Origin: Thermoleophilia bacterium
Lineage (GTDB): Bacteria > Actinomycetota > Thermoleophilia > UBA2241
Reading direction: 5' to 3'
DNA: 64,000 nucleotides
Assembly: GCA_035686425.1 (NCBI GenBank)
Contig: DASRZL010000126.1
Location: 1,712 to 65,711, forward strand
In this document: positions 1 to 64,000 of the stretch, piece after piece
How the letters are laid out: each line of letters starts with the position of its first letter
Numbering within the stretch: the first letter of the stretch is position 1
Program-made: the position numbers and the translations under genes
The notes under the pieces: model-generated
What the model saw: the letters and a program-made list of their open reading frames with translations, nothing else
Database searches by the model: none
Told to the model about the DNA's origin: nothing

Positions 1-665
1 ACGTCGCCGTCGCCGACGTCGATGAGGAGCGTGCCGCCGCGTCCGCCGCCGCTCTCGCCGGTCAAGGGGTCGACACGCTCGGCCTCGCCGTCGACGTGAC
101 CGACGAGCGTTCAGTGCGCCGCGCCGTCGCCGACGTGCTCGCGGCCTTCTCCCGGATCGACATCCTGGTCAACGCCGCCGGGGTGACTGTGCGCAAGCGG
201 GCGGAGGATCTCCCGGTGGACGACTGGCGGCGCGTCCTGGAGATCAACGCCACCGGCACCTTCGTCTGCTGCCAGGCCGTCGGCGCGGAGATGGCGCGCA
301 GCGGCGGGGGCGCGATCGTCAATCTGTCCTCCGTGCGGGGGCGGTTCGGCGCGACCTTCGGGCAGGCGGAGTACTCGGCGAGCAAGGGCGCGGTCGACTC
401 CCTGACTCGCTCGCTCGCCGCGCAGTGGGCCGAGCTCGGTATCCGTGTGAACGCCGTCGCGCCGACCTTCGTCGAGACCGACCTCACGCGGGCCGTGCTC
501 GCCGACGAAGCCTTCGCCGCCGGCCTGCGCGCAAGCATTCCCATGGGGCGCTGGGCCGAGGCTGCCGACGTGGTCGGTCCCGTGCTCTTCCTCGTCTCGC
601 CGGCGGCGGCGTTCGTCACCGGCCAGATCCTCTACGTGGACGGCGGTCTCACGGCGCGGGTCTGA
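1..665 (+). CDS. Short-chain dehydrogenase/reductase (SDR), 5'-truncated by window edge (in frame from base 3)
   Basis: ORF translation shows SDR catalytic region (NAAG, S...YSASK) and C-terminal VTGQILYVDGG; reading frame is open to the window start. Confidence 0.8.
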   Translation, partial: VAVADVDEERAAASAAALAGQGVDTLGLAVDVTDERSVRRAVADVLAAFSRIDILVNAAGVTVRKRAEDLPVDDWRRVLEINATGTFVCCQAVGAEMARSGGGAIVNLSSVRGRFGATFGQAEYSASKGAVDSLTRSLAAQWAELGIRVNAVAPTFVETDLTRAVLADEAFAAGLRASIPMGRWAEAADVVGPVLFLVSPAAAFVTGQILYVDGGLTARV

Positions 666-917
666 GCGTTCGCGGACCCCGCGGCAGGGCGCTCGGGGGG
701 ATGCTTGACCTGCTCCCGGCCATCTGCAAGAGTGTTCGCATCATGGACTAGCAGTTCCGTATCGTGGGCATTTCGCCCTTGAGCGGACGGCCGGATGGGA
801 CCCCGGTGACGGGGTCGCCGGGCTGTGGGCGAGCTCGCTCGTCACAGCCGCATCGCGCGAAAGCCGCTCCCCGGTCCGTCGCCCGTGAGCCGGACACGAC
901 GCGAGAGGAGACGTGCG

Positions 918-1718
918 ATGGCTGAGCGTGAGATCTGGAGCGTCGACAAGATCCGCGGCCTGTTCGATCTGACCGGCAAGGTCGCGATCGTGACCGGCGG
1001 GTCGGGGGCCTTCGGCCACGACGCCGCCAAGGCGATGGCCGCCTTCGGTGCGAGTGTGGTCGTCACGAGCCGGCGCGCCGAGAACGTCGAGTCGGCCGCG
1101 GCCGACATCGCCGAGGCGACCGGCGCGCGGGTGCTGCCCGTCTCGTGCGATGCGGTCGACCCGGAGAGCGTCGAGGCCATGGTACAGAAGACCGTCGACG
1201 AGTTCGGCAAGGTCGACATCCTCGTCACTGCCGCCGGCCAGGCCAACCGCTTCGCCGCCGAGGAGTTCCCGCTCGACGAGTGGCAGAAGGTCATGGACTC
1301 GCTCGTCAAGGGTACGTATGTCGTCTGCCAGGCTGTCGGCAAACGCATGATCGCCCAGGGCGGCGGCAAGATCATCACCGTCGGCTCCGTGCGCGGCGAG
1401 CTCGGGCATCCCGGAGGGTATTCCGCCTACGGCACCGCCAAGGGCGCGGTACACCTGCTCACCAAGCAACTCGCCGCCGAGTGGGCCAAGTACCACATCA
1501 ACGTGAACTCCATCGCCCCCTGCATCTTCTGGACCCCGCTCACGCAGCAGGTCCTCGACGACCCCGAGCTCTACAAGATCTTCATGCAGCGCATCCCGTG
1601 GGGCCGCGCCGCGGATCCTCAGGACTTCATGGGCGCGACGGTCTACCTCGCCTCGGCGGCGTCCGACTTCGTCACCGGGGACATCCTGATGGTCGACGGC
1701 GGCAGCACCGCCGCCTGA
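918..1718 (+). CDS. Short-chain dehydrogenase/reductase (SDR family oxidoreductase)
   Basis: N-terminal Rossmann TGGSGAFG, catalytic YxxxK (YSAYGTAKGA); ATG at 918 preceded by GAGAGGAG RBS; the longer ORF upstream of 918 is GC-frame read-through. Confidence 0.8.
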   Translation: MAEREIWSVDKIRGLFDLTGKVAIVTGGSGAFGHDAAKAMAAFGASVVVTSRRAENVESAAADIAEATGARVLPVSCDAVDPESVEAMVQKTVDEFGKVDILVTAAGQANRFAAEEFPLDEWQKVMDSLVKGTYVVCQAVGKRMIAQGGGKIITVGSVRGELGHPGGYSAYGTAKGAVHLLTKQLAAEWAKYHINVNSIAPCIFWTPLTQQVLDDPELYKIFMQRIPWGRAADPQDFMGATVYLASAASDFVTGDILMVDGGSTAA

Positions 1719-1741
1719 CCCTCCGGCTGAAGGGGGCTGCA

Positions 1742-2692
1742 GTGAGCACCACGGGTGCTGAGTGCGTCGCCGTCATCGGGGGCGGCATGATGGGCGTCGG
1801 CGTGGCCCAGGTCTTCGCCGCCGCCGGGCATGAGGTCGCGCTCCAGGACGTGTCTCAGGAGGCCCTCGAGCGTGCCCCGGGCACGCTCGCGGCGAACCTC
1901 GCCTTCCTCGCCGAGCACGGTCTCTTCTCGGCCGACGGCGTCGCTGACGCCGTCGGCCGCGTGCGCACCACCGCGGACCTTGCGGAGGCGGCCGCCGGCG
2001 CCGACGTCGTCGTCGAGTGCGTGTTCGAGGATCTCACCCTCAAGCAAGAGGTCTTCGAGCGTCTCGACGCCGTCTGCCCGGTCGAGACGATCCTGTGCAC
2101 CAATACATCGGTGATGGGCATCACCGAGATCGGCGCCCGCACCGTGCGCAAGGAGCGGGTCGTTGGCACGCACTTCTGGAACCCGCCGTACCTGATCCCG
2201 CTGGTCGAAGTCGTGCGCACCGAGCACGTCGATCCAGTCGTGGTCGAGCGCACCATGGACCTGCTGCGACGCGTGGGCAAGCACCCGATCGTCTGCAAGA
2301 AGGACGTCCCTGGCTTCGTCGCCAATCGCCTGCAGCATGCCCTCTGGCGGGAGGCCATCTCGATCGTCGAGCGGGGCATCGCCGACGCGGAGACGGTGGA
2401 CGAGAGCATTCGCTACGGTCCCGGCCTTCGCCTGCCGATCCTGGCGCCGATGGAGAACGCGGACATGGTGGGTCTCGACCTCACGCTGGCGATCCACGAC
2501 TACATCCTGCCGCACCTCGAAGCCTCGGGCGAGCCGTCGCCGCTCTTGCGCGCGAAGGTCGAGGCCGGGGATCTCGGGTTCAAGAGCGGCAAGGGGTTCG
2601 CCGAGTGGACGCCCGAGTCGGCCGAGGCGTCGCGGAGGCGTTTGGCGGCCTACCTGGTGCACGTGCTGGGCGATCCCGAGCGGGGGTTCTGA
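1742..2692 (+). CDS. 3-hydroxyacyl-CoA dehydrogenase family protein (L-carnitine dehydrogenase-like)
   Basis: VAVIGGGMMGVGVAQVFAAAGHEV NAD-binding N-terminus, 3HCDH N- and C-domains, about 316 aa; GTG start after AAGGGGG RBS. Confidence 0.75.
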   Translation: MSTTGAECVAVIGGGMMGVGVAQVFAAAGHEVALQDVSQEALERAPGTLAANLAFLAEHGLFSADGVADAVGRVRTTADLAEAAAGADVVVECVFEDLTLKQEVFERLDAVCPVETILCTNTSVMGITEIGARTVRKERVVGTHFWNPPYLIPLVEVVRTEHVDPVVVERTMDLLRRVGKHPIVCKKDVPGFVANRLQHALWREAISIVERGIADAETVDESIRYGPGLRLPILAPMENADMVGLDLTLAIHDYILPHLEASGEPSPLLRAKVEAGDLGFKSGKGFAEWTPESAEASRRRLAAYLVHVLGDPERGF

Positions 2693-2714
2693 GACGGCCG
2701 AGCGGCGCGACGGA

Positions 2715-3443
2715 GTGCAGGTCCTCTCGCGCGCGGCGCTGTTGCTGCGGGCGCTCTCCGTCACGCCCGAGGGCTTGACTCCCATCGCGCTCGCCGACCA
2801 GGTCGGCCTGCCGCGCTCCACCTGCTACCGCATCGTCGGCGCGCTCTGCCAGGAGGGGCTCATGCGCCTCTCGCCCTCGGGCAAGCTGCACATCGGCGCC
2901 GGTCTCATCAGCCTCGCCGCCGCCGGCCGGCGCGATCTGCGGCACGAGTCGGCTCCGCTCCTCGAGCGCCTGTCACTCGAGCTGCACGAGACCGTGGAGC
3001 TCGTCGTGCTCGACGGCGACGAGGCGCTGTTCACCGACCAGTACGTCCCGCAACGCTCGCTGCGCGTGGTGGCGGAGGTGGGCGACCGCTTTCCGCTCTA
3101 CTGCACCGCGTGCGGCAAGGCGCTGCTGGCCGAGCTGCCGGACGCGGAGGCGGCGCGTCTGGTACCGCCGCGTCTCGAGCCGCTCACCAGCCACACCATC
3201 GTCGACCGGGACGCGCTCTTCCGGGAGGTCGAGGAGGCGCGGATCACCGGCGTGGCCTACGACCACCAGGAACACACGCTCGGCGTATCCGCGGTGGGCG
3301 CCGCCCTCAAGGATGCCGGCGGCGCCATGGCCGCCATCACCGTGGCCATGCCGGCCGCTCGCCTCGACGGCCACGAGGAGCGCATCTCCGCCGCGCTCCT
3401 ACGTACTCGCGACGACATCCAGCAGGCCATCGACGCGAGCTGA
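2715..3443 (+). CDS. IclR family transcriptional regulator
   Basis: N-terminal wHTH (VQVLSRAALLLRAL...GLPRSTCYRIV) and C-terminal IclR effector domain; start choice (GTG 2715) uncertain. Confidence 0.75.
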   Translation: MQVLSRAALLLRALSVTPEGLTPIALADQVGLPRSTCYRIVGALCQEGLMRLSPSGKLHIGAGLISLAAAGRRDLRHESAPLLERLSLELHETVELVVLDGDEALFTDQYVPQRSLRVVAEVGDRFPLYCTACGKALLAELPDAEAARLVPPRLEPLTSHTIVDRDALFREVEEARITGVAYDHQEHTLGVSAVGAALKDAGGAMAAITVAMPAARLDGHEERISAALLRTRDDIQQAIDAS

Positions 3444-3642
3444 CCGGCGGCCGCCTCCAACGCCGGATCCGTATTGACAGCGGATTCGGGACGTCTTAGC
3501 GTATCCACGATACGGCATTTCGTGTCCGAGATGCGGATAGTCGAGCACCGGGCGCACGGCCGCCACATCATCGTCGGCGGGCAGTCCGGGTGCGCGAGAG
3601 CCCGTCTGCCGTGACTGTAACGAGACCGAGGAGAGTAAGCCC

Positions 3643-4602
3643 ATGGGCAAGAAGGTATTCGTTGACCTCACACATCCTTTCAGCGCGGAGATTCCCCGGT
3701 GGCCGTACTTCGTGAAGCCGGTCATCGACTCCATGCACACCCTGGCGAAGGGCGGTGTCCTCACGCAACGCATCGACTGCGTGCAGCACACCGGCACCCA
3801 CGCCGACGCTCCTCGTCACGTCATGGAGCGCGAGTTCAACGGCAAACGTGCCCGCTACACGCACGAGATGCCGGTCGACGCCTACACCGGCGACGCCGTC
3901 TGCCTCGACATCCAGATCGAGAAGTGGGGCCTCATCCTGCCCGCGCATATCGAGGACGCCTGCGAGCGCGCCGGCATCAAGCCTGAGGAGCTCAAGGGCA
4001 TGGTCGTGTGCCTCAACACCGGCATGCACCGCAAGTTCGACGACTCCATGGACTACTACCAGTACTCCTGCGGCACCGGCGTCGAGGTCGGCAGGTGGTT
4101 CGTCGAAAGGCAGGTCAAGGTCGTGGCCATGGACATGCAGGCCCTCGACCATCCGCTCCACACCGCGATGGGCAAGAACGGCCCGCCGCAGATGAACCTC
4201 CCGGGCGCCTCCGGCCGTCCGATCACCGAGGAGTACATCGAGAAGTACGGCATCGAGGCCTACGCCGAGTTCGAGAAGGCCGTCTACATCGAGGTGCACG
4301 GCCAGGACGCCTACGACGCCAAGTTCGGCGACCTCGAGGCGATCGGCTGCGAGGGGACCTGGGAGCCCTGCCACAAGCAGATGCTCGGCCACGGCATCGT
4401 CGGCGTCGAGAACCTCGGCGGCGACCTGGACAAGGTCAGGGGCAAGCGGTTCCGCTTCTTCTGCTTCCCGATCCGCTGGTATATGGGCGACGGCTCCATG
4501 GTGCGCTGCGCCGCCGAGATCGACGAGGACGACCTGAACGACGTGCCGGATCGCACGTACACCTACGCCGGCACCGGCTACGGTCCCGGAGCCGGCTACT
4601 GA
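3643..4602 (+). CDS. Cyclase family protein (kynurenine formamidase-like, PF04199)
   Basis: Conserved HTGTHADAP cyclase motif; strong GAGGAG RBS; gene visibly lower in GC than its neighbours. Confidence 0.75.
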   Translation: MGKKVFVDLTHPFSAEIPRWPYFVKPVIDSMHTLAKGGVLTQRIDCVQHTGTHADAPRHVMEREFNGKRARYTHEMPVDAYTGDAVCLDIQIEKWGLILPAHIEDACERAGIKPEELKGMVVCLNTGMHRKFDDSMDYYQYSCGTGVEVGRWFVERQVKVVAMDMQALDHPLHTAMGKNGPPQMNLPGASGRPITEEYIEKYGIEAYAEFEKAVYIEVHGQDAYDAKFGDLEAIGCEGTWEPCHKQMLGHGIVGVENLGGDLDKVRGKRFRFFCFPIRWYMGDGSMVRCAAEIDEDDLNDVPDRTYTYAGTGYGPGAGY

Positions 4603-4732
4603 TCCGCCTGTCGCCCCCAGGGGCCGACGGCGTGGCGCCCGTTGGCGTTCGCAACGGGACGGCACGGTGTGGCGCTTGACGGCGTTCGTATTCATTCGGA
4701 GAAGCCGGACACGGCTCGAGAAGGAGTGAGGC

Positions 4733-5083
4733 ATGGAGGTCACCAGGTACGACGAGGCCCCGAGCTACGAGGCCCCCGGACATTTCGACGTGTACGGCCT
4801 GCGCCTGCAGGGGTTCGAGGTCAGCAAGACCCGCAACTTCTGGATGAGCATCTCTCACTTCCTGCCCGGGGGCGGCTGCGAGTACGTCGCCACCCCGATC
4901 GAGAAGGTCTACTTCGTGCTCGAGGGTGAAGTCACCGTCAAGACGGAGGAGGGCGAGGTCATCCTCAAGAAGTGGGACTCCATCTACCTGGCGCCGGACG
5001 AGGCCCGCTCGATCCTGAACCACACCAACTCGCCGGCGACGATGCTCGTCGCAATCCCCTATCCGGAGCCCCGCGAGTTCTGA
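4733..5083 (+). CDS. Cupin domain protein
   Basis: Small 116-aa beta-barrel protein with cupin-like motif, GGAG RBS. Confidence 0.55.
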   Translation: MEVTRYDEAPSYEAPGHFDVYGLRLQGFEVSKTRNFWMSISHFLPGGGCEYVATPIEKVYFVLEGEVTVKTEEGEVILKKWDSIYLAPDEARSILNHTNSPATMLVAIPYPEPREF

Positions 5084-5224
5084 GCCGGGACTGCGGGAGC
5101 GTGTCCCGGGTTCTCCGGCGGGGACGACGCGCGCACGCGGACGGCACGGGGACGGACCTCCGCCCTCGCGTGTGCACCCGCGCGCCAGACAATTCCCGAC
5201 CCCACGACCTCCGAGGAGGCCATC

Positions 5225-6055
5225 ATGCCCAGACCGATCATCACCGCGGCGCTCACGGGACCCGTGGCGACCAAGGCCGACAACGCCGGCATGCCGGGGA
5301 ACGTGGCGGAGATCGCCGCGGACGCCAAGGCCTGCCACGAGGCCGGCGCGGCCGTCATCCACATCCACCTGCGTGACGATCGGGGCGAAATGACGGCCGA
5401 CCTCGGCGTCGCGCGGCGCACGGTCGAGGCCGTTCGCGAGGTGTGCCCGGGCATCACGCAGCTCTCCACGGGCGGGCTCCAGTTCACCTACGAAGAACGC
5501 ATGCGCCTGGTCGAGGCGAAGCCCGCGATGGCCACGCTCAACCCTTGCACGATGACCTTCGCCGCCGCGGAGTTCCGCAACCCTCCCAAGCAGATGATGG
5601 AGCTGGCGGCCCGGATGATCGAGCTCGGCGTCAAGCCCGAGGTCGAGATCTACGACACCGGCCATCTCGAGATGATGCTCTACCTGCTGCACAAGGAACT
5701 CCTCGTCCCGCCGCTGCAGGTCTCGTTCGTGATGGGCGTCCGCGGCGGCATGAAGGGCGACCCGGGACTCCTCGCGTACCTCGTACGCGAACTGCCCGAG
5801 GGGACCAGCTGGCAGGTCATCGGCGTGGCCAGGGCCAACCTCCCGATGACGGCGGTCGGCCTGGCCATGGGGGGGAACGCGCGCACCGGCATGGAGGACA
5901 CCCTCGCGCTCGAGAAGGGTGTCCCTGCCGAGTCGAACCGGCAGCTGGTCGAGCGCCTCGTCGGCATCGCCCAGTCGATGCAACTGCAGCCCGCGTCCGT
6001 CGCCGAAGTCGTGGAGCGGCTCCAGCTCCATCCGGAGCTCGTCAACGGAGCCTGA
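5225..6055 (+). CDS. BKACE family enzyme (3-keto-5-aminohexanoate cleavage enzyme-like, DUF849)
   Basis: N-terminal PIITAALTG...HIHLRD and overall 276-aa length typical of Kce/BKACE TIM-barrel enzymes. Confidence 0.75.
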   Translation: MPRPIITAALTGPVATKADNAGMPGNVAEIAADAKACHEAGAAVIHIHLRDDRGEMTADLGVARRTVEAVREVCPGITQLSTGGLQFTYEERMRLVEAKPAMATLNPCTMTFAAAEFRNPPKQMMELAARMIELGVKPEVEIYDTGHLEMMLYLLHKELLVPPLQVSFVMGVRGGMKGDPGLLAYLVRELPEGTSWQVIGVARANLPMTAVGLAMGGNARTGMEDTLALEKGVPAESNRQLVERLVGIAQSMQLQPASVAEVVERLQLHPELVNGA

Positions 6056-6096
6056 GGCAAGCGCGGTCCGAGCGTACCGCGGGGCGGAACCGTTGC

Positions 6097-6124
6097 TTGA
6101 CAGTCTGGAGCCCGGCTATATGAT
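6097..6124 (+). promoter_or_regulatory. Near-consensus sigma-70-type promoter (TTGACA-N16-TATGAT) upstream of the Liv-type ABC operon
   Basis: Sequence read directly; followed by the two CCGTAT(C/G)GTGG boxes. Confidence 0.5.
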
Positions 6125-6345
6125 GCCCGTATCGTGGGAGGGAACGTCCGTATGGTGGATGGCCATGGAGGTGGTATCGCACCGTTGACTAGGCTCTGAG
6201 AGGTGCGCGCGCGGTGTTCTGAGGCAGTCGGTACGGGCGCCCGTTCGCAGCACCGGCATTCGAGAAGGCCATCGGGGGGGTCCCGGCCCGCCGCGTCGCC
6301 CGGCTTGGGCGACGGACGGGGGCGGGACCACGTTAAGGAGGCGGT

Positions 6346-7716
6346 ATGAGTTCAGAGGACAAAACCCGCAAGACGACCGAGACGGGCATCAAGACGCCGA
6401 TCTCTCGTCGTGACTTCCTCAAGACGGCCGGCGCCACCGGCCTTGCTCTGGGCGCCACCGGTGGGCTCGGGGGCGTGCTCGCCGCGTGCGGGGGCGAGAG
6501 CAGCGACACCGCCAGTGAGGGCGAAGGCCGCGAGATCAAGATCGGCTTCGTGTCGCCGCTCACCGGTCCGTTGGCGGCCTTCGGCGAGGCGGACCAGTTC
6601 TGCGTCGACCAGTGGAGCGAAGCTGTCGCCGACGGCCTCGCCACGGCCGACGGCGCGGTGCACCCGATCAACTTCATCATCAAGGACTCGCAGTCAGACT
6701 CGAACCGCGCCGCGACCGTGGCCGGCGACCTCATCAACAACGACGCCGTGGACATCATGATGGTCGCCTCCACGCCGGACACGGTGCCGCCGGTGGCGGA
6801 CCAGTGCGAGGCGTTCGGCGTCCCGTGCGTGTCCAACGACTGTCCGTGGCAGGCCTACTTCTTCGGCCGCGGCGGCGATCCCGAGAACCCATTCAAGTGG
6901 ACCTACCACTCCTTCTGGGGTTCCGAGTCGGCGGCCGCCGTGTTCATGTCCATGTGGGACAGCTTCCCGACCAACAAGAAGATCGGCGTGATGTGGCCGA
7001 ACGACGCCGACGGCAACGCGTGGGCCGACGCCGAGACGGGCATGCCCACCTTCTGGGGCCCCGCCGGCTACAAGTTCACCGACCCCGGCCGGTATCAGAA
7101 CGGCACGGAGGACTTCACCTCCCAGATCTCCAAGTTCAAGGCCGCAGGCGTTGACATCCTCAACGGCGTCATGATCCCGCCCGACTTCACGAACTTCTGG
7201 AAGCAGGCCTATCAGCAGGGCCTCAAGCCCCCGTTGGTCACCATCGCGAAGGCTCTCCTCTTCCCGTCGGCCCTCGAGGCTGTTGGCGACATCGGCTACG
7301 GCCTCACCACTGAGGTGTGGTGGACGCCGCAGCATCCGTTCACCTCGTCACTCACCGGCCAGACCAGCCAGGAGATCGGCGACGCCTACGAGTCGACGAC
7401 CGGGAAGCAGTGGACGCAGCCGATCATGCACTACGCCGTGTTCGAGGTCGTGGCCGACGCCATCAAGCGCACCGAGAACATCGACGACAAAGAGCAGATC
7501 ATCGCCGCCGTCCAAGCCACCGACATCGAGACCATCAGCGGCCCCGTCCACTGGAACGGAAGCGACCTGAACCCGGTCCCGAACGTCTGCATCACGCCGC
7601 TCGTGGGCGGCCAGTGGGTCCAGGGGGAGAGCTACCCGTTCGACCTCAAGATCGTGGAGAACTCCATCGCCCCGGAGGTGCCCACCAACGCCGAGATCGC
7701 GCAGATGGAATACTGA
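6346..7716 (+). CDS. ABC transporter substrate-binding protein (branched-chain amino acid/amide-binding family), Tat-lipoprotein signal
   Basis: RRDFLKTAGATGLALGA Tat motif followed by LAACGG lipobox; type I periplasmic binding fold; first gene of a Liv-type operon. Confidence 0.8.
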   Translation: MSSEDKTRKTTETGIKTPISRRDFLKTAGATGLALGATGGLGGVLAACGGESSDTASEGEGREIKIGFVSPLTGPLAAFGEADQFCVDQWSEAVADGLATADGAVHPINFIIKDSQSDSNRAATVAGDLINNDAVDIMMVASTPDTVPPVADQCEAFGVPCVSNDCPWQAYFFGRGGDPENPFKWTYHSFWGSESAAAVFMSMWDSFPTNKKIGVMWPNDADGNAWADAETGMPTFWGPAGYKFTDPGRYQNGTEDFTSQISKFKAAGVDILNGVMIPPDFTNFWKQAYQQGLKPPLVTIAKALLFPSALEAVGDIGYGLTTEVWWTPQHPFTSSLTGQTSQEIGDAYESTTGKQWTQPIMHYAVFEVVADAIKRTENIDDKEQIIAAVQATDIETISGPVHWNGSDLNPVPNVCITPLVGGQWVQGESYPFDLKIVENSIAPEVPTNAEIAQMEY

Positions 7717-7792
7717 GTGTGGCTGACCCGACCCCGCTGCCCAATCCTGCTCCGCCGCGTCACCACGAGGTAGAAGCGATGCAGGATGGTAG

Positions 7793-8524
7793 ATGCTCAT
7801 GACCGTGGTGCTCCAGACCACCGGACTCAACAAGTCCTTCGGTGGCGTGAAGGTCATCGACGACTTGAGCGTGCAGCTCCACGAAGGCGAAGCACTGGGC
7901 ATCGTCGGGCCGAACGGCGCCGGGAAGACGACGTTCTTCAACCTCGTCACCGGCGTGTATCGGCCCGACTCGGGTCGGGTCGAGTTCAAGGGCAAGGACG
8001 TGACGCACGTTGCGCGGCAGGGCATCTGCCGGCTCGGACTGGGACGGACTTACCAGATCCCGAAGCCGTTCTCGGACATGAGCGTGTTCGAGAACGTGCT
8101 GGTGTGCGCCGCGTATGCCCGCGGCGCGAGCGAGCGCGCCAGCTACCGGCGCTGCGTCGAGGTGCTCGAGCAGACGCGGCTCGCCCACAAGGCCAATCAC
8201 CAGGCGGGCGCCCTGCCCCTGCTCGACCGCAAGCGGCTCGAGCTGGCCAGGGCGCTCGCCGGCGATCCCACGGTATTGCTCCTGGACGAGATCGCCGGCG
8301 GCCTCACCGAGACCGAGGTCGAGGTCCTCATCGGCACCATCAAGGAGCTGCGCCAGGGCGGTATCTCGATCGTCTGGATCGAGCACATCGTCCACGCGCT
8401 GCTCGCGGTCGTCGATCGCATCTGCGCCATCAGCTTCGGCGCCCTGCTCATCGAGGGCGACCCCAACGAGGTCATGTGCAGCGACGAAGTACAGGCCTGC
8501 TACATGGGGGGGACGCCGATATGA
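7793..8524 (+). CDS. ABC transporter ATP-binding protein (LivG-like)
   Basis: Walker A GPNGAGKTT, signature and Walker B LLLDE; start could be ATG 7799. Confidence 0.85.
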   Translation: MLMTVVLQTTGLNKSFGGVKVIDDLSVQLHEGEALGIVGPNGAGKTTFFNLVTGVYRPDSGRVEFKGKDVTHVARQGICRLGLGRTYQIPKPFSDMSVFENVLVCAAYARGASERASYRRCVEVLEQTRLAHKANHQAGALPLLDRKRLELARALAGDPTVLLLDEIAGGLTETEVEVLIGTIKELRQGGISIVWIEHIVHALLAVVDRICAISFGALLIEGDPNEVMCSDEVQACYMGGTPI

Positions 8525-9219
8525 GCATCCTGGAGGTCAAGGACGTCGACGTCTTCTACGGCGACTTCCAGGCCCTGTTCTCGGTCAGCTTCTCCGTCGA
8601 GGAAGGACAGACGTTCGCGTTCATCGGCGCCAACGGCGGCGGCAAGTCCACGCTGCTCAAGACGCTCGCCGGCCTGCTCAGGCCGACGTCGGGCGAGGTG
8701 CTGTTCCAGGGCGAGGCCATCAACAACGTGCCGGCCCACACGCGTGTGGGCATGGGCATCGCCCTCGTGCCCGAGGGACGTCGCGTGTTCCCGAGCCTCA
8801 CGGTCCACGAGAACCTGCTCATCGGCGCCTACGGGGGCCGCAAGGGCGAGTGGAACGTCGAGTCGGTGCTGGAGCTCTTCCCGCTTCTCAGGCCTCTCAT
8901 CAAGCGTCAGGCCTCCAGCCTGTCGGGCGGCGAGCAGCAAGCGCTGGCCATCGGGCGGGCGCTCATGTCCAACCCTCACCTCATCCTCCTGGACGAAGTC
9001 TCGCTCGGTCTCGCACCCGTCGTCATCAAGCGCATCTACGAGGCGATGGGCCACCTGGTGCAGAAGGGCACGACCATCCTCGTGGTCGAGCAAGACGTGC
9101 AGCACGTGCTCACGGTGGCCGACTACGTCGCCTGCTTCCTCGAGGGCAGGATCTCGCTGGAGGGCCAGCCCGGCGACCTGAGTTCCGAGCAAATCACCGC
9201 GGCCTACTTCGGGATGTGA
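8521..9219 (+). CDS. ABC transporter ATP-binding protein (LivF-like)
   Basis: GANGGGKST Walker A, LSGGEQQ signature, ILLDE Walker B; ATGA overlap with upstream ATPase. Confidence 0.85.
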   Translation: MSILEVKDVDVFYGDFQALFSVSFSVEEGQTFAFIGANGGGKSTLLKTLAGLLRPTSGEVLFQGEAINNVPAHTRVGMGIALVPEGRRVFPSLTVHENLLIGAYGGRKGEWNVESVLELFPLLRPLIKRQASSLSGGEQQALAIGRALMSNPHLILLDEVSLGLAPVVIKRIYEAMGHLVQKGTTILVVEQDVQHVLTVADYVACFLEGRISLEGQPGDLSSEQITAAYFGM

Positions 9220-9223
9220 TCGC

Positions 9224-10096
9224 ATGGATTGGGTGAATGTCGCCGTACAGGGGGTCCTCCTGGGCGGGCTGTTCGCACTGTTCGCGACCGGGCTCGCCCT
9301 CGTCTTCGGCGTGATGCGCCTGGTCAACCTCGCTCACGGCGACCTCGGCATCCTCGCCGCGTTCGTCGCCCTGTTTCTGCTGGACAGCTTCAGCCTGGGC
9401 GTGTTCTGGGCGTCCCTCGCGTCAATCGCCATCATGTTCTGCGTGGGCTACGTGCTGCAGCGCGGGCTGCTCAACTACACCATCGGCACCGACGATACGC
9501 GGCCGATCCTGGTCACGTTCGGTTTGTCGATCATCATCCAGAACGCGCTCATCATGCAGTTCTCGGCCGACTCACAGGGCCTTGACGCGGGAGCCATCGA
9601 GAACGCCAGCGTCCGCATCACGGACCAGCTCGCCGTCGGCTGGTACCCGCTGATCGTGTTCGGCGTCGCCGTCGCGGTCATCGCGGCGCTCCAGCTGTTC
9701 CTCAACAGGACGACCCTCGGCCGTGCCTTCCGGGCCACCTCCGACGATCAGGAAGCGGCCGAGCTCATGGGCATCAACAACCGCCACATCTACAGCCTGG
9801 CCATGGCCATCGCCCTGGCCATCGTCGCCCTCGCCGGGATCCTGCTCGCGGTCCGCACGACGTTCGACCCGAGTCAGGGCCCGTTCCGCCTCATCTTCGC
9901 CTTCGAGGCGGTCATCATGGGCGGCATGGGCTCCATCTGGGGCACGCTCATCGGCGGCATCATCCTCGGCGTCTCGCAGACCTTGGGCGCCCAGGCCTTC
10001 GGCGCCGGCTGGGGCATCTTCGTGGGGCACGTCGTGTTCCTGGCGGTCCTGGCCTTCAAGCCGAGCGGCTTCTTCGCGAAGACGGTGACGGCATGA
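9224..10096 (+). CDS. Branched-chain amino acid ABC transporter permease (LivH-like)
   Basis: Polytopic membrane protein with LVNLAHGD motif typical of LivH. Confidence 0.8.
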   Translation: MDWVNVAVQGVLLGGLFALFATGLALVFGVMRLVNLAHGDLGILAAFVALFLLDSFSLGVFWASLASIAIMFCVGYVLQRGLLNYTIGTDDTRPILVTFGLSIIIQNALIMQFSADSQGLDAGAIENASVRITDQLAVGWYPLIVFGVAVAVIAALQLFLNRTTLGRAFRATSDDQEAAELMGINNRHIYSLAMAIALAIVALAGILLAVRTTFDPSQGPFRLIFAFEAVIMGGMGSIWGTLIGGIILGVSQTLGAQAFGAGWGIFVGHVVFLAVLAFKPSGFFAKTVTA

Positions 10097-11184
10097 GCAC
10101 GCCCTTGGAGTCCATGCCCTCCAAAGGTATCCCGGCGTTCCGCATCGCGCGGTCGGCGCCGATGCACCGCTACGTGCTCATCGTGTTCCTGGCGGTCGTC
10201 GCCGTGCTCGCCAGTGTGCCCTTCTGGGCGCAGACCGGCACGATCCGGACCTTGGTGACCTTCTTCACCCTGCTGGCCCTCGCCCAGATGTGGAACCTGC
10301 TCGGCGGCTACGCCGGCCTCATCTCCGTAGGCCAGCAGGCCTACGTCGGCCTCGGCGCCTACGGCGTGTGGCTGATCGCCGACATCCTGGGCCTCCACCC
10401 CTTCATCGCGGTGCCACTCGCCGGCGTACTGGCGGCGGTCGTCGCGCTGCCGGTCGGCCCGCTGCTGTTCCGCCTCAAAGGCGGCTACTTCGCCATCGGC
10501 ACGTGGGTCGTGGCTGAGGTCGTGCGGCTGATCGTCGCCAACATCCAGGCGACGGGCGGAGGCTCCGGCAAGACCATCCTGTCGGCCGCCCGCCTGCCCA
10601 TCGACACGCGCATCCAGGGCACGTACTTCCTGGGGCTGGGCGTCGCCGTCGGCTCCATCCTCCTGGTGTACTTCCTCCTGCGCTCGCGCGTAGGCTTGGC
10701 CCTCACGGCCATCCGGGACAACGACCTGGCCGCGCAGAGCTCCGGCGTGAACGTGTTCCGATCCAAGCTGCTCGTCTACGTGATCGCGGCCTTCGGCTGC
10801 GGCGCCATGGGCGCCGTCGTCGCCCTGAACCTGCTCCGCATCCAGCCGACGGCCGCGTTCAGCATCAACTGGACGGCGTACGCGCTGTTCATCGTGGTCA
10901 TCGGCGGCTTCGGCACGATCGAGGGTCCGATCATCGGCTCGGTCATCTACTTCGCGCTCCTGCAGAACCTGAGTCAGTACGGCACGTCGTACCTGCTCCT
11001 GCTCGGCGTGATCGCTGTGATCATGGCGGCGAAGGCGCCGCGCGGCATCTGGGGCTTCGTCGCGAAGCGCTGGAACATCCACCTGTTCCCGGTCCGGCGC
11101 CGGCTTGTGTTGGAGGCGCCACCCCCGGGTGACGACGGTGGGCCGGCAGACGCGTCGGATCCGCCCCTCGCGGAGCCCGCCTGA
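10093..11184 (+). CDS. Branched-chain amino acid ABC transporter permease (LivM-like)
   Basis: Hydrophobic 363-aa protein, overlaps LivH-like stop; completes SBP-ATPase-ATPase-permease-permease operon. Confidence 0.8.
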   Translation: MSTPLESMPSKGIPAFRIARSAPMHRYVLIVFLAVVAVLASVPFWAQTGTIRTLVTFFTLLALAQMWNLLGGYAGLISVGQQAYVGLGAYGVWLIADILGLHPFIAVPLAGVLAAVVALPVGPLLFRLKGGYFAIGTWVVAEVVRLIVANIQATGGGSGKTILSAARLPIDTRIQGTYFLGLGVAVGSILLVYFLLRSRVGLALTAIRDNDLAAQSSGVNVFRSKLLVYVIAAFGCGAMGAVVALNLLRIQPTAAFSINWTAYALFIVVIGGFGTIEGPIIGSVIYFALLQNLSQYGTSYLLLLGVIAVIMAAKAPRGIWGFVAKRWNIHLFPVRRRLVLEAPPPGDDGGPADASDPPLAEPA

Positions 11185-11364
11185 CGACGGCGCGTGTGAG
11201 GTCCTGAGGCCCGCGCCGCCGGCGCGGCGTCCGGGGCGCGGGGATGACGCGCCGGCTGGCCGGCGCCACATGATGCGGCTCTTCTGAGCCGCCCGCGGTG
11301 AGACCGCGGACCCTCGCCTCGGGGCCGGGGCCGGGGCCGGGAAGCACGACGATGGAGGAGACTC

Positions 11365-12144
11365 GTGATCGAGACCGATCGCGACGTGGAGAAGGAACAA
11401 CGCAACGGCGTCCAGGTGCTCGCCCGGGCCGCCACGATCCTGCGGCTGCTGGCGGCCGACTCGTCGGGAGGTTTGACCTTCAGCGAGCTGGTCGCACGGT
11501 CCGGTCTGCCACGGACCACGGTCCACCGCATTCGCGGCGCCCTCGAGCACGAGGACTTCATCTACACCGACGCCGCCACCGGCCGTCTTCACCTGGGACC
11601 CGGCATCATGCGCCTCGCCATGGCCAAGCGCGATCTGCCGACGGTCGTGCGGCCGTACCTCGAGCAGCTGGCGCGCGAGCTCAACGAGACCGTCGATCTT
11701 GGAGTGCTGGACGGCATGCACGTGCTCTTCATCGCCCAGCATCCGGCGCCACAGCGCTCGCTCATGGTGGTCTCGCGCGTCGGCGCCCGCTTCCCGGCGT
11801 ACTGCACGGCCAACGGCAAGGCGCTGCTCGCCCAGCTCCCCCAGGACGAGATCAAGCCCCGGCTTCCCCAGCGACTGGAGACGCCGGCGCAGCACACACC
11901 CATCAGCCGCAAGGCGCTCCTGGCCGAGCTGGAGGAGGTGCGCGACAGCGGGCTCGCCTACGACTGCGAGGAGCATCGCACCGGCATCTGCAGCGTCGGC
12001 GTGGCCATCACCGACATCGATGGGAGCTCCGCAGCCATCTCCGTACCGATGCCTGCGGCCCGCTTCCACGAGGACCCGGACACCGTCGCCGCGGCGCTGC
12101 TGCGCGTCCGCGACGAGGTCCAGATCGCCCTCCACAACGGCTGA
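11365..12144 (+). CDS. IclR family transcriptional regulator (second paralog)
   Basis: GVQVLARAATILRLLA...GLPRTTVHRI wHTH plus IclR effector domain; clearly paralogous to the 2715..3443 product. Confidence 0.8.
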   Translation: MIETDRDVEKEQRNGVQVLARAATILRLLAADSSGGLTFSELVARSGLPRTTVHRIRGALEHEDFIYTDAATGRLHLGPGIMRLAMAKRDLPTVVRPYLEQLARELNETVDLGVLDGMHVLFIAQHPAPQRSLMVVSRVGARFPAYCTANGKALLAQLPQDEIKPRLPQRLETPAQHTPISRKALLAELEEVRDSGLAYDCEEHRTGICSVGVAITDIDGSSAAISVPMPAARFHEDPDTVAAALLRVRDEVQIALHNG

Positions 12145-12314
12145 TCTGCGGGCGACGCACGGCGCTGCCGGGTACGTCGGGGACGCCGCATCCCGACCTT
12201 CCGTCGTCGCCGTTGTCGCCAGTCCGCGCCGCGGCAACACGGCGACGCTTGCCGACGGTGCGCTGCTCGCGGAGGCCCGTCGCCTCGGCGGCGAGCTCGC
12301 CGCGGCCCTGGGCC

Positions 12315-12926
12315 TCAGCCGGGCCTGATCACCCGCGTCTCGGTGACGATCGCCGTCACCGGAAGGTCATGCGTCTCGCACACGATCCGGGGCATCAGTT
12401 GCGTCTCGAACGCGAGGGCGACCCAGGGCGTGCCCGGGCGGGTGAGCCGAAGGTAGGTGTCGTAGAAGCCGCCGCCGTAGCCGCAGCGGCCTCCCTCCTC
12501 ATCGAACGCCGAACCCGGTACGAACACGATGTCCATCTCCTCCGGAGGGATCTCGAGCAGCCCCTCTCGCGGCTCGGGGATGCCCCAGGTCCCGGCGACG
12601 AGGTCCGAGGCCGGATCGGTGACGCGGAACGCCTCCATCGTCCGGGCGCTGCGGATGCGCGGCAGGCAGAGCGTCTTGCCGGCCGCGAGCACCCGCTCCG
12701 CGAGCGGCGCGGTGTCGAGCTCGGTGCGGAACGAGGCGAACGACATGACGGTACCGGCGGCGGCCAGCTCGGGGAGGCTGGCGGCGCGGGCGCACACGGC
12801 CGCGCTGAGGCGTTCGCGCTCCGCCGCGGGCAGGGCGGCACGAGCGTCGAGGCCGCAGCGGCGTGCCTCCGTCTTGAGGAGGCCCTCGCCGTCTTCGTCG
12901 GGTCGTTGTTCTCGTTCTGGCGTCAT
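12315..12926 (-). CDS. 5-formyltetrahydrofolate cyclo-ligase
   Basis: MTHFS family motifs (GxGYYD-like GGGFYDTYL near the C-terminus); start taken at internal ATG (MTPEREQ). Confidence 0.7.
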   Translation of the reverse strand: MTPEREQRPDEDGEGLLKTEARRCGLDARAALPAAERERLSAAVCARAASLPELAAAGTVMSFASFRTELDTAPLAERVLAAGKTLCLPRIRSARTMEAFRVTDPASDLVAGTWGIPEPREGLLEIPPEEMDIVFVPGSAFDEEGGRCGYGGGFYDTYLRLTRPGTPWVALAFETQLMPRIVCETHDLPVTAIVTETRVIRPG

Positions 12927-13040
12927 GCTGGCCCTTCCGGCGTACACTGGGCTGGTTACGCTTCACGGGCGCCGGGGCGCGATGGTATGTCTGGGCGCCG
13001 CCTCCGTGGCCTATAGTATAGGCAGAGTCGCCCTGCGGGC

Positions 13041-14282
13041 ATGCGGGCTGCTCGACGAGACATCGTGGCCGCTGCGGACCCTGGCGTCTTCGTGGCCACC
13101 GAGAGGATGAGCATGGGGCTGCGCTCACAGGAAGAAGTGTCTCTGGCTACCGTCTTCGCGCGTACGCTGCGGAGCGTCATCGCGTTGACCACGTCCGAGG
13201 AGAAGCGAGTCTGGCCGGCCGCCGGCGAGGTGCTGGCGACGACGCCGGCCGACGCCGTGGCGCCGGCGTCGCTCGTCCGCCTGCTGCAGTTCTCGATCCT
13301 CCCCGAGATCCTCGGCGAGAGCGCCGGGCCCGCCATCTACCTCGCCAGCAAGCGCTGCAGCCGCGACCTCGGCATCACCTCCATCCAGGGGCTCAAGGAC
13401 TGGTTCGCGGAGATGAAGCTGGGCGAACTCGAGGTCGAGGTCGACGAGGAGCGCGTCCTGGTCAAGCTCAGTCACTGCCTCAGCTGCGAACGGCTGCCGG
13501 CCACGGGCACCGCGGTGTGCGACGTCGAGCGCGGCATCATCGACGGCGTGCTCCAGGAGATCACCGGCACGGAGGTCCTCACCAAGGAGACCATGTGCTG
13601 GGGGCTGGGCGATACCGTGTGCCAGTTCGAGGGCTACGCCGGTCAGCAGGCCGGCTATCTCTACCAGGAGAACGGCTTCAACCCGGATGCGCAGCGCCGG
13701 CTGCTCGCGCACCTGGCCGACCAGGCGGACGTCGCGCTCGACAACCTGCGCCTGCTCCACGAGCGTCGCGAGCACGAGACGCACGACCCGCTGACCGGCC
13801 TCATGAACTTCCGGCAGCTGCGCGAGCGGGCCGCGTTCGAGCTGGCGAGGGCCGAGCGCTACGGGCGCAACGTCGCGTTCGTGATGATCGATCTCGACGA
13901 CTTTGCCGTGGTCAACGAAAGCGCCGGACGCGAAGCCGGCGACGAGGTGCTGCGGCACTGGGCGGCAGCCATCACCGCGCAGCTGCGCAGCTGCGATCTG
14001 GTCTGCCGCTACGGCGCCGACGAGTTCCTCCTGGTTCTTCCGGAGACCGCCGACCAGGAGGCTGACGCCATTCTCGGGCGCGTGCTCGGGACCATGCAGC
14101 AGCTGGCCGTCGAGACCGGTGGCCGCGCCATCGCCCTCACCGCCTCCGCCGGCGTCGCGAGCTTCCCGGCCGACGGGCTCACGGCCGAGGAGATCGTCGC
14201 CAAGGCCGCGACGACGATGTACACGGCCCGGAGCGGGGGGCCGGGCCGTGTCGCCTTCTACTCCGGTCCGCCCCGCTCCTGA
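13041..14282 (+). CDS. Diguanylate cyclase (GGDEF domain) with N-terminal cysteine-rich V4R-like sensor domain
   Basis: C-terminal GGDEF domain (RYGADEFLLVL with an active-site-like GADEF motif); N-terminal domain carries conserved Cys (CLSC...C...C) resembling V4R; start could be ATG 13107. Confidence 0.7.
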   Translation: MRAARRDIVAAADPGVFVATERMSMGLRSQEEVSLATVFARTLRSVIALTTSEEKRVWPAAGEVLATTPADAVAPASLVRLLQFSILPEILGESAGPAIYLASKRCSRDLGITSIQGLKDWFAEMKLGELEVEVDEERVLVKLSHCLSCERLPATGTAVCDVERGIIDGVLQEITGTEVLTKETMCWGLGDTVCQFEGYAGQQAGYLYQENGFNPDAQRRLLAHLADQADVALDNLRLLHERREHETHDPLTGLMNFRQLRERAAFELARAERYGRNVAFVMIDLDDFAVVNESAGREAGDEVLRHWAAAITAQLRSCDLVCRYGADEFLLVLPETADQEADAILGRVLGTMQQLAVETGGRAIALTASAGVASFPADGLTAEEIVAKAATTMYTARSGGPGRVAFYSGPPRS

Positions 14283-14292
14283 GCCGGCGCAC

Positions 14293-14757
14293 GTGGCGGC
14301 GCGCGTCGAGCTCCTCGTCGTAGGGTCATTGCACCGCGACCTCGCCCCTGCCGCACGCCACTACATCGAACTCCTGAGGCCGCACATGACGATCACCGTG
14401 CGCGAGGTCAAGGAGGTGGCCCTGCGCGGGCGCAGCGAGGCCGAGGTGCTGCGCGACGAGGGGAGGCGCCTGCTCGCGGCGTGGCCGCAGGCGCCGGTGG
14501 TGTCCGCGCTCGTCGTCGAGGGCGCCGCGCTGGACACCGAGGCCTTCGCCGCCAGGCTTCAGCGGTCGTTCGAGCGGGGCGGCGCCGCCTTCGTGATCGG
14601 CGGGTCGCTCGGCTTGGCATCTGAGGTCCGCGTGCGAGCCACGGACGCCCTTTCTCTCTCGGCCATGACTCTGCCGCATCAGCTTGCCCGCGTCGTGTTG
14701 CTCGAGCAGCTCTTCCGCGCCGGCAAGATCCTGCGCGGCGAGCCGTATCACCACTGA
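14293..14757 (+). CDS. rlmH: 23S rRNA (pseudouridine1915-N3)-methyltransferase RlmH
   Basis: SPOUT/YbeA family: about 155 aa, C-terminal MTLPHQLARVVLLEQLFRA knot region. Confidence 0.75.
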   Translation: MAARVELLVVGSLHRDLAPAARHYIELLRPHMTITVREVKEVALRGRSEAEVLRDEGRRLLAAWPQAPVVSALVVEGAALDTEAFAARLQRSFERGGAAFVIGGSLGLASEVRVRATDALSLSAMTLPHQLARVVLLEQLFRAGKILRGEPYHH

Positions 14758-14864
14758 GGCTGCGCCTCCGGCCCTCGACCGGCACTGTCGCAAGGCGTCG
14801 CCCGGGCGGATAGAATCACCCGGCGCCGGCCGCCCGGCCGGCGCCGGCGACCCCATGGTGGACG

Positions 14865-16607
14865 ATGAGCGACGATCTCTACGACCTGAACGGACTGGCG
14901 GCCTCGCTCCAGGGCGCGCTCGACGAGGAGCTGGCGGCCGCTGGAGCACCCGTGGGAGCGGCGCCGGCCGTCGAGCTTGCCTTGTCGGCACGCCCCGAGC
15001 ACGGCGACGTCACGACCAATGCGGCGCTCGTGAGCGCCAAGAAGTCCGGCCGCGCGCCGCGGGAGCTGGCCGAGGCGGTCGGCGCACGGTGGCTCGCGGG
15101 CCCCGGGGCCGGCGTCTGCGACCGCTTCGAGGTCGCCGGGCCCGGCTTCCTGAATCTCTTCTTGACAGACTCCTGGTACCGCGGCGCCCTGGACCGGCTG
15201 CTCGCCGAGGGCGGCGACTACGGTCGCGGCTCCCTGCCGGCCGGCGCCCGGCAGAGGATGAACGTGGAGTTCGTCAGCGTCAATCCCACCGGCCCCCTTC
15301 ATGTCGGGCACGCGCGCTACGCCTCCTACGGCGATGCGCTGTGCCGCATCCTCGCCTTCGTCGGTCACGACGTCACCCGCGAGTTCTACGTCAACGACTA
15401 CGGCACGCAGATGACCCGCTTCGGACAGTCGCTCGCCGCCCGCTATGGTGAGCGGCTCGGCCTCGACGTGCCCGTCCCCGAGGAGGGGTATCAGGGTGAC
15501 TACCTGCTCGATCTCGCCGACGAGCTCATCGCCGCGGTCGGCAACCGCCACCGCGAGGCGATCGCCGCGGTGGCGCCGGACGTGACGGCGCTGCCGGACG
15601 ACCTCCTCGGCGAGATCAAGCTCTGGGGACGTGACGCGATCCTCGCCCAGTTCCGCGTGACCCTCGAGGGCCTGCGCGTGCCGTTCGACGTCTGGACGTC
15701 GGAGAGCAGTCTCTACGAGGGCGACGGCGAGCACCGCGGGTTCGGTGGGGAGGTCGGCAAGTCCCTCGCAGACCTGGACGGCGAGCAGCTCCTCTACGAC
15801 GAGGGAGGCGCCGCGTGGCTCGCGACGACCCGGTACGGCGACGACAAGGACCGGGTCCTCATCCGCCAGACCGGAGACCCCACCTACTTCCTCAGCGACA
15901 TCGCCTATCACCGCGACAAGATGGACCGCGGCTTCGAGCACATGATCGACATCTGGGGGGCGGACCACCACGGGTACGTGCCGCGCATGAAGGCCGCCTT
16001 CACGGCGCTGCCGCCGCACGACCCGGACAAGCTCGAGCTCATCATCGGCCAGCTCGTGAGCCTGCTCGAGAGCGGAGAGGCGCGGCGGATGAGCAAGCGT
16101 CGCGGCGATATCGTGACCGTGGACGACCTCATCGACGCGATCGGCGTCGATGCGGCCCGCTTCCTGCTGGTCGGCCGCTCACACGACACCACGCTGGAGC
16201 TCGACATCGACCTCGCGGTGCAGCAGAACAACCAGAACCCCGTGTACTACGTGCAGTACGCGCACGCGCGCATCTGCAGCATCCTGCGCAACCTTCCGGG
16301 TGAGGGACGGCCGGCCGGCGGAGCCGTCCCGGCCGTGACGCTGGACCCGCACGAGCGCGCCCTGCTGCGCGCCCTGGCGCGTTTCCCCGACATCCTGGTC
16401 AACGCGGCCGAGCAGCGCGCGCCGCACCGGGTGCACGGCTATCTGGGGGAGCTGGCCGCGGAGTTCCACGTCTTCTACCGCCACTGCCGCGTGCTCAGCG
16501 ACGACGCGGACGTGACCGCATTCCGGTCGGCTCTCTGCGCGGCAGTACGGTCCACGCTCGCCGCCGGGCTCGGCCTGCTCGGCGTCGGCGCGCCGGAATC
16601 GATGTGA
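14865..16607 (+). CDS. argS: Arginine--tRNA ligase
   Basis: 580 aa; class I HIGH-region (NPTGPLHVGHAR), Arg-tRNA synthetase N-domain, anticodon-binding DALR C-terminus. Confidence 0.9.
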   Translation: MSDDLYDLNGLAASLQGALDEELAAAGAPVGAAPAVELALSARPEHGDVTTNAALVSAKKSGRAPRELAEAVGARWLAGPGAGVCDRFEVAGPGFLNLFLTDSWYRGALDRLLAEGGDYGRGSLPAGARQRMNVEFVSVNPTGPLHVGHARYASYGDALCRILAFVGHDVTREFYVNDYGTQMTRFGQSLAARYGERLGLDVPVPEEGYQGDYLLDLADELIAAVGNRHREAIAAVAPDVTALPDDLLGEIKLWGRDAILAQFRVTLEGLRVPFDVWTSESSLYEGDGEHRGFGGEVGKSLADLDGEQLLYDEGGAAWLATTRYGDDKDRVLIRQTGDPTYFLSDIAYHRDKMDRGFEHMIDIWGADHHGYVPRMKAAFTALPPHDPDKLELIIGQLVSLLESGEARRMSKRRGDIVTVDDLIDAIGVDAARFLLVGRSHDTTLELDIDLAVQQNNQNPVYYVQYAHARICSILRNLPGEGRPAGGAVPAVTLDPHERALLRALARFPDILVNAAEQRAPHRVHGYLGELAAEFHVFYRHCRVLSDDADVTAFRSALCAAVRSTLAAGLGLLGVGAPESM

Positions 16608-16647
16608 CCCGGGCCGGCGTGGGTCCGTGCCCGCCGGCCCGCCAGCT

Positions 16648-17067
16648 TCAGCCGCCGTACTCCCGGCGTGCCCAGGCGCGGAGTTCGTCGGTCTGCTCGG
16701 GCGTCAGGTCCTCCTCGAGCCCGAGCAGCATCGCGACGGCGACGCCGGTCTGATCGTTGATGAGCTTGTGCACCACGCTCTCGAGGACCGTCTGTCCGAC
16801 TTCACGCCCCGGAATGGCGGGCGTGTACACGTAGGCGATCCCACTCTTGTCCTGGTCGAGCAGGTGCTTCTTGACCAGGTTGTTCATCACGGTCATCACG
16901 GTGGTGTAGGCGATCGTGCGCCGCTCGCGCAAGGTCTCGTACACCGCCCGGACCGTGGTCCGGTCCTTCTCCCAGACGACGGCCAGGATGTCCGCCTCGA
17001 GAGATCCGATGCCGGTGAAGGGCGCGCCCTTGGTACTGCGCAGCCACTTCGGTCTTGCCTCCTCCAT
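16648..17067 (-). CDS. BlaI/MecI/CopY family transcriptional repressor
   Basis: Winged-helix penicillinase-repressor fold (LEADILAVVW...TVRAVYETL...AYTTVMTVMNNLVKK); start at internal ATG MEEARP. Confidence 0.7.
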   Translation of the reverse strand: MEEARPKWLRSTKGAPFTGIGSLEADILAVVWEKDRTTVRAVYETLRERRTIAYTTVMTVMNNLVKKHLLDQDKSGIAYVYTPAIPGREVGQTVLESVVHKLINDQTGVAVAMLLGLEEDLTPEQTDELRAWARREYGG

Positions 17068-17228
17068 CACGACTCCCTCACACGCGCGGCTTGAACGTAC
17101 CCCCTCAGGAAAGCGCAGTACGTATGACATGCTACGTATTCCCCATCACTGCAAACTCACGCCCGCTTCGCCGTACAGTAGACTAACGGCCCAAGGTCGA
17201 CGGATGGCGCAGACAGAGGAGGGGGCGG

Positions 17229-18293
17229 GTGAGCGCAGAGGGACCAGGCTCGAGCGCCGACCTGGAGTTGCTCCGCGAGCTCTGCCTCACGCCCGGACCG
17301 ACCGGGTTCGAGGCGGCCGTGCAGGACGTCGTCCGCCGCCGGCTCGCGCCGCTCGGTAGCGCCGAGGGCGATCCGCTCGGCAACCTTTGGCTCCAGATCG
17401 GGCCCGCGGACGGACCGCTGGTCGCGATCGCCGCTCACGCCGACCAGATCGGCCTCATCGTCACGCACGTGGACGAGCGCGGCTACGTGTCCGTCGAGCG
17501 GATCGGCGGCGTGGCTCCGCTCCTCGTGCCGGGGCGCCATTTCGTGATCCACGGGCGCGACGGCGACGTGCACGCGGTGGGCGGGCGCAAGCCCACGCAT
17601 ATCATCCCCGTGGAGGACCGCGACAAGGCGCCCCAGCTTCACGAGCAGTTTCTCGACATCGGCGCCGGCGATCGCCCCGGCGCGCTCGCGCGGGTGGCCG
17701 TCGGCGATCCCGTCACCTTCACGCCCGACTTCATCGAGCTGTCGGCGGACGTGGTCGCCACACAGGCGCTCGACGACCGCGGCGGCGTCTACACCATGGT
17801 GCGCGCGCTCGAGCAGTACGCGGACGATCCGGGCGCGGCGCGGCTCATCGGCCTGGCGACCGTGCACGAGGAGACGACGTTCATGGGCGCCAAGGCGTTT
17901 GCCCTGCGGCTGCAGCCCGATGTGCTCATCGTGCTCGACGGCGACTTCTGCAGCGACACGCCGGCCGCGGACGCCAAGGAGCTGGCCGGCGAGGTCAAGC
18001 TCGGCGCCGGTCCCGTCCTCAGCCGCGGCGCCGGCAGCAGCGAGCGCCTTGTCGCGCTCGCCCGCGAGGTTGCCGCGGCGGAAGGACTCACCGTGCAGAT
18101 CAAGGCCTATCCGGGCGAGACCCAGACCGACGCCGACGAGCTCATGGCCGCCGGCACGGCGGCCACGCTCACGGTCGGCCTGCCCATGCGGTACATGCAC
18201 TCGCCGTTCGAGGTCGCGCACACCGGCGACCTCGAGGCGGCGGCGCGCCTGGCCGCTGCCCTGGCGCGCCGCATCGGCGAGGAGTCGCTCTGA
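17229..18293 (+). CDS. M42 family metallopeptidase (glutamyl aminopeptidase/FrvX-like)
   Basis: Conserved M42 motifs (AHADQIGLIV, DDRGGV, HEETT); GTG start. Confidence 0.8.
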   Translation: MSAEGPGSSADLELLRELCLTPGPTGFEAAVQDVVRRRLAPLGSAEGDPLGNLWLQIGPADGPLVAIAAHADQIGLIVTHVDERGYVSVERIGGVAPLLVPGRHFVIHGRDGDVHAVGGRKPTHIIPVEDRDKAPQLHEQFLDIGAGDRPGALARVAVGDPVTFTPDFIELSADVVATQALDDRGGVYTMVRALEQYADDPGAARLIGLATVHEETTFMGAKAFALRLQPDVLIVLDGDFCSDTPAADAKELAGEVKLGAGPVLSRGAGSSERLVALAREVAAAEGLTVQIKAYPGETQTDADELMAAGTAATLTVGLPMRYMHSPFEVAHTGDLEAAARLAAALARRIGEESL

Positions 18294-19108
18294 TGAAGCT
18301 CTTCATCGCCATCGATCTCGAGGGCATCTCCGGCGTCGTCTCCGAGGCGGACGCGGATCGAGAAGGCGCGGCGGCGCAGCGCGCCCGCGCCCACATGCGC
18401 GCCGACCTCGACGCCGTCCTCGAGGGCTGCGCCGCGAGCGGCGCCGGCGAGGTGGTCGTCTGCGATGCCCACGACGACGGGCGCAACCTCGACCCCACCG
18501 GTCTGGACGCGACCGTCACGCTGATGAGTGGTCCCTCCTCTCCGCTGAGCATGGTCGAGGGTCTCGCGCCGGACTGCGACGGCGCGCTCTTCGTCGGCTA
18601 TCACGCGCGCGCCGGCACCGCTGCGGCCGTGCTCGAGCACACGTGGAACTACAAGGTGTACACGGTCGCCGTCGGCGATCTGGAGATCGGCGAGTTCGGC
18701 GTCGCCGCCCTGCTCGCCGGCGAGTTCGGCGTGCCCGCCGTGTACGTGTCGGGCGACGACAAGACGGCCGCTGAGGCGCGCGCGCTCGTCCCCGGCATCG
18801 CTGCCACGGTGGTCAAGACCGGGGTGCGCCGTGAGGCCGCCGCGCTGTGCCCGCCCGCTGTGGCGCGGGCGCGGATGCGCGCCGACGTGGAGGCGGCGCT
18901 GCGGGCCGACCCGTGGCCGGCGCCACTCGTCTGGAACGGCCAGCCGCTTCGGCTGACGTTCACCCGCGTGCCGTTCTGCGATCTCGCCGAGGCCTGCCCC
19001 GGAACGACCAGGCTCGACGGGCGCACGCTGGAGATCGCCGGGACCTCGTTCGCCGAGGTGTACGCGGGATTCCTCGCCTGCCTGCGGCTCTCGGATCTCG
19101 AGGACTGA
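18293..19108 (+). CDS. D-aminopeptidase DppA (M55 family)
   Basis: MKLFIAIDLEGISGV N-terminus characteristic of DppA; 1-nt overlap (TGATG) with upstream peptidase. Confidence 0.75.
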   Translation: MKLFIAIDLEGISGVVSEADADREGAAAQRARAHMRADLDAVLEGCAASGAGEVVVCDAHDDGRNLDPTGLDATVTLMSGPSSPLSMVEGLAPDCDGALFVGYHARAGTAAAVLEHTWNYKVYTVAVGDLEIGEFGVAALLAGEFGVPAVYVSGDDKTAAEARALVPGIAATVVKTGVRREAAALCPPAVARARMRADVEAALRADPWPAPLVWNGQPLRLTFTRVPFCDLAEACPGTTRLDGRTLEIAGTSFAEVYAGFLACLRLSDLED

Positions 19109-19227
19109 CGCGGGCGCCGGCGGCCCTGAGTGCAGTTGCGGGGCCGCCCGTGCTGTGGTGAACTAGCCAACGCAGCACGAACTGGCGAGCGGGGCGCCGC
19201 AGGGGCACCGCTCACTGGCCCACGCGG

Positions 19228-19303
19228 GCGGATGTAGTGTAGTTGGTAACACGTCAGCTTCCCAAGCTGAAGATCGCGGGTTCGAGTCCCGTCATCCGCT
19301 CCA
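19228..19303 (+). tRNA. tRNA-Gly (anticodon CCC)
   Basis: Manual cloverleaf: acceptor GCGGATG/CATCCGC, D-stem GTGT/ACAC, anticodon stem TCAGC/GCTGA with loop TTCCCAA, T-arm GCGGG-TTCGAGT-CCCGT, encoded CCA. Confidence 0.85.
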
Positions 19304-19466
19304 ATCCTCTCCGCCGGTCTCACTCTCACAACCGCGTTCGTCGGCCGTCCTCCTGACCGATGTCAGGATTCCCTCAAGGCGATGGATAGGGTATCCTAAT
19401 AGGGAGCAGAGTCGGGCCTTCGCGCGAGGCGACCGCCACTCACCATCCGCCGATCGGAGACGAGCC

Positions 19467-20126
19467 GTGAGCACACGCACGCAGAGCGTCGAGGAGTATC
19501 TCGAAGCCATCTTCAAGCTGCAGCGAGGCCAGGATCCCGTCACCGTGACGCGAATCGCGGCCGAGCTGGGCGTGGCTCCGCCGTCGGTCTCCGAGATGCT
19601 CGGGCGCCTGCGCGCGGAGGGTCTCGTCGCGGAGCCGGCCGAGGGAATCGGCATCACCCTCACCGCGGCCGGCGAGACGGAGGGCGCGACCCTCGTGCGC
19701 CGCCATCGGCTGAGCGAGCGCTTTCTCGTCGACTACCTCGACATGCCCTGGGACACCGTGCACGAGGAGGCCTGCAAGCTCGAGCACGTTCTCAGCTCCG
19801 AGGTCGAGGCGCGGCTCGCCGAGCAGCTCGGCAACCCGCGCACCTGCCCGCACGGCCACACCATCCCCGGCGAAGACGGCACGCTCGCCGACGACGACTT
19901 GCGGCCGCTCTCCCGCCTCGAGCCGGGCGACGAAGCCGTCATCGGCTGCATCGCGGAGGAGAAGAGCGACCTGTTACGCTACCTCGCCTCGCTCGGCCTG
20001 CTCCCCGACACGACCGTCGCCGTCGAGAGCGTGGCGCCCTTCAACGGCCCGCTGCTGGTGCGCGTCGGCGGCTCGCAGTACGCCCTCGGCCGCGAGGTGA
20101 CCGACAAGATCATGGTCCGCGGCTGA
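19467..20126 (+). CDS. DtxR/MntR family metal-dependent transcriptional regulator with C-terminal FeoA/SH3-like domain
   Basis: N-terminal DtxR HTH (VEEYLEAIFKL...VTVTRIAAELGVAPPSVSEML), metal-binding residues, C-terminal SH3-like domain. Confidence 0.8.
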   Translation: MSTRTQSVEEYLEAIFKLQRGQDPVTVTRIAAELGVAPPSVSEMLGRLRAEGLVAEPAEGIGITLTAAGETEGATLVRRHRLSERFLVDYLDMPWDTVHEEACKLEHVLSSEVEARLAEQLGNPRTCPHGHTIPGEDGTLADDDLRPLSRLEPGDEAVIGCIAEEKSDLLRYLASLGLLPDTTVAVESVAPFNGPLLVRVGGSQYALGREVTDKIMVRG

Positions 20127-20131
20127 CGCCG

Positions 20132-22126
20132 ATGGCCACGTCGCTCCACCCGAGCGGCCATGAGGTCGTCCACACGACTCCGACCGATCGGCCGCTCGTC
20201 GTCTGTCTGGCCGGCAACCCCAACGTCGGCAAGTCCTCGCTGTTCAACTCGCTCACGGGTGAATCGCGCGAGACCGCCCACTGCGCCGGAGTGACCGTCG
20301 AGGCCTGCGCCGCCTTCACACACTGGCGGCACCGGCGCATCGAACTGGTCGACCTGCCTGGCAGCTACGCGCTCGACGGGCTCGGCGAGGATCAGCTGGC
20401 GGCAAGGCGGGCGGTGCTCGACTGGCGGCCCGACGTCGTCATCGCCGTGGCCGATGCGACCAACCTCGCCCGGAGCCTGTTTCTTCCGATGCAGCTGCTC
20501 GATCTGGGGTACCGGGTCGTGATCGCCCTCAATCTCTCCGACGAGGCGCGGCGGGCCGGGCGCACGCCGGACGCCGGGCGGCTCTCGCGGGACCTCGGCG
20601 TCCCCGTCGTCCCGACGGTGGCGCCTCGCGGCGAAGGCCTTCAGGAGCTCAAGGCCGCCGTGCTGCGCGTCAGCGCCGGCGGCGGCCTGGGTGAGACTGC
20701 CGGCACGCCGCTGCCGTCCGAGGTGGAGCAGCGCGTCGGGGAGGTGGCCCTCCACATCGCGGCGCGCGCCGACGAGGGCCGCCTCGCGCCGGGCGGTCTC
20801 AGCCCGCGCGGGGCGGCGCTGGCCGTCCTCGAGGGCGACGCCGATGTCGCCCGTGCCGTCGGCCTTGGCGGCGCCGACTTCCTCACCGCCGCCGACGAGG
20901 GCCTCGCGCTCGAGATCTCCAAGGCGCGGCACGCGGAGGCGCGGGCGCTGGCGGCGGCCGCGCAGGACACGCGCGCCGCCGCCGACCGCTGGTGGCGACT
21001 CACCACCGCGCCGCGCACGGGCGTCCCCATCATGCTCGGCGTCATCACCGTCGTGTTCGCCACGCTCTTTGTCGTCGGCGATCTGCTCGCGCGGGTGCTC
21101 ACGGCGGCGTGGACGGCGTGGATCTCCCCCGCGGTCATCCGTGTGGTCACCGCCATCTTCGGCGACGGCACCCTCGGCAGGGTGGTCCTGTGGGGCGTCG
21201 ACGGCGGCATCCTTGCCACGCTCGCCGTCGGCATCCCCTACATCCTGACGTTCTACTTCATCCTCGCCGTGGTCGAGGACACGGGCTACATGAACGCGGC
21301 CGCCTTCCTCAGCGATCGCATCATGCACCGCATCGGCCTGCACGGGCGCGCCATCATCCCGCTCATCGCCGCCGGCGGCTGCAACGTGCCGGCGATCATC
21401 GCCACGCGCTCGCTGGGCAACAAGCGCGAGCGCACCATCGCCGCCGTGCTCGCCACACTCACGCCGTGCAGCGCGCGCACCGCCGTCATCATCGGGGCCG
21501 TCGCCGGTGTCGCCGGCTGGCAGTACGCGCTCCTCACCTACGCCGTCCTCATCGTCGTCATCATCCTCGCCGGGCTCGGCATGAACCGGCTCATTCCCGG
21601 CGACAAGGGCGTGCTGGTCATGGAGATGTTCCCCTTCCGCCGCCCGGTGCTCCGTCAGGTGGCGCGCAAGACGTGGCGGCGCTTCCGCGAGTTCATCTGG
21701 GATGCCGCCCCCATCATCCTGCTGGGCAGCATGGCGCTCGGGCTGTTGTACGAGACCGGCTGGGTGTGGGAGCTCGGGACCGTCCTCGAGCCCATTGTCG
21801 AGGGGTGGCTCCTGTTGCCGATGGTCGCCGGGCTCACGCTCGTGTTCGCGGTGCTCCGCAAGGAGCTAGCCCTGCAGTTGCTGCTGGTGTTCGCCGCCGT
21901 GCAGGCCGGCGGGGCGGTGGTCAGCATCTCCTCGTTCATGAGCACTTCGCAGATCGTCACCTACGCGATCGTGAACGCGCTCTACGTGCCCTGCGTGGCC
22001 ACCATCGCGGTGCTGGGGCGCGAGCTCGGGTGGCGGCGGACGGCCGTCATCTGCACCGGCACCATCGTGCTCGCGCTTCTTGTGGGCGGCATCGTCGCCC
22101 GCGTGCTCCCGCTGTTCGCCGCCTGA
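20132..22126 (+). CDS. feoB: Ferrous iron transport protein B
   Basis: N-terminal G-domain (GNPNVGKSS, DLPG) plus large polytopic permease domain, 664 aa. Confidence 0.9.
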   Translation: MATSLHPSGHEVVHTTPTDRPLVVCLAGNPNVGKSSLFNSLTGESRETAHCAGVTVEACAAFTHWRHRRIELVDLPGSYALDGLGEDQLAARRAVLDWRPDVVIAVADATNLARSLFLPMQLLDLGYRVVIALNLSDEARRAGRTPDAGRLSRDLGVPVVPTVAPRGEGLQELKAAVLRVSAGGGLGETAGTPLPSEVEQRVGEVALHIAARADEGRLAPGGLSPRGAALAVLEGDADVARAVGLGGADFLTAADEGLALEISKARHAEARALAAAAQDTRAAADRWWRLTTAPRTGVPIMLGVITVVFATLFVVGDLLARVLTAAWTAWISPAVIRVVTAIFGDGTLGRVVLWGVDGGILATLAVGIPYILTFYFILAVVEDTGYMNAAAFLSDRIMHRIGLHGRAIIPLIAAGGCNVPAIIATRSLGNKRERTIAAVLATLTPCSARTAVIIGAVAGVAGWQYALLTYAVLIVVIILAGLGMNRLIPGDKGVLVMEMFPFRRPVLRQVARKTWRRFREFIWDAAPIILLGSMALGLLYETGWVWELGTVLEPIVEGWLLLPMVAGLTLVFAVLRKELALQLLLVFAAVQAGGAVVSISSFMSTSQIVTYAIVNALYVPCVATIAVLGRELGWRRTAVICTGTIVLALLVGGIVARVLPLFAA

Positions 22127-22177
22127 GTGTCGGCCGCGGGGGCGCGCCCCGCCGCGGTGATACACCGCACCAGGGAG

Positions 22178-22996
22178 TCATCGCCTCCGTGCAGGCGCAT
22201 CCGTGGGAGCACCGTTTGCGAGCGCCCAGTCGATCGTGGCGCGCGCCACGAACGCCGAGCGCCCGGGACCGTGATGGCCGCCCTCACCGAGCGCGATGAG
22301 CGCGGAGGGCGCGGCCAGCACGGCAGCGAGGCGTTCGCTGTGCGCGTACGGCACCTCGTCGTCGTCGCGCGCGTGCGCCAGCAGCACGCGCGGCAGGCCG
22401 GTGGCCGCCTCCACGAGATCGAGGCCGCCGAGGAACGGCCGCAGCGCGGCGCCGTCGAAGCGGCCGGAGTACTCGCGGCCCGGCGGCCCGCCGGGGGCGC
22501 TCGCCGGGTCGTTCTCGAGCTCGTCGAGCCCGGCGAGCAGGGACGTGCCGTCCGCCGGGCACAGCAGCACCAGCGAGCGGAAGAGCCCGGGCCGGGCGCG
22601 CGTCGCCAGAAGGAGCAGGCATCCGCCCATGCTGGCCCCGCGCGCCGCCAGCCAGGGGGCGCCGGACTGCGCGAGCAGCCGTTCGCCTGCGGCTACGGCG
22701 TCCCGCCAGCCGTCCGGGTCCATCTCGCCGCCGCTCTCGCCGTGACCGCGGAAGTCGAAGGTGAGCGCGGCCAGCCCGGCCGCGGCGGCCTGCTCGCCCA
22801 TCAGCTCGTGGTTCTCCTTGCGGCTGCCGGCGCCGTGGCAGACGAGGAGCGCGCCGGCGGGCGAGCCCGCCGGCCGGAAGAACCGGCCGGCCAGCTCGAC
22901 GCCGTCCGACGCGATCGTCAGGGGCCGTGGCGGAGGGGTCGTATCCACGACCCTCGAGTTTAGCGAACAGGCAGGGTGTGATGTACTACCGTGCAC
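22178..22996 (-). CDS. Alpha/beta hydrolase (dienelactone hydrolase/esterase-like)
   Basis: HGAGS...FDFRGHGES, nucleophile elbow GASMGG, C-terminal His; exact start uncertain. Confidence 0.65.
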   Translation of the reverse strand: MHGSTSHPACSLNSRVVDTTPPPRPLTIASDGVELAGRFFRPAGSPAGALLVCHGAGSRKENHELMGEQAAAAGLAALTFDFRGHGESGGEMDPDGWRDAVAAGERLLAQSGAPWLAARGASMGGCLLLLATRARPGLFRSLVLLCPADGTSLLAGLDELENDPASAPGGPPGREYSGRFDGAALRPFLGGLDLVEAATGLPRVLLAHARDDDEVPYAHSERLAAVLAAPSALIALGEGGHHGPGRSAFVARATIDWALANGAPTDAPARRR

Positions 22997-23018
22997 CCTG
23001 CAGCACCACGGAGGTCAC

Positions 23019-24269
23019 ATGCACCAGGTCAACGTCGGCCGCAAATCGCTGGCCGACTACCGCAGCATCGTCCCCCGGGACCTGATGGCTGAGATCGACG
23101 AGCTCGGCGAGCGGCTCAAGGGCCGGCAGGTCCTGCACGTGAACGCCACCGCCTTCGGCGGCGTCGCCGAGATCCTGTACACGCTCGTCCCTCTGGTGAC
23201 CGACGTCGGCCTCGAGGCGCACTGGCAGATCCTCACGGCGCCGCCCGAGTTCTTCAACGTCACCAAGAGCTTCCACAACGGCCTCCAGGGGCACGCGGTG
23301 GAGTTCCCCGTCGAGGCGCGGGCGCTCTACGAGGAGGTCTGCCGCGCCAACGCCGCCGAGCTCACGCGGCCCTACGACTTCGTCGTCATCCACGACCCGC
23401 AACCGCTGGCGATGCGCGACTTCGTCACCCGCAGCCAGGACCGCTCGACGTGGTGGATCTGGCGCTGCCACATCGACACCTCCACGCCGGACCAGGGACT
23501 CTACGACTACCTGCTGCCGTCCATCAACCGCTACGACGCGGCCGTCTATACGCTCGCCGACTATGTGCCCAAAGGCCTCACGGTGCCCGTGCGCGAGATC
23601 GCCCCGACCATCGATCCGCTGGCGCCCAAGAACATGCAGCTCTCGGCGGAGGACGCCACGTACATCGTGCGCCAGTTCGGCATCGACGTGGAGCGGCCAC
23701 TGCTCGTGCAGGTGTCGCGCTTCGACCTCTGGAAGGACCCACTCGGCGTGGTCGACGTCTATCGTACCGTCAAGGCGAAGCACCCGGACGTCCAGCTCGC
23801 GCTCGTGGGCTCCATGGCCAGCGACGACCCGGAGGGCTGGGACTACCTCGAGCGCGTCATCGCCTACGTGGGCGGCGACCCCGACGTCTTCATCCTCTCC
23901 AACCTCGACAACGTGGGCTCGGTCGAGATCAACGCCTTCCAAAGTCACGCCGACGTGATCATGCAGAAGTCGACGCGCGAAGGGTTCGGGCTGACCGTGT
24001 CCGAGGGTCTGTGGAAGGGGCGGCCGACCATCGGCAGCAACGTCGGCGGCATCCCGCTGCAGATCGAGGACGGCGTCACCGGCTATCTCGTGCAGTCCGC
24101 CACCGAGTGCGCGGAGCGCTGCCTCCAGGTGCTCGCCGACCCGGCGAAGCACCGCGCCATGGCGCTGCTCGGCAAGGAGACGGTGCGCCGCGATTTCCTG
24201 ACGCCGCGTCTGATCCGCGACGACCTGCGGCTCTTCGCCGACCTCGAGGCGGGTAAGATAGGGGCCTGA
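23019..24269 (+). CDS. treT: Trehalose glycosyltransferring synthase TreT-like (GT4 family)
   Basis: N-terminus MHQVNVGRKSLADYRSIVP...LHVNATAFGGVAEIL and overall architecture typical of TreT; ATG at 23019 after GGAGG. Confidence 0.7.
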   Translation: MHQVNVGRKSLADYRSIVPRDLMAEIDELGERLKGRQVLHVNATAFGGVAEILYTLVPLVTDVGLEAHWQILTAPPEFFNVTKSFHNGLQGHAVEFPVEARALYEEVCRANAAELTRPYDFVVIHDPQPLAMRDFVTRSQDRSTWWIWRCHIDTSTPDQGLYDYLLPSINRYDAAVYTLADYVPKGLTVPVREIAPTIDPLAPKNMQLSAEDATYIVRQFGIDVERPLLVQVSRFDLWKDPLGVVDVYRTVKAKHPDVQLALVGSMASDDPEGWDYLERVIAYVGGDPDVFILSNLDNVGSVEINAFQSHADVIMQKSTREGFGLTVSEGLWKGRPTIGSNVGGIPLQIEDGVTGYLVQSATECAERCLQVLADPAKHRAMALLGKETVRRDFLTPRLIRDDLRLFADLEAGKIGA

Positions 24270-24292
24270 TCAGCCGACGGGAGGAGGGCGAC

Positions 24293-25801
24293 GTGGAGCG
24301 TGTCGATCTCGCACAGCGCCGCCTTGTGGTGGCCGCCAACCGCGGGCCTGTGTCGTTCCACGAGGACCCATCGGGAGAGCCGGTCGTCACGCGCGGCCCC
24401 GGCGGCCTCGTCACCGTCCTCACCGAGGTCTTGCGGCATCACCCCGGCACGTGGGTGGCGGCGGCGCTCGGCGACGAGGAGCGCCGCCTGGCGGCCGAGC
24501 AACGGGCGGTCGACGTGGATCTGGACGGCGACCGCTACCGGCTGCGATACGTCGACGCGGACCCGGTTGCGTACAACAAGTACTACAACGTCGTCGCCAA
24601 CCCCATGCTGTGGTTCATCCAGCACTACCTGTGGGATCTCGGCAGGCACCCCGATGTCGGCGCTGAAGAGCTGGATGCCTGGCACAACGGCTACCTGGTC
24701 GTCAACGACCTGTTCGCGCGTGCGGTCATCGACGAGGTGCGGCGCGGGCAGGACGGGCGCCGCCGCCGCGGCGCCACCGGCGGTGACGCCCTCGTCTTTC
24801 TGCACGACTACCAGCTGTACTGCGTGGCGCCTCAGGTCCGCGTGGCGTGCCCGGACGCGTTTCTGCACCAGTTCATCCACATCCCCTGGCCGCAGAGCGA
24901 CTACTGGCGCGTGCTGCCCGAGCACATCCGCGAGGCGGTGTTCCGGGGCCTGCTCGGCAACGACATCGTCGCGCTCCACACGTCCGGCTATGCGCGCAAC
25001 TTCCTGCGCTGCTGCCAGGACCTGCTCGAGCTGGAGGTGGACGCGGCCGCCGGCGTCGTGCGGTACGAAGGCCGCGACGTGTGGGTGCGCGCCTACCCGG
25101 TGAGCATCGATCCGGCGTCGCTGCGCGCCGCGGCGAAGTCGCGCCGCGCCTACAGAGCGGAGCGCGGACTACTGAGCAAGCGGCGCGAGTTCCTGCTGCT
25201 GCGCGTAGACCGTCTCGACCTCAGCAAGAACATCATCCGGGGGTTCGTGGCGCTGGACCGCTTCCTCGACCTGCATCCGGAGTTCAAGGAGCGCCTGACC
25301 TTTCTCGCCCTGCTGCAGCCGTCCCGGCAAGACGTCGAGGAGTACGTGACGTATCGGGAGAGAGTGGAGCGTGTGGTGGCCGACGTGAACACGCGCCACG
25401 GGACACCCGACTGGATGCCCATCGACCTGCGTATCCAGGACGACTTCCCGGTCACCCTGGCGGCCTACGCCCAGTACGACGTCCTGGTCGTGAACGCCAT
25501 CAGCGACGGCATGAATCTTGTCGCGAAGGAGGGCCCCATCCTCAACCGCCGCGACGGTGTGCTCGTGCTCAGTGAGTACGCGGGCGCCTACGAGGAGCTC
25601 GGCGCGTTCGCGCTCGGTGTCAACCCGTTCAATATCGAGCAGCAGGCGGACGCCCTCTATCGCGCGCTCACCATGGACCCCGGCGAGCGCGAGGACAGGG
25701 CACGGATGCTCCGCACGGTGGTCGAGGGCAACAGCATCGAGAAGTGGGTCGGGGCGCAGTTCGCCGACATCGACGCCAAGCTGGAGGACGCCTCGGCGTG
25801 A
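24293..25801 (+). CDS. otsA: Alpha,alpha-trehalose-phosphate synthase (GT20)
   Basis: LVVAANRGPVSF, WFIQHYLWD, LHDYQL and other GT20 OtsA signatures; GTG start. Confidence 0.85.
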   Translation: MERVDLAQRRLVVAANRGPVSFHEDPSGEPVVTRGPGGLVTVLTEVLRHHPGTWVAAALGDEERRLAAEQRAVDVDLDGDRYRLRYVDADPVAYNKYYNVVANPMLWFIQHYLWDLGRHPDVGAEELDAWHNGYLVVNDLFARAVIDEVRRGQDGRRRRGATGGDALVFLHDYQLYCVAPQVRVACPDAFLHQFIHIPWPQSDYWRVLPEHIREAVFRGLLGNDIVALHTSGYARNFLRCCQDLLELEVDAAAGVVRYEGRDVWVRAYPVSIDPASLRAAAKSRRAYRAERGLLSKRREFLLLRVDRLDLSKNIIRGFVALDRFLDLHPEFKERLTFLALLQPSRQDVEEYVTYRERVERVVADVNTRHGTPDWMPIDLRIQDDFPVTLAAYAQYDVLVVNAISDGMNLVAKEGPILNRRDGVLVLSEYAGAYEELGAFALGVNPFNIEQQADALYRALTMDPGEREDRARMLRTVVEGNSIEKWVGAQFADIDAKLEDASA

Positions 25802-25855
25802 GGCGCAAGCACGGCGGCCGGCGGAGGCGAAGCGCCCGCGGCCGGCCGCCGTGCC

Positions 25856-26551
25856 TCACGCGTGCGGGTACGTGGCGATCAGCATGATGCAGTAGACGAG
25901 AAACACCCCGGCGACGATGTTGACCGCGTAACGCACGCGTCGAATCGTGAAGCGCTGGCCGATGGCGATCAAGAAGAGCACCGCGGCGAGGATGACGGTC
26001 AGCCGCACGTAGTGCTCGCCGGTCTCGCGTGAGGTGACGCCCTCTTCGAAGGCCGCGTGGGCCTCCTTGGCCATGACGGCGGCCTCCTCGGCCCGCGGGT
26101 CGAAGAACTGCGGCATCTCACCAGGGCCGGCGGGGGCATCGGGGTTCGTGAGCGGATCGGTCTTCAGCCAGGCCTCGAACGCGGGTTTGTACTCCTCTGT
26201 GAATCGGTTCGCAAGAATATCGGCGAGCTCGGCGTTGCCAGAGGTAGCCGCCTGCAGCCAGGCCGTGACGTTGCCGGCGTTGTAGGCGAGATACTGGTTG
26301 CTGGTCAGCGACGCCTGTTCGGCTTCCACGCGCAGCCGCGATGAGGTCGCGTAGGCGCGCGAGCTCTCGCCGTCCCAACGCGCGGCCTGGTAGCCGCTGA
26401 CGGCCGTCGCCAGCGCCACGATGGCGAGCAGGACCGCCTCGAGGATCTCGATGATCTCGATGCGCCGGCGGCTCGGTCCGCTCTCGCCGGCGTGCTCTCC
26501 GTGCTCGCGCAGGTGCTCCGCGACTTCGATGTTGATGTTGCCTTCCGGCAT
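25856..26551 (-). CDS. DUF4337 family membrane protein
   Basis: One N-terminal TM helix followed by a coiled region and two C-terminal TM helices; start at internal ATG (MPEGNINIEV) with GGAGG RBS. Confidence 0.55.
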   Translation of the reverse strand: MPEGNINIEVAEHLREHGEHAGESGPSRRRIEIIEILEAVLLAIVALATAVSGYQAARWDGESSRAYATSSRLRVEAEQASLTSNQYLAYNAGNVTAWLQAATSGNAELADILANRFTEEYKPAFEAWLKTDPLTNPDAPAGPGEMPQFFDPRAEEAAVMAKEAHAAFEEGVTSRETGEHYVRLTVILAAVLFLIAIGQRFTIRRVRYAVNIVAGVFLVYCIMLIATYPHA

Positions 26552-26757
26552 TCCCGGTCTCCTCCCGCCCTCGCCCGTGACTGCGTTGCTGGCGGCAGAT
26601 GGTACTACACCGGTGAGTCCGGGCGGCAACGGGAACACTGCCTCCGGACCCTCGCACTTGACCAAGGTCCAGTGTCGTCGCGCCGTGTTCCGGCTATCTT
26701 CGGGACGAGACAGGCGATCGGGGCCGCCGCGCAGGATCGTCGGCGGCCGCCAGACGG

Positions 26758-27012
26758 GTGACCATGATCCTCGAGATCTTCGCGTGCGACGAGAAGCTGT
26801 GCGTGGACGTCGAGTCCGCCGTGGACGATGCCCTGCGTGACCTCGGTCTCGTCGAAGAGACGACCGTCTACCGGATCACGGACCCGGCCAGCATGGTCGG
26901 CCGCGGCGTCTGGCGGGCGCCGGGGCTGGCCGTCAACGGCAAGGTCGTGTCGCGGGGCAAGCCGCTCTCGGCGGCGCAGATCGCCGACCTGATCCGCGGC
27001 GCCGCCGGCTGA
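26758..27012 (+). CDS. Thioredoxin-fold protein (Thioredoxin_3/TM0983-like redox-active disulfide protein)
   Basis: 84-aa protein, MxIEIF...C...C N-terminus and ...PGLAVNGKVV...GKP...I..L pattern. Confidence 0.55.
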   Translation: MTMILEIFACDEKLCVDVESAVDDALRDLGLVEETTVYRITDPASMVGRGVWRAPGLAVNGKVVSRGKPLSAAQIADLIRGAAG

Positions 27013-27077
27013 CGCCCGCGCCCCGAGGGCCGCCTCTCGAGCTTCACGAGCGCCGGAGCGGCGCTACGCCTCATGGC

Positions 27078-28178
27078 TCACGACCCGCCGGCACGCTCAC
27101 GGGCCGGCGTGAGGTACTCCTCGGCGAGGTCGACGCCCACCGAGCGGCGGCCGAGTTGCGACGCCACGAGCATCGCCGTCCCCGTTCCACAGAAGGGGTC
27201 GAGCACGACGCCGTCCGGGGGGCAGGTGGCGAGGATCGGGATGCGGCACAGATCGGCGGGGAAGGGCGCGTAGTGGAGCCCCCGGCCTTGCGTGTCCTCC
27301 GGCATGATGTCCCAGACGTCGCCGGGCTTGGCGCCGCGCGGGTGGTAGCGCAGGAAGTAGAACCCGCGCTGCTCGAGCTCGCGAGCGCGGCCGGAGACCG
27401 CGCCGACGTCGGAGTGCGTCGCCCGCTGACGGCCGCGGATGACCATGCGGAAGTCGGCGAGGCGGCCATCCCTGACATCATCCAGCGTGGTCTCGAGCGC
27501 CGCCAGGGCCGCCGCCTTCTCGAGGTCGTCGAGCGCCGTCGAGAGCTCGATCTGGCGGCGGTAGCGCACGCCGCTGACGCCGGTGGCCGAGACGACGGCG
27601 CCGTTCTCGACCCGCGCTTCGCGAGGAGCGCTGCGCACGGCGTCGGCGTCGTAGAAGTAGCCGCGCGGCTGCCGCACGAAGTGGAACAGCAGTTCGTGCA
27701 CGTTGCGGAGTCTGTCGCGGCTCGTGTCCGGGCCGCCCTTGACCTTGTGCCAGACGACGCTGTTCCGGAGCGTCCACCCCTGCTCGTCGGCGAGGTGGAA
27801 AGCGACGCGCCACGGGATGCCGAGCTGGCGCTTGCCGCGGTAGGTGTCGCCGAGGTTGAGCCAGAGCGAGCCGGTCGGCCGGAGGACGCGGAGGAGCTCC
27901 GCGGTGACGGCTCCGAGGGCTGCCACGTAGTCCCGCCAGCCGCCCTCGGCTCCGATGCCGCCGCCGGCGTACCGCCGGTGTCCGAAGTACGGGGGGCTCG
28001 TGACGACGCAGTGCACGGAGGACGCGGGGAAGAGCCGGAGGGTCTGTGCGGCGTCGCCGCGGAGGAAGAGCGGGCGCGGGTGGGGCGAGTCGGCGACGGC
28101 GCTCCCGCCCGTCAGGTACTCGGCGAGTCCCTCCGGCGCACCGGCGCGGTCGTCAGATCCGTCGCCGGTGTCGCTCAC
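27078..28178 (-). CDS. Site-specific DNA methyltransferase, beta-class amino-MTase (probable N4-cytosine or N6-adenine)
   Basis: Motif IV TSPPY near the N-terminus and motif I DPFCGTGT near the C-terminus (beta permutation); ParB-less orphan arrangement. Confidence 0.8.
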   Translation of the reverse strand: MSDTGDGSDDRAGAPEGLAEYLTGGSAVADSPHPRPLFLRGDAAQTLRLFPASSVHCVVTSPPYFGHRRYAGGGIGAEGGWRDYVAALGAVTAELLRVLRPTGSLWLNLGDTYRGKRQLGIPWRVAFHLADEQGWTLRNSVVWHKVKGGPDTSRDRLRNVHELLFHFVRQPRGYFYDADAVRSAPREARVENGAVVSATGVSGVRYRRQIELSTALDDLEKAAALAALETTLDDVRDGRLADFRMVIRGRQRATHSDVGAVSGRARELEQRGFYFLRYHPRGAKPGDVWDIMPEDTQGRGLHYAPFPADLCRIPILATCPPDGVVLDPFCGTGTAMLVASQLGRRSVGVDLAEEYLTPARERAGGS

Positions 28179-29200
28179 GCTTCGAGGACGCGCCGGTAGA
28201 TCGCCTCGTAGTCGGCGACCATGCGCCCGACCGCGAACCGCTCTTCGACCGTGCGGCGACAGACGGCCGGGTCGATCTCACCGACCCGGCCCACGGCCGA
28301 GATGAACTCCTCGAGGTCGTCACACACGAAGCCGGTGACGCCGTCGTCCACGACCTCCGGCACCGAGCCCTGGTGCAGCGCCACGACGGGCGTGCCGCAG
28401 GCCATCGCCTCGATCATCACCAGGCCGAACGGCTCCGGCCAGGTGATGGGGAAGACGAAGGCGTGCGCGTGGGCGAACAGCTCGCGCTTGCGGGCGTCGC
28501 TCACCTCGCCCTCGTAGACGATCTGGTCGCCGTCGATGTGCGGGGCGACCAATGTCTCGAAGTACTCGCGGAACGGCTCCTGCAGCACGCCGGCCATGAT
28601 GAGCCGCCGGCCGGTGCGCCTGGCCGCCTCGATGCTGAGGTGAAAGCCCTTGGCCTCGCAGACGCGCCCGAAGGCGAGCAGGTAGTCATCCTTCTCGGGG
28701 GTGTAGGGCCACTGCTCGACGGCGATGGCGTTGTAGGCGAGCCCGGCCCAATCCATCGCCGGCGGTCCCATCGACTGCTGGTAGGCGCTGATGCCGACGT
28801 ACGGCACCTCGCCGGCGAACTGCTCGTAGAAGCCGTAGGCGGCGGCGTCGAAGGCGCAGTGCACGGTGTGCAGCATAGGAGTGGCCAGATAGCGGCTGAA
28901 GGCGATGCCGATGAAGCCCGAGTGGTCGTGGACGAGGTCGAACCCGCCCTCGTCGATGTCGGCGAAGGCGAACGAGACCTGCCGCGCGTCGTAGCTGGTC
29001 TGGCCGAGGACCTCGGGCATCTGCCTGGGGAAGAGGGCGCAGAGCTCGGCGGCCGTGTGCGAGTCGCCGGTGGCGTACAGGCGGACCTCGTGCCCGCGCT
29101 CCACGAGCCCGTCGCACAACTGCTGGACGACCCATTCCGTGCCGCCGTAGCCGGCGGGTGGGACGGTGATCCACGGGGGTGCGAGCTGTGCGATGCGCAT
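28175..29200 (-). CDS. Glycosyltransferase family 4
   Basis: GT-B fold, EPFGLVMIEAMACGTPVV motif; stop overlaps methyltransferase start (ATGA). Confidence 0.8.
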   Translation of the reverse strand: MRIAQLAPPWITVPPAGYGGTEWVVQQLCDGLVERGHEVRLYATGDSHTAAELCALFPRQMPEVLGQTSYDARQVSFAFADIDEGGFDLVHDHSGFIGIAFSRYLATPMLHTVHCAFDAAAYGFYEQFAGEVPYVGISAYQQSMGPPAMDWAGLAYNAIAVEQWPYTPEKDDYLLAFGRVCEAKGFHLSIEAARRTGRRLIMAGVLQEPFREYFETLVAPHIDGDQIVYEGEVSDARKRELFAHAHAFVFPITWPEPFGLVMIEAMACGTPVVALHQGSVPEVVDDGVTGFVCDDLEEFISAVGRVGEIDPAVCRRTVEERFAVGRMVADYEAIYRRVLEA

Positions 29201-29346
29201 GGCGGCATTCTATAGGAGGAACGCCGGGGCGCGAGGCGCTTATGGACGTCGGGCATCCTGCCGATGGGAGGCACACGCCCGGTATCCCGGCCGCACGATG
29301 GAGGGTATGGTCACCGGGCGAGGCGACGGCGAGGTAGAGTACGGCG

Positions 29347-30642
29347 ATGATCCTGTACCTGGACTGCTCGAGCGGCATCAGCGGCGACATGCTGGTCGCC
29401 GCGCTGCTCTCGCTGGCCGGGGCGCGCGAGTCCGACCCCGGCCCCTTCGAGGACCTGCTTCGTCCCACGCTGGCCGCGGCCGGCATCGATCCGCGGCTCG
29501 TACAGATCGAGGACGTGCGCCGCGGCGGCATGGCGGCGCTGGCATTCAGGGTCGCCGACCAGCCGGGCTTCGCTACCTTCGATGAACTCATCATGTCCCT
29601 GTACGCGTCGGACCTCGAGCAGCCGGTCGCCGACGCGGTCGCCTCCATCGCTGAGCGCATGGCCGCCGCGGAGGCGGAGGTGCACGGCCGCGACGAGAAG
29701 CACCTGCACGAGCTGAGCGACGTCGACACGGCCGTCGACCTCATCTGCGCCGCGACTCTGCTGGACAGGCTCGCGCCGGAGCAGGTCGTCGCGTCGCCGC
29801 CCGCGCTCGGCGACGGGGAGATAGAGACCGCGCACGGCCGGCTGAGCGTTCCGGCGCCGGCTGTGCTGTCCCTGGTCGCCGGATTGCCGACGGCCGGGGG
29901 AGCCCCCGCCGTCCCGGCGGGGGGGACGCCGGCCGCCCCGCTCGGAGAGCTCACGACGCCGACCGGCGCCGCCCTGCTCGCCCACTACACGGCGGCCTTC
30001 GGCGGCCTGCCCTCCGGCCGCATCGAGCGCGTCGGCTACGGCGCCGGCCGCCGCGAGGTTCCGGGCCGGCCCAACGTGTTGCGCGCCGTCCTCGTGGACC
30101 CGGCGGCTATGCCGGAGGGGGCCGGCGAGCCGCTCGACGCAGCGCTCGCATCCGCGGCGCCGGCCGGCGCCACGCCTGCGAGCGGGCACGGCGCCGGCGA
30201 CCACGTCGTCATCGAGGCCAACATCGACGACATGACACCGGAGTTGCTCGCGCACGCCGCCGAAGCGCTGCGCGAGACCGGGGCGCTCGACGTGTGGATG
30301 AGCGACGCGCTCATGAAGAAGGGTCGCCCCGGCGTGGTGCTGCACGTGCTCGCCGCGACCGCCGATCGCGAGCGCATCACCGCCGCGATCTTTGCCGAGA
30401 CCACGACCTTCGGCCTCCGCGTCGTGCCCTGCGGCCGCGAGTATGCGGAAGAACGCCGCGAGACGGTCCAGATCGGCAAGCTCAAGGTCGACGTCCGTCT
30501 CAGCTTCGTCGGCGGCAAGCTCGCCACCGTCTCGCCCGAGTACGAGGACGTGCGCCGCGTGGCGGCGACGGTGGGACGGCCCGCAAGGGTCGTCTACGAA
30601 GCCGCGCAGTCGGCTGCCCGCAGCCGTTTCAGCGGCTCCTGA
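29347..30642 (+). CDS. larC: Nickel insertion protein LarC (DUF111, nickel-pincer cofactor biosynthesis)
   Basis: N-terminus MILYLDCSSGISGDM diagnostic of LarC; 431 aa. Confidence 0.8.
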   Translation: MILYLDCSSGISGDMLVAALLSLAGARESDPGPFEDLLRPTLAAAGIDPRLVQIEDVRRGGMAALAFRVADQPGFATFDELIMSLYASDLEQPVADAVASIAERMAAAEAEVHGRDEKHLHELSDVDTAVDLICAATLLDRLAPEQVVASPPALGDGEIETAHGRLSVPAPAVLSLVAGLPTAGGAPAVPAGGTPAAPLGELTTPTGAALLAHYTAAFGGLPSGRIERVGYGAGRREVPGRPNVLRAVLVDPAAMPEGAGEPLDAALASAAPAGATPASGHGAGDHVVIEANIDDMTPELLAHAAEALRETGALDVWMSDALMKKGRPGVVLHVLAATADRERITAAIFAETTTFGLRVVPCGREYAEERRETVQIGKLKVDVRLSFVGGKLATVSPEYEDVRRVAATVGRPARVVYEAAQSAARSRFSGS

Positions 30643-30684
30643 CGGCGCAGTCGGACAGTCCTCCCAGCGCGTACCGCGCCAAAA

Positions 30685-30714
30685 TTGACCCGTTTCTGCG
30701 CAGGCTAGTACAAT
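30685..30714 (+). promoter_or_regulatory. Candidate promoter (TTGACC-N18-TACAAT) upstream of fhs
   Basis: Sequence read directly, about 90 nt upstream of the fhs start. Confidence 0.4.
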
Positions 30715-30805
30715 CGGTCACAAGGTGCCGGCGCGCTGCCCTCTCGGCGTGCGCCGGCTCTCATCAGCGAAACGCGCGGGATAGTGGAGACCAAAGGAGG
30801 ACGCG

Positions 30806-32515
30806 TTGAGTTCGATCAGTCGCAAGTCCCCGGTGCCGAGCGATATCGAGATCGCCCAGGCCGCCACCATGCAGCCCATCCAGGCGATCGCCGAGAAGGC
30901 CGGCATCCTCGAGGACGAGCTGGAGCTCTACGGTCGCTACAAGGCCAAGATCGACTACATGGCCCTGCTCGACCGTCTCAAGGACAAGCCCGACGGCAAG
31001 ATCATCGACGTCACCGCGATCACCCCGACGCCGCTCGGCGAGGGCAAGACCGTCACCGCGGTCGGCCTCTCGGAGAGCATGAACGCCGTCGGCATCGACA
31101 CCATGCTCGCCCTGCGTGAGCCGTCCCTCGGCCCGGTCTTCGGCATCAAGGGCGGCGCGGCCGGCGGCGGCTACTCGCAGCTCATCCCGATGGAGGATCT
31201 CAACCTCCACTTCACCGGTGACATCCACGCCGTCGGCGCCGCCAACAACCTGCTCGCGGCGATGGTCGACAGTCACCTCATGCACGGCAACGAGCTCGAC
31301 ATCGATCCGCTGTCGATCTCGTGGCGCCGCGTCGTGGACCTCAACGACCGCGCCATGCGCGAGATCGTCAACGGTCTCGGCGGCAAGCTGAACGGCATCC
31401 CGCGCCAGACCGGCTATGACATCACCGTCGCCAGCGAGGTCATGGCCATCCTCGGCCTCGCCACCTCGCTCAAGGACCTGCGCGAGCGCCTCGGCCGCAT
31501 CACCTTCGCCTACGACACGTCGGGCAAACCGCTCACCGCCGACGACATCGGCGCCGGCGGCGCCATGACCGTGCTCCTCAAAGACGCCATCAAGCCGAAC
31601 CTCATGCAGACGCTGGAGGGCAACGCGGCGCTCATCCACGCCGGTCCGTTCGCGAACATCGCCCAGGGCAACAACTCCATCATCGCCGACAAGGTCGCCA
31701 TGAAGCTCAGCGACTACGTCGTCACCGAGAGCGGCTTCGCCGCCGACCTGGGCGCCGAGAAGTTCATGGACATCATCTGCCGCTACGGCGGCTTCGCGCC
31801 GAGCGCCGTGGTCATCACGTGCACCATGCGCGCCCTCAAGATGCACGGCGGCTTGCCGGTCAACCCCGAGCTGCTCAAGGAAGAGAACAACGAGGCCCTC
31901 TCAAAGGGCTGCGAGAACCTCGCCAAGCAGATCGAGAACATGAAGTACTTCGGTGTGCCGGTCGTGGTGACGATCAACCGGTTCGCGTTCGACCGCGACG
32001 CCGAGATCGAGATCGTGCGCAAGGCTGCGATCGAGGCCGGCGCCGAGGACGCAGTGCCGATCAACGTCCATGCGATGGGCGGCGACGGCGGTCAGGAGGC
32101 GGCCGAGGTCGTCAAGGCGGCCGCCGACAAGGGCGGGGACTTCCAGTTCCTGTATCCGCTCGAGGCCTCCATCAAGGAGAAGATCGAGACCATCGCCACC
32201 AAGATCTACGGCGCCGACGGCGTGGACTACCTGCCCGAGGCCGAGGCCAAGATCAAGCAGTTCACCGAGCAGGGTCTGGACAAGCTGCCGCTCTGCATGG
32301 CGAAGACGCACCTGTCGCTGAGCCACGACCCGGCGCTCAAGGGCCGTCCGCGAGGCTTCCGCGTGCCGATCCGCGACATCCGTCCCGCCACCGGCGCCGG
32401 GTACCTGTACCCGCTGCTCGGCGAGATGCGCACCATGCCCGGCCTGGCCAAGCGGCCGGCCGCCGTCGACGTCGACATCGACGTCGAGACCGGCCGGATC
32501 ATCGGCCTGTTCTGA
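30806..32515 (+). CDS. fhs: Formate--tetrahydrofolate ligase
   Basis: SDIEIAQ...PTPLGEGKTVT...signature, 569 aa; TTG start. Confidence 0.9.
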   Translation: MSSISRKSPVPSDIEIAQAATMQPIQAIAEKAGILEDELELYGRYKAKIDYMALLDRLKDKPDGKIIDVTAITPTPLGEGKTVTAVGLSESMNAVGIDTMLALREPSLGPVFGIKGGAAGGGYSQLIPMEDLNLHFTGDIHAVGAANNLLAAMVDSHLMHGNELDIDPLSISWRRVVDLNDRAMREIVNGLGGKLNGIPRQTGYDITVASEVMAILGLATSLKDLRERLGRITFAYDTSGKPLTADDIGAGGAMTVLLKDAIKPNLMQTLEGNAALIHAGPFANIAQGNNSIIADKVAMKLSDYVVTESGFAADLGAEKFMDIICRYGGFAPSAVVITCTMRALKMHGGLPVNPELLKEENNEALSKGCENLAKQIENMKYFGVPVVVTINRFAFDRDAEIEIVRKAAIEAGAEDAVPINVHAMGGDGGQEAAEVVKAAADKGGDFQFLYPLEASIKEKIETIATKIYGADGVDYLPEAEAKIKQFTEQGLDKLPLCMAKTHLSLSHDPALKGRPRGFRVPIRDIRPATGAGYLYPLLGEMRTMPGLAKRPAAVDVDIDVETGRIIGLF

Positions 32516-32665
32516 GAACCTGAAGGAGCGACCCCGGGGCGCCGGCCGCCATGCGGCGCCGGCGCCCCGCGGAGCCCTTCTGGGCTCCGCTTCGACCGGC
32601 GACTCGTCCGGCCTGCCGGTCGCTCCCCGTCCGCGGCGCCCCGCGCGCCGCGCTGGAGGTACACG

Positions 32666-33307
32666 GTGAGCGACGGTCCCACCATCTACGCATCCGAGCC
32701 CCTGCAGGTCTACCTCGACGACGCCGCCAGCAAGAAGCCGGCGCCGGGCGGCGGCAGCGTGTCGGCCTGTGTCGGCGCCCTCGGCGCCGCGCTCGTCGCC
32801 ATGGTCTGCAATCTCACCCAAGGACGTGAGAAGTTCGCCGACGTCGAGACCGAGATCGTCGCCCTGGTCGGCCAGGCCGACGACGCCCGCGCGCGCCTTG
32901 AGCAGCTCCTCCAGGACGACACCACGGCGTACAACGGCGTCATCGCCGCCTTCAAGATGCCCAAGGACACCGACGAGGAGAAGGCCGCCCGCAAGGCCGC
33001 GGTGCAGGCCGGCCTCGTCGTCGCCGCAGACGTCCCGCTCGAGATCTGCCGCGTGGCCGTGGACGTGTGTCGCCTCGCGAAGGTCGCCGCCGAGCTCGGC
33101 AACCCGCAGGCGGTCACCGACGCCGGCATCGGCGCCATCCTCGGAGAGGCGGCCGTGGTCGGCGCCGCGCTCAACGTGCGCATCAACCTCGGCTCCATCG
33201 AGGACTGCGACTACACCCTGGCCGCCGCGGCGGAGATCGACAAGATCGAGGCCGAGGCCGCGGCGCTCCGTGCCGAGGTCCTCGCCATCACGCTCTCCAA
33301 GCTCTGA
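32666..33307 (+). CDS. fchA: Methenyltetrahydrofolate cyclohydrolase (FchA / formiminotransferase-cyclodeaminase family)
   Basis: Cyclodeaminase/cyclohydrolase fold (GGGSVSA...NLT), about 213 aa. Confidence 0.7.
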   Translation: MSDGPTIYASEPLQVYLDDAASKKPAPGGGSVSACVGALGAALVAMVCNLTQGREKFADVETEIVALVGQADDARARLEQLLQDDTTAYNGVIAAFKMPKDTDEEKAARKAAVQAGLVVAADVPLEICRVAVDVCRLAKVAAELGNPQAVTDAGIGAILGEAAVVGAALNVRINLGSIEDCDYTLAAAAEIDKIEAEAAALRAEVLAITLSKL

Positions 33308-33340
33308 TCACCCCTGACGACCGTAAACGAGAGGGAAGCC

Positions 33341-34204
33341 ATGGCAGCTCAGATCATCGACGGCAAGGCGATCGCCGAGCAGGTCCGCGAGGAGATCAAG
33401 TCCGAGGTCGCGGAGCTCGCGACCTCCGGCGTCACGCCCGGCGTCGCGACGATCCTCGTCGGCGAGGACGGCGGCGCGCAGTTCTATCGCGGCCAGATCG
33501 AGAAGAACACCGGTACGGTGGGCTTCAACTACTTCAGTCACGTGCTCCCGGCCGCCGCGAGCGAGGCTGAGGTCCTCGATCTCATCGCCAAGCTCAACGC
33601 CGACCCGAGCGTACACGGCATTCTCGCGCTCATGCCGATGGACGCCGACATCGACCAGAACACCGTGTTCAACGCGATCGCTCCCGAGAAGGACCTCGAC
33701 TGCGTGAACCCGGCCAACATCGGCCACGTGCTGCTCGGCGACCAGCTGTTCGCGCCGGCCACGCCGAGCGCCTGCATCGAGATCCTCGACCGCGAGGGCA
33801 TCGAGCTGTGTCCCGGCGGCAAGGGTCTCAACGTGACTATCGTGAATCACTCCAACATCGTCGGGAAGCCGGTGGCGCTGCTCTGCCTCAACCGCAACGC
33901 CTCGGTCCACGTGGTCCACGTGTTCAGCAAGGACGTGCCCGCCGCCTGCCGTGAGGCCGACGTGCTCATCTGCGCCGCTCCGGTGCAGAACCTCATCAAG
34001 GCCGACATGGTCAAGCCGGGCGCCGTGGTCATCGACGTCACGACCATCCGCGTCGACGGCAAGCAGGTCGGCTCCCTCGAGTTCGAGGCTGTGTGCGAGG
34101 TCGCCGGCCGCGTCACACCGGTCCCCGGAGGCGTCGGCCCGGTCACCAACGTCATCCTGCTCAAGAACGCCCTCGCCGCCTGCAAGGCGCAGACGGCCGG
34201 CTGA
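33341..34204 (+). CDS. folD: Bifunctional methylenetetrahydrofolate dehydrogenase/methenyl-THF cyclohydrolase
   Basis: MAAQIIDGKAIA..., PGGVGPVT C-terminal motif. Confidence 0.9.
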   Translation: MAAQIIDGKAIAEQVREEIKSEVAELATSGVTPGVATILVGEDGGAQFYRGQIEKNTGTVGFNYFSHVLPAAASEAEVLDLIAKLNADPSVHGILALMPMDADIDQNTVFNAIAPEKDLDCVNPANIGHVLLGDQLFAPATPSACIEILDREGIELCPGGKGLNVTIVNHSNIVGKPVALLCLNRNASVHVVHVFSKDVPAACREADVLICAAPVQNLIKADMVKPGAVVIDVTTIRVDGKQVGSLEFEAVCEVAGRVTPVPGGVGPVTNVILLKNALAACKAQTAG

Positions 34205-34372
34205 TCGCGGGGCCGGCGGCGGGCGCGGCGGCCCTCCGGGCCGCGCTACCCGCCGCCGGCCAAGTATGCTTCACTGAATCCAGACTGAAGACGCAGATGG
34301 GAAGGAGGGCGGCCGGACTGGTGCGCCATGGCCGCCCGACGAACGCGGAAGTGCGAAGGTGGAGTTGATGTG

Positions 34373-34924
34373 ATGCCCAGCCCAGCAGTGCCCTCCAAGC
34401 CTGCCGCGACCGGGGGAGGAGCCCCCGGGGCGGACGTCGACCTCGAGCAGGTCCAGACGCTCGTCGCGGAGATCGACCCCCACGGCAACCTGATCGCGCT
34501 GCTGCAGCGCGCCCAGGCTGTCTTCGGCTATCTGCCGGAGCCGGTCGTCGACGAGATCGCCCGGCTGAGCGGCGTCCCGGCCTCGCGCATCTACGGCATC
34601 ATCACCTTCTACGCCCAATTCTCCACGGTCCCCAGCGGGCGGCACAAGATCTTCGTCTGTCACGGTACAGCCTGTCACGTGGCCGGCGCGACGCGCATCA
34701 CCGAGGCGCTCGAGCAGGAGCTCGAGGTCGGCGACGGCGAGACCACGGCCGACAGGGAGTTCACGCTCGGCTCGGTCGCCTGCATGGGCGCCTGCTCGCA
34801 GGCGCCCGTCATGCGCGTCGAAGAAGAGACCTACGGCAACCTCAGCGCCGACGAGACGCGGAAGATCGCGCGCAAGCTCCTGGCCGAGGTGCTCGAGGAG
34901 CGCGGGGGCGATGGCGATGCCTGA
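34373..34924 (+). CDS. NuoE/HoxE-like 2Fe-2S thioredoxin-like subunit of a NAD(P)H-dependent diaphorase
   Basis: CHGTAC...C...C 2Fe-2S motif (VCHGTACHVAG, ACMGACSQAP); overlaps the NuoF-like gene. Confidence 0.75.
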   Translation: MPSPAVPSKPAATGGGAPGADVDLEQVQTLVAEIDPHGNLIALLQRAQAVFGYLPEPVVDEIARLSGVPASRIYGIITFYAQFSTVPSGRHKIFVCHGTACHVAGATRITEALEQELEVGDGETTADREFTLGSVACMGACSQAPVMRVEEETYGNLSADETRKIARKLLAEVLEERGGDGDA

Positions 34925-36809
34925 GGTCACCCCAGCGCCCGCCGAGGGCGTCAAGGTCGGCGTCTCCACCGGCGCGGACGGCCGGCGGCGCGTCTCGGTG
35001 TGCGCCGGCACCGCCTGCGTCTTCGCCGGCTCCATGAAGATCCACGACGCCTTCGTCGCCGAGATCGCCGAGGCTGGGCTCCAGGACGAGGTCGAGGTCG
35101 GCATCATCGGCTGTCATGGCCTCTGCTCCCAGGGTCCGCTGGCGGTGGCCTCGGACGGAGACACGTATTACCCGCGCCTCAAGCTCAAGAACGTGAAGAC
35201 GATCGTCGAGGAGCACCTCGTCGGCGGCGCGGTCGTGGAGAAGCTCCTGTACACCGACCCCGCGACCGGGGAGCGTATCGCCTGCGCCCACGACATCCCC
35301 TTCTACAAGGCGCAGACGCGTGTCGCGCTGCGCAACGTCGGCGTCATCGACCCGGAGAGCCTGGACGAGTACCTGGCGCGCGGTGGCTACGAGGCCGCGC
35401 GCAAGGCGCTCACGACGATGGAGCCGGAGGAGATCGTCCAGATGGTGCTGGACTCCGGGCTGCGCGGCCGGGGCGGCGCCGGGTTCCCGACGGGCATGAA
35501 GTGGAAGTTCGCGGCCGCCTCGCCGGGTGAGGTCAAGTACATCATCTGCAACGGGGACGAGGGCGACCCCGGCGCGTTCATGGACGCCTCCATCATGGAC
35601 GGCGATCCGCACGCTGTGCTGGAGGGCATGCTGATCGGCAGCTACGCCATCGGCGCCCACGAGGGCTACATCTACGTGCGCGCCGAGTATCCGCTCGCCG
35701 TCAAGCGCCTGCGCCTCGCCATCGCCGCAGCTGAGGAGCGCGGACTGCTGGGCGACGACGCGCTCGGCAGCGGCTGGGACTTCAAGCTCAGGATCAAGGA
35801 GGGCGCCGGAGCCTTCGTCTGCGGCGAGGAGACGGCGCTCATCGCCTCCATCGAGGGCAAGCGCGGCATGCCGCGCACGCGGCCGCCGTTCCCTGCGGTC
35901 TCGGGCCTCTGGGGCAAGCCGACGAACATCAACAACGTCGAGACGTGGGCCAACGTGTCCTGGATCGTCGCCAGCGGGCCGGCCGCCTACGCCTGCCACG
36001 GGAGCGACGCGTGCAAGGGCACCAAGGCCTTCAGCCTCGCCGGCAAGATCGTCAACGGCGGCCTCGCCGAGGTGCCGATGGGCTCCACGCTACGGCACGT
36101 CATCTTCGACGTCGGCGGCGGCATCAAGGACGGCAAGCAGTTCAAGGCCGTGCAGCTGGGTGGCCCGTCCGGCGGGTGCGTGCCGGCGAGCCTCCTCGAC
36201 ACGCCGGTCGACTACGAGAGCCTGGCCGCGACCGGCGCCATCATGGGCTCCGGCGGCATGGTGGTCGCCGACGACACCACGTGCATGGTCGATCTCGCGA
36301 GGTACTTCCTGCAGTTCACCCAGAACGAGAGCTGCGGCAAGTGCGTCCCCTGCCGCCTCGGCACCAAACGCATGCTCGAGATCCTCGAGCGCATCTGCGC
36401 CGGTGAGGGGGAGGAGGGCGACGTCGAGCGCCTCGAGAAGCTGGCCGTCACCATCAAGAAGACCAGCCTCTGCGGCCTCGGCCAGACGGCGCCCAACCCA
36501 GTGCTCACGACCATCCGCTACTTCCGCGACGAGTATCGGGCCCACATCGACGACCGCCGCTGCCCCGCGCTCTCGTGCGAATCGCTCATCGCCTACTCCA
36601 TCGATCCGGAGGCCTGCACCGGCTGCACGTTGTGCGCCAAGAAGTGCCCGGTCGAGGCCGCGACCGGCGAGAAGAAGCAGGTCCACACCATCGACCAGGC
36701 GCTCTGCATCCGCTGCGACGCCTGCCGCGTCGCCTGCAAGTTCGACGCGGTCAAGGTCGTGAGCGGGCCGGAAGAGATCGCCGCGGCGGTGCGGGCGCAG
36801 AGCGCCTGA
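34911..36809 (+). CDS. NuoF/HoxF-like flavoprotein (FMN, NAD(H)-binding, SLBB, 4Fe-4S) with N-terminal 2Fe-2S domain and C-terminal 2x[4Fe-4S] ferredoxin domain
   Basis: GRGGAGFPTG FMN motif, CGKCVPCR N3 cluster motif, C-terminal CTGCTLCAKKCP and CIRCDACRVAC. Confidence 0.85.
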   Translation: MAMPEVTPAPAEGVKVGVSTGADGRRRVSVCAGTACVFAGSMKIHDAFVAEIAEAGLQDEVEVGIIGCHGLCSQGPLAVASDGDTYYPRLKLKNVKTIVEEHLVGGAVVEKLLYTDPATGERIACAHDIPFYKAQTRVALRNVGVIDPESLDEYLARGGYEAARKALTTMEPEEIVQMVLDSGLRGRGGAGFPTGMKWKFAAASPGEVKYIICNGDEGDPGAFMDASIMDGDPHAVLEGMLIGSYAIGAHEGYIYVRAEYPLAVKRLRLAIAAAEERGLLGDDALGSGWDFKLRIKEGAGAFVCGEETALIASIEGKRGMPRTRPPFPAVSGLWGKPTNINNVETWANVSWIVASGPAAYACHGSDACKGTKAFSLAGKIVNGGLAEVPMGSTLRHVIFDVGGGIKDGKQFKAVQLGGPSGGCVPASLLDTPVDYESLAATGAIMGSGGMVVADDTTCMVDLARYFLQFTQNESCGKCVPCRLGTKRMLEILERICAGEGEEGDVERLEKLAVTIKKTSLCGLGQTAPNPVLTTIRYFRDEYRAHIDDRRCPALSCESLIAYSIDPEACTGCTLCAKKCPVEAATGEKKQVHTIDQALCIRCDACRVACKFDAVKVVSGPEEIAAAVRAQSA

Positions 36810-36828
36810 CGTCTTGAGACTCGCGCCT

Positions 36829-36872
36829 TCGGGCCCGGCGATGCCGTCACGGCGTCGCCGGGCCCTATGCGT
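36829..36872 (+). terminator. Rho-independent terminator-like hairpin after the NuoF-like gene
   Basis: GGGCCCGGCGATGCC-N-GGCGTCGCCGGGCCC inverted repeat followed by TATGCGTCTTTACT. Confidence 0.5.
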
Positions 36873-37056
36873 CTTTACTGCGCGGACCCCTTGCCTTCCG
36901 GCATTCCTTGCGCATATCTTTCGCTCGGTGATCAATCTGCGTCACGATCGATACCGCGGACCGAGGGGGTGGACCACACAGCGACAGTCGTGAGAACCAG
37001 TAGTAAGCGGATTGTCGCCGGGGCACGGCCGGGAGTCCGCCAACAAGGGGGGTAGT

Positions 37057-38682
37057 GTGGCAGAAGAACTCGCTTTCGCACGAAAGGCCAGCGGCCTGGT
37101 CCGCGGCCTCTCCATGACCGACGCCATCGCCGTCGGCATGATGAACCAGGGCATCACGCCCAGCATCTGGACGATGATCACCTGGGGCCTCGGCACCTAC
37201 CTGACCGGTAACCTGCTCTGGGCCAGCATCATCTCGCTCGTGCTCGTCGGCTTCGGCTTCCCGCTCGTCTGGGGCGTGCTCTCCGGGAGCATGCCGCGCT
37301 CGGGCGGTGAGTACATCTACAACTCGCGCATCATCCACCCGATCGTCGGCATCGCCGAGAGCTTCGGCAACGCCTTCGTGATGATCTTCTGGGTCTACAT
37401 CCTGGCGCCGTGGATCGCCGACCCCGGGCTCGTGATCTTCGCCGAGTACCAGGGCTGGACCTGGCTCTACGACTCGGCCACCGGAGCCTTCTTCGGCGGC
37501 CTCTCTTACGACTGGGGCGTGTTCGTCGTCGCCACCGTCTCCAACATCATCGCCTTCTTCACGGTCGTCTTCGGCATGAAGATCTTCGCCACCGTGCAGA
37601 AGACGATCATGGGCTTCGCCCTCGGCGGCGCCGCCGTGGTCACCGGGGCGATCATGTTCAGCAGCAAGGACGGCTTCGCCGAGAAGTGGGACGCGATCGC
37701 CGCCCAGTACGACTCGCTCGCCTACTCCGAGGTCGTGCCCGCGGTGTCGGCCGCCATCGGCGAGGCGGTGCCGACGAGCTCGACCTTCTACGGCACCCTC
37801 GGCGTCATGGTCGCCGGCTCGTGGCTGTTCGCCTACGCCTACTTCTGCGTCTTCGTCGCCGGCGAGGTCAAGCGCCCCGACAAGACGCTGATCACGGCCA
37901 ACTTCATCGCCATCCTGATCCCCGCCTGCTTCATGATCTGGACGGCGCTGGCGATGTACCGGACGATGCCCTTCGACTTCATCTCGGCGACCGCCTGGAT
38001 CGACAACAACGGCGGCATCGAGGGCTACAACCTGCCCTACCTGCCGAGTTACATGAGCCTCGCCTACATCGCCCACTCGAACTGGTTCATCGCCCTGGCG
38101 GCGAGCGGTTCCTACATCCTCTTCACCTTCTGGTATCTCTCGCTCAGCTACCTCGCCTTCCCGCGCATCATCTTCGCCTGGGGCATGGACCGCATGGGTC
38201 CCAAGTGGTTCACCTCGATCAACCCGCGGTGGGCGAGCCCGGTGAAGAACTACATCCTCTGCTTCGTCCTCTGCCAGGGTGCGATCGCGCTCTACACCTT
38301 CTGGCTGGGCAGCTACATGCAGGGCCTCACCGTGACCGGCATGGAGATCGTCTCGGTCTGGGGCGTGACCACCATCGCCGCGCTCATCTTCCCCTACGTG
38401 AAGCGCGCCAAGGGCATCTGGGAGTCCTCGCCCTACCGCACCTGGAAGTTCCTCGGCGTGCCGCTCGTCTCCTGGGGCGCCCTGGCTTCTCTGGTCTACC
38501 TGGGCATCCTCTTCTACTTCCTCATCTTCACCGAGGAGATGAAGGACTCCAACGGCCAGTCGTGGATCCTCTACGGCATCGTCTGGATCATCGGTATCCT
38601 CTGGTACTTCTTCTGGGCGGCGCGCAGCAAGAGCGTCGGCGTCGACGTCGGTATGACCTACGGGGAGCTGCCGCCGGAGTGA
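37057..38682 (+). CDS. APC superfamily amino acid/polyamine transporter
   Basis: About 540 aa, 12+ TM helices; GTG start chosen by homology with paralog start MAEELAFARKASGLVRGLSM. Confidence 0.7.
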   Translation: MAEELAFARKASGLVRGLSMTDAIAVGMMNQGITPSIWTMITWGLGTYLTGNLLWASIISLVLVGFGFPLVWGVLSGSMPRSGGEYIYNSRIIHPIVGIAESFGNAFVMIFWVYILAPWIADPGLVIFAEYQGWTWLYDSATGAFFGGLSYDWGVFVVATVSNIIAFFTVVFGMKIFATVQKTIMGFALGGAAVVTGAIMFSSKDGFAEKWDAIAAQYDSLAYSEVVPAVSAAIGEAVPTSSTFYGTLGVMVAGSWLFAYAYFCVFVAGEVKRPDKTLITANFIAILIPACFMIWTALAMYRTMPFDFISATAWIDNNGGIEGYNLPYLPSYMSLAYIAHSNWFIALAASGSYILFTFWYLSLSYLAFPRIIFAWGMDRMGPKWFTSINPRWASPVKNYILCFVLCQGAIALYTFWLGSYMQGLTVTGMEIVSVWGVTTIAALIFPYVKRAKGIWESSPYRTWKFLGVPLVSWGALASLVYLGILFYFLIFTEEMKDSNGQSWILYGIVWIIGILWYFFWAARSKSVGVDVGMTYGELPPE

Positions 38683-38731
38683 TGCTCTCGCGCCACCACC
38701 ACCCCGTCGCCGACGCGGCGACGTGAGACCG

Positions 38732-38769
38732 CTCCGGGGCGGCGCGCCAAGAGGCGCGCCGCCCCGGAG
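38732..38769 (+). terminator. Terminator-like perfect hairpin after first APC permease
   Basis: CTCCGGGGCGGCGCGCC-AAGAG-GGCGCGCCGCCCCGGAG. Confidence 0.5.
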
Positions 38770-39025
38770 CTTCCTGGCGGGACCCTGCCGGCCGCGTCAC
38801 GCGGATTCGGCGCGTGCAGTCCCCCGACTTTCGGCCGAACGACCGAAACGACCCGTGTGGGGAGGCCCTGCTCGGTGCTGGGCCGAGTCTACGCCGTATG
38901 TGGGATTCGGCAGGCTACGAACGTCGTTGATTGCCGAATCCGACACACCTTTCGCAAGCCTTGACATTTTCCGACTCTAGGTATCGAAATATACCTACGA
39001 ATGGGCCTGACCAGGAGGGGTCGCG

Positions 39026-39517
39026 TTGCCATTCTCCCTCGATACGATCGACAGGCAGATCGTGTCACTTCTCATAGAAGACGGCCGCGTCTCCTCGGCC
39101 GAGATCACCCGGCGCATCGGGCACGTCTCCGAGCGCGCCGTGCGCTACCGGATCGAGCGCCTGATTCGCACGGGGGTGATCCGCGTGAGCGCCATCGTCA
39201 TGCCCCAGGCCGTCGGCTTCGAAGTCACGGGCGACGTGCTCGTCGATGTCGCCCCCGGCAAGCTGCAGGACGTCGCCGCGCAGCTGGTCGAGTTCCCCAC
39301 GGTGAGCTACGTGGCCGGATCGGTCGGCGAAGGCGACCTCAGTGTGCAGATCTACGCACGGGACACCGAGGAGCTCCTCCGCTTCGTCAACGAGGTCATC
39401 GGCAAGGTCCCTGGAGTCACGCGCACCAAACTCGCCATGGTGCCGTGGAAGCTCAAGGACGTGTATCAGTGGCACGTGCCCCCTGAGGCCGCTGAGGAAG
39501 GGAGGGCGATCGGCTGA
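39026..39517 (+). CDS. Lrp/AsnC family transcriptional regulator
   Basis: IDRQIVSLLIEDGRVSSAEITRRIG HTH plus RAM domain; TTG start. Confidence 0.8.
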   Translation: MPFSLDTIDRQIVSLLIEDGRVSSAEITRRIGHVSERAVRYRIERLIRTGVIRVSAIVMPQAVGFEVTGDVLVDVAPGKLQDVAAQLVEFPTVSYVAGSVGEGDLSVQIYARDTEELLRFVNEVIGKVPGVTRTKLAMVPWKLKDVYQWHVPPEAAEEGRAIG

Positions 39518-39611
39518 GGCTTTCTCGTTCTTGGTTTGACGTACCATCACTCGATCACTGCAGCGCCGGCCGGGGGGCCTCGTCGGCGAGACATAGAACA
39601 AGGGGGGAAAC

Positions 39612-41267
39612 ATGGCTGAAGAACTAGCGTTTGCTCGCAAAGCCAGCGGCCTGGTCCGCGGCCTCTCCATGTGGGACGCGTTCGGCGTCGGGTTCATGAA
39701 CCAGGGGCTCACGCCCTCGATCTGGGTCATGACCAGCCTCGGCGTCGGCGTCTACCTGGGCGGCAACCTCGTCTGGGCGACCATCATCTCGATGATCCTC
39801 GCCGGCATCGGCTTCCCGATCGTCTGGGGCGTGCTCGGCGGCTCCATGCCTCGTTCGGGCGGCGAGTACATCTACAACTCGCGCATCCTGCACCCCATCG
39901 TGGGCATCGGCGAGTCGTTCGGCAACGCCTTCGTGTGGATCCTCTGGATCTACGTGCTGGCGCCCTGGCTGGCCGACCCCGGCATGGTCATGATGTCGCA
40001 GTTCATGGACTGGTCGTGGCTCTACGACAGCGCCAACGAGACGTTCTTCGGCGGCCTCAGCTACGCGTGGGGCAGCTTCGTCATCGCCACGATCGCCAAC
40101 ATCATCGCGTTCCTGTTCGTGGTGTGGGGCATCAAGTGGTTCGCGCGCATCCAGAAGGTCGTCATGATCTTCGGCATCGGCGGCTGCATCGTCCTGCTCG
40201 GCGCCATCACCTACTACGCCATGAAGCTCGGCCAGACCGGGTTCGTGGAGAGCTGGAACGCCACAGCCACGACGTACGGCTCGATCGACTACGCCGGCTT
40301 CCTCGCGGGGGCCAGCGAAGAGGCCGGTCAGATGATGCCGACCTCCTGGAACTGGTTCGACACGTTCGGCGTCATGGTCGCCGGCTCGTGGCTCTTCGCC
40401 TACAGCTACTGCATCACGTTCATCGCCGGTGAAGTGAAGCGCCCCGACAAGACCATCATCCTGTCGAATCTCTTCGCGATTCTCGTCCCCGGCTTCTTCA
40501 TGCTGTGGGCGGCCCTCGCACTCTACGGCCTGGTCAAGTTCGACTTCTTCTCGGCGACGCAGTTCATCGACAATGCCGGCAGCGACCTCGGCGGCGCCTA
40601 CACCGTGCCGTGGAGTACGAACTTCCTCGGCATCCTCGCCATGGTGACCGCCAACAAGGTCGTCCTGTTCATCTCGGTGCTGTCGTTCCTCGCCTTCGAC
40701 CTGTGGTGGGTCGCGCTCAGCTACCTGGCGTTCCCGCGCATCCTCTTCGCGTGGGGCATGGACCGCATGGGTCCCAAGTGGTTCACGGACATCAACCCGC
40801 GGTTCGCCAGCCCCGTGAAGAACCACGTCCTCTGCTTCGTCCTCGGCCAGATCATGATCGCCTTGTACGTCTTCTGGCAGAACGAAGCGATGCAGGGCCT
40901 GGCAGTCACGGCCCTGGAGATCTTCTCGGTGTTCGGCGTCACGGCTATCGCGGCGCTGGTCTTCCCCTATGTCAAGCGCGCCAGAGGCATCTGGGACGCG
41001 TCTCCGTACAAGACCTGGAGGCTCGCCGGCATCCCGGTAGTCACGATCGGCGCCATCGTCGACCTGATTTACCTGGGCATCCTGGCCTACTTCTTCTTCT
41101 TCCTGCCCGACCCCGCCAAGCGCCTCGAGGGCTTCACCACCTCGACGGGCCTGGTGATCGCCATCACGTGGATCTTGGGCATCATCTGGTATTTCTTCTG
41201 GAAGCAGCGCAGCAAGAGCGTAGGCGTCGACGTTTCGATGACCTATGGCGAGTTGCCGCCTGAGTGA
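39612..41267 (+). CDS. APC superfamily transporter (tandem paralog of 37057..38682)
   Basis: Near-colinear identity with upstream permease (same N-terminal MAEELAFARKASGLVRGLSM, same C-terminal KSVGVDV.MTYGELPPE). Confidence 0.75.
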   Translation: MAEELAFARKASGLVRGLSMWDAFGVGFMNQGLTPSIWVMTSLGVGVYLGGNLVWATIISMILAGIGFPIVWGVLGGSMPRSGGEYIYNSRILHPIVGIGESFGNAFVWILWIYVLAPWLADPGMVMMSQFMDWSWLYDSANETFFGGLSYAWGSFVIATIANIIAFLFVVWGIKWFARIQKVVMIFGIGGCIVLLGAITYYAMKLGQTGFVESWNATATTYGSIDYAGFLAGASEEAGQMMPTSWNWFDTFGVMVAGSWLFAYSYCITFIAGEVKRPDKTIILSNLFAILVPGFFMLWAALALYGLVKFDFFSATQFIDNAGSDLGGAYTVPWSTNFLGILAMVTANKVVLFISVLSFLAFDLWWVALSYLAFPRILFAWGMDRMGPKWFTDINPRFASPVKNHVLCFVLGQIMIALYVFWQNEAMQGLAVTALEIFSVFGVTAIAALVFPYVKRARGIWDASPYKTWRLAGIPVVTIGAIVDLIYLGILAYFFFFLPDPAKRLEGFTTSTGLVIAITWILGIIWYFFWKQRSKSVGVDVSMTYGELPPE

Positions 41268-41279
41268 TCTTTGAGTACC

Positions 41280-41326
41280 GTGAGGGGGCGGGAGCATCCG
41301 CTCCCGCCCCCTCACTGGCCTTTGGA
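41280..41326 (+). terminator. Terminator-like perfect hairpin after second APC permease
   Basis: GTGAGGGGGCGGGAGC-ATCC-GCTCCCGCCCCCTCAC, 16-bp stem. Confidence 0.5.
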
Positions 41327-41334
41327 GTGTGTAG

Positions 41335-42267
41335 ATGATCAAGCTGTTTTTCGTCACCGACATCCACGGCTCGAACGTGTGCTACCGGAAGTTCCTGAAC
41401 GCCCTTCCGATCTACGGAGCCGACGTGGCCGTCCTTCTGGGTGACCTGACCGGCAAGGTCCTCGTCCCGCTCGTGGACAAGGGCGGGGACCAGTGGGAAT
41501 GCACCCTGATGGGGCAGTACCGCGAGATCAACGGGCAAGAGGAGCTCGCGGAGATCAAGAAGATCGTCGAGAACGCCGGCTACTACTGGGTCCACCAGAC
41601 GCGCGAGGAGTTCGACGATACGCGCGCCGACCCGGCCAAGATCGACGCGCTGTTCAAGAGCCTCGTCTTCCAGCGCGTGCAGGAGTGGCTCGACCTCGCC
41701 GACGAGCGACTCGAGGGCAAGCCCTACCAGATGTACATGGCGCCGGGGAACGACGACTGGTTCGTGATCGACGACATGATCGACAACGCCAAGCTCGTGC
41801 ACCCCTGTGACAAGCGTGTCGTCGAGATCGACCATCACGAGATGATCACCTCGTCGGCGTCCAACCCGACGCCTTGGGACACGCCGCGCGAGATGAGCGA
41901 GGACGACCTCGAGGTGCACCTGCGCGAGCTGTGCGCCAAGGTCAAGAACCAGGGCACGGCGATCTACAACTTCCACGTGCCGCCCTACGGCTACTCGCTC
42001 GACCTGTGCCCCAAGCTCGATGAGAACCTGACCATGGCCGCCGACGAGAAGATCCACGCCGGCAGCATGGGCGCCAAGCGGGTCATCGAGGAGTTCCAGC
42101 CGCTGCTCGGCCTGCACGGCCACATCCACGAGTCACGCGGTGCACAGAAAGCCGGGCGCACGCTGCTCATCAACCCGGGCAGCGAGTACTCTGAGGGCAT
42201 CCTCAAGGGCGTCATCATCATGCTCGACAAGAAGAAGGTCAAGGACTACGTCTTCACCTCCGGGTGA
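41335..42267 (+). CDS. Metallophosphoesterase (calcineurin-like phosphoesterase)
   Basis: FFVTDIHGS, LLGDLTG, GNDD, GHIH motifs. Confidence 0.75.
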   Translation: MIKLFFVTDIHGSNVCYRKFLNALPIYGADVAVLLGDLTGKVLVPLVDKGGDQWECTLMGQYREINGQEELAEIKKIVENAGYYWVHQTREEFDDTRADPAKIDALFKSLVFQRVQEWLDLADERLEGKPYQMYMAPGNDDWFVIDDMIDNAKLVHPCDKRVVEIDHHEMITSSASNPTPWDTPREMSEDDLEVHLRELCAKVKNQGTAIYNFHVPPYGYSLDLCPKLDENLTMAADEKIHAGSMGAKRVIEEFQPLLGLHGHIHESRGAQKAGRTLLINPGSEYSEGILKGVIIMLDKKKVKDYVFTSG

Positions 42268-42328
42268 GCGGCGCGTAGACTCCATCTTTCGAGACGACGC
42301 CGAACCCGGAAGGGGGCGATAGGTAGAT

Positions 42329-43135
42329 ATGGGACAGTTCATCCTGCCGAAGGACATTCCACTCGACCGCTATCCCAAGCCCGAGGTCTTCCTCGAGGAG
42401 GGCAAACGGATCACGGAAGCAGCGCAGAAGCAGGGCATCATCATGCGCGTCATGGGCCCGCTTGCGCTGCACTACTACTTCCCGGACCAGGTCGACCTGT
42501 ACGCCAAGCTCGAGCGTCTGGGCGACCGCTACTTCACCGACATCGACTACGCCGTCTACGGCAAGGGCCGCAAGGGCATGGCCAAGCTGATGGAGTCGCT
42601 CGGCTACGAGAACGATCTCCAGACCATGGCCATGACCGGGCAGACCCGCCAGATCTACTTCGGCGGCAAGGTCCCCATGATCGATATCTTCTTCGACAAG
42701 CTCGACTACTGCCACGAGATCGATTACGCGGGGCGCCTCGAGCTCGATCCCTGGAGTGTCTCGCTCGCCGACATCCTGCTGCAGAAGCTGCAGATCTGGG
42801 AGATCAACGACAAGGACCTCAAGGACATCGAGTACCTGTTCACCGTCGCCGACTTCGGCGAGGACGACACCAGGAAGGTCAACGTCGGCTACATCTCCAG
42901 GCGTTTCGCCGACGACTGGGGCTTCTGGTACACCGCGACCACCAACCTCGACCGCGTCAAGGACCACGTCGACGGCGTGGACGCCCTGAGCCCCGACCAG
43001 AAGGCCAAGATCAAGCAGGTGGCCGACGACGTCAGGGCGCGGATCGACCAGGAGCCCAAGACGCGCAAGTGGGAGAAGCGCGCCAAGAAGGGCACCAAGA
43101 AGATCTGGTACAACACCGGTTTCTCCGACTGGTGA
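42329..43135 (+). CDS. Hypothetical protein
   Basis: 268-aa ORF with AGGTAG RBS-like spacer and good coding statistics; no family recognised. Confidence 0.5.
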   Translation: MGQFILPKDIPLDRYPKPEVFLEEGKRITEAAQKQGIIMRVMGPLALHYYFPDQVDLYAKLERLGDRYFTDIDYAVYGKGRKGMAKLMESLGYENDLQTMAMTGQTRQIYFGGKVPMIDIFFDKLDYCHEIDYAGRLELDPWSVSLADILLQKLQIWEINDKDLKDIEYLFTVADFGEDDTRKVNVGYISRRFADDWGFWYTATTNLDRVKDHVDGVDALSPDQKAKIKQVADDVRARIDQEPKTRKWEKRAKKGTKKIWYNTGFSDW

Positions 43136-43262
43136 TCCCGGGCCGGCCCGCCTTCGGCGGCGGCAGCCGGACGGTGTGACGACAAGAGGGCCGGGGCGCC
43201 AACGGCGCCCCGGCCCTCTTCGCGCTGCCGGCAGCCACCCCCCTGCCGCGGCCGGCGCGCCG

Positions 43263-44654
43263 TCAGTGCGCGATGAGCGCGCCCTTCTCGATCAGCACGC
43301 GCACATCGGCGAGCGTGGCCTCGAGGCGCTCCAGCACCTGGTCCATCTGTTCGTACGTGATGATCGCCGGCGGCTGCATGCGCAGGGTCAGGGAGTTGAA
43401 GAGCGTGCCGCCGATGAGCACGGCGCGGCTGAAGAGCCCCTGGCTCACGGCGTAGCCGATGTCGGAGTCCCTGAACTGCATGCCGATGATCACGCCGACG
43501 CCTCGGACCTCCTCGAAGAGGTCCGGGTAGCGGCCGGCGAGCTCGGTGAGCTTGCCCTTGAGGTAGGCGCCCTTCTCCGCCGCCTGACCCGGGATGTCCT
43601 CCTCCAGCGTGGCGTGCAGAGCGCCGATCGCCGCTGCCGTGGCCATCGGGTTGCCGCCGAACGTCGTCGTGTGGATGTACGGGTTGTCGTACATGGTCGA
43701 GAAGACGTCCTCGGTGGCGATGAAGTTGCCGATCGGGATGACCGCGCCGCCGAGGGCCTTGCCCATGGTCATGATGTCCGGGGCCACTCCCGAGTGTTCC
43801 ATCCCCCAGAGCTTGCCCGTGCGGCCCATTCCGGTCTGCACCTCGTCGGCGATGAGCAGAATGCCCCACTTGTCGCAGATCTCGCGGACCTTGGGGAAGT
43901 AGTCGGCCGGTGGGATGATCGCGCCGGCCTCGCCCTGCACGGGCTCCGCGATGAATGCGGCGATGTCAAGGCCTACCGCGTCGCAGATGCCGAGCTGTTT
44001 GTCGAGGGCGTCGGCGTCGCCGTAGGGCACGAAGCGCACGCCCGACATGAGCGGATTGAAGGGCTCGCGGAACTCGCCCTTGCCGCTGACGCTGAGGGAG
44101 CCGAAGGATTTGCCGTGAAAGCCGCGCGTCGTGGAGATGATACCGAGCGTGTGGTTGGGCTTCTTGCGTCGCGCCCACAGCTTGGCGATCTTCATGGCGC
44201 CCTCGTTGGCCTCGGTGCCGGAGTTGCAGAAGAAGGAGTACCGCAGGTCGCCGGGCGTGACCATGGCGAGCAGGTGGCTGAGATAGCCGCGCATCGGGTC
44301 CAGGAGCTCCTGCGAGTGCAGCGCCTGATGCTCGAGCTGGTCACGGACGGCCTTGACCACAGTGGGGTGCCGGTGCCCGAGCATGTAGATGCCGAAGCCG
44401 CCGAGGCAGTCGATGTACTCCTTGCCGTGGATGTCGTAGAAGACCGAGCCCTCGTCGCGCCACTCGACCGACGTGTAGTCCGTCGAGACGGACTTGCGAT
44501 ACTCGAGGATGCCGGGGTTGACGTAGCGGTCGAAGTTCGTCACGCAATCGGTCACGACCGCCTGCTGTTCGTCGGCGCTGAGCACGGATTTCGACATCAG
44601 GTCCAGCGCCTTGCGCGATTCTCGCAATACCTCTTGCCTCGCTGCGTCCTGCAT
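43263..44654 (-). CDS. Class III aminotransferase (putrescine/acetylornithine/GABA aminotransferase family)
   Basis: PLP-lysine motif region (DEVQTGMGRTGKLW), GGFGIYMLGH; start at ATG MQDAARQ with GGGGGAA RBS. Confidence 0.8.
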   Translation of the reverse strand: MQDAARQEVLRESRKALDLMSKSVLSADEQQAVVTDCVTNFDRYVNPGILEYRKSVSTDYTSVEWRDEGSVFYDIHGKEYIDCLGGFGIYMLGHRHPTVVKAVRDQLEHQALHSQELLDPMRGYLSHLLAMVTPGDLRYSFFCNSGTEANEGAMKIAKLWARRKKPNHTLGIISTTRGFHGKSFGSLSVSGKGEFREPFNPLMSGVRFVPYGDADALDKQLGICDAVGLDIAAFIAEPVQGEAGAIIPPADYFPKVREICDKWGILLIADEVQTGMGRTGKLWGMEHSGVAPDIMTMGKALGGAVIPIGNFIATEDVFSTMYDNPYIHTTTFGGNPMATAAAIGALHATLEEDIPGQAAEKGAYLKGKLTELAGRYPDLFEEVRGVGVIIGMQFRDSDIGYAVSQGLFSRAVLIGGTLFNSLTLRMQPPAIITYEQMDQVLERLEATLADVRVLIEKGALIAH

Positions 44655-44943
44655 TCGTTCCCCCTGTGTCAGAAGCGATGACCGCAGAATCACTTGATTT
44701 GCAGTATAGTTCGGACAACCGACCGAACCAGGACTCCAATCTATCCCGATAGGCTCGGCGGTGCAACGGTCATCTGTCCGCCGACCGCCGCAATCGACTT
44801 CCCTCGTAGTGGGGGGTGAAGCACGGTACGCTGGACCAGCCGGTGGACCGCATGGTCGAAGTCACGTGGGCCGAGGTGCGTCATCGGCTGCTGCAGGGCG
44901 GGGAGCTCGCGTGGGACGCGCTCGACGGGAAGGAAAGGGTCAA

Positions 44944-45243
44944 ATGGCTGATGGAGTGAGAGGCGACGCCGCGTACACGCCGTCGGAGGCGGTCGTGGCC
45001 CGCGAGATCGAGGGCGAGATCGTCATCGTGCCGCTGACGGCGGGGATCGGCGATCTCGAGGACGAGTTGTACTCGTTGAACGAGACCGGCAAGGACGTAT
45101 GGCGGCTGCTCGATGGGCGCACGGTGGATGAGGTCGTCGAAGCTCTGACGGCAGAGTACGACGCCTCGCGCGAAGAGATCGACCGCGACGTCTGCGGGCT
45201 GCTCGAGGAGTTGCTGCGCCGCGACATCGTGCGCGCGGCCTGA
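44944..45243 (+). CDS. PqqD family protein (RiPP recognition element, lasso-peptide B1-like)
   Basis: YSLNETGKDVWRLLDGRTVDEVVEALTAEYDASREEIDRDVCGLLEELL matches the lasso B1/PqqD RRE consensus closely. Confidence 0.75.
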   Translation: MADGVRGDAAYTPSEAVVAREIEGEIVIVPLTAGIGDLEDELYSLNETGKDVWRLLDGRTVDEVVEALTAEYDASREEIDRDVCGLLEELLRRDIVRAA

Positions 45244-45296
45244 CGGCCTCGGGCGAAGGGCGGTCGGGACTGACTGAAGAGGCCCCCAGGATCGGC

Positions 45297-47093
45297 GTGC
45301 ACAGCGTCCTGCACCTGGGGCGCACCCTGCGCCTCGTGTGGCGCATCGCGCCCGGGTGGACCGTCGCGACGATCGCGCTCGCAGTCGTCCAGGGCGTCCT
45401 GCCGCTCGCCGGCCTCTACATGATCCAGCTCATCGTGAACGCGGTGAGCGATGGCCTCAATGCGGTCGACAAGAGCGCCGCCTTCAGGGAGGTCGCGTGG
45501 CTGATCGTGATCGCCGGGGTGATCGGTCTGGCGTCGGCGCTGGCGCGTTCCATCTCGACGCTGGTCAGCGAGGCGCAGGGCCAGGTCGTCACCGACCATA
45601 TGTCGGACCTCATCCACTCGCAGTCGATGGCCGTCGACCTCGAGTACTACGAGAACTCGAAGTACTACGACGTCTTGCATCGGGCACAGCAGGAGGCGCC
45701 CTACCGGCCGACCAAGATCGTCAACGATCTCGTCATGGTGGGCCAGAGCAGCATCACGCTTGTCGGCGTGATCGGCATCCTGTTCTCGATCCACTGGAGC
45801 GTCGGGTTGATCATCGTGGCCGCCGCCCTGCCCAGCGCCTACGTGCGGCTGCGCTACTCGCAGCGCCTGTATCGTTGGGAGACCGATCGCACGGACTCCG
45901 ATCGCCGCTCGTGGTACCTGCACTGGTTGCTCACGGACGGCAGCTACGCCAAGGAGATCCGCCTCTTCGACCTGGGCGAGACCTTTCGTGGCTGGTTCAA
46001 GGAACTGCGCGGCGTGCTCCGCGGCGAGCGCCTGCGCATCACGGCGCGGCGCTCGCTCGCGGATCTCGCCAGCCAGACCGTGGCCACTCTGGCCGTGTTC
46101 GGCACCTTCGCCTACATCGCCTGGCGCACCCTGCAGGGCAGCATCACCATCGGCGCCATGATGATGTACTACACGGCCTTCAACACCGGCCTGAGTGCAT
46201 TGCAGAGCGTGCTCGGTGGGGTCGCGGGGTTGTACGAGGACAACCTCTTCCTGACCTACTACCATGAGTTCATGGCCCTGGGACCCAAGGTCGTGGACCC
46301 GGCGGCGCCGCGCCCGGTGCCGAAGCCGATGCGGGAGGGGGTCGTCTTCGAGGGCGTGAACTTCAACTACCCGGACACCGAGCGGACGGCTCTCGCCGAC
46401 GTCGACCTGCACATCAGGCCCGGCGAGGTGACCGCGCTCGTGGGCGCCAACGGCTCGGGCAAGACGACCATCGTCAAGCTCCTCTGCCGCCTCTACGATC
46501 CGCAAAGCGGCCGAGTGACTCTCGACGGTGTGGACCTGCGCGACCTGCCCGTGTCCGACCTGCGACGCGGCATCAGCGTGATCTTCCAGGACTTCGCCAA
46601 GTACCAGCTCACGGCGCGCCAGAACATCTGGATCGGCAACGTCGCGCGGCCGCAGGACGATCCGGCGATCGAGGAGGCCGCGCGCGCCGCCGGCGCCGAC
46701 GCCGTGATCGCCGAACTCGGCCGCGGCTACAACTCGATGCTGGGCAAGTGGTTCGAGGACGGTGAAGAGCTGAGCATCGGCGAGTGGCAGAGGGTGGCAC
46801 TGGCGCGCGCCTTCGTGCGCGACGCGGAGATCCTCGTCTTCGACGAGCCGACGAGCGCTCTCGATCCGGTGAGCGAGTGGCAGGCGTTCGAGCACATCCG
46901 CGCCCTCTCGAAGGGCCGCGCCGTGGTGCTCATCAGTCATCGCTTCTCGACGGTGCGCAACGCCGACCGCATCCACATCCTCGAGCAAGGGCGCATCGTC
47001 GAGAGCGGCGCGCACGCGGAGCTGATGCGGCTCGACGGGCGCTACGCGCGCATGTACGAAGTGCAGGCGCGCGCCTACCAGAACGAGGACTGA
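45297..47093 (+). CDS. ABC transporter permease/ATP-binding protein (type I exporter, McjD/MsbA-like)
   Basis: N-terminal 6-TM domain plus C-terminal NBD (GANGSGKTT, LSIGEWQR, LVFDEPTSALD). Confidence 0.85.
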   Translation: MHSVLHLGRTLRLVWRIAPGWTVATIALAVVQGVLPLAGLYMIQLIVNAVSDGLNAVDKSAAFREVAWLIVIAGVIGLASALARSISTLVSEAQGQVVTDHMSDLIHSQSMAVDLEYYENSKYYDVLHRAQQEAPYRPTKIVNDLVMVGQSSITLVGVIGILFSIHWSVGLIIVAAALPSAYVRLRYSQRLYRWETDRTDSDRRSWYLHWLLTDGSYAKEIRLFDLGETFRGWFKELRGVLRGERLRITARRSLADLASQTVATLAVFGTFAYIAWRTLQGSITIGAMMMYYTAFNTGLSALQSVLGGVAGLYEDNLFLTYYHEFMALGPKVVDPAAPRPVPKPMREGVVFEGVNFNYPDTERTALADVDLHIRPGEVTALVGANGSGKTTIVKLLCRLYDPQSGRVTLDGVDLRDLPVSDLRRGISVIFQDFAKYQLTARQNIWIGNVARPQDDPAIEEAARAAGADAVIAELGRGYNSMLGKWFEDGEELSIGEWQRVALARAFVRDAEILVFDEPTSALDPVSEWQAFEHIRALSKGRAVVLISHRFSTVRNADRIHILEQGRIVESGAHAELMRLDGRYARMYEVQARAYQNED

Positions 47094-47185
47094 CCGCCTC
47101 GCGCTGTCGCGCGAGCGCACGCCGCTACCTGCCTCGGCGAGGTCCTCGGTCCGCCGGCGGGGCGCCATCGCGGGGATGGTAGGGT

Positions 47186-47818
47186 GTGGCGCACGAGGGG
47201 AGCATGATCGGCACCGACAGACTGACAGAGGATCCGACCGCCCAGCTGTCGCCGACGGCGCAGAAGCTGGTTGCCGCCGCGCGCCGTCTGCTCGCGCGCG
47301 GCGGGTACGAGGCGCTCACCGTCGAGGCCGTCGCCGCGGAGGCCGGGGCCTACCGAGATTCCGTCAGGTACTACTTCGGCAGCAAGGCGGCCTTCATCGC
47401 CGCCGTGGTCGATTCCCTGAGTCACGACCAGAGCCTGAGCGCGGTGGTGGAGACGCAGGCGGCGAGGGGCGGCGACGAACGCGTCCGCGGGCTCGTCGCC
47501 GGCGATCGCCGCCTCGTGGACGATCGCGCCGCCTTCCGCGACTTCTTCGCCATCCTCCCGCACGTCGTCCTTGACGACGAGCTGCGCGAACGGGTCGCGG
47601 CTCTCTACGAGTGGTACCGCGACCTCTACGTGGAGGGCCTCGGCGATGCGACCACCGCTGGGGAAGAGCGGCTGCGCCGCTTCGCCTCACTCATGGTCGC
47701 CATGACGGACGGCCTCGCCGTCCAGAAGCTGCTCGACCCCGACGGGGTCGACCTCGGACCGCTCTTCGAGCTGTGGGAGAGCATGCTCCGCAAGGCGCTG
47801 CTCTCCACCGCCGACTGA
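47186..47818 (+). CDS. TetR/AcrR family transcriptional regulator
   Basis: N-terminal HTH (GYEALTVEAVAAEAGAYRDSVRYYFGSK); start may be ATG 47204. Confidence 0.75.
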   Translation: MAHEGSMIGTDRLTEDPTAQLSPTAQKLVAAARRLLARGGYEALTVEAVAAEAGAYRDSVRYYFGSKAAFIAAVVDSLSHDQSLSAVVETQAARGGDERVRGLVAGDRRLVDDRAAFRDFFAILPHVVLDDELRERVAALYEWYRDLYVEGLGDATTAGEERLRRFASLMVAMTDGLAVQKLLDPDGVDLGPLFELWESMLRKALLSTAD

Positions 47819-47997
47819 GGCGGCTGCGCGGGCCGTCCCTGATCGCCCAGGGACGGTGGTCGTCTCCCCGCGGCCGTCTCCGGCTCATTTACAGGCCCCA
47901 GACCGTGTTGTACGCTCGCGACGTGCTTGCGGTACCGCATGGGGGGTCCCGCCGGCCGCGAGGCCAGCACACGGCTTCTTCGTAGGAGGGAAGGGTC

Positions 47998-48201
47998 TTG
48001 GCGCAGGGGAGCGTGAAGTGGTTCAGCAACGAGAAGGGGTATGGCTTCATCGAGCGGGAAGATGGTGACGACCTGTTCGTGCACTACTCCGAGATCACCA
48101 TGGACGGCTACAAGACGCTCGTCCAGGGCCAGCACGTCGAGTTCGAGGTCACCGAGGGCGACAAGGGCCTGCAGGCCTCTACGGTGAGGCCGGTCGCCTA
48201 G
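47998..48201 (+). CDS. Cold-shock protein (CspA family)
   Basis: [18 protein letters not shown]1 motif, 67 aa; TTG start; TAG stop. Confidence 0.85.
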
Positions 48202-48217
48202 TCCAGGAGAGCGCGCA

Positions 48218-48260
48218 GGGGGGTCCCGCCGGAGGCTTTGCCGGCGGGGCCCCCTTTTCT
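48218..48260 (+). terminator. Canonical rho-independent terminator after cspA
   Basis: GGGGGGTCCCGCCGG-AGGCTTTG-CCGGCGGGGCCCCC followed by TTTTCTT. Confidence 0.7.
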
Positions 48261-48329
48261 TGTAGGGCTTCTGAGGCTGGAGTAGGATAGCCGTCCCGCT
48301 TCGGCGGCCCGCAGCAGGAGGAGCGCGAC

Positions 48330-48611
48330 ATGATCTCCGAAGACGACGTCCGCTACGTCGCGAAACTCGCCCGTCTCCGCATCGAACAGGATGAGGCGGC
48401 GCGCATGACCGGCGAGCTGGCCAGGATCCTCGCTCATATCGACAAGATGAGCGAGCTCGAGCTGGCCGACGTGCCGCCGACCGCGCACGTCCTCGACGTC
48501 GTGAACGTCACGCGCGCCGACCGCGAGCGTCCGAGCCTTCCGCGTGACGAGGCGCTCCGCAATGCCCCCGCCGTCGCCGACGAGTGCTTCCGCGTGCCGA
48601 GGATGGGCTGA
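48330..48611 (+). CDS. gatC: Asp-tRNA(Asn)/Glu-tRNA(Gln) amidotransferase subunit C
   Basis: VAKLARL...DE motif, 93 aa, immediately upstream of gatA. Confidence 0.85.
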   Translation: MISEDDVRYVAKLARLRIEQDEAARMTGELARILAHIDKMSELELADVPPTAHVLDVVNVTRADRERPSLPRDEALRNAPAVADECFRVPRMG

Positions 48612-48612
48612 C

Positions 48613-50115
48613 GTGACGGCGCTGGATCCACTGCGTCTCACGGCGCGCGACGCCAAGCGGCTGCTTGTGGACGGGGAGATCTCCTCCGCCGAACTCGCCA
48701 AGGTCTACCTCGATCAGATCGGTGCGGTCGAGTCCAGGGTGCGCGCCTACATCCTCGTGACCGCGGACAACGCCGCCAAGTACTCGACGAAGGTCGACCG
48801 GGAGATGCAGGCGATGCGCGGTCCGCTCGCGGGTCTTCCCATCGCCGTCAAGGACAACATGGTCACCGAGGGCGTCACCACCACCTGCGCCTCGAAGATC
48901 CTGCGCAACTACCAACCGGTCTACACGGCCACGGCGGTGCGCCAGGTGTGGGAGGACCACGTGGTCATGCTGGGCAAGACCAACCTCGACGAGTTCGCCA
49001 TGGGCTCGAGCACCGAGAACTCGTCGTACCAGGTCACGGCCAATCCCTGGGACCTCTCCACCGTGCCGGGCGGCAGCAGCGGCGGCTCTGCCGCCGCCGT
49101 GGCCGCCGGTGAGACTCTGTGGGCGCTGGGCAGCGACACAGGCGGCTCCATCCGTCAGCCGGCCGCCCTGTGCGGCATCGTCGGCATGAAGCCTACCTAC
49201 GGCGCCGTGAGCCGCTACGGGCTCATCGCCTTCGCCAGCTCGCTCGACCAGATCGGGCCGCTCACACGCTCCGTCTACGATTGCGCGCTGCTGCTTCAGC
49301 ACATCGCCGGGCGCGACCTGCGGGACTCGACCAGCGTCGAACTGCCCGAGCCGGTCGCGCTGCCGACGGCAGAGCGGCTCGACGGGCTGCGCGTCGGCGT
49401 GCCGTCCGAGTACCTGGCCGCCGGCATCGAGCCCGGAGTGCGGGCACGCTTCGACGAGACGCTCGCGCGCGTCGAGGAGCTTGGCGGCGCGTGCGTCGAG
49501 ATCAGCCTGCCACACACGGAGTACGCCCTGCCGGCGTACTACATCATCGCCCCGGCCGAGGCGAGCGCGAACCTCGCCCGCTTCGACGGCGTCCGCTACG
49601 GCTACCGCTGCGCCGACCCGGTCGACTTGCGCGATCTCTACGAACGTACTCGCGGGGAGGGGTTCGGCCCGGAGGTCAAGCGCCGCATCATGATCGGCAC
49701 GTACGCGCTGTCGGCCGGCTACTACGACGCCTACTACGGGCGCGCCCAGAAGGTGCGCACCATGGTGCGCCGCGACTTCGACCGCGCCTTCGGCGACGTC
49801 GACCTGATCGCCTCGCCGACGTCGCCGACCGTCGCCTTCAAGGCCGGCTCGCGCACCGCCGACCCGCTCGCCATGTACGTCAGTGACATCTGCACGATCC
49901 CGGTGAACCTCGCCGGCCTGCCTGCGATCAGCATCCCCTGCGGTCTCAGCGACGGTCTGCCGGTGGGCTTCCAGCTCATCGGACCGGCCTTCAGCGAGAA
50001 CCGCATCCTTTCGGCTGCGCACGCGCTCGAGGGCACGATCGGCTTCGACACGGCGCCGGCCTTCCGCGACTCCGGCGCCGGTGATCTGGGCGTCGGCGAG
50101 GAGGCAGCGCAGTGA
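48613..50115 (+). CDS. gatA: Glutamyl-tRNA(Gln) amidotransferase subunit A
   Basis: Amidase signature GGSSGGSAAAVAAG, catalytic K/S/S. Confidence 0.9.
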   Translation: MTALDPLRLTARDAKRLLVDGEISSAELAKVYLDQIGAVESRVRAYILVTADNAAKYSTKVDREMQAMRGPLAGLPIAVKDNMVTEGVTTTCASKILRNYQPVYTATAVRQVWEDHVVMLGKTNLDEFAMGSSTENSSYQVTANPWDLSTVPGGSSGGSAAAVAAGETLWALGSDTGGSIRQPAALCGIVGMKPTYGAVSRYGLIAFASSLDQIGPLTRSVYDCALLLQHIAGRDLRDSTSVELPEPVALPTAERLDGLRVGVPSEYLAAGIEPGVRARFDETLARVEELGGACVEISLPHTEYALPAYYIIAPAEASANLARFDGVRYGYRCADPVDLRDLYERTRGEGFGPEVKRRIMIGTYALSAGYYDAYYGRAQKVRTMVRRDFDRAFGDVDLIASPTSPTVAFKAGSRTADPLAMYVSDICTIPVNLAGLPAISIPCGLSDGLPVGFQLIGPAFSENRILSAAHALEGTIGFDTAPAFRDSGAGDLGVGEEAAQ

Positions 50116-51617
50116 ACAGCCACCGTGGGGGAGCTGTCGAGCCGGGTACCGGAGGCGCATCACTCCGTGCCTGGGAGCCGGTGATCGGGCTCGAGATGCA
50201 CGTCGAGCTCGACACGCAGACCAAGATGTTCTGCGGTTGCGCCGTCGCCAAGGGCGACGACCCCAACACCCACACCTGTCCGGTCTGCCTGGCTCACCCC
50301 GGCGCGCTGCCGGTGGTGAACCGGCGCGCCGTCGAGTACGCGGCGCGCATCGCGCTGGCGCTGCACTGCACCGTGCAGCCGCGCAACATCTTCCACCGCA
50401 AGAACTACTTCTATCCGGACCTGCCCAAGGCGTATCAGATCAGCCAGTATGACGAGCCGCTCGCGACTGCGGGGTGGTTCGAGTACTGGGTGGCCGGCGA
50501 GAACCTCCGTTGCCGCATCAATCGCGTGCACATGGAGGAGGACGCCGCCAAGCTCATCCACGCCGGCGGCGACACCGGGCGCATCGCCGGCTCGGACTAT
50601 TCGATGGTCGACTTCAATCGCGGCGGCACGCCGCTCATCGAGATCGTCACCGAGCCGGACATCCCGTCGCCGGAGGCGGCCCGCGAGTTCCTCCAGCAGC
50701 TGCGCAACCTCGTCGTCGAGCTGGGCGTCAGCGAGTGCAACATGGAGGAGGGGCAGATCCGCTGGGACGCCAACATCAGCATTCGGCCGGAGGGTAGCGA
50801 GGATCTCGGGACGCGCACCGAGCTCAAGAACATGAACAGCTTCCGCTACCTGCAGCAGGCCCTGGACGCGGAGATCCCCCGCCAGATCGAGATCCTCGAG
50901 GCCGGCGGGACGATCGATCTCGAGACCCTGCACTTCGACCCCGACACCGGCACCACGACGCCGCTGCGCAGCAAGGAGGAGGCGCACGACTACCGGTACT
51001 TCCCGGAGCCCGACCTGGTGCCTCTGGAGATCGATCCGGCCTGGGTGGAGGAGCTGCGCGCGACGCAGCCGGAGTTGCCGGCGGCGCGCGTGGAGCGCTT
51101 CACGACCGTCTACGGCCTCTCGCGTGCCGATGCCACCGTGCTCGGCTCGTCGGGGGCGCTCGCCGGGTTCTACGAGGAGGTCGTCGCGGCCGGGGTCGGC
51201 GCCAAGCCGGCGGCCAACTGGACGATGGGCGAGTACCTCGCCCATCTCAACGCCGCCGGCCTCGAGGCCGGCCACGGCCACGTCACTGCGGAGCGGCTCG
51301 CCAGGCTCGTGAAGCTCGTCGAGGAGGGGACCGTCTCGACGAGCGCCGGCAAGGAGGTCTTCGCGCACATGATCGAGGAGCGCGACGAGCCAGAAGCCAT
51401 GATCGAGAAGCACGGCCTCGGTCAGATCAGCGACTCGGCGGAGCTCGAGGCCATCGTCGCCGAGGTCGTGGCCGCCAACCCGGCCCAGGCCGAGCAGTAC
51501 CGCGGCGGCAAGCAGCAGATCATCGGCTTCTTCGTCGGCCAGGTGATGAAGGCCAGTGGTGGGCGCGCCAACCCCAAGGTCGTGAACGACCTTCTCCGGC
51601 GCGACCTCGACGCATGA
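50112..51617 (+). CDS. gatB: Aspartyl/glutamyl-tRNA amidotransferase subunit B
   Basis: VIGLEMHVEL...CGC..C...HPGALP N-terminal GatB signature; start choice uncertain. Confidence 0.9.
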   Translation: MNSHRGGAVEPGTGGASLRAWEPVIGLEMHVELDTQTKMFCGCAVAKGDDPNTHTCPVCLAHPGALPVVNRRAVEYAARIALALHCTVQPRNIFHRKNYFYPDLPKAYQISQYDEPLATAGWFEYWVAGENLRCRINRVHMEEDAAKLIHAGGDTGRIAGSDYSMVDFNRGGTPLIEIVTEPDIPSPEAAREFLQQLRNLVVELGVSECNMEEGQIRWDANISIRPEGSEDLGTRTELKNMNSFRYLQQALDAEIPRQIEILEAGGTIDLETLHFDPDTGTTTPLRSKEEAHDYRYFPEPDLVPLEIDPAWVEELRATQPELPAARVERFTTVYGLSRADATVLGSSGALAGFYEEVVAAGVGAKPAANWTMGEYLAHLNAAGLEAGHGHVTAERLARLVKLVEEGTVSTSAGKEVFAHMIEERDEPEAMIEKHGLGQISDSAELEAIVAEVVAANPAQAEQYRGGKQQIIGFFVGQVMKASGGRANPKVVNDLLRRDLDA

Positions 51618-51655
51618 CCTGCCGTACCCGTGACCACGTTCGTCCACCGAGGTAG

Positions 51656-52915
51656 GTGACCATGACCAGCGATCTCTCCAGCTTCGTCATCGCCAGGGCC
51701 AGGCCGGCCGAGCCGGCGGTCCGCATCGACGACACCACGCTCCGCGACGGGGAGCAGACCGCCGGTGTCGTGTTCAGTAATCACGAGAAGATCCGCATCG
51801 CCAAGCTCCTCGACGAGGTCGGCGTCCATCAGATCGAGGTCGGCATCCCGGCCATGGGCGGCGACGAGAAGGCGACGATCAGGGAGATCGTCGACCTGGG
51901 CCTCGACACGTCGATCCTCGCCTGGAATCGCGCCGTCGTTGACGACGTGCGACACTCTGTCGACTGCGGCGTCGACGCCGTGGCGATCAGCATGTCCGCC
52001 AGCGACATCCACATCGAGCACAAGCTGCAGAAGAGCCGCCAGTGGGTGCTCGACCAGATCCGTGAGTGCGTCGCCTTCGCCAAGGACCAGAACCTGTACG
52101 TCTCCGTGAATGCCGAGGACGCCTCGCGCTCCGACCTCGAGTTCCTGCTGCGCTTCTGCCGGGCGGCCAAGGAGGAGGGCGCCGACCGCCTGCGCTTCTG
52201 CGACACTCTGGGCATCCTCGACCCCTTCGACACGTACAACGTGATCACGTTCCTCAAGAAGGAGGGCGGGCTCGACATCGAGATGCACACGCACGACGAT
52301 TTCGGCATGGCGACCGCCAACGCCTTGGCCGGCATCAAGGCCGGCGCCAACTACGTGAACACCACCGTCAACGGCCTCGGCGAGCGAGCAGGGAACGCCG
52401 CCCTCGAGGAGGTCGTGATGGCGCTCAAGCACCTCGGCAAGGTCGACGTCGGCCTGCAAACGAGCCGCTTCCGCGAGCTCAGCGAGTACGTCGCCGCCGC
52501 CTCCGCGCGGACCATCCCGGCGTGGAAGAGCATCGTGGGCACCAACGTGTTCGCCCACGAGAGCGGCATCCACGCCGACGGCGTCATCAAGAACCCGCTC
52601 AACTACGAGGCCTTCGCGCCCGAGGACGTGGGCCTCGAGCGCCAGATCGTCGTCGGCAAGCACTCCGGCTCGCGCACGATCTACCGCAAGTTCCAGGAGT
52701 TCGGCCTGGAGCTCACGCAGGCCGATTGCCAGGGCGTGCTCGCGCTGGTCCGCAAGACGGCGGTCGAGCTCAAGCGGGCCCTGTTCGACAAGGAGCTCAT
52801 GTACATCTACCAGGACTACCTGGGGCGTCTCGGCGACGCAGTGCCCGTGGGGAAGGACAGAGACGCGGCCGGACCCGATGCTCCCGCCGCCTCTGAATCC
52901 GGAGCCGCGACGTGA
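51656..52915 (+). CDS. Homocitrate synthase / (R)-citramalate synthase (short-form LeuA/NifV family)
   Basis: DTTLRDGEQ, HxHDDFG motifs; lacks the LeuA C-terminal regulatory domain. Confidence 0.75.
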   Translation: MTMTSDLSSFVIARARPAEPAVRIDDTTLRDGEQTAGVVFSNHEKIRIAKLLDEVGVHQIEVGIPAMGGDEKATIREIVDLGLDTSILAWNRAVVDDVRHSVDCGVDAVAISMSASDIHIEHKLQKSRQWVLDQIRECVAFAKDQNLYVSVNAEDASRSDLEFLLRFCRAAKEEGADRLRFCDTLGILDPFDTYNVITFLKKEGGLDIEMHTHDDFGMATANALAGIKAGANYVNTTVNGLGERAGNAALEEVVMALKHLGKVDVGLQTSRFRELSEYVAAASARTIPAWKSIVGTNVFAHESGIHADGVIKNPLNYEAFAPEDVGLERQIVVGKHSGSRTIYRKFQEFGLELTQADCQGVLALVRKTAVELKRALFDKELMYIYQDYLGRLGDAVPVGKDRDAAGPDAPAASESGAAT

Positions 52916-54219
52916 ACAGCATCCGCAGGCACGCTATCGAGCGGGGCGCCGAAGGGGCACCGCTCCGCCCGGCGACGCTTGCCGAGCAGCTGCTCGCCGC
53001 GCACGCCGGGCTCGACTCCGTCGTCCCCGGTCAGATCGTCGTCTGCGACGTCGACGTCGCCATCGCCCAGGACGGCACCGGGCCGCTCGCCATCGAGCAG
53101 ATCGCGGAGCTCGGCATCACCCGTGTGAAGGCGCCGACCTGCGTCTTCTTCATCGACCACGCGGCGCCGGCGCCGCGCAGCGAGCTGGCCAATGCGCAGA
53201 AGACGATCAGAGCCTTCTGCGCATCCTCCGGCGCGACGCTGAGCGACGTCGAAATGGGCGTGTGCCACCAGCGCGTGGCCGAGAGCTTCGCGAAGCCAGG
53301 CGACCTCGTCATCGGCGCCGACTCGCACACCTGCATGGCCGGCGCGCTCGGCGCCTTCGCCACCGGCATGGGCAGCACGGACGTCGCCGTGGGCATGGTC
53401 AGCGGCAAGACGTGGCTGCGCGTGCCGGAGACGTACCGCATCGAGGTCTCGGGCGTGTTCGCGCCAGGCATCGAGGCCAAGGACCTGATGCTCACCCTGA
53501 TCGGCGAGCTCGGCGCCGACGGCGCCACGTACAAGGCGCTGGAGTTCGGCGGACCCGGCATCGACGCGATGCCCATGCACAGCCGCTTCACGCTCAGCAA
53601 CATGGCCGTTGAGGCCGGCGCCAAGTGCGGCCTCATGCCCAGCGACGACGTGACCCGCGCCTATCTCGCCGGGCTGGGTCGCGAGGAGGGCTGGCGAGCG
53701 CTCTTCCCGGACGCCGGCGCGGCGTACGAACGAGTCGTCGAGTTCGACGCCGGCGCGGTCGTGCCCACGGTCGCGCGGCCGCACACCGTGGACAACACTG
53801 CCGCCGCCGCGGAACTCGCGGGCACGAAGGTCGACCAGGTGCTCATCGGCACGTGCACCAACGGCCGCCTCGACGACCTGCGCTCGGCTGCGCGCATCCT
53901 GCGCGGCCGCCGCCGCGCGCCGGGCACGCGCCTCATCGTCACGCCGGCCTCGCAGGCCACCGCCCGCGCCGCGGCCGCCGAAGGCCTGCTGGAGGTCTTC
54001 TGGGAGGCCGGCGCCGTGGTCACCAACCCCGGCTGCGGCGCCTGCGTGGGTATCCACGAGGGCATCCTCGCCGACGGCGAGGTGTGTCTGAGCACGGCCA
54101 ACCGCAACTTCCACGGCCGCATGGGCAATCCGGAGGCCTTCATCTACCTGGGCTCGCCGGCCACCGCGGCCGCGACGGCCGTGGCCGGCGAGATCACCGA
54201 TCCACGCGAGCTACTCTAG
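52912..54219 (+). CDS. 3-isopropylmalate/homoaconitate dehydratase large subunit (archaeal-type LeuC/HacA)
   Basis: Aconitase-family Cys ligands ([15 protein letters not shown]), about 435 aa. Confidence 0.8.
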
Positions 54220-54232
54220 AAGGGAGGGCGTT

Positions 54233-54754
54233 ATGGCCAAGCAGTACAGCGGACCCCCGCAGATGGTCATCGACCCCAGCAAGCGCTACATCGCCACGAT
54301 CGCCACCGACGGCGGCGACATCGTCATCGAGCTGTTCGCCGACAAGGCCCCGCGCACCGTCAACAACTTCGTCTTTCTCGCCCAGGACGGTTACTACGAC
54401 GGCGTGACGTTCCACCGCGTCATCAAGGGCTTCATGGCGCAGGGCGGGGACCCCACCGGTAGCGGCAGCGGCGGCCCCGGCTACCGCTTCGAGGACGAGT
54501 TCCACCCGTCGCTGAAGCACGACGAGCCCGGCATGCTCTCGATGGCCAACGCCGGGCCCGGAACCAACGGTTCGCAGTTCTTCATCACCTACACGGCGAC
54601 GCCACACCTCGATGGCAAGCACACCGTCTTCGGGCGCGTCATCGAAGGCATGGACGTCGTCGACGCGATCCCCGAGCGCGACCCGATGCGGGCCAGGGAG
54701 CCCGGAGTCGCCATGAACTCGGTGGCGATCCGGGAGGAGGAGTGGGTGACGTGA
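54233..54754 (+). CDS. Peptidyl-prolyl cis-trans isomerase, cyclophilin type
   Basis: [21 protein letters not shown] motifs. Confidence 0.85.
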
Positions 54755-55272
54755 GCGAGGAGCTCCTGCTCGGCCGGGCCTGGCTGTTCGGTGACGACAT
54801 CAGCACCGACCACATCGCGCCCGGCCGGCTGTTTCACCTGCGCACGGACCTTCCCGAGCTCGCCAAGCACGTGCTCGAGGACGCGCGGTCGGAGTTCGCC
54901 GGCGAGCTGCGCCCGGGCGACTTCGTCGTGGGCGGCCGCAACTTCGGTCTCGGCTCGAGCCGCGAGCACGCGCCGCGCATCATCAAGATGGCCGGCGTCG
55001 GCGCCGTGCTGGCGCAGAGCTTCGCGCGCATCTTCTTCCGCAACGCGATCAACGTCGGGTTGCCGGTGCTGCAGTGCGACACGTCGGGCATCGGCGAGCA
55101 CGACGACCTCGAGGTCGACCTGGCCGCCGGCGAGGTCCGCGACCTGACTTCCGACGCCGTGATCCCGTTCGTGCCGCTGCCGCCGGTGATGGTGACCATC
55201 CTGAACGACGGCGGCCTGGTGCCCCACGTCAAGAAGCACGGCGGCTTCGCGCTGCCGGGAGGACAAGCATGA
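54742..55272 (+). CDS. 3-isopropylmalate/homoaconitate dehydratase small subunit (LeuD-like)
   Basis: GDDISTDHI...[14 protein letters not shown] aconitase swivel-domain motifs. Confidence 0.8.
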
Positions 55273-56273
55273 CTCATACCGTGACGCTCATCCCCGGCGA
55301 CGGAACCGGCCCGGAACTGGCCGCCGCGCTCGAGATCGTGATCGCCGCCACCGGCGTGCCCATCGTCTGGGAAGTCCACGACGCCGGCCTCGACGTGATG
55401 GAGGAGCACGGCACGCCGCTGCCGCAGCACGTCATCGACTCGATCCGCCGGACGAAGGTGGCGATCAAAGGGCCCATCACGACGCCCGTGGGCAAGGGCT
55501 TCCGCAGCGTCAACGTGGCGCTGCGCAAGGAGCTCGAGCTGTACGCCTGCCTGCGTCCCGCCAAGACGATGAAGGGCGTGCGCACCCGCTTCGACGACAT
55601 CGACCTCGTCGTCGTGCGCGAGAACACCGAGGACCTCTACGCCGGCATCGAGCACATGGTCGGCGAGGACGCCGCGGAGAGCATCAAGATCATCACCCGA
55701 AAGGGTAGCGAGCGGATCGCGCGCTTCGCCTTCGAGTACGCGGTCCGGCACGGCCGCCGCAAGGTCACCGCCGTGCACAAGGCCAACATCATGAAGTGCA
55801 CCGACGGGCTCTTCCTCGCGGTCGCCCGGGAGGTCGCCGAGGCCTACCCGCAGATCGAGTTCGAGGACCGCATCGTCGACAACATGTGCATGCAGCTGGT
55901 GCAGAAGCCCGAGCTCTACGACGTGCTCGTGCTCCCGAACCTCTACGGCGACATCGTCAGCGACCTGTGCGCCGGGCTGATCGGAGGGCTCGGCGTCGCG
56001 CCCGGCGCCAACATCGGCGCGGACGCGGCCGTGTTCGAGCCCGTGCACGGCAGTGCGCCCAAGTACGCCGGTCAGGACAAGGTGAACCCCACGGCGCTGC
56101 TCCGCTCCGGAGTGCTGCTGCTCGAGCACCTCGGAGAGGACGCGGCTGCGAGACGGATGGAAGACGCCATCGCCGCCGTCATCTCCGAGGGCAAGGACGT
56201 GACCTACGACCTCGGCGGCTCTGCCGGCACGTCCGGCATGGCCGCCGCCATCGCTGACCGGATCGCCGGCTGA
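55269..56273 (+). CDS. Homoisocitrate/3-isopropylmalate dehydrogenase family (decarboxylating, NAD-dependent)
   Basis: [13 protein letters not shown]-terminus, NLYGDIVSD metal-site motif; ATG at 55269 after GGAGGACAAGC. Confidence 0.8.
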
Positions 56274-56335
56274 CGGCCGGCCCGGCGGCGGCCGCTGAGC
56301 GGCTGCCGCCCAGCCGGCCCGAGAGGAGGCCTCTC

Positions 56336-56626
56336 ATGGAAGAAGACGAACGCCACATCAACCTGCATGCCACGCCCGAGATGATGGCGGGGGTGTACGC
56401 CAACTTCGCCAACGTCAGTCACTCGGACTACGAGTTCTCGCTCACCTTCGTGCGGCTCGATCACGAAAGCGAGGAGCCCGACGAGATGACTGGCGTCGTC
56501 GTGAGCCGCGTGAACCTGTCGCCGCGCTTCATGAAGGAACTCCTCGACGCCATGAGCGACAATTACGGCAAGTGGCTCCAGGCGGAGAACATCAAGAATC
56601 TGCCGGAGGCTCCCGGCAGGGATTGA
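56336..56626 (+). CDS. DUF3467 domain protein
   Basis: 96-aa acidic protein with GGAGG RBS; motif YANFANVSHSDYEFSLTF typical of DUF3467. Confidence 0.5.
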   Translation: MEEDERHINLHATPEMMAGVYANFANVSHSDYEFSLTFVRLDHESEEPDEMTGVVVSRVNLSPRFMKELLDAMSDNYGKWLQAENIKNLPEAPGRD

Positions 56627-56866
56627 GCGCCGCCACGCGCGTCTGTTCGGGGTGGCGTCGCCGTTCGTGCCAGAATGGCCAAGCGGCTGCACGTTTCGGC
56701 TCCGTTTTGCCCTGCAAGCGGCGCGTTTCGCGGCATTGCCGCACCGCGCTGCGTTGGCTAGAATAGCCAAGCCTGTACTCCCACCGCTCCCGCGTTCTCG
56801 GCCGGGGCTCGCTCCACCGGCGCGCGGGGCGTTGGCGATTTCGTCGCACGTCTTCAGGAGGACGCA

Positions 56867-58657
56867 TTGGACTTCTACCAAGGCAAAGTACTCAGGATCG
56901 ACCTGAGTGCGAGCACCTCCGCCGTCGAGCCGCTCAACATGGAGTGGGCCGAGAAGTACATCGGCGGCAAGGGTCTGCTCCTGCGCTACATGTGGGAGGA
57001 TATACTGCCGGGTCTCGACCCCTGGGCTGCCGACAACCCCGTATACCTCGTGACCGGACCGTTCGCCGGCACCAACGTCAGCACCTCGTCGCGGCTCATC
57101 GTGGGCTGCAAGAGCCCGGTGACCGGCGTCCTCAACGACAGCTACGTGGGCGGTTCGTTCGCCCCGGAGATGAAGTTCGCAGGCTACGACATCATCATCA
57201 TCTCCGGCCGCGCTCCCGAACCGACGGTCGTCACGATCAAGGACGACGTGGTCGAGTTCCGGCCGGCGCAGCCCAAGTACTGGGGCATGAAGACCTCGGC
57301 GATCGAGCAGGCGCTGCGCGACGATTTCGACCCTGGCGCCAAGGTGCTTTCCATCGGCCCGGCCGGTGAGCAGAAGGTGCCGTGGGCCTGCGTCTCCACC
57401 GACCAGTATCACAAGGCCGGACGTGGCGGCCACGGCGCTCTGCTGGGTGACAAGAACCTCAAGGCCGTCGCCATCCGGGGCACGGGCTCTGTGAGCGTCG
57501 GTGACGCCAAGGAGTTCCTCGCCGACGTGTGGCGTATGCACGACGAGTACGTCCTCACCGACGACAACTACTGGGTCCACGAGGAGGGCACGCCGATCCT
57601 CGTCGACCTCGTCAACGGCGCCGGCGCGCTGCCGACCCGCAACTGGTCCGAGGGCGAGTTCGAGGGCGCCGGCAGCATCAATTCGGAGTCGTTCCAGAAG
57701 ATCCGTCTCAAGAAGCGCGCCTGCTACCAGTGCGCCATCGCGTGCCGCAACTTCCATGGGGTGGAGCAGGGCGGCGAGATGGTGCAGGGGGAGGGTCCCG
57801 AGTACGAGACCATCGCCCTGTGCGGCTCCAACTGCGGCATCGGCGACATCGCCGCCCTGGTGCGCTTCAACGAGCTCTGCGACGAGTGGGGGATGGACAC
57901 CATCTCGACCGGCTCCGTCCTCGGCCTCGCCATGGACCTCACCGAGAAGGGCATCAAGGACTTCGGCGTACGCTTCGGCGACGTCGACGGCTACCTCGGG
58001 GCGCCGGAGCTCATGGCGACCCGCACCGGTGTCGGCGAAGAGCTGGCTCTCGGCGCGAAGCATCTGGCCGAGAAATACGGCGTCTCGGAGCTGGCCATGG
58101 AGGTCAAGAACCTCGAGCTGCCGGGCTACGACCCGCGCGGCACCTTCGGCATGAGTCTCTCGTACTCGACCTCCGACCGGGGTGGCTGCCACATGCGCTC
58201 CTACCCCGTGGGCGACGAGATCATCACCGGCGACGAACCCGCCGACACGATGGAGGGCAAGGCGGCCTACAACATCAACGGCCAGAACTTCTCGTCGATG
58301 AAGTACCTCGGCATCTGGTGCGACTTCTGGGCCATCGATCTCGATCAGATGAGCCAGCTGCTCAAGCACCTCTGGAAGCGCGAGGTGACCGAAGAAGAGC
58401 TCGCCACCGCGGGCGAGCGTGTCTGGAACCTCGGCCGGCTTTTCAACCTTCGCGAGGGCATGACGGCGGCCGACGACTATCTGCCGGAGCTGCTCCTCAC
58501 CAAGCCCCACAAGAAGGGTCCGTCGGCCGGTCGCGTAATCGGCACGGAGGCCTTCGCTGAGAAGACGCAGGAGTACTACCGCCTCCGCGGCTGGGACGAG
58601 AACGGCGTCCCCACCGAAGACAAACTCGCCGAGCTCGGCGTCGACGTCCGCCTCTAG
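56867..58657 (+). CDS. Aldehyde:ferredoxin oxidoreductase (tungsten-containing AOR family)
   Basis: N-terminal GKVLRIDLS, 4Fe-4S ligands (C..C...C), pterin-binding motifs; TTG start after AGGAGGA; TAG stop. Confidence 0.85.
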   Translation: MDFYQGKVLRIDLSASTSAVEPLNMEWAEKYIGGKGLLLRYMWEDILPGLDPWAADNPVYLVTGPFAGTNVSTSSRLIVGCKSPVTGVLNDSYVGGSFAPEMKFAGYDIIIISGRAPEPTVVTIKDDVVEFRPAQPKYWGMKTSAIEQALRDDFDPGAKVLSIGPAGEQKVPWACVSTDQYHKAGRGGHGALLGDKNLKAVAIRGTGSVSVGDAKEFLADVWRMHDEYVLTDDNYWVHEEGTPILVDLVNGAGALPTRNWSEGEFEGAGSINSESFQKIRLKKRACYQCAIACRNFHGVEQGGEMVQGEGPEYETIALCGSNCGIGDIAALVRFNELCDEWGMDTISTGSVLGLAMDLTEKGIKDFGVRFGDVDGYLGAPELMATRTGVGEELALGAKHLAEKYGVSELAMEVKNLELPGYDPRGTFGMSLSYSTSDRGGCHMRSYPVGDEIITGDEPADTMEGKAAYNINGQNFSSMKYLGIWCDFWAIDLDQMSQLLKHLWKREVTEEELATAGERVWNLGRLFNLREGMTAADDYLPELLLTKPHKKGPSAGRVIGTEAFAEKTQEYYRLRGWDENGVPTEDKLAELGVDVRL

Positions 58658-58669
58658 GAAGGGAATCCG

Positions 58670-59170
58670 ATGCCCCACGTGATGATCAGCAGGAAGAAGT
58701 GCACCGGGTGCCACATGTGCGAGCTGGCGTGCTCGGCCCACCACGAGAACGCCTACCGGCCGTCGGTCGCGCGCCTCTTCTCGGAGTGCAATCCGACCAC
58801 CGCCGAGATCAAGGGTCACACCTGCCTCCAGACCGGCTGCTCCAAGTGCCAGGAGGTCTGCCCGAACGACGCCATCGTGACCAAGAGGATCACGGTGACC
58901 CCCAAGGGCTTCTTCGAGAGCAAGGAGAAGGTCGGGGACACGGTGGACGGCTACGTCCTCGTCGTCGAGGAAGACAAGTGCAACAACTGCGGGGACTGCT
59001 ACGAGGTGTGCCCCACCGGCGTCATCCACGAGCACCCCGACCGCGAGGTCGCCTTCAAGTGCGACCTCTGCGGCGGCGAGCCGCAGTGCATCGCCTTCTG
59101 CCAGAACAAGTACGTGTACGCCGTCGACCTCAAGGTCGACAAGATGGACAAGGAACTGGCGAAGGCCTGA
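58670..59170 (+). CDS. 4Fe-4S dicluster ferredoxin-domain protein (AOR-associated)
   Basis: Multiple CxxCxxCxxxCP motifs. Confidence 0.75.
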   Translation: MPHVMISRKKCTGCHMCELACSAHHENAYRPSVARLFSECNPTTAEIKGHTCLQTGCSKCQEVCPNDAIVTKRITVTPKGFFESKEKVGDTVDGYVLVVEEDKCNNCGDCYEVCPTGVIHEHPDREVAFKCDLCGGEPQCIAFCQNKYVYAVDLKVDKMDKELAKA

Positions 59171-59172
59171 GC

Positions 59173-59442
59173 GTGGCGAAGGTCACGGTCAAGCTTCCCG
59201 TCGGCGCGGTGACCGCGAGCGGCCTCTCGGAGGTCGCGGTCGAGGCCGCCACGGCCGGCGAGGCGCTCGACAAGGCGATCGCCGTCGAGGCCAGCATCCG
59301 CTCACGGGTGTACCGCGACGACGGGCGCATGTACGCGGGCGTCTTCGTCGGCGGTCGCAACGTCAAGCTTGTCGGCGGCCTCGACGCCGAGCTCAAGGAC
59401 GGCGACGTCCTTCGGATCGTGCCGCCGATCTCGGGCGGCTGA
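59173..59442 (+). CDS. MoaD/ThiS family ubiquitin-like sulfur-carrier protein
   Basis: 89 aa, beta-grasp pattern, terminates in a GG dipeptide (PPISGG). Confidence 0.65.
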   Translation: MAKVTVKLPVGAVTASGLSEVAVEAATAGEALDKAIAVEASIRSRVYRDDGRMYAGVFVGGRNVKLVGGLDAELKDGDVLRIVPPISGG

Positions 59443-59531
59443 CCGGGGATCGAGCCGCCGGGCGGGCAGCACTGGACGGGGCGGGCGCTCGTGAGGAGCG
59501 CCCGCCCCGTTCTCATTGGTACACTGGACCC

Positions 59532-60194
59532 ATGGAAGAGCGCGGCCACAGATCCAGGCTCGAGCTGACGGGGCTCGCCGACGCCGTCCACGGCCGGGCG
59601 AGCGTGCGCCGCTACGCGCCGGAGCGCGTCCCGCGCGAGGACGTCGCCGCCATGGTCGGCCTCGCCGTCCGCGCGGCCAACGCCGGCAACGCGCAGATGT
59701 GGCGCTTCATCGCCGTGGAGGACGCCAATCTGCGCGCGGCGATGAAGGACGCCGTGGACGCGGCCCTCGACGTCATGGCCGCGTGGCCGGAGGCCGAGGG
59801 CATGGAGAAGGAGCTCAGGTCGTATCGCGCCTACTCCACCTTCTTCGCCGGCGCGCCGCTCGTGATGGCGATCGTCGGCCTGCCCTACGGCTCGGTCGCC
59901 GACCGGCTGTTCGATGCACGCGGCACTCCTCGCGACGAACGCGACCGTCTGCGCGCCCGTCCGGACCTGCAGAGCATCGGCGCCGCCGTGCAGCTGCTCT
60001 GCACGGGCGCGCACACCATGGGCTACGGCTCGTGCTGGATGACCGCGCCGGTTCTGGCCGCGCCGGCCATCGAGGCGCTGCTTGGCGTGGAGCCTCCGGC
60101 GGCTCTGGTCGCGGTGGTCCCCATCGGCCGGCCCGCCTCGCCGCCAAGGCCGTCCTCGCGCCGTCCCGTCGAGGACGTCCTCGAGTTCCGGTGA
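59532..60194 (+). CDS. Nitroreductase family protein
   Basis: RASVRRY, ...NAQ.W.F motifs of NADH/FMN nitroreductase fold. Confidence 0.7.
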   Translation: MEERGHRSRLELTGLADAVHGRASVRRYAPERVPREDVAAMVGLAVRAANAGNAQMWRFIAVEDANLRAAMKDAVDAALDVMAAWPEAEGMEKELRSYRAYSTFFAGAPLVMAIVGLPYGSVADRLFDARGTPRDERDRLRARPDLQSIGAAVQLLCTGAHTMGYGSCWMTAPVLAAPAIEALLGVEPPAALVAVVPIGRPASPPRPSSRRPVEDVLEFR

Positions 60195-60306
60195 CCGCGC
60201 CGGTGCGCTTGCCAGCCCCTCTCGGCCCTCGGTACACTCCCGGGGCGCGGCGCCCCGGCGCTGTTCGGTACTCTTCAGCGGCCACAGCGAACGGGAGGAA
60301 CGTCCT

Positions 60307-61377
60307 GTGAACCACCCCGGCGTCTCGATCGGCGGTCTCTGCTCGCGCATCCTCCAGGGCGCCGTCCCGGACGAGGGCGACCTCGAGTCGCTGCTGCGCG
60401 CAGGCGACGAGGCGCCGCTCGTGTTCGCTGCCGCGCGCGAGATGCGCGCGCGGCAGTCCGGCGACGCGGTCTTCCTGTATGGCTTCGTGTACTTCTCCAC
60501 GTACTGCCGCAACGAGTGCGCCTTCTGCTTCTACCGCGCGGACAACGAAGAGAGCCCGCGCTACCGCAAGACCACGGACGAGGTGGTCGCGATCTGCCTC
60601 GACCTCGCCGAGTCCGGCGTCGTCCTGCTCGACCTCACCATGGGCGAGGACCCCGTCATCCACGACGATCCCGGCCACGCCGCGCTGGTGGAGCTCGTCG
60701 CCGCCGTAGCGGACGGCGCCGGGCTGCCGGTCATGGTGTCGCCGGGTGTCCTCCCGGAGGCCGCGCTGGGCCAGATCAGCGCGGCCGGGGCGGACTGGTA
60801 CGCGCTGTATCAGGAGACGCACACGCGGGAGCTGTACGACCGCCTGCGCGTGGGGCAGCCGTTCGAGGAGCGCGGCGCTGCAAGAGACGCGGCCCGGCGG
60901 GCCGGTCTGCTCGTCGAAGACGGCCTCCTCACCGGCATCGGCGACTCGGCCGCCGACCGCGCCCGCTCGATCGTGGCGATGCGGGAGGCCGGCTGGGAGC
61001 AGGTGCGCGTCATGACCTTCGTCCCTCAGGCGGGCACGCCCCTCGAGGACGTGCGCCCGCTGGGCGACGCGGACGAGTTGCTCACCATCGCCGCCATGCG
61101 GCTGGCGATGCCCGACCGCTTCATCCCGGCTTCGCTGGACGTGGACGGTATCGCCGGCCTGGAGCGGCGGCTCGAGGCGGGGGCGAACGTGGTCACGTCG
61201 ATCGTGCCACCGACGGTCGGCCTCGCCGGCGTCTCGCAGGCGGAGCTCGACATCGACGAGGGCTACCGGACGGTACACGGCGTCCTGCCGCACCTCGCTC
61301 GTCTGGGGCTTCGTCCCGCCGGCGTCGACGAGTACCGCGAGCGCATGCGCACGGTGCGCGCCGCCGCGGCGCGGTGA
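60307..61377 (+). CDS. pylB: 3-methylornithine synthase PylB (radical SAM lysine mutase)
   Basis: CRNECAFC radical-SAM motif embedded in FVYFSTYCRNECAFCFY, plus LDLTMGEDP, ALYQETH..ELY..LRVGQ, VRVMTFVPQAGTPLE, IPASLD..GI.G...LEAGANVVTSI blocks that track archaeal PylB almost residue by residue; GTG start after GGAGG. Confidence 0.8.
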   Translation: MNHPGVSIGGLCSRILQGAVPDEGDLESLLRAGDEAPLVFAAAREMRARQSGDAVFLYGFVYFSTYCRNECAFCFYRADNEESPRYRKTTDEVVAICLDLAESGVVLLDLTMGEDPVIHDDPGHAALVELVAAVADGAGLPVMVSPGVLPEAALGQISAAGADWYALYQETHTRELYDRLRVGQPFEERGAARDAARRAGLLVEDGLLTGIGDSAADRARSIVAMREAGWEQVRVMTFVPQAGTPLEDVRPLGDADELLTIAAMRLAMPDRFIPASLDVDGIAGLERRLEAGANVVTSIVPPTVGLAGVSQAELDIDEGYRTVHGVLPHLARLGLRPAGVDEYRERMRTVRAAAAR

Positions 61378-61381
61378 GCGC

Positions 61382-62626
61382 ATGCGCCTCCTGATCGTCG
61401 GCGGCAAGCTGCAGGGCACCGAGGCCGCGTACCTCGCCGCCAAGGCCGGGTGGGAGACTGTGCTCATCGACCGGCGCGAGGCTCCTCCCGCGGCCGGGCT
61501 GACCGATGCGCACGTGATCGCCGACGTCACTGCGGATGAGGCGCGCACGCGGAGCCTCGTAGCCTCGTGTGACGCCGTGCTGCCCGCCTGTGAGGACGAG
61601 CCCACCCTGGCGTGGCTCGCCGAGCGCGTCCCGGCGTGGGGCGTGCCGTTCCTGTTCGACCTCGACGCCTATCGCGTGACGGCGTCGAAGCTGGCGTCGC
61701 GGAGGCTCTTCGCCGAGCTGGATGTGCCCCGCCCGGGTGATTGGCCGGGCTGCGGCCTCCCCGCAGTGATCAAGCCGAGCACGGCGAGCGGGAGCGAGGG
61801 CGTCGTCGTCGCCCACGACAAAGCCGAGCTGGAGGCGGCCCGGAGCGAGCTGGTGGCCGCCGGGCACGACGTGGTCACCGAAGAGTACGTGGCCGGCCCC
61901 TCACTCTCACTCGAGGTGCTGGCGTGGGGCGGAAGGGCCGTACCGCTCCAGGTGACTGGCCTCGAGTTCGACGCGACCTATGACTGCAAGCGTGTGGTGG
62001 CGCCGGTAGGGGAGGCCGCCGGCGGAGCGCCCGCGTCCGCCGGCCCCGGCGGCGCCTGCGACTGGGATGCCGCCGTCGCCGGCGGCGTCCTCGATGCCTT
62101 CGACGCGGCCAGCGTGCGCGTGGCGGAAGGCCTCGGCCTCAACGGCCTCATGGACGTGGAGGTGATGGTGAGCGGCACGGCGCCGAAGCTGCTCGAGATC
62201 GACGCGCGGCTCCCCAGCCAGACCCCGACGGCGGTCTACTGGTCGAGCGGGCTCAACGTCGTCGAGTTGCTGGCCGAGACCGTGCGCACAGGGGCGCCGC
62301 CGGCCGTCGATCGCGCGGCGCGGCGCGCGTGCCTCTATCAGCACGTGCGCGCCTCCGGGGGTCTGCTCGAAGTCCTCGGCGAGCATGTGATGGGGAGTGC
62401 CGGTCCCCTGCGCCTCGTGCCGGGGTTCTTCGGCGCGGACGAGGCGCTCACTGACTACGCCTCCGGGCGCCCGGAGTGGGCGGCGACGTTGATCGTCGCG
62501 GCCCCGACGGTCGATGAGGCGCGCCGCCGCGCCGGGGACACCGTGGAAGCACTGGCTCGATACGAGAACCTTCAAGCTATACTTGAAGGAGAGACATCAC
62601 CTGCCGACGAAGGAGGTCCCCGATGA
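61382..62626 (+). CDS. pylC: 3-methylornithine--L-lysine ligase PylC (ATP-grasp)
   Basis: LLIVGGKLQGTEAAYLAAKAG N-terminus and EIDARLPSQTPTAVYWSSGLNVVELL block match PylC; ATP-grasp fold. Confidence 0.8.
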   Translation: MRLLIVGGKLQGTEAAYLAAKAGWETVLIDRREAPPAAGLTDAHVIADVTADEARTRSLVASCDAVLPACEDEPTLAWLAERVPAWGVPFLFDLDAYRVTASKLASRRLFAELDVPRPGDWPGCGLPAVIKPSTASGSEGVVVAHDKAELEAARSELVAAGHDVVTEEYVAGPSLSLEVLAWGGRAVPLQVTGLEFDATYDCKRVVAPVGEAAGGAPASAGPGGACDWDAAVAGGVLDAFDAASVRVAEGLGLNGLMDVEVMVSGTAPKLLEIDARLPSQTPTAVYWSSGLNVVELLAETVRTGAPPAVDRAARRACLYQHVRASGGLLEVLGEHVMGSAGPLRLVPGFFGADEALTDYASGRPEWAATLIVAAPTVDEARRRAGDTVEALARYENLQAILEGETSPADEGGPR

Positions 62627-63429
62627 CACGACTGACCGAGACCGACGTCACTACGCTGACGCGGGACCTGGACGCGTTCGAGGACCGTCTGAGGGACGTC
62701 ACGGGGTTCGGCCTTCGGGGGATCGCGCTGCGTACCGCCACCGACGAGGCGCGGTGCGTCCTGCTTCGCGGCGCGCGTATCGCCGCCGTCCCGATGTCAT
62801 CGGGGCAAGGATTCATCCCCGGGTTCTCCGAGTGCGTCGTGGCGATCCTCTCGCACCTCGGCTGTGACGCCTGGGCGACGACACAGCCGGACGTGCGCGG
62901 CATCCAGGCGGGCGTCGCCGCCGGCGCCGACGTCCTCTTCCTTGCCGACGACCACCGCTTTATCGCCCTGAACGTGGCCGGGGGCTGCACCGTGGACGAC
63001 GACCCCGCGACCGCGGATGGGTACGTCACGGCGCTGCAAGCCGCCGCGGGTGGATTGCCGGAGCGCCGGGTCCTGCTCCTCGGCCTGGGTCCTGTCGGCC
63101 GGGCCGCCGCGCGACGACTCGTCAGCCGGGGCGCGACGGTGCTCGTCGTCGAGCCCGACAAGGAGCGCTTGGCGGCAGCGCTCGAGGTCGGGCTGAAGGT
63201 CGAGCCCGTCGAGCTGGCCACCGGACTGGAGAGCTGCGACCTGATCTTCGACGCGTCGCCGGCCGCCGGCATCATCGACGCCGCAGACATCAGGCCGGAG
63301 GCGATCGCCGCCGTCCCCGGCCTGCCCTCGGCCTTCACGCCGGCGGCGCAAGAGGCTCTCGGCGTGCGTCACATCCACGAGCCGCTGGCGATCGGCGTGG
63401 CTGTCATGGCGGTGCGCGCGCTGCTCTGA
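62623..63429 (+). CDS. pylD: Pyrrolysine synthase PylD (3-methylornithyl-N6-lysine dehydrogenase)
   Basis: LTETDV..L..DL...E..LRDVTG.GLRGI N-terminus, LADDHRFIALN, Rossmann LLLGLGPVGRAAARRL, C-terminal EPLAIGVA; ATGA overlap with pylC. Confidence 0.8.
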   Translation: MTRLTETDVTTLTRDLDAFEDRLRDVTGFGLRGIALRTATDEARCVLLRGARIAAVPMSSGQGFIPGFSECVVAILSHLGCDAWATTQPDVRGIQAGVAAGADVLFLADDHRFIALNVAGGCTVDDDPATADGYVTALQAAAGGLPERRVLLLGLGPVGRAAARRLVSRGATVLVVEPDKERLAAALEVGLKVEPVELATGLESCDLIFDASPAAGIIDAADIRPEAIAAVPGLPSAFTPAAQEALGVRHIHEPLAIGVAVMAVRALL

Positions 63430-63469
63430 CGGCCGCGCGCGGCCCGCACGGTGTACAATCGCAGGGCGT

Positions 63470-63542
63470 GGGGGGTCGATCGGAAGGATCAGCGTGGGCT
63501 CTAAACCCACGTAGGCGGGTGTGACTCCCGCACTCCCCGCCA
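63470..63542 (+). tRNA. pylT: tRNA-Pyl (amber suppressor, anticodon CUA), pylT
   Basis: Manual fold: acceptor GGGGGGU/ACUCCCC (one G-U), short D-arm GAUC-GGAAG-GAUC, 6-bp anticodon stem CGUGGG/CCCACG with loop CUCUAAA (anticodon CUA), 3-nt variable loop, T-arm GCGGG-UGUGACU-CCCGC, discriminator G, encoded CCA; near-identical architecture to bacterial (Desulfitobacterium-type) tRNA-Pyl. Confidence 0.8.
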
Positions 63543-63616
63543 GAGCTTCTCCTCGCCGGGAGGATGCGCGGTCGACGACGCGATGTCGGGCAGGCCCCGG
63601 CCGGCTGGGGGCTCCT

Positions 63617-64000
63617 TCAGTCCGTGGCGAAGGCGACGGGGATGCGCACTTCGTTCCGGCGGGAGCCATCCTCCATCGACTGCTCGTAGACGATGAGAGT
63701 GCCGCGCGCCGCCGAAGTGGAGAAGGCGATCTCCTTGGCGAAGCGCCCGCGGCCGGGCGCGCCGAGAGATGCCTGCACGGGCGTGTTCACGACGCGGCGA
63801 CCGGACGTGTCCACCAGCCGTGCGATGAAGGAGCCCTCGTAGACGCTCGCCGTGCCGGCGATCGCAAAGGGGCTCGAGATCACCGCGCCGACGCCGGGCA
63901 TCTCCACGAAGATGGCGGGCTCGTAGTCGGGGAAGTCTTGCCGGCGCCATTCCGTTGCCGGCGAGTCCGCGCTCCCGGCAGCCGGGTATGGCTGATCATC
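63617..64000 (-). CDS. Hypothetical protein, C-terminal part (gene start lies beyond the window end)
   Basis: Open frame converging on pylT; translation ...VYEGSFIARLVD...TLIVYEQS... looks like a beta-rich domain; no family assigned. Confidence 0.4.
   Translation of the reverse strand, partial: DDQPYPAAGSADSPATEWRRQDFPDYEPAIFVEMPGVGAVISSPFAIAGTASVYEGSFIARLVDTSGRRVVNTPVQASLGAPGRGRFAKEIAFSTSAARGTLIVYEQSMEDGSRRNEVRIPVAFATD

Follow-up and report, generated by a model that had tools for sequence, protein, structure and literature searches.

A putative paired IclR-type operator common to three promoter regions in a likely phloroglucinol-degradation island of an uncultured Thermoleophilia bacterium

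The operator of TtgV, a tetrameric IclR-family repressor of the Pseudomonas putida ttgGHI efflux pump, overlaps the promoter, and PcaU and PobR of Acinetobacter are activators that are bound upstream of the promoter. TtgV binds its operator as a tetramer and its DNA-contact residues have been listed (as cited in Suvorova and Gelfand 2021, PMC8222616). According to the text of the same paper, the PcaU and PobR operators consist of three boxes with half-sites of the type GTNCG-N5-CGNAC, an extra repeat being needed beside the palindrome. The text gives the consensus of group-1 IclR operators as GKTYCRYW3-4RYGRAMC, with the core TYCRY-W3-RYGRA, and places the centres of tandem sites 18-22 nt apart, which the authors read as a tetramer on one face of the DNA. 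Its Supplementary Table 2 includes actinobacterial sites with a spacing of 21 nt, e.g. cTTCCACgATGCGGAAt and gTTCCACcATaCGGAtg. Among the taxa of Table 2 and of one part of Supplementary Table 2, Thermoleophilia, the class of the uncultured host studied here, is unnamed. On the metabolic side, the phloroglucinol degradation cluster of Clostridium scatologenes encodes PGR, DPGC, HOHD and TAL; it is induced by phloroglucinol and also contains a transporter ('major family transporter') and an uncharacterised regulator whose family is not stated (Zhou et al. 2023, PMC10470551). In the dihydrophloroglucinol cyclohydrolase CsDPGC, Trp20 and Tyr22 replace the substrate residues of isatin hydrolase (PMC10470551).

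The window analysed here is a stretch of 64,000 nucleotides from a Thermoleophilia MAG, for which a sequence-only reading had proposed that the 11-mer CCGTATCGTGG is an operator common to three promoter regions. A pattern search found exact copies at 757-767 (+), 3505-3515 (−, the reverse complement) and 6127-6137 (+), all of them intergenic as claimed; 0.04 copies are expected by chance, and at least three occurred in 0 of 100 shuffles, which speaks against a random distribution. Only the first of the tandem copies described before the ABC transporter operon is exact, the second (CCGTATGGTGG, 6148-6158) having one mismatch; with it, four of four copies are intergenic on the gene map. When two mismatches were allowed, the window gave 47 matches vs 38 expected, which is not above chance, so that the signal is carried by the near-exact copies. 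The extended 13-mer TCCGTATCGTGGG holds at site 1 only, the end bases being different at sites 2 and 3. Two further elements of the earlier reading, GGCATTTCG and the TCCGTAT half-site at 3468-3474, are present in the window but not conserved in the orthologous regions.

The 11-mer stood as a core, but the actual unit is a larger, 15-bp pseudo-palindrome, TCCG-yATsG-yGGA, which is always found in pairs with a 21-bp spacing. The six box classes, taken over 20-27 orthologues, give the consensus (G/T)TCCG(T/C)AT(C/G)G(T/C)GGA. The centres are 21 bp apart in each of the three pairs of the window, and box A and box B are spaced by 20-21 bp in the orthologues. A distance of 21 bp corresponds to two helical turns. 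One weaker box each at sites 1 and 2 (734-748 and 3524-3538) had been missed beside the four copies named earlier. PWM matches scoring at least 14 number six in the window; five are boxes of the three sites, and the remaining one (9611-9625) falls within a gene and lacks conservation.

The three sites have a common layout, in which a predicted −35 hexamer, a spacer of 16-17 nt and a −10 hexamer are followed by box A and then by box B. At site 1, the promoter inferred from the consensus (705-733, +) comprises TTGACC (705-710), a 17-nt spacer and AAGAGT (728-733); the second hexamer reads ACTAGT or CATAGT in orthologues, and the blocks CTTGACCT and CTGCAcTAGT are conserved in 18-20 orthologous regions. 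Box 1A (734-748, +; GTTCGCATCATGGAC, PWM score 18.5) begins 1 nt after the −10, and its core TCGCATCATGG or a close variant was found in 20/20 orthologous regions. Box 1B (755-769, +; TTCCGTATCGTGGGC, PWM score 20.5) includes the 11-mer, and its position reads CCGCATCGTGG in most orthologues.

At site 2, the promoter, again predicted from the consensus (3474-3502, +), consists of TTGACA (3474-3479), a 17-nt spacer and TAGCGT (3497-3502), and orthologues retain the blocks gTATTGACA and TAgCGT. Box 2A (3503-3517; TGCCGTATCGTGGAT on the minus strand, PWM score 21.2) abuts the −10 and forms, on the plus strand, part of a palindrome, CGTATC-cac-GATACG; the 11-mer that it includes is exact in 19 of the 20 orthologous regions. 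Box 2B (3524-3538, +; GTCCGAGATGCGGAT) is weaker and palindromic, with a PWM score of about 12 on both strands; tCCG..ATGCGGAcAG is conserved in the orthologues, and one of them (L022) reads CCGTATCGCGG at this position.

At site 3, the near-consensus promoter TTGACA-N16-TATGAT noted earlier was confirmed as a prediction at 6097-6124 (+), with 11/12 consensus matches and with both hexamers conserved in 25 orthologous regions. Box 3A (6125-6139, +; GCCCGTATCGTGGGA, PWM score 17.9) abuts the −10 and carries an 11-mer that is exact in 23/27 regions, whereas box 3B (6146-6160, +; GTCCGTATGGTGGAT, PWM score 21.8), which includes the one-mismatch copy, is conserved with variation limited to the central and ninth positions of the 11-mer. 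A duplicated promoter cassette was also considered and excluded, as only about 15 bp are common to the sites.

Box A begins 1 nt past the conserved −10 hexamer at sites 1-3, and the conserved promoter form preceding the pairs is TTGAC(A/C)-N16/17; all three promoters are consensus predictions. These hexamers just upstream of box A are the only conserved promoter-like blocks, and no conserved −35/−10 pair was found downstream of box B in the orthologue alignments. The box pair would then span the transcription start together with the beginning of the transcribed region, a repressor geometry that rests on the predicted promoters.

On comparing the locus across about 25 Thermoleophilia MAG species with 60-98% protein identity, it was observed that the box keeps its three places and its orientation, whereas the flanks have diverged; box columns are ≥90% conserved vs 30-60% for the flanks. 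Related loci, about 1 Mb in all, contain 210 sites; 171 of these fall in non-coding sequence, which makes up 27% of the total (P about 5e-61). The association extends to distant IclR homologues: of 42 with 40-59% identity, among them one from a Chloroflexia MAG, 15 have the box no more than 250 nt upstream of the homologue's own gene, where 4% would be expected (P about 3e-11).

The half-sites fit the group-1 core TYCRY-W3-RYGRA at all positions but one, the third central base being C or G here and W in the published consensus. The 21-bp spacing lies inside the published 18-22 nt range, and cTTCCACgATGCGGAAt and gTTCCACcATaCGGAtg, as listed in that table, resemble the box. Like the group-1 sites, the boxes precede operons for catabolism and transport as well as the operon of the regulator itself; they differ in lying 130-220 nt from the start codon in the window, rather than mostly 20-80 nt upstream, and in being accompanied by three paralogous regulators in one island. 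The asymmetric TGG half-site is strictly conserved, which a simple symmetric-dimer model does not explain.

Of the solved structures, that of TtgV (PDB 2XRN, 2XRO) is closest to IclR1, the regulator encoded after site 1, and the homology is full-length (phmmer E 4.9e-38, residues 1-239 vs 2-239). The recognition helix GLPRSTCYRIV of IclR1 aligns with GLPRSTVQRII of TtgV, so that PRST-x-x-R is kept; where TtgV has Gln51, IclR1 has Tyr and the paralogues IclR0 and IclR2 have His. TtgV acts on a divergent RND efflux pump operon, whereas the predicted targets here are enzymes of catabolism and an ABC importer; the resemblance would be one of mechanism and not of regulon.

The proposal that three promoter regions have one operator in common, and that it is linked to IclR proteins, is thus supported in silico, because the boxes are positionally conserved, their register with the predicted promoter is fixed, their consensus and spacing fit the published ones and they recur upstream of distant IclR homologues. 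We consider it probable that the box is the conserved core of a paired IclR-family operator, through which a tetramer represses three units and from which it is released by a pathway metabolite. An IclR tetramer (a dimer of dimers, formed by one or more of the island paralogues) would occupy the two sites on the same face of the helix, and by lying over the −10/+1 region it would block RNA polymerase. The targets would be the SDR-3HCDH-IclR1 operon, the cyclase-cupin-BKACE operon and the ABC transporter, possibly with IclR2. The putative operator fits the published IclR-family repressor pattern and appears to be a solid but ordinary regulatory site.

The three units were assigned by Pfam, and their synteny is conserved. 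The enzymes of operon 1 (918-2692, +) are an SDR (918-1718) and a 3-hydroxyacyl-CoA-dehydrogenase-family protein (3HCDH, 1742-2692). Operon 2 (3643-6055, +) encodes a cyclase-family protein (3643-4602), a cupin (4733-5083) and a BKACE protein (5225-6055), and operon 3 (6346-11184, +) a Liv-type ABC transporter with a binding protein, two ATPases and two permeases, whose gene calls also occur on near-identical contigs. By Pfam family, an SDR reductase, a cyclase-family hydrolase, a 3HCDH-like dehydrogenase and a BKACE-family lyase are thus co-located, the same four enzyme families as are clustered in C. scatologenes, the SDR being of the phloroglucinol reductase type; the sets are alike by family and residue numbers. 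The cyclase translation contains EIPRW20PY22F, whose Trp20 and Tyr22 match the CsDPGC residues by numbering only; a close homologue of the cyclase was not found in the PDB. No NCBIfam match above the curated cut-offs was obtained among the eight island proteins scanned, core enzymes included. Unlike the C. scatologenes cluster, the island adds a cupin, a second SDR and three IclR genes, and the Liv-type importer replaces that cluster's own transporter. With enzyme activities predicted from sequence, the locus is likely a phloroglucinol-degradation island. Carnitine and amino acids, put forward earlier as substrates, give way to this match, and the substrate is likely phloroglucinol or related polyphenol products. 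The most plausible effector would be phloroglucinol, a related trihydroxybenzene or a ring-cleavage intermediate.

The two paralogous IclR genes described earlier were confirmed by Pfam, and their products are 50% identical; a third, IclR0, lies just left of the window and had escaped notice. IclR1 (2715-3443, +; HTH_IclR and IclR_C) is the last gene of the operon following site 1, and a consequence of that position is that it would be autoregulated through this site. IclR2 (11365-12144, +) lies downstream of the ABC operon. Neither a box nor a conserved promoter was found upstream of it, where the alignment shows a GC-rich hairpin and a ribosome-binding site and nothing else; IclR2 may therefore be co-transcribed from site 3. 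Both are candidate binders. The recognition helices of the three paralogues are near-identical (PRSTCYRI in IclR1, PRTTVHRI in IclR2, and PKTTVHRI), so that any of them may be the binder.

That the main binder is IclR2 and/or IclR0, or that the paralogues share or compete for the boxes depending on ligand, is accordingly conceivable, if somewhat doubtful. In loci L052/L056 and L059 IclR1 is missing between the 3HCDH and cyclase genes, but IclR0 and IclR2 are present and each of the three sites still has its boxes; in the source MAG IclR0 is itself preceded by a box-like site (L001, 442-456, score 17). Against a minor role of IclR1, five loci (L028, L032, L033, L039 and L041) with a single IclR1-like regulator nearby keep boxes upstream of the regulator and the transporter; IclR1 and the adjacent site 2 are both present in L012 and both absent in its relative L061, and IclR2 has no box of its own. 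A more elaborate version, rather unlikely as it stands, is that three IclR repressors share the paired operators, as competing homotetramers or mixed tetramers each sensing a different polyphenol-derived metabolite, with the leader RNA of the transporter as a second layer of its control. If true, the three promoters would integrate several signals, e.g. pyrogallol, phloroglucinol and a ring-cleavage intermediate.

Some IclR proteins are activators, and the boxes share with the PcaU/PobR operators the half-site type GTNCG-N5-CGNAC and an extra repeat besides the palindrome. The long distances to the start codons in the window would also leave space for a second promoter, as is needed if the boxes were activator sites upstream of an unrecognised promoter further down the leaders. 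This is improbable. The third box of PcaU/PobR is a single half-site repeat, whereas two complete pseudo-palindromes occur here just past the −10; they lie downstream of the only conserved −35/−10 pair, in fixed register at three sites and with no second conserved pair after box B, and not upstream of the −35. In several orthologues, moreover, the site 2 box is only 44-57 nt from the start codon.

A function of the box as RNA, as a protein-binding or riboswitch component of the 5' leaders, is very improbable. In its favour, the transcript would include box B and part of box A, and the leaders are long, that of the transporter being clearly structured, conserved and unclassified so far. This structured leader, however, begins after box 3B, and its covariance model matches only that one leader per locus; an Rfam search gave no match. 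Furthermore, the strongest site 2 box is opposite in orientation to its gene in 19/20 orthologues, and pseudo-palindromes at a fixed 21 bp reflect DNA-helix geometry. It is just as hard to credit that the box is a promoter element of an alternative sigma factor, or a remnant of chance or duplication: TATCGT and TATGGT within the boxes do fit the actinobacterial TANNNT −10 pattern, but such a −10 would face away from the downstream genes at site 2, the conservation covers CCG and GG beyond the hexamer, chance is excluded by the exact copies together with their conservation across species, and the tandem pairs co-occur with IclR homologues across phyla.

The 11-mer CCGTATCGTGG, which the sequence-only reading had proposed as a box common to three promoters of a single IclR regulon, was found to have three exact copies in the 64-kb window, at 757-767 (+), 3505-3515 (-) and 6127-6137 (+), and a one-mismatch tandem copy, CCGTATGGTGG, lies at 6148-6158. 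Dinucleotide-preserving shuffles contained a mean of 0.04 copies of the 11-mer, and none out of 100 reached three. All four copies are intergenic, in agreement with that reading. The copy at site 1 lies between a partial SDR gene and the second SDR gene, upstream of the SDR-3HCDH-IclR1 operon; that at site 2 lies between the gene of the regulator IclR1 (2715-3443) and a cyclase-family gene (3643-4602), upstream of the cyclase-cupin-BKACE operon; and the two copies at site 3 lie between the BKACE gene (5225-6055) and the Liv-type ABC binding protein (6346-7716), upstream of the transporter operon. The TTGACA-N16-TATGAT promoter described at 6097-6124 and the second, paralogous IclR gene (IclR2, 11365-12144; 50% identical to the first) were likewise confirmed. 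When two mismatches were allowed, the 11-mer pattern did not occur above chance in the window; hence, the evidence rests on the near-exact copies, and this search was replaced by a position weight matrix (PWM) built from orthologous sites.

Alignments of the orthologous regions showed that the unit extends beyond the 11-mer, which is only its core. Every site has a conserved TTGAC(A/C), a spacer of 16-17 nt and a -10-like hexamer, which is AAGAGT at site 1 (728-733; ACTAGT in most relatives), TAGCGT at site 2 (3497-3502) and TATGAT at site 3 (6119-6124). The first 15-bp box (box A) begins exactly one base past the hexamer (734-748, 3503-3517 and 6125-6139), and the second (box B) is centred 21 bp downstream of the first (755-769, 3524-3538 and 6146-6160). 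The six box classes have the common form (G/T)TCCG-(T/C)AT(C/G)G-(T/C)GGA, a pseudo-palindrome of the type TCCG-N5-CGGA. At sites 2 and 3 the exact 11-mer belongs to the box nearer the promoter, and at site 1 to the distal one; the weaker partner boxes, GTTCGCATCATGGAC (734-748) and GTCCGAGATGCGGAT (3524-3538), had been overlooked. Two other elements of the original description had to be abandoned: GGCATTTCG, which follows the box at sites 1 and 2 and had been regarded as a shared element, lacks conservation in the orthologous regions, and in the supposed half-site TCCGTAT at 3468-3474 the conserved part is only the gTATTGACA of the -35 region.

One genome per species was scanned with an alignment of IclR1 homologues, which gave 66 loci. 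About 25 of these have the same gene order as the island in the window (IclR0, SDR, SDR, 3HCDH, IclR1, cyclase, cupin, BKACE, binding protein, two ATPases, two permeases, IclR2), with protein identities to the window of 60-98%, and in essentially all of them the box is kept at the same three intergenic positions and in the same orientation. In regions aligned on the box, its columns were at least 90% conserved compared with 30-60% in the surrounding columns, and this conservation against diverged flanks is a clear phylogenetic footprint. In the window, the PWM yielded six hits with scores of 14 or more, five of them being boxes of the three sites, and nothing else scored well between 14 and 64 kb. 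The sixth, a perfect palindrome (GTCCGCATCACGGAC, 9611-9625) in a permease gene, was taken as chance since it is lost even in the closest relatives. Of 210 sites across approximately 1 Mb of related loci, 171 fall in the non-coding 27% of the sequence as called by a crude gene model (P ~5e-61), which disposes of the possibility, raised with the original claim, that the motif is randomly distributed. It was also observed that the recognition-helix codons of IclR1 (YRIVG, window 2828-2838) read TACCGCATCGTGGGC, one mismatch from the box, in several relatives (L012, L014, L023 and L029, at locus position 10114). This box-like stretch within the recognition-helix codons of the family proposed to bind the box is probably a codon-level coincidence.

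The main type of IclR motif has been described as GKTYCRYW3-4RYGRAMC (Suvorova and Gelfand, PMC8222616). The box fits it at all positions but one, the 21-bp spacing fits the 18-22 nt published for tandem sites, and the supplementary table holds closely similar actinobacterial sites with a spacing of 21 nt, among them cTTCCACgATGCGGAAt and gTTCCACcATaCGGAtg (PMC8222616). A literature search found no mention of the box as an operator, its sequence matching only unrelated primers and aptamers, and a search for BKACE together with IclR returned nothing relevant. The group of look-alike sites presumably includes that of Streptomyces AllR (SCO6246). The arrangement is that of a textbook-like IclR operator, here in a lineage not yet cultured; it belongs to a well-described kind and is useful and testable but unsurprising.

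According to the best-supported model, an IclR tetramer (a dimer of dimers) would occupy both boxes on one helix face and, in covering the -10/+1 region, would keep transcription repressed until an effector binds. What the alignments show is how the sites are arranged and conserved; binding by the protein, its oligomeric state, the sign of regulation and the effector are inferred. The main caveat on the mechanism is its dependence on promoters predicted from consensus; no other promoter-like blocks are conserved in these regions, however, and the register with box A is the same at all three sites. The idea of an operator shared by a single IclR regulon gains in silico support, with refinements to the unit and its geometry, the extra half-sites, the number of IclR genes and the likely substrate. 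Knowledge of IclR regulators is unchanged, and published rules are closely followed; what is gained is a clean, testable regulon model for the uncultured soil lineage Thermoleophilia, with exact operator pairs, covered promoters and three candidate regulators.

The third of these, IclR0, is encoded immediately to the left of the window and before the first SDR gene (649-1428 of locus L001, in which window position 1 is 1599), and is 56% identical to IclR2 and 42% to IclR1. In the source MAG, TTGACC-N17-TACAGT and a box-like TGCCGCATGGTGGAA (L001 442-456, PWM score 17) stand upstream of this gene. Most related MAGs instead have the 3' part of a large gene in the region upstream of IclR0, and only a few have a separate promoter there, carrying GTTCCGacaagCGGAAC. 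Upstream of IclR2 (window 11185-11364), the alignment of orthologues showed no box and no conserved promoter; this spacer, which follows the last permease gene, shares among orthologues only a GC-rich hairpin (cgccgggggcc...ggcccccggcg) and the ribosome-binding site GATGGAGG, suggesting that IclR2 is reached by read-through or processing from the transporter operon.

A link between the motif and the regulators was seen in distant IclR homologues (40-59% identity), whose upstream sites were left out of PWM construction: 15 of 42 carry a site in the 250 nt preceding their own gene, compared with an expected 4% (P ~3e-11). Among these homologues are those of single-regulator versions of the island and one from a Chloroflexia MAG, and such own-gene sites indicate that the motif travels with this IclR subfamily. 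IclR1 matches TtgV, a tetrameric IclR-family repressor and its closest solved structure, over the full length (E 4.9e-38), and the recognition-helix residues PRST-x-x-R are common to both. In favour of IclR1 as the binder, its gene lies in the operon behind site 1 and adjoins site 2, relatives with only an IclR1-like regulator (e.g., L032) retain boxes, and both IclR1 and the adjacent site 2 are present in L012 and missing from its relative L061. Against a requirement for IclR1, the clusters of L052/L056 and L059 do not encode it, yet they keep all sites together with IclR0 and IclR2. The recognition helices are near-identical (PRSTCYRI, PRTTVHRI and PKTTVHRI; PRST(A/V)HRI in single-regulator relatives), and neither they nor the presence or absence of paralogues among related MAGs single out one binder. 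This combination makes it likely, as judged from sequence, that the DNA specificities of the paralogues are shared or overlapping. An extra module, in which a distant IclR homologue (45-49% identical to IclR1) is followed by a paralogous Liv-type binding protein, was observed in L008 (734-3052), L022, L025, L035 and L044, the last having a near-box between the two genes.

With respect to function, the enzyme set at window 918-6055 matches the phloroglucinol degradation cluster of Clostridium scatologenes, which comprises SDR, cyclase-family, 3-hydroxyacyl-CoA-dehydrogenase-like and BKACE-family proteins (PMC10470551). The cyclase-family protein of the window has Trp20 and Tyr22, residues reported to set dihydrophloroglucinol cyclohydrolase apart from isatin hydrolase (PMC10470551). 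In related MAGs, a box pair with the 21-bp spacing (L056 6364-6399, L059 6358-6393) lies upstream of a molybdopterin enzyme resembling pyrogallol-phloroglucinol transhydroxylase, with an Fe-S subunit. A further IclR homologue with its own palindromic box lies near this gene, and on these grounds the regulon appears larger in the two genomes. Taken with the enzyme set and the cyclase residues, the box pairs before the transhydroxylase-like enzyme make phloroglucinol or related compounds more plausible as inducer than carnitine or amino acids, and the substrates of the island are probably polyphenol-derived trihydroxybenzenes rather than the latter two. Neither regulator nor any scanned enzyme scored above the curated cut-offs of NCBIfam, and in PDB searches with the cyclase, SDR and BKACE proteins, orthology to phloroglucinol enzymes was not confirmed. 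Provided that the island degrades phloroglucinol, its candidate regulators and operators would be the first put forward for this pathway in the literature searched. The pathway is important for how polyphenols are turned over in soils and peat (PMC10470551), and regulators of this kind are possible parts for phloroglucinol biosensors.

Between box 3B (the distal box of site 3) and the start codon of the transporter's binding protein, a conserved structured RNA leader of ~185 nt was noted (window 6161-6345). Its elements are a CGAAC-loop-GUUCG hairpin, the sequence GCCAUCGGGGGGG, which is invariant and unpaired, and a long hairpin whose end lies immediately before the ribosome-binding site AAGGAGG. 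An Rfam scan of 600-12500 with E values up to 1 gave no match, so no known RNA family accounts for the boxes or leaders. In the loci searched, the structured leader was not found in the extra IclR/Liv modules of L008, L022, L025, L035 and L044. Of the 37 pairs predicted for the leader, 20 show compensatory changes; the share of paired cells is 90.6%, compared with 38-47% when the partners were slid, and none of 500 shuffles reached the observed values. A covariance model of the 3' half matched once per locus, at this leader only, including loci outside the training set, and the leader is a candidate for an unclassified cis-regulatory RNA.

Follow-up and report, generated by a model that had tools for sequence, protein, structure and literature searches.

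A probable phloroglucinol catabolic regulon with a Liv-type ABC importer and two IclR-family regulators in a Thermoleophilia genome

Organisation of the gene cluster

The window, the whole stretch of 64,000 nucleotides that was analysed from a Thermoleophilia (Actinomycetota) genome, begins with a cluster of genes and promoter-like sites listed in Table 1. The SDR, HBD-family, cyclase, cupin, BKACE and importer genes are all on the + strand with a GC3 of 0.90-0.94. A sequence-only reading of positions 918-11184 had already described the HBD-family protein, the BKACE, a PF04199 cyclase, a Cupin_2 protein and a five-gene Liv-type importer (SBP, two ATPases and two BPD_transp_2 permeases), and all of them were found at their places. 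It had also counted two SDRs, but this segment holds only one, the gene at about 2715-3443 coding for an IclR regulator; the start of IclR1 is uncertain, the first in-frame start past the TfD stop being the GTG at 2715. The second SDR gene, SDR0, lies upstream of the segment, and IclR2, which had been missed, closes the cluster and is conserved at this position in window-type loci. The window edge cuts off the 5' end of SDR0, so that the cluster extends further upstream than the window does.

Table 1 Features of the cluster, with window coordinates
Feature	Position	Strand	Evidence or sequence
SDR0, 3' part of second SDR gene	3..665	+	adh_short_C2 200 bits
P1, promoter-like site	705..767	+	TTGACC, 17 nt spacer, AAGAGT, then paired repeat (736-767)
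SDR1, putative NADPH-dependent phloroglucinol reductase (PGR)	918..1718	+	adh_short_C2 195 bits
TfD, predicted (S)-3-hydroxy-5-oxohexanoate dehydrogenase (triacetate-forming), HBD family, free-acid substrate	1742..2692	+	
IclR1, IclR-family regulator 1	2715..3443	+	IclR_C 149 bits, HTH_IclR 36 bits
P2, promoter-like site	3474..3536		TTGACA, 17 nt spacer, TAGCGT (+ strand), overlapped by paired repeat
DPGC, predicted Mn-dependent dihydrophloroglucinol cyclohydrolase (ring opening by C-C hydrolysis)	3643..4602	+	PF04199 111 bits
Small cupin, 116 aa	4733..5083	+	Cupin_2
BKACE, putative triacetate (3,5-dioxohexanoate):acetyl-CoA cleavage enzyme	5225..6055	+	PF05853 288 bits
P3, promoter-like site	6097..6158	+	TTGACA, 16 nt spacer, TATGAT, then paired repeat (6127-6158); promoter scan, 11/12 matches
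Substrate-binding protein (SBP), TAT signal	6346..7716	+	Peripla_BP_6 (Pfam)
ABC ATPase 1	7793..8524	+	ABC_tran 90.7 bits
ABC ATPase 2	8521..9219	+	ABC_tran 110.6 bits
Permease 1, LivH-type	9224..10096	+	BPD_transp_2 104.5 bits
Permease 2, LivM-type	10093..11184	+	BPD_transp_2 112.4 bits
IclR2, IclR-family regulator 2	11365..12144	+	IclR_C 146 bits, HTH_IclR 45 bits

Reductase, cyclohydrolase and dehydrogenase

Phloroglucinol (1,3,5-trihydroxybenzene) is a ring compound that remains from plant tannins and flavonoids. The pathway of its degradation and the enzyme families involved were biochemically defined by Zhou et al. (2023, mBio, PMC10470551). The cyclase of the window was identical at 251 of 311 residues (81%) to the characterised Clostridium scatologenes CsDPGC, a value that, like the one for CsTfD below, is slightly underestimated or noisy because both references were reconstructed by OCR of a figure (for CsDPGC the supplementary alignment of Zhou et al. 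2023). It is 83% identical to the DPGC of Clostridium sp. CF012 (locus L083) and keeps the substrate residues Trp20 and Tyr22 and the metal motif HTGTHxDAPRH. The enzyme would open the ring of dihydrophloroglucinol by retro-Claisen hydrolysis of a C-C bond, giving (S)-3-hydroxy-5-oxohexanoate, and this is the best-supported step of the proposed route because of the identity to a characterised enzyme and the conserved substrate and metal residues.

The low GC of the cyclase gene had been taken as a sign of a mosaic or acquired island. The gene is numerically below the window (65.2% versus 69.0%), but it is not special, the cupin gene being lower still (63.8%); the SBP and ATPase genes have 65.8-66.5%. 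Its GC3 of 0.93 is equal to or above that of neighbouring genes and gives no support to acquisition; the deficit therefore sits in codon positions 1 and 2. The low GC is thus a matter of amino-acid composition and not of recent acquisition. For the BKACE and DPGC genes, however, the history is not that of the neighbouring genes.

The PGR of Clostridium sp. CF012 found its best match of the window in SDR1, with 41% identity and 184 bits; SDR0 reaches only 30% identity to the PGR of Clostridium. Of the PDB matches of SDR1, the top two carry annotations of gluconate 5-dehydrogenase and generic short-chain dehydrogenase/reductase, and the third (5g4k/5g4l, 158 bits) is what we take to be the PGR structure. 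Homology and conserved gene order suggest that SDR1 would reduce phloroglucinol to dihydrophloroglucinol with NADPH.

The HBD-family protein exhibited 51% identity to CsTfD (OCR-derived sequence), 54% to the TfD of L083 and 34% to the true hydroxybutyryl-CoA dehydrogenase 4KUH. The motifs THFWNPP, NTSVM and ANRLQHALWREA and a GLRLP insertion are common to it and CsTfD, and Lys56 of CoA-dependent HBDs is replaced. Oxidation of (S)-3-hydroxy-5-oxohexanoate to 3,5-dioxohexanoate (triacetate) by this predicted TfD is well supported by the 51-54% identity and the shared motifs. The sequence-only reading had seen an enzyme like L-carnitine dehydrogenase (LcdH) here, and its main idea was L-carnitine or gamma-butyrobetaine catabolism, in which the BKACE would cleave 3-dehydrocarnitine with acetyl-CoA. 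LcdH is itself an HBD-superfamily protein, and in characterised systems dehydrocarnitine is indeed cleaved by BKACE enzymes. In those systems, as proposed for the window, a free 3-hydroxy acid is oxidised with NAD and the 3-keto acid is then cleaved with acetyl-CoA. The assignment to the HBD family held, but the matches to NCBIfam carnitine dehydrogenase models are weak and partial (132-154 bits), far under the cut-offs (414-592) and weaker than those to the generic HBD and FHMPC-DH models (225-250 bits). The dehydrogenase groups with TfD and not with LcdH, the adjoining cyclase is a close DPGC relative, the transporter is not of the betaine/carnitine/choline type, and the partners conserved over 55 loci are PGR, DPGC and transhydroxylase. 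Carnitine as substrate is thus strongly disfavoured by sequence already, and we regard it as highly improbable.

The 55 loci are the species-level ones with full flanks around DPGC: PGR is present in 46/55 and TfD in 43/55, the order SDR-TfD-DPGC being kept in 43-46, BKACE stands beside DPGC in 39, and within 6 kb of DPGC the cupin occurs in 39 and a transhydroxylase-like Mo subunit in 30. Together, the window enzymes very probably make up the PGR-DPGC-TfD-BKACE route to phloroglucinol breakdown known from Zhou et al. (2023), and we are similarly confident in predicting that the cluster is a catabolic regulon for this compound. The pathway as such has already been described; what is found here is its version in a soil actinobacterium of the Thermoleophilia, in which a Liv-type ABC importer and a pair of IclR regulators accompany the enzymes.

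The BKACE and the cupin

The BKACE keeps the Zn ligands H46/H48/E230 and the catalytic residues E143, R226 and D231. Its best NCBIfam match is Kce (257.6 bits, under the equivalog cut-off of 382), which is also its best PDB match (185 bits); the TAL equivalog gave 155 bits for a cut-off of 430. It shares 41% identity with Kce and 37% with the TAL-type BKACE of Firmicutes. It belongs to a lineage distinct from the characterised TAL and is no orthologue of it, and for this reason its substrate is assigned by context only. Four BKACE lineages occur beside DPGC, and the position of Kce Glu14, which binds the amino group of the lysine-pathway substrate, is hydrophobic in all of them (V, M, W or I), Val being the residue of the window enzyme. 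The intact catalytic residues, this hydrophobic residue and the absence of a second BKACE from the cluster suggest a putatively TAL-like function, in which the acetoacetyl part of triacetate would be moved onto acetyl-CoA to give acetoacetate and acetoacetyl-CoA. Among the annotated window genes, no acetoacetate-activating CoA transferase or thiolase was seen.

As Kce is the nearest solved structure, with the same fold, family, Zn ligands, Glu143/Arg226/Asp231 and a similar length, lysine fermentation or degradation has to be weighed. The BKACE is however only 41% identical and below the equivalog cut-off, the residue that would bind the 5-amino group is Val, and genes for lysine aminomutase, 3,5-diaminohexanoate dehydrogenase and 3-aminobutyryl-CoA lyase were not found among the scanned window genes, which thus provide no lysine-fermentation context. 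We give this assignment hardly any credence. Of the sequence-only reading, the catabolic island and a free 3-hydroxy-acid dehydrogenase feeding a BKACE with acetyl-CoA stand, whereas each substrate that it offered (a quaternary amine such as carnitine, a beta-hydroxy amino acid, 3-keto-5-aminohexanoate) fails against the DPGC and TfD identities and the missing Glu14. Its view that the substrate is not deducible from sequence falls with the same observations and with the transhydroxylase genes upstream in close relatives.

The small cupin aligned over its full length to NCBIfam NF050094, the family of Mycobacterium tuberculosis Rv1717, yet with 110.9 bits it stays below the cut-off of 175. Its structure model (pLDDT 86) is nearest in fold to TM1459, whose metal ligands H52/H54/H58/H92 align with V/T/K58/R92. 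The cupin, which thus lacks metal ligands, recurs in phloroglucinol clusters as a fifth member and is conserved as often as the BKACE. Cupin and BKACE might also be a separate two-gene module for another beta-keto acid, with triacetate handled elsewhere: the pair recurs (72% and 72% identity) in the paralogous L003 module beside a different cyclase and without TfD, and the BKACE lineage is unlike the characterised TAL. Against this, all window-type loci have DPGC, cupin and BKACE directly side by side downstream of a single promoter-operator, no further BKACE lies within 10 kb, and three other BKACE lineages, position 14 being hydrophobic in all, fill the equivalent place in other phyla. We therefore consider a separate module unlikely and retain cleavage of triacetate as the putative role of the BKACE.

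Regulation, uptake and related systems

A paired 11-nt direct repeat is found at the promoter-like sites. At P1 it reads TCGCATCATGG-N10-CCGTATCGTGG, a candidate IclR operator whose position is unchanged in all window-type loci where the pattern was found; at P3 it reads CCGTATCGTGG-N10-CCGTATGGTGG. The P2 repeat is inverted (3505-3536, - strand) and is found at the equivalent position in 11/18 pattern-matching loci. The pattern has three matches in the window (0 expected), each at or after a promoter-like site, and occurs in window-type and hybrid loci but is missing from 65 other loci. Three transcription units are probably repressed by the IclR pair: SDR1-TfD-IclR1, DPGC-cupin-BKACE, and the importer, possibly with IclR2. 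The regulators would act through the repeat just past each promoter-like site.

The Liv-type ABC system would import a phenolic substrate. The PDB relatives of the SBP are weak, aromatic-acid binders (4ey3/4eyg, 4evs and 4f06) standing alongside Liv-type proteins, and we infer a phenolic ligand from the context. In close relatives such as locus L004, a transhydroxylase homologue with Mo (alpha) and Fer4_11 beta subunits is located directly upstream of the cluster, and the L004 Mo subunit matched the large subunit of Pelobacter acidigallici pyrogallol hydroxytransferase with 882 bits. SDR0 is 95% identical to the gene at 6197-7024 of L004, which follows the transhydroxylase genes there, and has an orthologue (72%) in the L003 module. 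The pyrogallol-phloroglucinol transhydroxylase is thus seen in relatives only, the window itself starting inside SDR0. Pyrogallol, and with it carbon from gallate or tannins, probably enters the same route. In the trihydroxybenzene fermentation of P. acidigallici the transhydroxylase precedes the conversion of phloroglucinol to triacetate and then acetate.

The chemistry could be the same with another entry, the importer and regulators responding to pyrogallol, gallate or a substituted phloroglucinol and not to free phloroglucinol, which would be made only inside the cell by the upstream transhydroxylase; another branch may run through SDR0. The upstream transhydroxylase of close relatives, its presence within 6 kb in 30/55 loci, the conservation of SDR0 between these genes and the PGR promoter, and the L003 module (Mo enzyme, SDR0-like gene, a distant cyclase with 38% identity to DPGC, cupin and BKACE, without TfD) speak for it. 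On the other side, the transhydroxylase is absent from the window, where neither a gallate decarboxylase nor a tannase was seen, and the weak and mixed SBP relatives do not fix the ligand. We hold this entry to be possible, though doubtful, and it would refine rather than replace phloroglucinol catabolism as the main explanation.

The C. scatologenes PGR-DPGC-TfD-TAL cluster (PMC10470551) has the same four enzyme families together, with the SDR reductase adjacent, the same DPGC substrate and metal residues, the same TfD signature motifs and a BKACE non-acidic at the Glu14 position. In the related CF012 cluster a small cupin adjoins PGR too. The window differs by its separate BKACE lineage with Val instead of Trp at this position and a score under the TAL cut-off, by a Liv-type ABC system where the C. 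scatologenes cluster has an MFS transporter, by its gene order, by the lack of CtfAB, thiolase or butyrate genes nearby and by its high-GC Thermoleophilia host. Its regulators are of the IclR family, whereas the CF012 cluster has GntR and sigma54-type ones; for C. scatologenes only an unnamed transcriptional regulator is mentioned (PMC10470551).

In M. tuberculosis, the predicted five-gene operon Rv1714-Rv1718 is listed among phloroglucinol clusters by Zhou et al. (PMC10470551), and its genes Rv1714-Rv1716 are reported to be about 40% identical to those of Clostridium. In the literature Rv1717 is described as a beta-galactosidase (PMC7873859), which would be out of place in a phloroglucinol cluster. 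We take the order of Rv1714-Rv1719 to be SDR, HBD (fadB3), cyclase, cupin (Rv1717) and BKACE (Rv1718), with an IclR gene (Rv1719), an order that matches the window; we know of no ABC importer or transhydroxylase beside this operon.

Gene content and the match to a known pathway

Pfam and NCBIfam searches over 1-12.2 kb of the window showed that the gene calls of the sequence-only reading were good, with the correction that one of its two SDRs is an IclR regulator and that both IclR regulators had been overlooked. The GC content of the window is 69%, with a GC3 of about 0.9 marking the real genes, and its left edge cuts the cluster, which extends beyond it.

Features of the cluster and of its surroundings (window coordinates)
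Feature	Position	Strand	Source
SDR0, 5'-truncated SDR	3-665	+	Pfam/NCBIfam
Paired motif	736-767		
SDR1, SDR	918-1718	+	Pfam/NCBIfam
3-hydroxyacyl-CoA-dehydrogenase-family protein (TfD)	1742-2692	+	Pfam/NCBIfam
IclR regulator 1	~2715-3443	+	Pfam/NCBIfam
Paired motif, inverted	3505-3536		
PF04199 'cyclase' (DPGC)	3643-4602	+	Pfam/NCBIfam
Cupin, 116 aa	4733-5083	+	Pfam/NCBIfam
BKACE	5225-6055	+	Pfam/NCBIfam
Paired motif	6127-6158		
Liv-type ABC importer, five genes, binding protein with TAT signal	6346-11184	+	Pfam/NCBIfam
IclR regulator 2	11365-12144	+	Pfam/NCBIfam
5-formyl-THF cyclo-ligase	12315-12962		
V4R-GGDEF diguanylate cyclase	13041-14282		
tRNA-Gly(ccc)	19228-19303		
One-carbon/folate run	30785-36809		
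ORF, 562 aa	36994-38682		
ORF, 270 aa	42323-43135		

The BKACE of the window has many relatives, at 72-95% identity, in Thermoleophilia and Actinomycetes MAGs. On three long contigs bearing such relatives, a cyclase-cupin-BKACE core with SDR and IclR genes recurs, and two of the three also carry a molybdopterin enzyme with a 'pyrogallol hydroxytransferase large subunit-like' domain. The combination of the core genes with this enzyme led to the phloroglucinol pathway of Clostridium scatologenes, which was worked out biochemically by Zhou et al. 2023 (PMC10470551). The four steps in C. scatologenes are catalysed by an SDR phloroglucinol reductase (PGR), a Mn-dependent dihydrophloroglucinol cyclohydrolase of the 'cyclase' family (DPGC), an HBD-family (S)-3-hydroxy-5-oxohexanoate dehydrogenase (TfD) and a BKACE-family triacetate acetoacetate-lyase (TAL) (PMC10470551). 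Very probably, the region is a phloroglucinol catabolic cluster of this already known pathway, in Thermoleophilia; no paper linking Thermoleophilia to the phloroglucinol pathway was found in the literature searched. The cluster differs from the known pathway in its BKACE lineage, its ABC importer, its IclR control with a candidate operator and its transhydroxylase linkage. The sequence-only reading, which held that the exact substrate could not be deduced from sequence, was largely right in what it observed and largely wrong in how it interpreted it, the deducible substrate being phloroglucinol.

The C. scatologenes DPGC and TfD sequences (CsDPGC, CsTfD) were rebuilt from the printed alignment in the supplement of Zhou et al. 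(PMC10470551). The window cyclase is identical to CsDPGC at 251 of 311 positions (81%) and contains the metal motif HTGTHxDAPRH together with Trp20 and Tyr22, the two residues singled out as substrate-specific in DPGC compared to isatin hydrolase (Zhou et al., PMC10470551); by its Mn motif and these two residues it is a member of the DPGC group. The low GC of this gene had been taken as the sign of a mosaic or acquired island. The value is indeed low (65.2% against 69.0% for the window) and is similarly low in the cupin (63.8%), the importer binding protein and the ATPases, but the GC3 of 0.93 equals or exceeds that of the neighbours and the deficit is confined to codon positions 1 and 2, which reflects a strongly constrained amino-acid sequence and is no sign of foreign DNA. 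Recent horizontal acquisition of the cyclase was rejected on its GC3, and DPGC is extremely conserved: its identity between Actinomycetota, Desulfobacterota and Firmicutes is 81-89%, with 41-49% for the neighbouring PGR, 51-60% for TfD and 30-41% for BKACE.

Two otherwise syntenic relatives (L001 and L002, SDR 90-93% identical) yet exhibited a divergent DPGC (74%, 311 aa), which suggests gene replacement within the cluster. A Methanomicrobiaceae-binned contig carries a DPGC 97% identical to that of Desulfobacterota, and a Bacteroidales-binned contig one 96% identical to the actinobacterial type, neighbours included; either horizontal transfer or mis-binning would account for these placements.

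For the dehydrogenase, an error-free TfD reference was taken from Clostridium sp. CF012. The window protein is 54% identical to this reference, 51% to CsTfD and 34% to 4KUH, a true HBD. TfD enzymes keep the catalytic Ser/His/Asn and lack the CoA-contacting Lys56 and Asn221 of true HBDs; the window dehydrogenase keeps NTSVM, THFWNPP and ANRLQ, has a glycine at the Lys56 position and shows the TfD-type GLRLP insertion in the Asn221 region, and by identity and motifs it belongs with TfD. It had been read as an L-carnitine-dehydrogenase-like enzyme. The carnitine models NF005471 and NF005716, which cover its N-terminal two-thirds, scored 132.1 and 153.9 bits, far under their cut-offs of 414 and 592, and with the identity of 51-54% to TfD this assignment was abandoned. 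The best PDB match, the FHMPC dehydrogenase 4om8 (208 bits), would point to vitamin B6 catabolism, a reading that was rejected because the score of CsTfD is higher (290 bits) and the gene neighbourhood is that expected for TfD.

SDR1 is the best match in the window of the CF012 PGR (41% identity, against 30% for SDR0), whose C-terminus, GGYWAN, is the same as in the C. scatologenes enzyme. Among the PDB matches of SDR1, 5g4k, which we take to be the PGR structure, ranked third. The position of SDR1 beside TfD and DPGC is conserved across loci, and from homology and this position SDR1 is a putative NADPH-dependent PGR.

The BKACE and the distribution of the cluster

The window BKACE matched PF05853 with 288.1 bits, above the gathering score, over profile positions 3-274 of 274. 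It retains the Zn ligands His46, His48 and Glu230 as well as Glu143, Arg226 and Asp231 of Kce, the lysine-pathway BKACE, and has a valine at the position where Glu14 of Kce binds the 5-amino group of its lysine-derived substrate, so that intact catalytic residues are combined with a non-acidic residue 14, as expected for the phloroglucinol pathway. A Kce function is disfavoured by this valine and by a score of 257.6 bits to the NCBIfam Kce model (cut-off 382). NCBIfam scores, PDB matches and active-site residues together led us to reject carnitine and a lysine-derived keto acid, which had been put forward among the candidate substrates of the island.

The TAL equivalog NF053538 gave 155.3 bits in two stretches and did not reach its cut-off of 430, and the window BKACE shares 37% of its residues with the Firmicutes TAL type and slightly more with Kce (41%) and with another type from Actinomycetota (40%). 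Judged from its sequence, the window BKACE is not an orthologue of the characterised TAL. The BKACEs linked to DPGC comprise four types from at least three deep lineages, all otherwise catalytically intact, with the Glu14 position occupied by Val in the window clade, Met in other Actinomycetota, Trp in Firmicutes and Ile in Desulfobacterota. The tryptophan of CsTAL at this position was used to argue for a 5-oxo substrate (Zhou et al., PMC10470551). The recurrence of a hydrophobic replacement across the DPGC-linked types is the main argument for triacetate cleavage by the window BKACE, and we infer that it would perform this step, to which at least three deep BKACE lineages would have been recruited.

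A DPGC scan of one genome per species gave at least 541 relatives, and the best 80 of the 541, which are 81-99% identical, came from MAGs and genomes labelled as Thermoleophilia or further Actinomycetota, as Desulfobacterota, as Firmicutes or, in a few cases, as something else. In the 55 loci whose flanks extend for 6 kb or more to both sides of DPGC, the partners present within 6 kb were a PGR homologue (46 loci), TfD (43), BKACE (39), the cupin (39), a transhydroxylase-like Mo subunit (30) and a Liv-type binding protein (15). The DNA beyond the left edge of the window is represented in the nearest relative, L004 (DPGC 99%), by a Mo subunit and a Fer4_11 beta subunit followed by SDR0; the Mo subunit scored 882 bits to the pyrogallol hydroxytransferase large subunit of Pelobacter acidigallici (4v4c). 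The presence of these transhydroxylase-like genes upstream in L004 suggests that pyrogallol, and via it gallate/tannin carbon, probably enters the same route. A 281-aa ORF of L004 (5211-6056) was discarded as a gene, its GC pattern being that of a non-coding frame.

A paralogous module was observed in L003 (3473-10831) and also in L034 and L051. Its genes encode both subunits, alpha and beta, of a transhydroxylase-like Mo enzyme, an IclR regulator, an SDR0-type reductase (72% to the window SDR0), a distant cyclase of 272 aa (38% to DPGC) and, at 72% identity each, the cupin and a BKACE of the window type. TfD is absent from the module, the substrate of which may be another reduced phenol. SDR0 is present in the window, and the second cyclase is not.

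Tannins and flavonoids are the most abundant plant polyphenols, and their oxygenase-free breakdown converges on phloroglucinol as a bottleneck intermediate. Which organisms degrade phloroglucinol in soil matters for the storage of carbon there (the 'enzyme latch' idea), and the cluster would place this capacity in Thermoleophilia, abundant and almost uncultured soil Actinomycetota. It is complete with importer, regulators and, in close relatives, a transhydroxylase feeding in pyrogallol, and it draws attention to a conserved cupin, with a bearing on the role of Mycobacterium tuberculosis Rv1717.

The cupin

The cupin is as frequent in the DPGC clusters as BKACE, in several phyla, including Firmicutes clusters near the characterised one, and in Clostridium sp. 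CF012 (L083:8630-8974) it adjoins PGR. Its closest relative in both sequence and fold (model pLDDT 86) is the cupin TM1459, whose four metal-binding histidines align with Val, Thr, Lys58 and Arg92 of the window protein. In the family alignment Arg92 is invariant and Lys58 nearly so, and conservation is likewise complete or almost complete at His17, His42, Glu57 and Glu90. A fold search for the function of the cupin returned only TM1459 and generic cupins, and we know of no natural function for TM1459. The replacement of the metal-binding histidines, two of them by conserved Lys58 and Arg92, suggests a metal-free pocket; speculatively, such a pocket, being cationic, would be suited to an intermediate of the enolate or carboxylate kind, and the cupin might tautomerise or otherwise handle phloroglucinol, dihydrophloroglucinol or triacetate.

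The cupin goes unmentioned in Zhou et al. 2023 (PMC10470551), and phloroglucinol, cyclase and cupin are all unmentioned in the NetSyn preprint. The window cupin also matches the NCBIfam model of the family of M. tuberculosis Rv1717, published as a beta-galactosidase (PMC7873859), a role which does not fit the phloroglucinol-cluster context. Rv1714-Rv1718 is a predicted operon, for which about 40% identity to the Clostridium genes has been reported, and M. tuberculosis is among the pathway carriers named by Zhou et al. (PMC10470551). With slightly less than even confidence, we propose that phloroglucinol catabolism has, across phyla, a fifth component that has gone unrecognised, namely the cupin. 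If true, the published four-enzyme pathway would be incomplete in vivo and the annotation of Rv1717 wrong.

Regulation, importer and the rest of the window

Three intergenic regions each exhibited a promoter-like site followed, within 2-3 nt, by a paired 11-nt motif (consensus CCGTATCGTGG) in direct repeat, with the starts of the two copies exactly 21 nt apart. One site was found independently by a promoter scanner (TTGACA-16 nt-TATGAT). The single 11-nt motif, with 9 occurrences vs 5 expected, is not beyond chance and was rejected as a signal; significance is limited to the paired form, with 3 occurrences vs 0 in 100 shuffles. The pair is present in 18 of the 83 loci, only of the window (Thermoleophilia) and hybrid types, at equivalent positions; the remaining 65 lack it. 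We read the paired repeats as candidate IclR operators that would define three co-regulated units. Matches of the importer binding protein to solved structures were too weak to decide its ligand.

Just downstream of the cluster, past the convergent 5-formyl-THF cyclo-ligase gene that adjoins it, lies a V4R-GGDEF diguanylate cyclase gene, syntenic in L001 and L002. V4R domains are known from small-molecule and phenol-sensing regulators, and by analogy this protein could couple the sensing of phenolics with signalling through c-di-GMP. Further on, the one-carbon/folate run comprises formate-THF ligase, an FTCD_C cyclodeaminase-like gene, FolD and a fused NuoE/NuoF-like FMN/Fe-S protein; the folate/one-carbon genes could belong to a C1 branch of the formate or acetogenic type. 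The two ORFs of 562 and 270 aa have a GC3 of 0.93-0.95, which is a strong signal of coding DNA, and no Pfam match. The 'tRNA-Pyl (cta)' called by ARAGORN at 63470-63542 had no Rfam tRNA match even at E<=1 and is probably a false positive, which leaves tRNA-Gly(ccc) as the only supported tRNA in the window.

Follow-up and report, generated by a model that had tools for sequence, protein, structure and literature searches.

A BfuA-less BfuC/BfuB pair adjoining fhs-fchA-folD in a Thermoleophilia lineage

Gene organization of the locus

The stretch of DNA analysed here, referred to as the window, is 64 kb long and derives from an uncultured Thermoleophilia bacterium; its closest named relatives are Thermoleophilia MAGs, in agreement with the actinobacterial origin proposed in an earlier note. 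That note, made from the sequence alone, also described fhs-fchA-folD followed by a NuoE/NuoF-like pair at positions 30806-36809; five genes, all on the + strand, are indeed found there, and Pfam supports each of them (Fhs, FchA, FolD-like, NuoE-like, and NuoF-like). The Pfam and NCBIfam matches of the block are far beyond chance, and gene calls on three metagenome contigs with identical protein match the window coordinates. The features of the region are as follows.

29347..30642, +, larC, nickel-pincer cofactor biosynthesis (Pfam Ni_insertion 5e-102; NCBIfam LarC 148 > 90, LarC2 126 > 50)
30685..30714, +, sigma-70-like promoter TTGACC-18-TACAAT, 5' of fhs (10/12 matches; consensus match only)
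30806..32515, +, fhs, formate-tetrahydrofolate ligase, 569 aa (Pfam FTHFS E 2.5e-254; NCBIfam 812 bits, cut-off 652)
32536..32590, +, two consecutive GC-rich hairpins directly 3' of fhs (RNA fold z = -4.9)
32666..33307, +, fchA-like methenyl-THF cyclohydrolase gene, 213 aa (Pfam FTCD_C 3e-62)
33341..34204, +, FolD-family methylene-THF dehydrogenase gene, 287 aa (both FolD domains by Pfam)
34211..34261, +, 13-bp perfect GC stem with inner hairpin, directly 3' of folD (z = -4.3)
34373..34924, +, bfuC, HydC/NuoE-like, 183 aa, one [2Fe-2S] (Pfam 2Fe-2S_thioredx 1e-45)
34911..36809, +, bfuB, HydB-type NuoF-like flavoprotein, 632 aa (Pfam architecture)
36831..36865, +, terminator-like 16-bp GC hairpin after bfuB (MFE -46.6 kcal/mol, z = -4.5)

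FchA is the best NCBIfam model for the fchA-like gene, at 205 bits, which is under its cut-off of 275. The start of bfuC lies at either 34328 or 34373; the latter is the ENA gene call and sits after a Shine-Dalgarno-like GGTGGAG. The last 14 nt of bfuC are shared with bfuB. The terminator and permease that the earlier note placed downstream are both present: the bfuB 3' hairpin is followed by CUAUGCGUCUUUACUG, and then by a 541-aa permease gene (37057-38682), whose product shares 59% identity with the AA_permease_2 protein encoded at 39612-41267. Upstream, larC adjoins the block in most related loci, but it is displaceable, three genes intervening in L087, and it is probably a frequent neighbor that lies outside the unit.

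The folD gene was correctly named insofar as both FolD domains are present, but its product is atypical. It scores under every NCBIfam FolD cut-off, the lysine of the Y-x3-K motif (Lys56) is replaced by Ile and the Gln100 equivalent by Leu, and the 2'-phosphate ligands GRS/HR(S) have become NHS/HV; these substitutions are common to all seven of the related loci (7/7). The roles of the residues (cyclohydrolase for Lys56 and Gln100, NADP 2'-phosphate binding for the others) are from PMC3368264. An enzyme with neither the cyclohydrolase residues nor the 2'-phosphate ligands fits a monofunctional, NAD-linked dehydrogenase, and, judged by sequence, the FolD-like protein is probably monofunctional and NAD-preferring.

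The window also carries a tungsten-type aldehyde:ferredoxin oxidoreductase (AOR) with a Fer4 protein and a pyrrolysine cassette (pylBCD and tRNA-Pyl), and the relatives have a Bfu-type complex I. Because of the AOR and the cassette, the contig is not "aerobic-looking", contrary to what had been supposed.

The NuoE/NuoF-like pair belongs to the Bfu family

The description of the pair as a NuoE/NuoF-like diaphorase holds for the genes but not for a generic NuoEF: the two proteins are, from their sequences, a BfuC/BfuB (HydC/HydB-type) core in which all Bfu signatures tested are present. Neither reaches the corresponding NCBIfam cut-off (NuoF or NuoE). BfuB aligns over its full length with Bfu-family structures at 670-827 bits, the highest score being to the NiFe-HydB of Acetomicrobium mobile (7t2r_B, 827 bits), whereas FdsB and Nqo1 reach only 436 and 385 bits; these scores, together with the signatures, rule out a generic NuoEF or FdsGB-type diaphorase. 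The best solved relatives of BfuC are NfnC (9n5u_C) and HydC (8a6t_C and 7p5h_C). The Pfam order in BfuB is an N-terminal 2Fe-2S_thioredx, Complex1_51K, NADH_4Fe-4S, and a C-terminal 2x Fer4. By alignment, the A. mobile HydB B2 ligands C438, C476, H525, C531, and C536 correspond to C458, C496, H545, C551, and C556 of the window BfuB, which keeps all cluster ligands, His545, DEGDPGAFMD, and GAGAFVCGEETAL. The FeS ligands and both motifs, which are specific to Bfu enzymes, are essentially invariant across 111 fhs-type and 10 nuo-type sequences. The predicted equipment of BfuB is FMN/NAD(H), clusters B1-B5, and, at the C terminus, a ferredoxin-like domain with 2x[4Fe-4S].

Nearest to the fhs-linked pair is the N-module of the Thermoleophilia complex-I operon, at 70-75% identity (72% within one genome). 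The fhs-linked clade has actinobacterial Por-Bfu as its sister group and is intermingled with this complex-I-embedded paralogue; the two BfuCB paralogues share mosaic stretches of 85-95% identity and show very few fixed differences. Placement with complex I had been named beforehand as an outcome that would count against a link to folate metabolism, and the nearest relatives do lie there, but contig JAXGLO010000001.1 carries, in addition to the fhs-linked pair, a complete nuoABCDH-bfuC-bfuB-bfuA-nuoJKLMN operon that includes a separate BfuCB. This makes the fhs-linked pair an additional paralogue, and neither complex-I NuoEF nor a fragment of it. The BfuA of the operon has a GltD-like FAD/NAD(P) domain. 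Of 28 positions that discriminate the fhs-type from the complex-I paralogue, 11 fall in residues 451-550, around the B1 cluster, and the fhs-linked BfuB retains the canonical SLCGLGQTAPNP at the B1 ligand facing BfuA, where the complex-I paralogue has diverged. This concentration at the expected BfuA interface suggests different partners for the two paralogues.

Conservation and transcription of the block

The block fhs-fchA-folD-bfuC-bfuB is intact in 10 distinct loci (including the window, L004, L005, L084, L085, L087, L088, and L092), with BfuB identity of 71-100%. An eleventh, L090, is on a short contig that begins inside the block and holds fchA-folD-bfuC-bfuB. The downstream neighbor varies (permease, AsnC, cold-shock gene, or metallophosphoesterase), and the genetic tie between an NAD(H)/ferredoxin module and the folate route proposed in the earlier note is upheld by these differing flanks. 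However, synteny among relatives extends broadly across the surrounding 30 kb (feoB ... gatCAB), and because the whole region is syntenic in the lineage, a functional link gains only moderate support from the conserved block. No BfuA-like gene occurs among the fhs-linked loci, whereas the other related genome loci have BfuA in cis in 76 of 78 cases. As already noted from the sequence, a catalytic subunit is absent in cis: the 64-kb window contains no BfuA/HydA/NuoG-like gene and no hydrogenase H-cluster motif, neither formate dehydrogenase (FDH) nor hydrogenase was found in it or within ±10 kb of any fhs-linked locus, and metF/metV were not detected in the window or in the retrieved flanks of related loci.

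The site 5' of fhs is the sole promoter-like sequence between 29000 and 39700. The fhs 3' gap has the strongest fold of all intergenic gaps of the window (best 60-nt dG -55.9); its hairpins look like a terminator, an attenuator, or an mRNA-stabilizing element, without a U-tract. The folD 3' gap (-54.0) ranks third among the gaps compared, after fhs and perm1/AsnC (-55.6). L084, L085, and L087 also have hairpins in both gaps, those after fhs being unrelated in sequence, whereas in L090 only 4 nt separate folD and bfuC. Because very strong terminator-like hairpins split fhs, fchA-folD, and bfuCB in most loci, bfuCB may be a separate transcript, and co-transcription of the five genes is uncertain.

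Comparison with known systems

Domain order is shared between the window BfuBC and the Bfu structures (A. mobile NiFe-HydABCSL, 7t2r; StnABC/NfnABC, 8oh5, 9bov, and 9n5u; HydABC, 7q4v, 8a6t, and 7p5h), as are the FeS ligands, the His/Cys B2 site, and the NADH and FMN motifs. Unlike those HydABC-type enzymes, the window cluster has neither BfuA nor a catalytic subunit, is linked to fhs-fchA-folD, and is from Actinomycetota; the term 'Actinobacteria' appears in neither the main text nor the accessible supplement of Schut et al. 2022 (PMC9304861). Non-bifurcating NuoEF, FdsGB, and HoxEF resemble the pair in their FMN/NADH fold and their NuoE-type [2Fe-2S] fold, but lack the His/B2 site, the AFM and GAGAF signatures, and the additional cluster domains at both termini, and score far lower (385-436 bits).

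BfuA-less "type 4" Bfu enzymes (clade 57, including Rub-Bfu) are recognized (PMC9304861); they likewise have a BfuBC core, and in many of them the neighboring genes do not reveal the third substrate. The window pair differs from Rub-Bfu in having no downstream rubrerythrin, and a legend entry on clade 57 in that source names Dictyoglomi, Firmicutes, and Thermotogae. Nuo-Bfu, complex I with a BfuABC N-module, includes the closest paralogues, but the window pair lies outside a nuo operon and its BfuC has 183 rather than 253 aa; the dominant phyla of Nuo-Bfu in the table of Schut et al. are Deferribacteres, Proteobacteria, Planctomycetes, and Nitrospirae. In Acetobacterium woodii, cluster II (fhs1-fchA-folD-rnfC2-metV-metF, encoding the NADH-dependent methylene-THF reductase RnfC2-MetV-MetF) has the same order of fhs, a separate fchA, and folD, followed by an NADH-binding FMN/FeS protein; there, a single RnfC-type protein precedes metV-metF, whereas the window has a HydC/HydB-type pair and no metVF. 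An NPL-UPA2 MAG has nuoEF near folD.

Possible role of the fhs-linked pair

The fhs-linked BfuCB is a real, conserved, and unusual form of the known electron-bifurcating Bfu family. We give about an even chance to the reading that it is a BfuA-less Bfu core acting as an NAD(H)/ferredoxin module for the folate C1 route; that the pair works together with the folate genes, which way its electrons run, and what any third partner might be are all inferred. BfuB would bind FMN and NAD(H) and have a flavin-adjacent [4Fe-4S], a Cys3-His "B2" site, an N-terminal [2Fe-2S], and a C-terminal 2x[4Fe-4S] domain as its ferredoxin-facing end, with BfuC contributing one further [2Fe-2S]. Joined in this Thermoleophilia lineage to a putatively high-flux folate C1 module of Fhs, a separate FchA, and a FolD-family enzyme, the pair would link the NAD(H) turned over by the FolD-like dehydrogenase to the ferredoxin pool of an anaerobe-type metabolism. 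Bfu enzymes normally route their medium-potential branch via BfuA; here, that branch might be unused, leaving a plain reduced-ferredoxin:NAD+ oxidoreductase, or it might go to a partner encoded elsewhere. The AOR and Fer4 protein provide a ferredoxin-based context, the A. woodii cluster, the NPL-UPA2 MAG, and the type 4 Bfu enzymes serve as precedents, and the block stays intact while its flanks change, down to the short folD-bfuC spacing of L090. Against this role, a redox-active partner gene is lacking in cis, FolD contains neither flavin nor FeS center, so that coupling could occur only via free NAD(H), and electron transfer from NADH to ferredoxin is energetically unfavorable unless a third substrate takes part.

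The idea of the earlier note, a split three-subunit Bfu enzyme, is unlikely; its third substrate would be the formate made or used by Fhs. Fdh-Bfu enzymes are common (82 members, including HylABC-FdhF2) and BfuA is possibly elsewhere for some BfuA-less clusters (Schut et al. 2022, PMC9304861), and retention of SLCGLGQTAPNP at the BfuA-facing ligand is in its favor; however, with BfuA directly in cis at nearly all other related loci a split arrangement would be exceptional, and the absence of nearby FDH or hydrogenase genes also argues against it. Quite improbable is a pair that delivers electrons from NADH, possibly with ferredoxin, to a trans-encoded methylene-THF reductase, MetF(V), in the manner of A. 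woodii RnfC2 or of the NuoEFG homologues predicted for "type X" MetFV reductases. The gene order matches A. woodii as far as the flavo-FeS protein, and NuoEFG-metFV clusters of Desulfobacterales and Chloroflexi have been predicted to encode bifurcating reductases, but metF and metV were not detected in the window or any retrieved flank, and there is no BfuA to bridge to MetV.

That the pair is an alternative N-module isoform docking on the GltD-like BfuA of a complex I encoded elsewhere would fit the close, mosaic similarity of the paralogues, but that complex I is already supplied with a BfuCB by its operon and the discriminating positions cluster near B1; we regard this as highly improbable. 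The genes could also be coincidental neighbors, with BfuCB a general soluble ferredoxin:NAD+ oxidoreductase and its adjacency merely inherited synteny. The strong hairpins between folD and bfuC and the shared synteny of the region are as expected for this, yet several independent rearrangements of both flanks have left the block intact, and the 4-nt gap in L090 likewise makes coincidence decidedly unlikely.

Gene content of the block

A folate C1 module followed by a NuoE/NuoF-like pair without a catalytic partner had been proposed for positions 30806-36809, and five genes lie there, each with a Pfam match. The block and its immediate surroundings comprise the following:

29347-30642, larC (LarC nickel-pincer cofactor cyclometallase), above NCBIfam cut-offs
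30685-30714, sigma-70-like promoter 5' of fhs, the only one in 29000-39700
30806-32515, + strand, fhs, Pfam FTHFS (E 2.5e-254)
32666-33307, + strand, fchA, Pfam FTCD_C (3e-62)
33341-34204, + strand, folD, both FolD Pfam domains
34328/34373-34924, + strand, bfuC, thioredoxin-like [2Fe-2S], PF01257 (1e-45)
34911-36809, + strand, bfuB, PF01257, PF01512 (51-kDa FMN/NADH), PF10589 (NuoF [4Fe-4S]) and two Fer4, in N- to C-terminal order
36831-36865, 3' of bfuB, GC hairpin with a 16-bp stem (z = -4.5)
37057-38682, permease (541 aa), after the hairpin

The bfuC and bfuB reading frames overlap by 14 nt, and an identical 632-amino-acid BfuB with the same gene calls is found on three metagenome contigs (ENA ERZ27256808, ERZ27256828, and ERZ27256834). 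The earlier note was right that a terminator-like element and a permease gene follow bfuB, and also that no catalytic hydrogenase subunit is encoded in cis, as both an H-cluster motif and a BfuA/HydA/NuoG-like gene are absent from the 64 kb. No H-cluster motif turned up in scans of the window or of the loci where the pair lies beside folate genes (fhs-linked loci), and a hidden hydrogenase was rejected on that basis. A hidden BfuA in the window was likewise rejected: tblastn with three BfuA/HydA types gave only marginal Fer4 matches to the ferredoxin associated with an aldehyde:ferredoxin oxidoreductase (AOR). A 5-formyl-THF cyclo-ligase gene (12315-12947, - strand), 18 kb upstream of the block, represents a further folate-salvage function on the same contig. 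Of the genes that a Wood-Ljungdahl or reductive glycine pathway would need besides fhs, fchA, and folD, namely metF, acsABCDE/cooS, fdh, and gcv or grd, none is present among the ~50 genes of the 64-kb window. The larC gene is found directly 5' of fhs in most related loci; larA, larB, and larE are not among the annotated window genes.

Co-expression of the block genes is plausible. No riboswitch or other known RNA was detected by Rfam (E <= 1) in 29000-39700, which disposes of such elements in the intergenic gaps. The hairpins after fhs (32536-32590, -55.9 kcal/mol) and after folD (34211-34261, -54.0 kcal/mol) are among the strongest in the intergenic gaps of the window, and the same two gaps in three related loci (L084, L085, and L087) also contain hairpins, of unrelated sequence. 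These structures suggest three sub-units, fhs, fchA-folD, and bfuCB, at whose borders transcripts may be terminated, attenuated, or stabilised at their ends. In the short contig L090, however, the folD-bfuC gap is only 4 nt.

Identity of the BfuC/BfuB pair

The Bfu family of HydABC-type electron-bifurcating enzymes is defined by a conserved BfuBC core with listed diagnostic features (Schut et al. 2022, PMC9304861), all of which are present in the window pair. BfuB has the complete domain set of the family, in which a thioredoxin-like [2Fe-2S] domain is followed by the 51K FMN/NADH domain, the [4Fe-4S] domain of NuoF type, and, at the C-terminus, a ferredoxin domain with 2x[4Fe-4S]; the expected one-[2Fe-2S] BfuC is adjacent. 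Over its full length, BfuB scores 827 bits against A. mobile NiFe-HydB (7t2r_B), 805 against StnB (8oh5_B), 798 and 774 against NfnB (9bov_B and 9n5u_B, respectively), and 673-777 against HydB (7q4v, 8a6t, and 7p5h); its scores against non-bifurcating relatives are far lower (FdsB, 436 bits; Nqo1/NuoF, ~385 bits). The best solved relatives of BfuC are NfnC and HydC.

The B2 site, which is missing from non-bifurcating homologues, consists of three cysteines and one histidine (A. mobile C438, H525, C531, and C536). The A. mobile residues C438, C476, H525, C531, and C536 correspond to C458, C496, H545, C551, and C556 of window BfuB, of which C458, H545, C551, and C556 are, like every cluster ligand, invariant in 121 related sequences. 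At A. mobile position 476, most relatives have threonine where the window has cysteine, and both are allowed (Schut 2022). BfuB matches DEGDPGAFMD and GAGAFVCGEETAL without a mismatch. With Supplementary Fig. 10 of Schut 2022 as reference, the Bfu-specific NADH/FMN motifs DEGDPGAFMD and GAGAFVCGEE (Phe, not Tyr) stand at residues 216 and 298, and are kept in 119 and 116 of the 121 sequences, respectively. The NCBIfam NuoF (nuoF_fam) and NuoE models scored 487.5 and 138.6, below their cut-offs of 558.65 and 141, and no nuo genes are among the annotated window genes.

Because of the Bfu-type scores and features and the NuoF and NuoE scores below cut-off, the pair is a BfuC/BfuB core and neither complex I NuoEF nor a diaphorase of the FdsGB type. 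The earlier description of a NuoE/NuoF-like diaphorase pair has to be narrowed in its assignment. A BfuA homologue (with a Fer2_4/NuoG-like N-terminus), required for a BfuABC holoenzyme of types 1-3, is missing from the window cluster.

The FolD-like enzyme

The key catalytic residues of FolD are Tyr52, Lys56, Gln100, and Asp125, with Arg173, His196, and Ser197 as ligands of the 2'-phosphate (PMC3368264). In all seven loci examined (the window, L084, L085, L087, L088, L090, and L092), the lysine of the Tyr-x3-Lys motif is replaced by isoleucine (FYRGQI), and the Gln100 equivalent by leucine (ALMPM); the residues that would bind the 2'-phosphate also differ, with VNHS versus human GRS (GAS in E. 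coli and P. aeruginosa) and HVFS versus bacterial HRFT. The window protein retains the fold and both Pfam domains and scores below every NCBIfam FolD cut-off (at best, 270 versus 396); the combination of Tyr52-x3-Lys56, Gln100, the 2'-phosphate ligands, and a passing curated score that marks a bifunctional NADP-dependent FolD is thus not found. Mutagenesis in the MacKenzie laboratory reportedly showed that loss of Lys56 or Gln100 abolishes the cyclohydrolase and not the dehydrogenase activity. The substitutions predict a methylene-THF dehydrogenase that is monofunctional and prefers NAD, which would explain the separate fchA; in A. woodii, too, FchA is a distinct protein beside a monofunctional dehydrogenase linked to NAD.

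Conservation across related loci

Uncultured Thermoleophilia account for the closest named homologues and the closest genome loci. The order fhs-fchA-folD-bfuC-bfuB is intact in the window, L001-L003 (with BfuB identical to that of the window), L004, L005, L084, L085, L087, L088, and L092; L086 has the same gene layout as L085, and L090 carries fchA-folD-bfuC-bfuB. BfuB identity across fhs-linked loci is 71-100%. On the 5' side, larC either adjoins the block or is three genes away (L087). The 3' neighbour of bfuB is the permease gene in the window, an AsnC gene in L004, L005, L085, L087, and L090, a cold-shock gene and then gatCAB in L084 and L088, and a metallophosphoesterase gene in L092; in Rub-Bfu (type 4, clade 57), by contrast, rubrerythrin lies directly 3'. 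A BfuA-like gene is missing from every fhs-linked locus. Among the other nearest genome loci, by contrast, it is present in 76 of 78, usually directly 3' of bfuB, and the BfuA-less state is therefore a derived, lineage-specific feature.

Two window genes at 41335-43135, one encoding a 310-amino-acid metallophosphoesterase-like protein and the other a 268-amino-acid protein without a Pfam match, travel as a pair. L085, L087, and L092 also have them 3' of the block, directly after bfuB in L092, and they are missing from L084 and L088.

Relation to complex I

At 70-75% identity, the fhs-linked pair is next most closely related to BfuCB pairs inside Thermoleophilia complex-I operons (nuo-linked), which have the order nuoA-B-C-D-H, bfuC, bfuB, a gene for an 824-827-amino-acid protein, and nuoJ-K-L-M-N (L089 3565-18336; L006 6886-17316). 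BfuC and BfuB there take the place of NuoE and NuoF, no separate nuoG or nuoI was called, and the 824-827-amino-acid protein, in the NuoG position, combines Fer2_4, a GltD-like Fer4_20/Pyr_redox_2 module, and two Fer4 domains. From their domain content, these operons look like an Nfn/Stn-like module grafted onto complex I. The dominant Nuo-Bfu phyla in the table of Schut 2022 do not include Actinobacteria.

Thermoleophilia BfuB forms a single clade in the NJ tree (bootstrap 100), with actinobacterial Por-Bfu as sister, but its inner nodes are weak (20). Neither direction of the duplication between fhs- and nuo-linked BfuB is favoured by these nodes, and mosaic sequences blur the paralogue phylogeny. 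Mosaics of the two paralogues are found in L091 (P0086), L094 (P0055), and L093 (P0067): P0055 shares 79% identity with a nuo-type sequence at its N-terminus and 95% with the window copy in its middle, and in L091, nuoABCDH-bfuCB runs straight into a permease gene. The mosaics stem either from gene conversion between the paralogues or from chimeric assembly of the metagenomes. Positions discriminating the paralogues cluster around B1 (11 of 28 fall in residues 451-550), where fhs-linked BfuB keeps the canonical SLCGLGQTAPNP motif; only one position passed a strict filter for paralogue-specific residues.

Both arrangements coexist on the 1.84-Mb contig JAXGLO010000001.1, ~600 kb apart, with BfuB copies that are 72% identical. 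A phylogeny grouping the pair with complex I had been named in the earlier note as counting against its idea; formally, the nearest paralogues do lie in nuo operons, but because the full nuo operon on this contig has its own BfuCB, the fhs-linked pair is an extra paralogue and not a fragment of the respiratory complex. A displaced complex I NuoEF is ruled out on the same grounds.

Proposed function

The BfuBC core is complete and strongly conserved in its NAD(H)/FMN site and ferredoxin-type C-terminal domain, and stands beside a specialised formate-THF module. We favour, at about even confidence, a role in which the pair would couple the ferredoxin pool to NAD(H) from the methylene-THF dehydrogenase step, either as a reduced-ferredoxin:NAD+ oxidoreductase of two subunits or together with a third partner encoded in trans. 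That the pair instead belongs to a split formate dehydrogenase- or hydrogenase-Bfu is unlikely. It is decidedly unlikely, and no more or less so than mere synteny, that it serves as an input module for MetF(V), by analogy with A. woodii RnfC2 or the predicted NuoEFG-MetFV reductases. In the A. woodii-type MTHFR (RnfC2-MetV-MetF), metV-metF follow the gene for the NADH-binding flavo-FeS protein, whereas window bfuB is followed by the hairpin and permease gene, and no MTHFR domain was seen in any flank examined. An alternative N-module for a Bfu-type complex I is suggested by the nuo-linked paralogues and is the least probable of these readings; at least one related genome has a separate complex-I copy of BfuCB.

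In the boldest reading, a new type-4 Bfu enzyme would use a folate-bound C1 unit as its third substrate and be made up of the BfuA-less BfuCB, the NAD-type FolD in its degenerate form, and possibly a MetF encoded in trans. We consider this very improbable; if true, the system would couple a methylene-THF dehydrogenase/reductase to ferredoxin by bifurcation or confurcation. An actinobacterium that is not an acetogen would thereby conserve energy where C1 oxidation or reduction meets the ferredoxin pool, and pyrrolysine-dependent methylamine methyltransferases might feed this link.

BfuBC takes its third substrate via BfuA, and cores without it are the least understood Bfu members. Such "type 4" cores are already recognised, with rubrerythrin or unknown partners (PMC9304861), and for clade 57 among them the legend of Schut 2022 lists Dictyoglomi, Firmicutes, and Thermotogae; folate genes and Actinobacteria are not mentioned in the available portion of that paper. 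A nuoEF near folD was noted in passing in one NPL-UPA2 MAG. What is new, on the evidence of gene content and sequence, is that a Bfu core without BfuA is linked to folate genes and has a paralogue embedded in complex I; throughout an uncultured actinobacterial lineage, this core is fixed beside the genes for formate-THF metabolism. If functional, the link would be an unrecognised coupling of folate C1 redox steps to ferredoxin; methyl-branch electron carriers are still debated even in acetogens.

Organism and redox context

The right part of the window contains the following:

56867-59170, tungsten-type AOR (AFOR_N/AFOR_C) and Fer4 protein
60082-63542, pyrrolysine cassette pylB, pylC, pylD, and tRNA-Pyl
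63470-63542, tRNA-Pyl(CUA)

PylB and PylC scored 434.6 and 339.4 bits (NCBIfam cut-offs 348.2 and 248.3, respectively), pylD was recognised by its PylD_N domain, and no pylS was recognised among the window ORFs examined. The genome had been called aerobic-looking, which is at odds with this anaerobe-type, ferredoxin-based biochemistry; with AOR, Bfu-type complex I, and pyl genes, Thermoleophilia of this lineage are recast as ferredoxin-based, anaerobe-type organisms. The cassette suggests that methylamine-type C1 substrates may feed the folate route. No paper was found that ties pyrrolysine to Thermoleophilia in its title or abstract, and a literature search on Thermoleophilia C1 metabolism returned nothing relevant.

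The AOR and Fer4 protein are unlikely to be a Wor-Bfu-like partner of the pair, being 20 kb away on an AOR-to-pylT island that is missing at this position in L084 and L088, both of which have the fhs-bfuCB block. Besides the AOR gene, 56867-59442 holds a gene for a 166-amino-acid multi-[4Fe-4S] protein and a MoaD/ThiS-like ORF whose product ends in GG. TAG, used by only 2 of 50 window genes, is the stop codon of the AOR gene, and the ferredoxin gene, 12 nt further on and beside the pyl genes, continues the AOR reading frame. Read-through of the TAG into the ferredoxin is conceivable from this arrangement, but because a Shine-Dalgarno-like motif precedes the ferredoxin ATG, coincidence was judged more likely.
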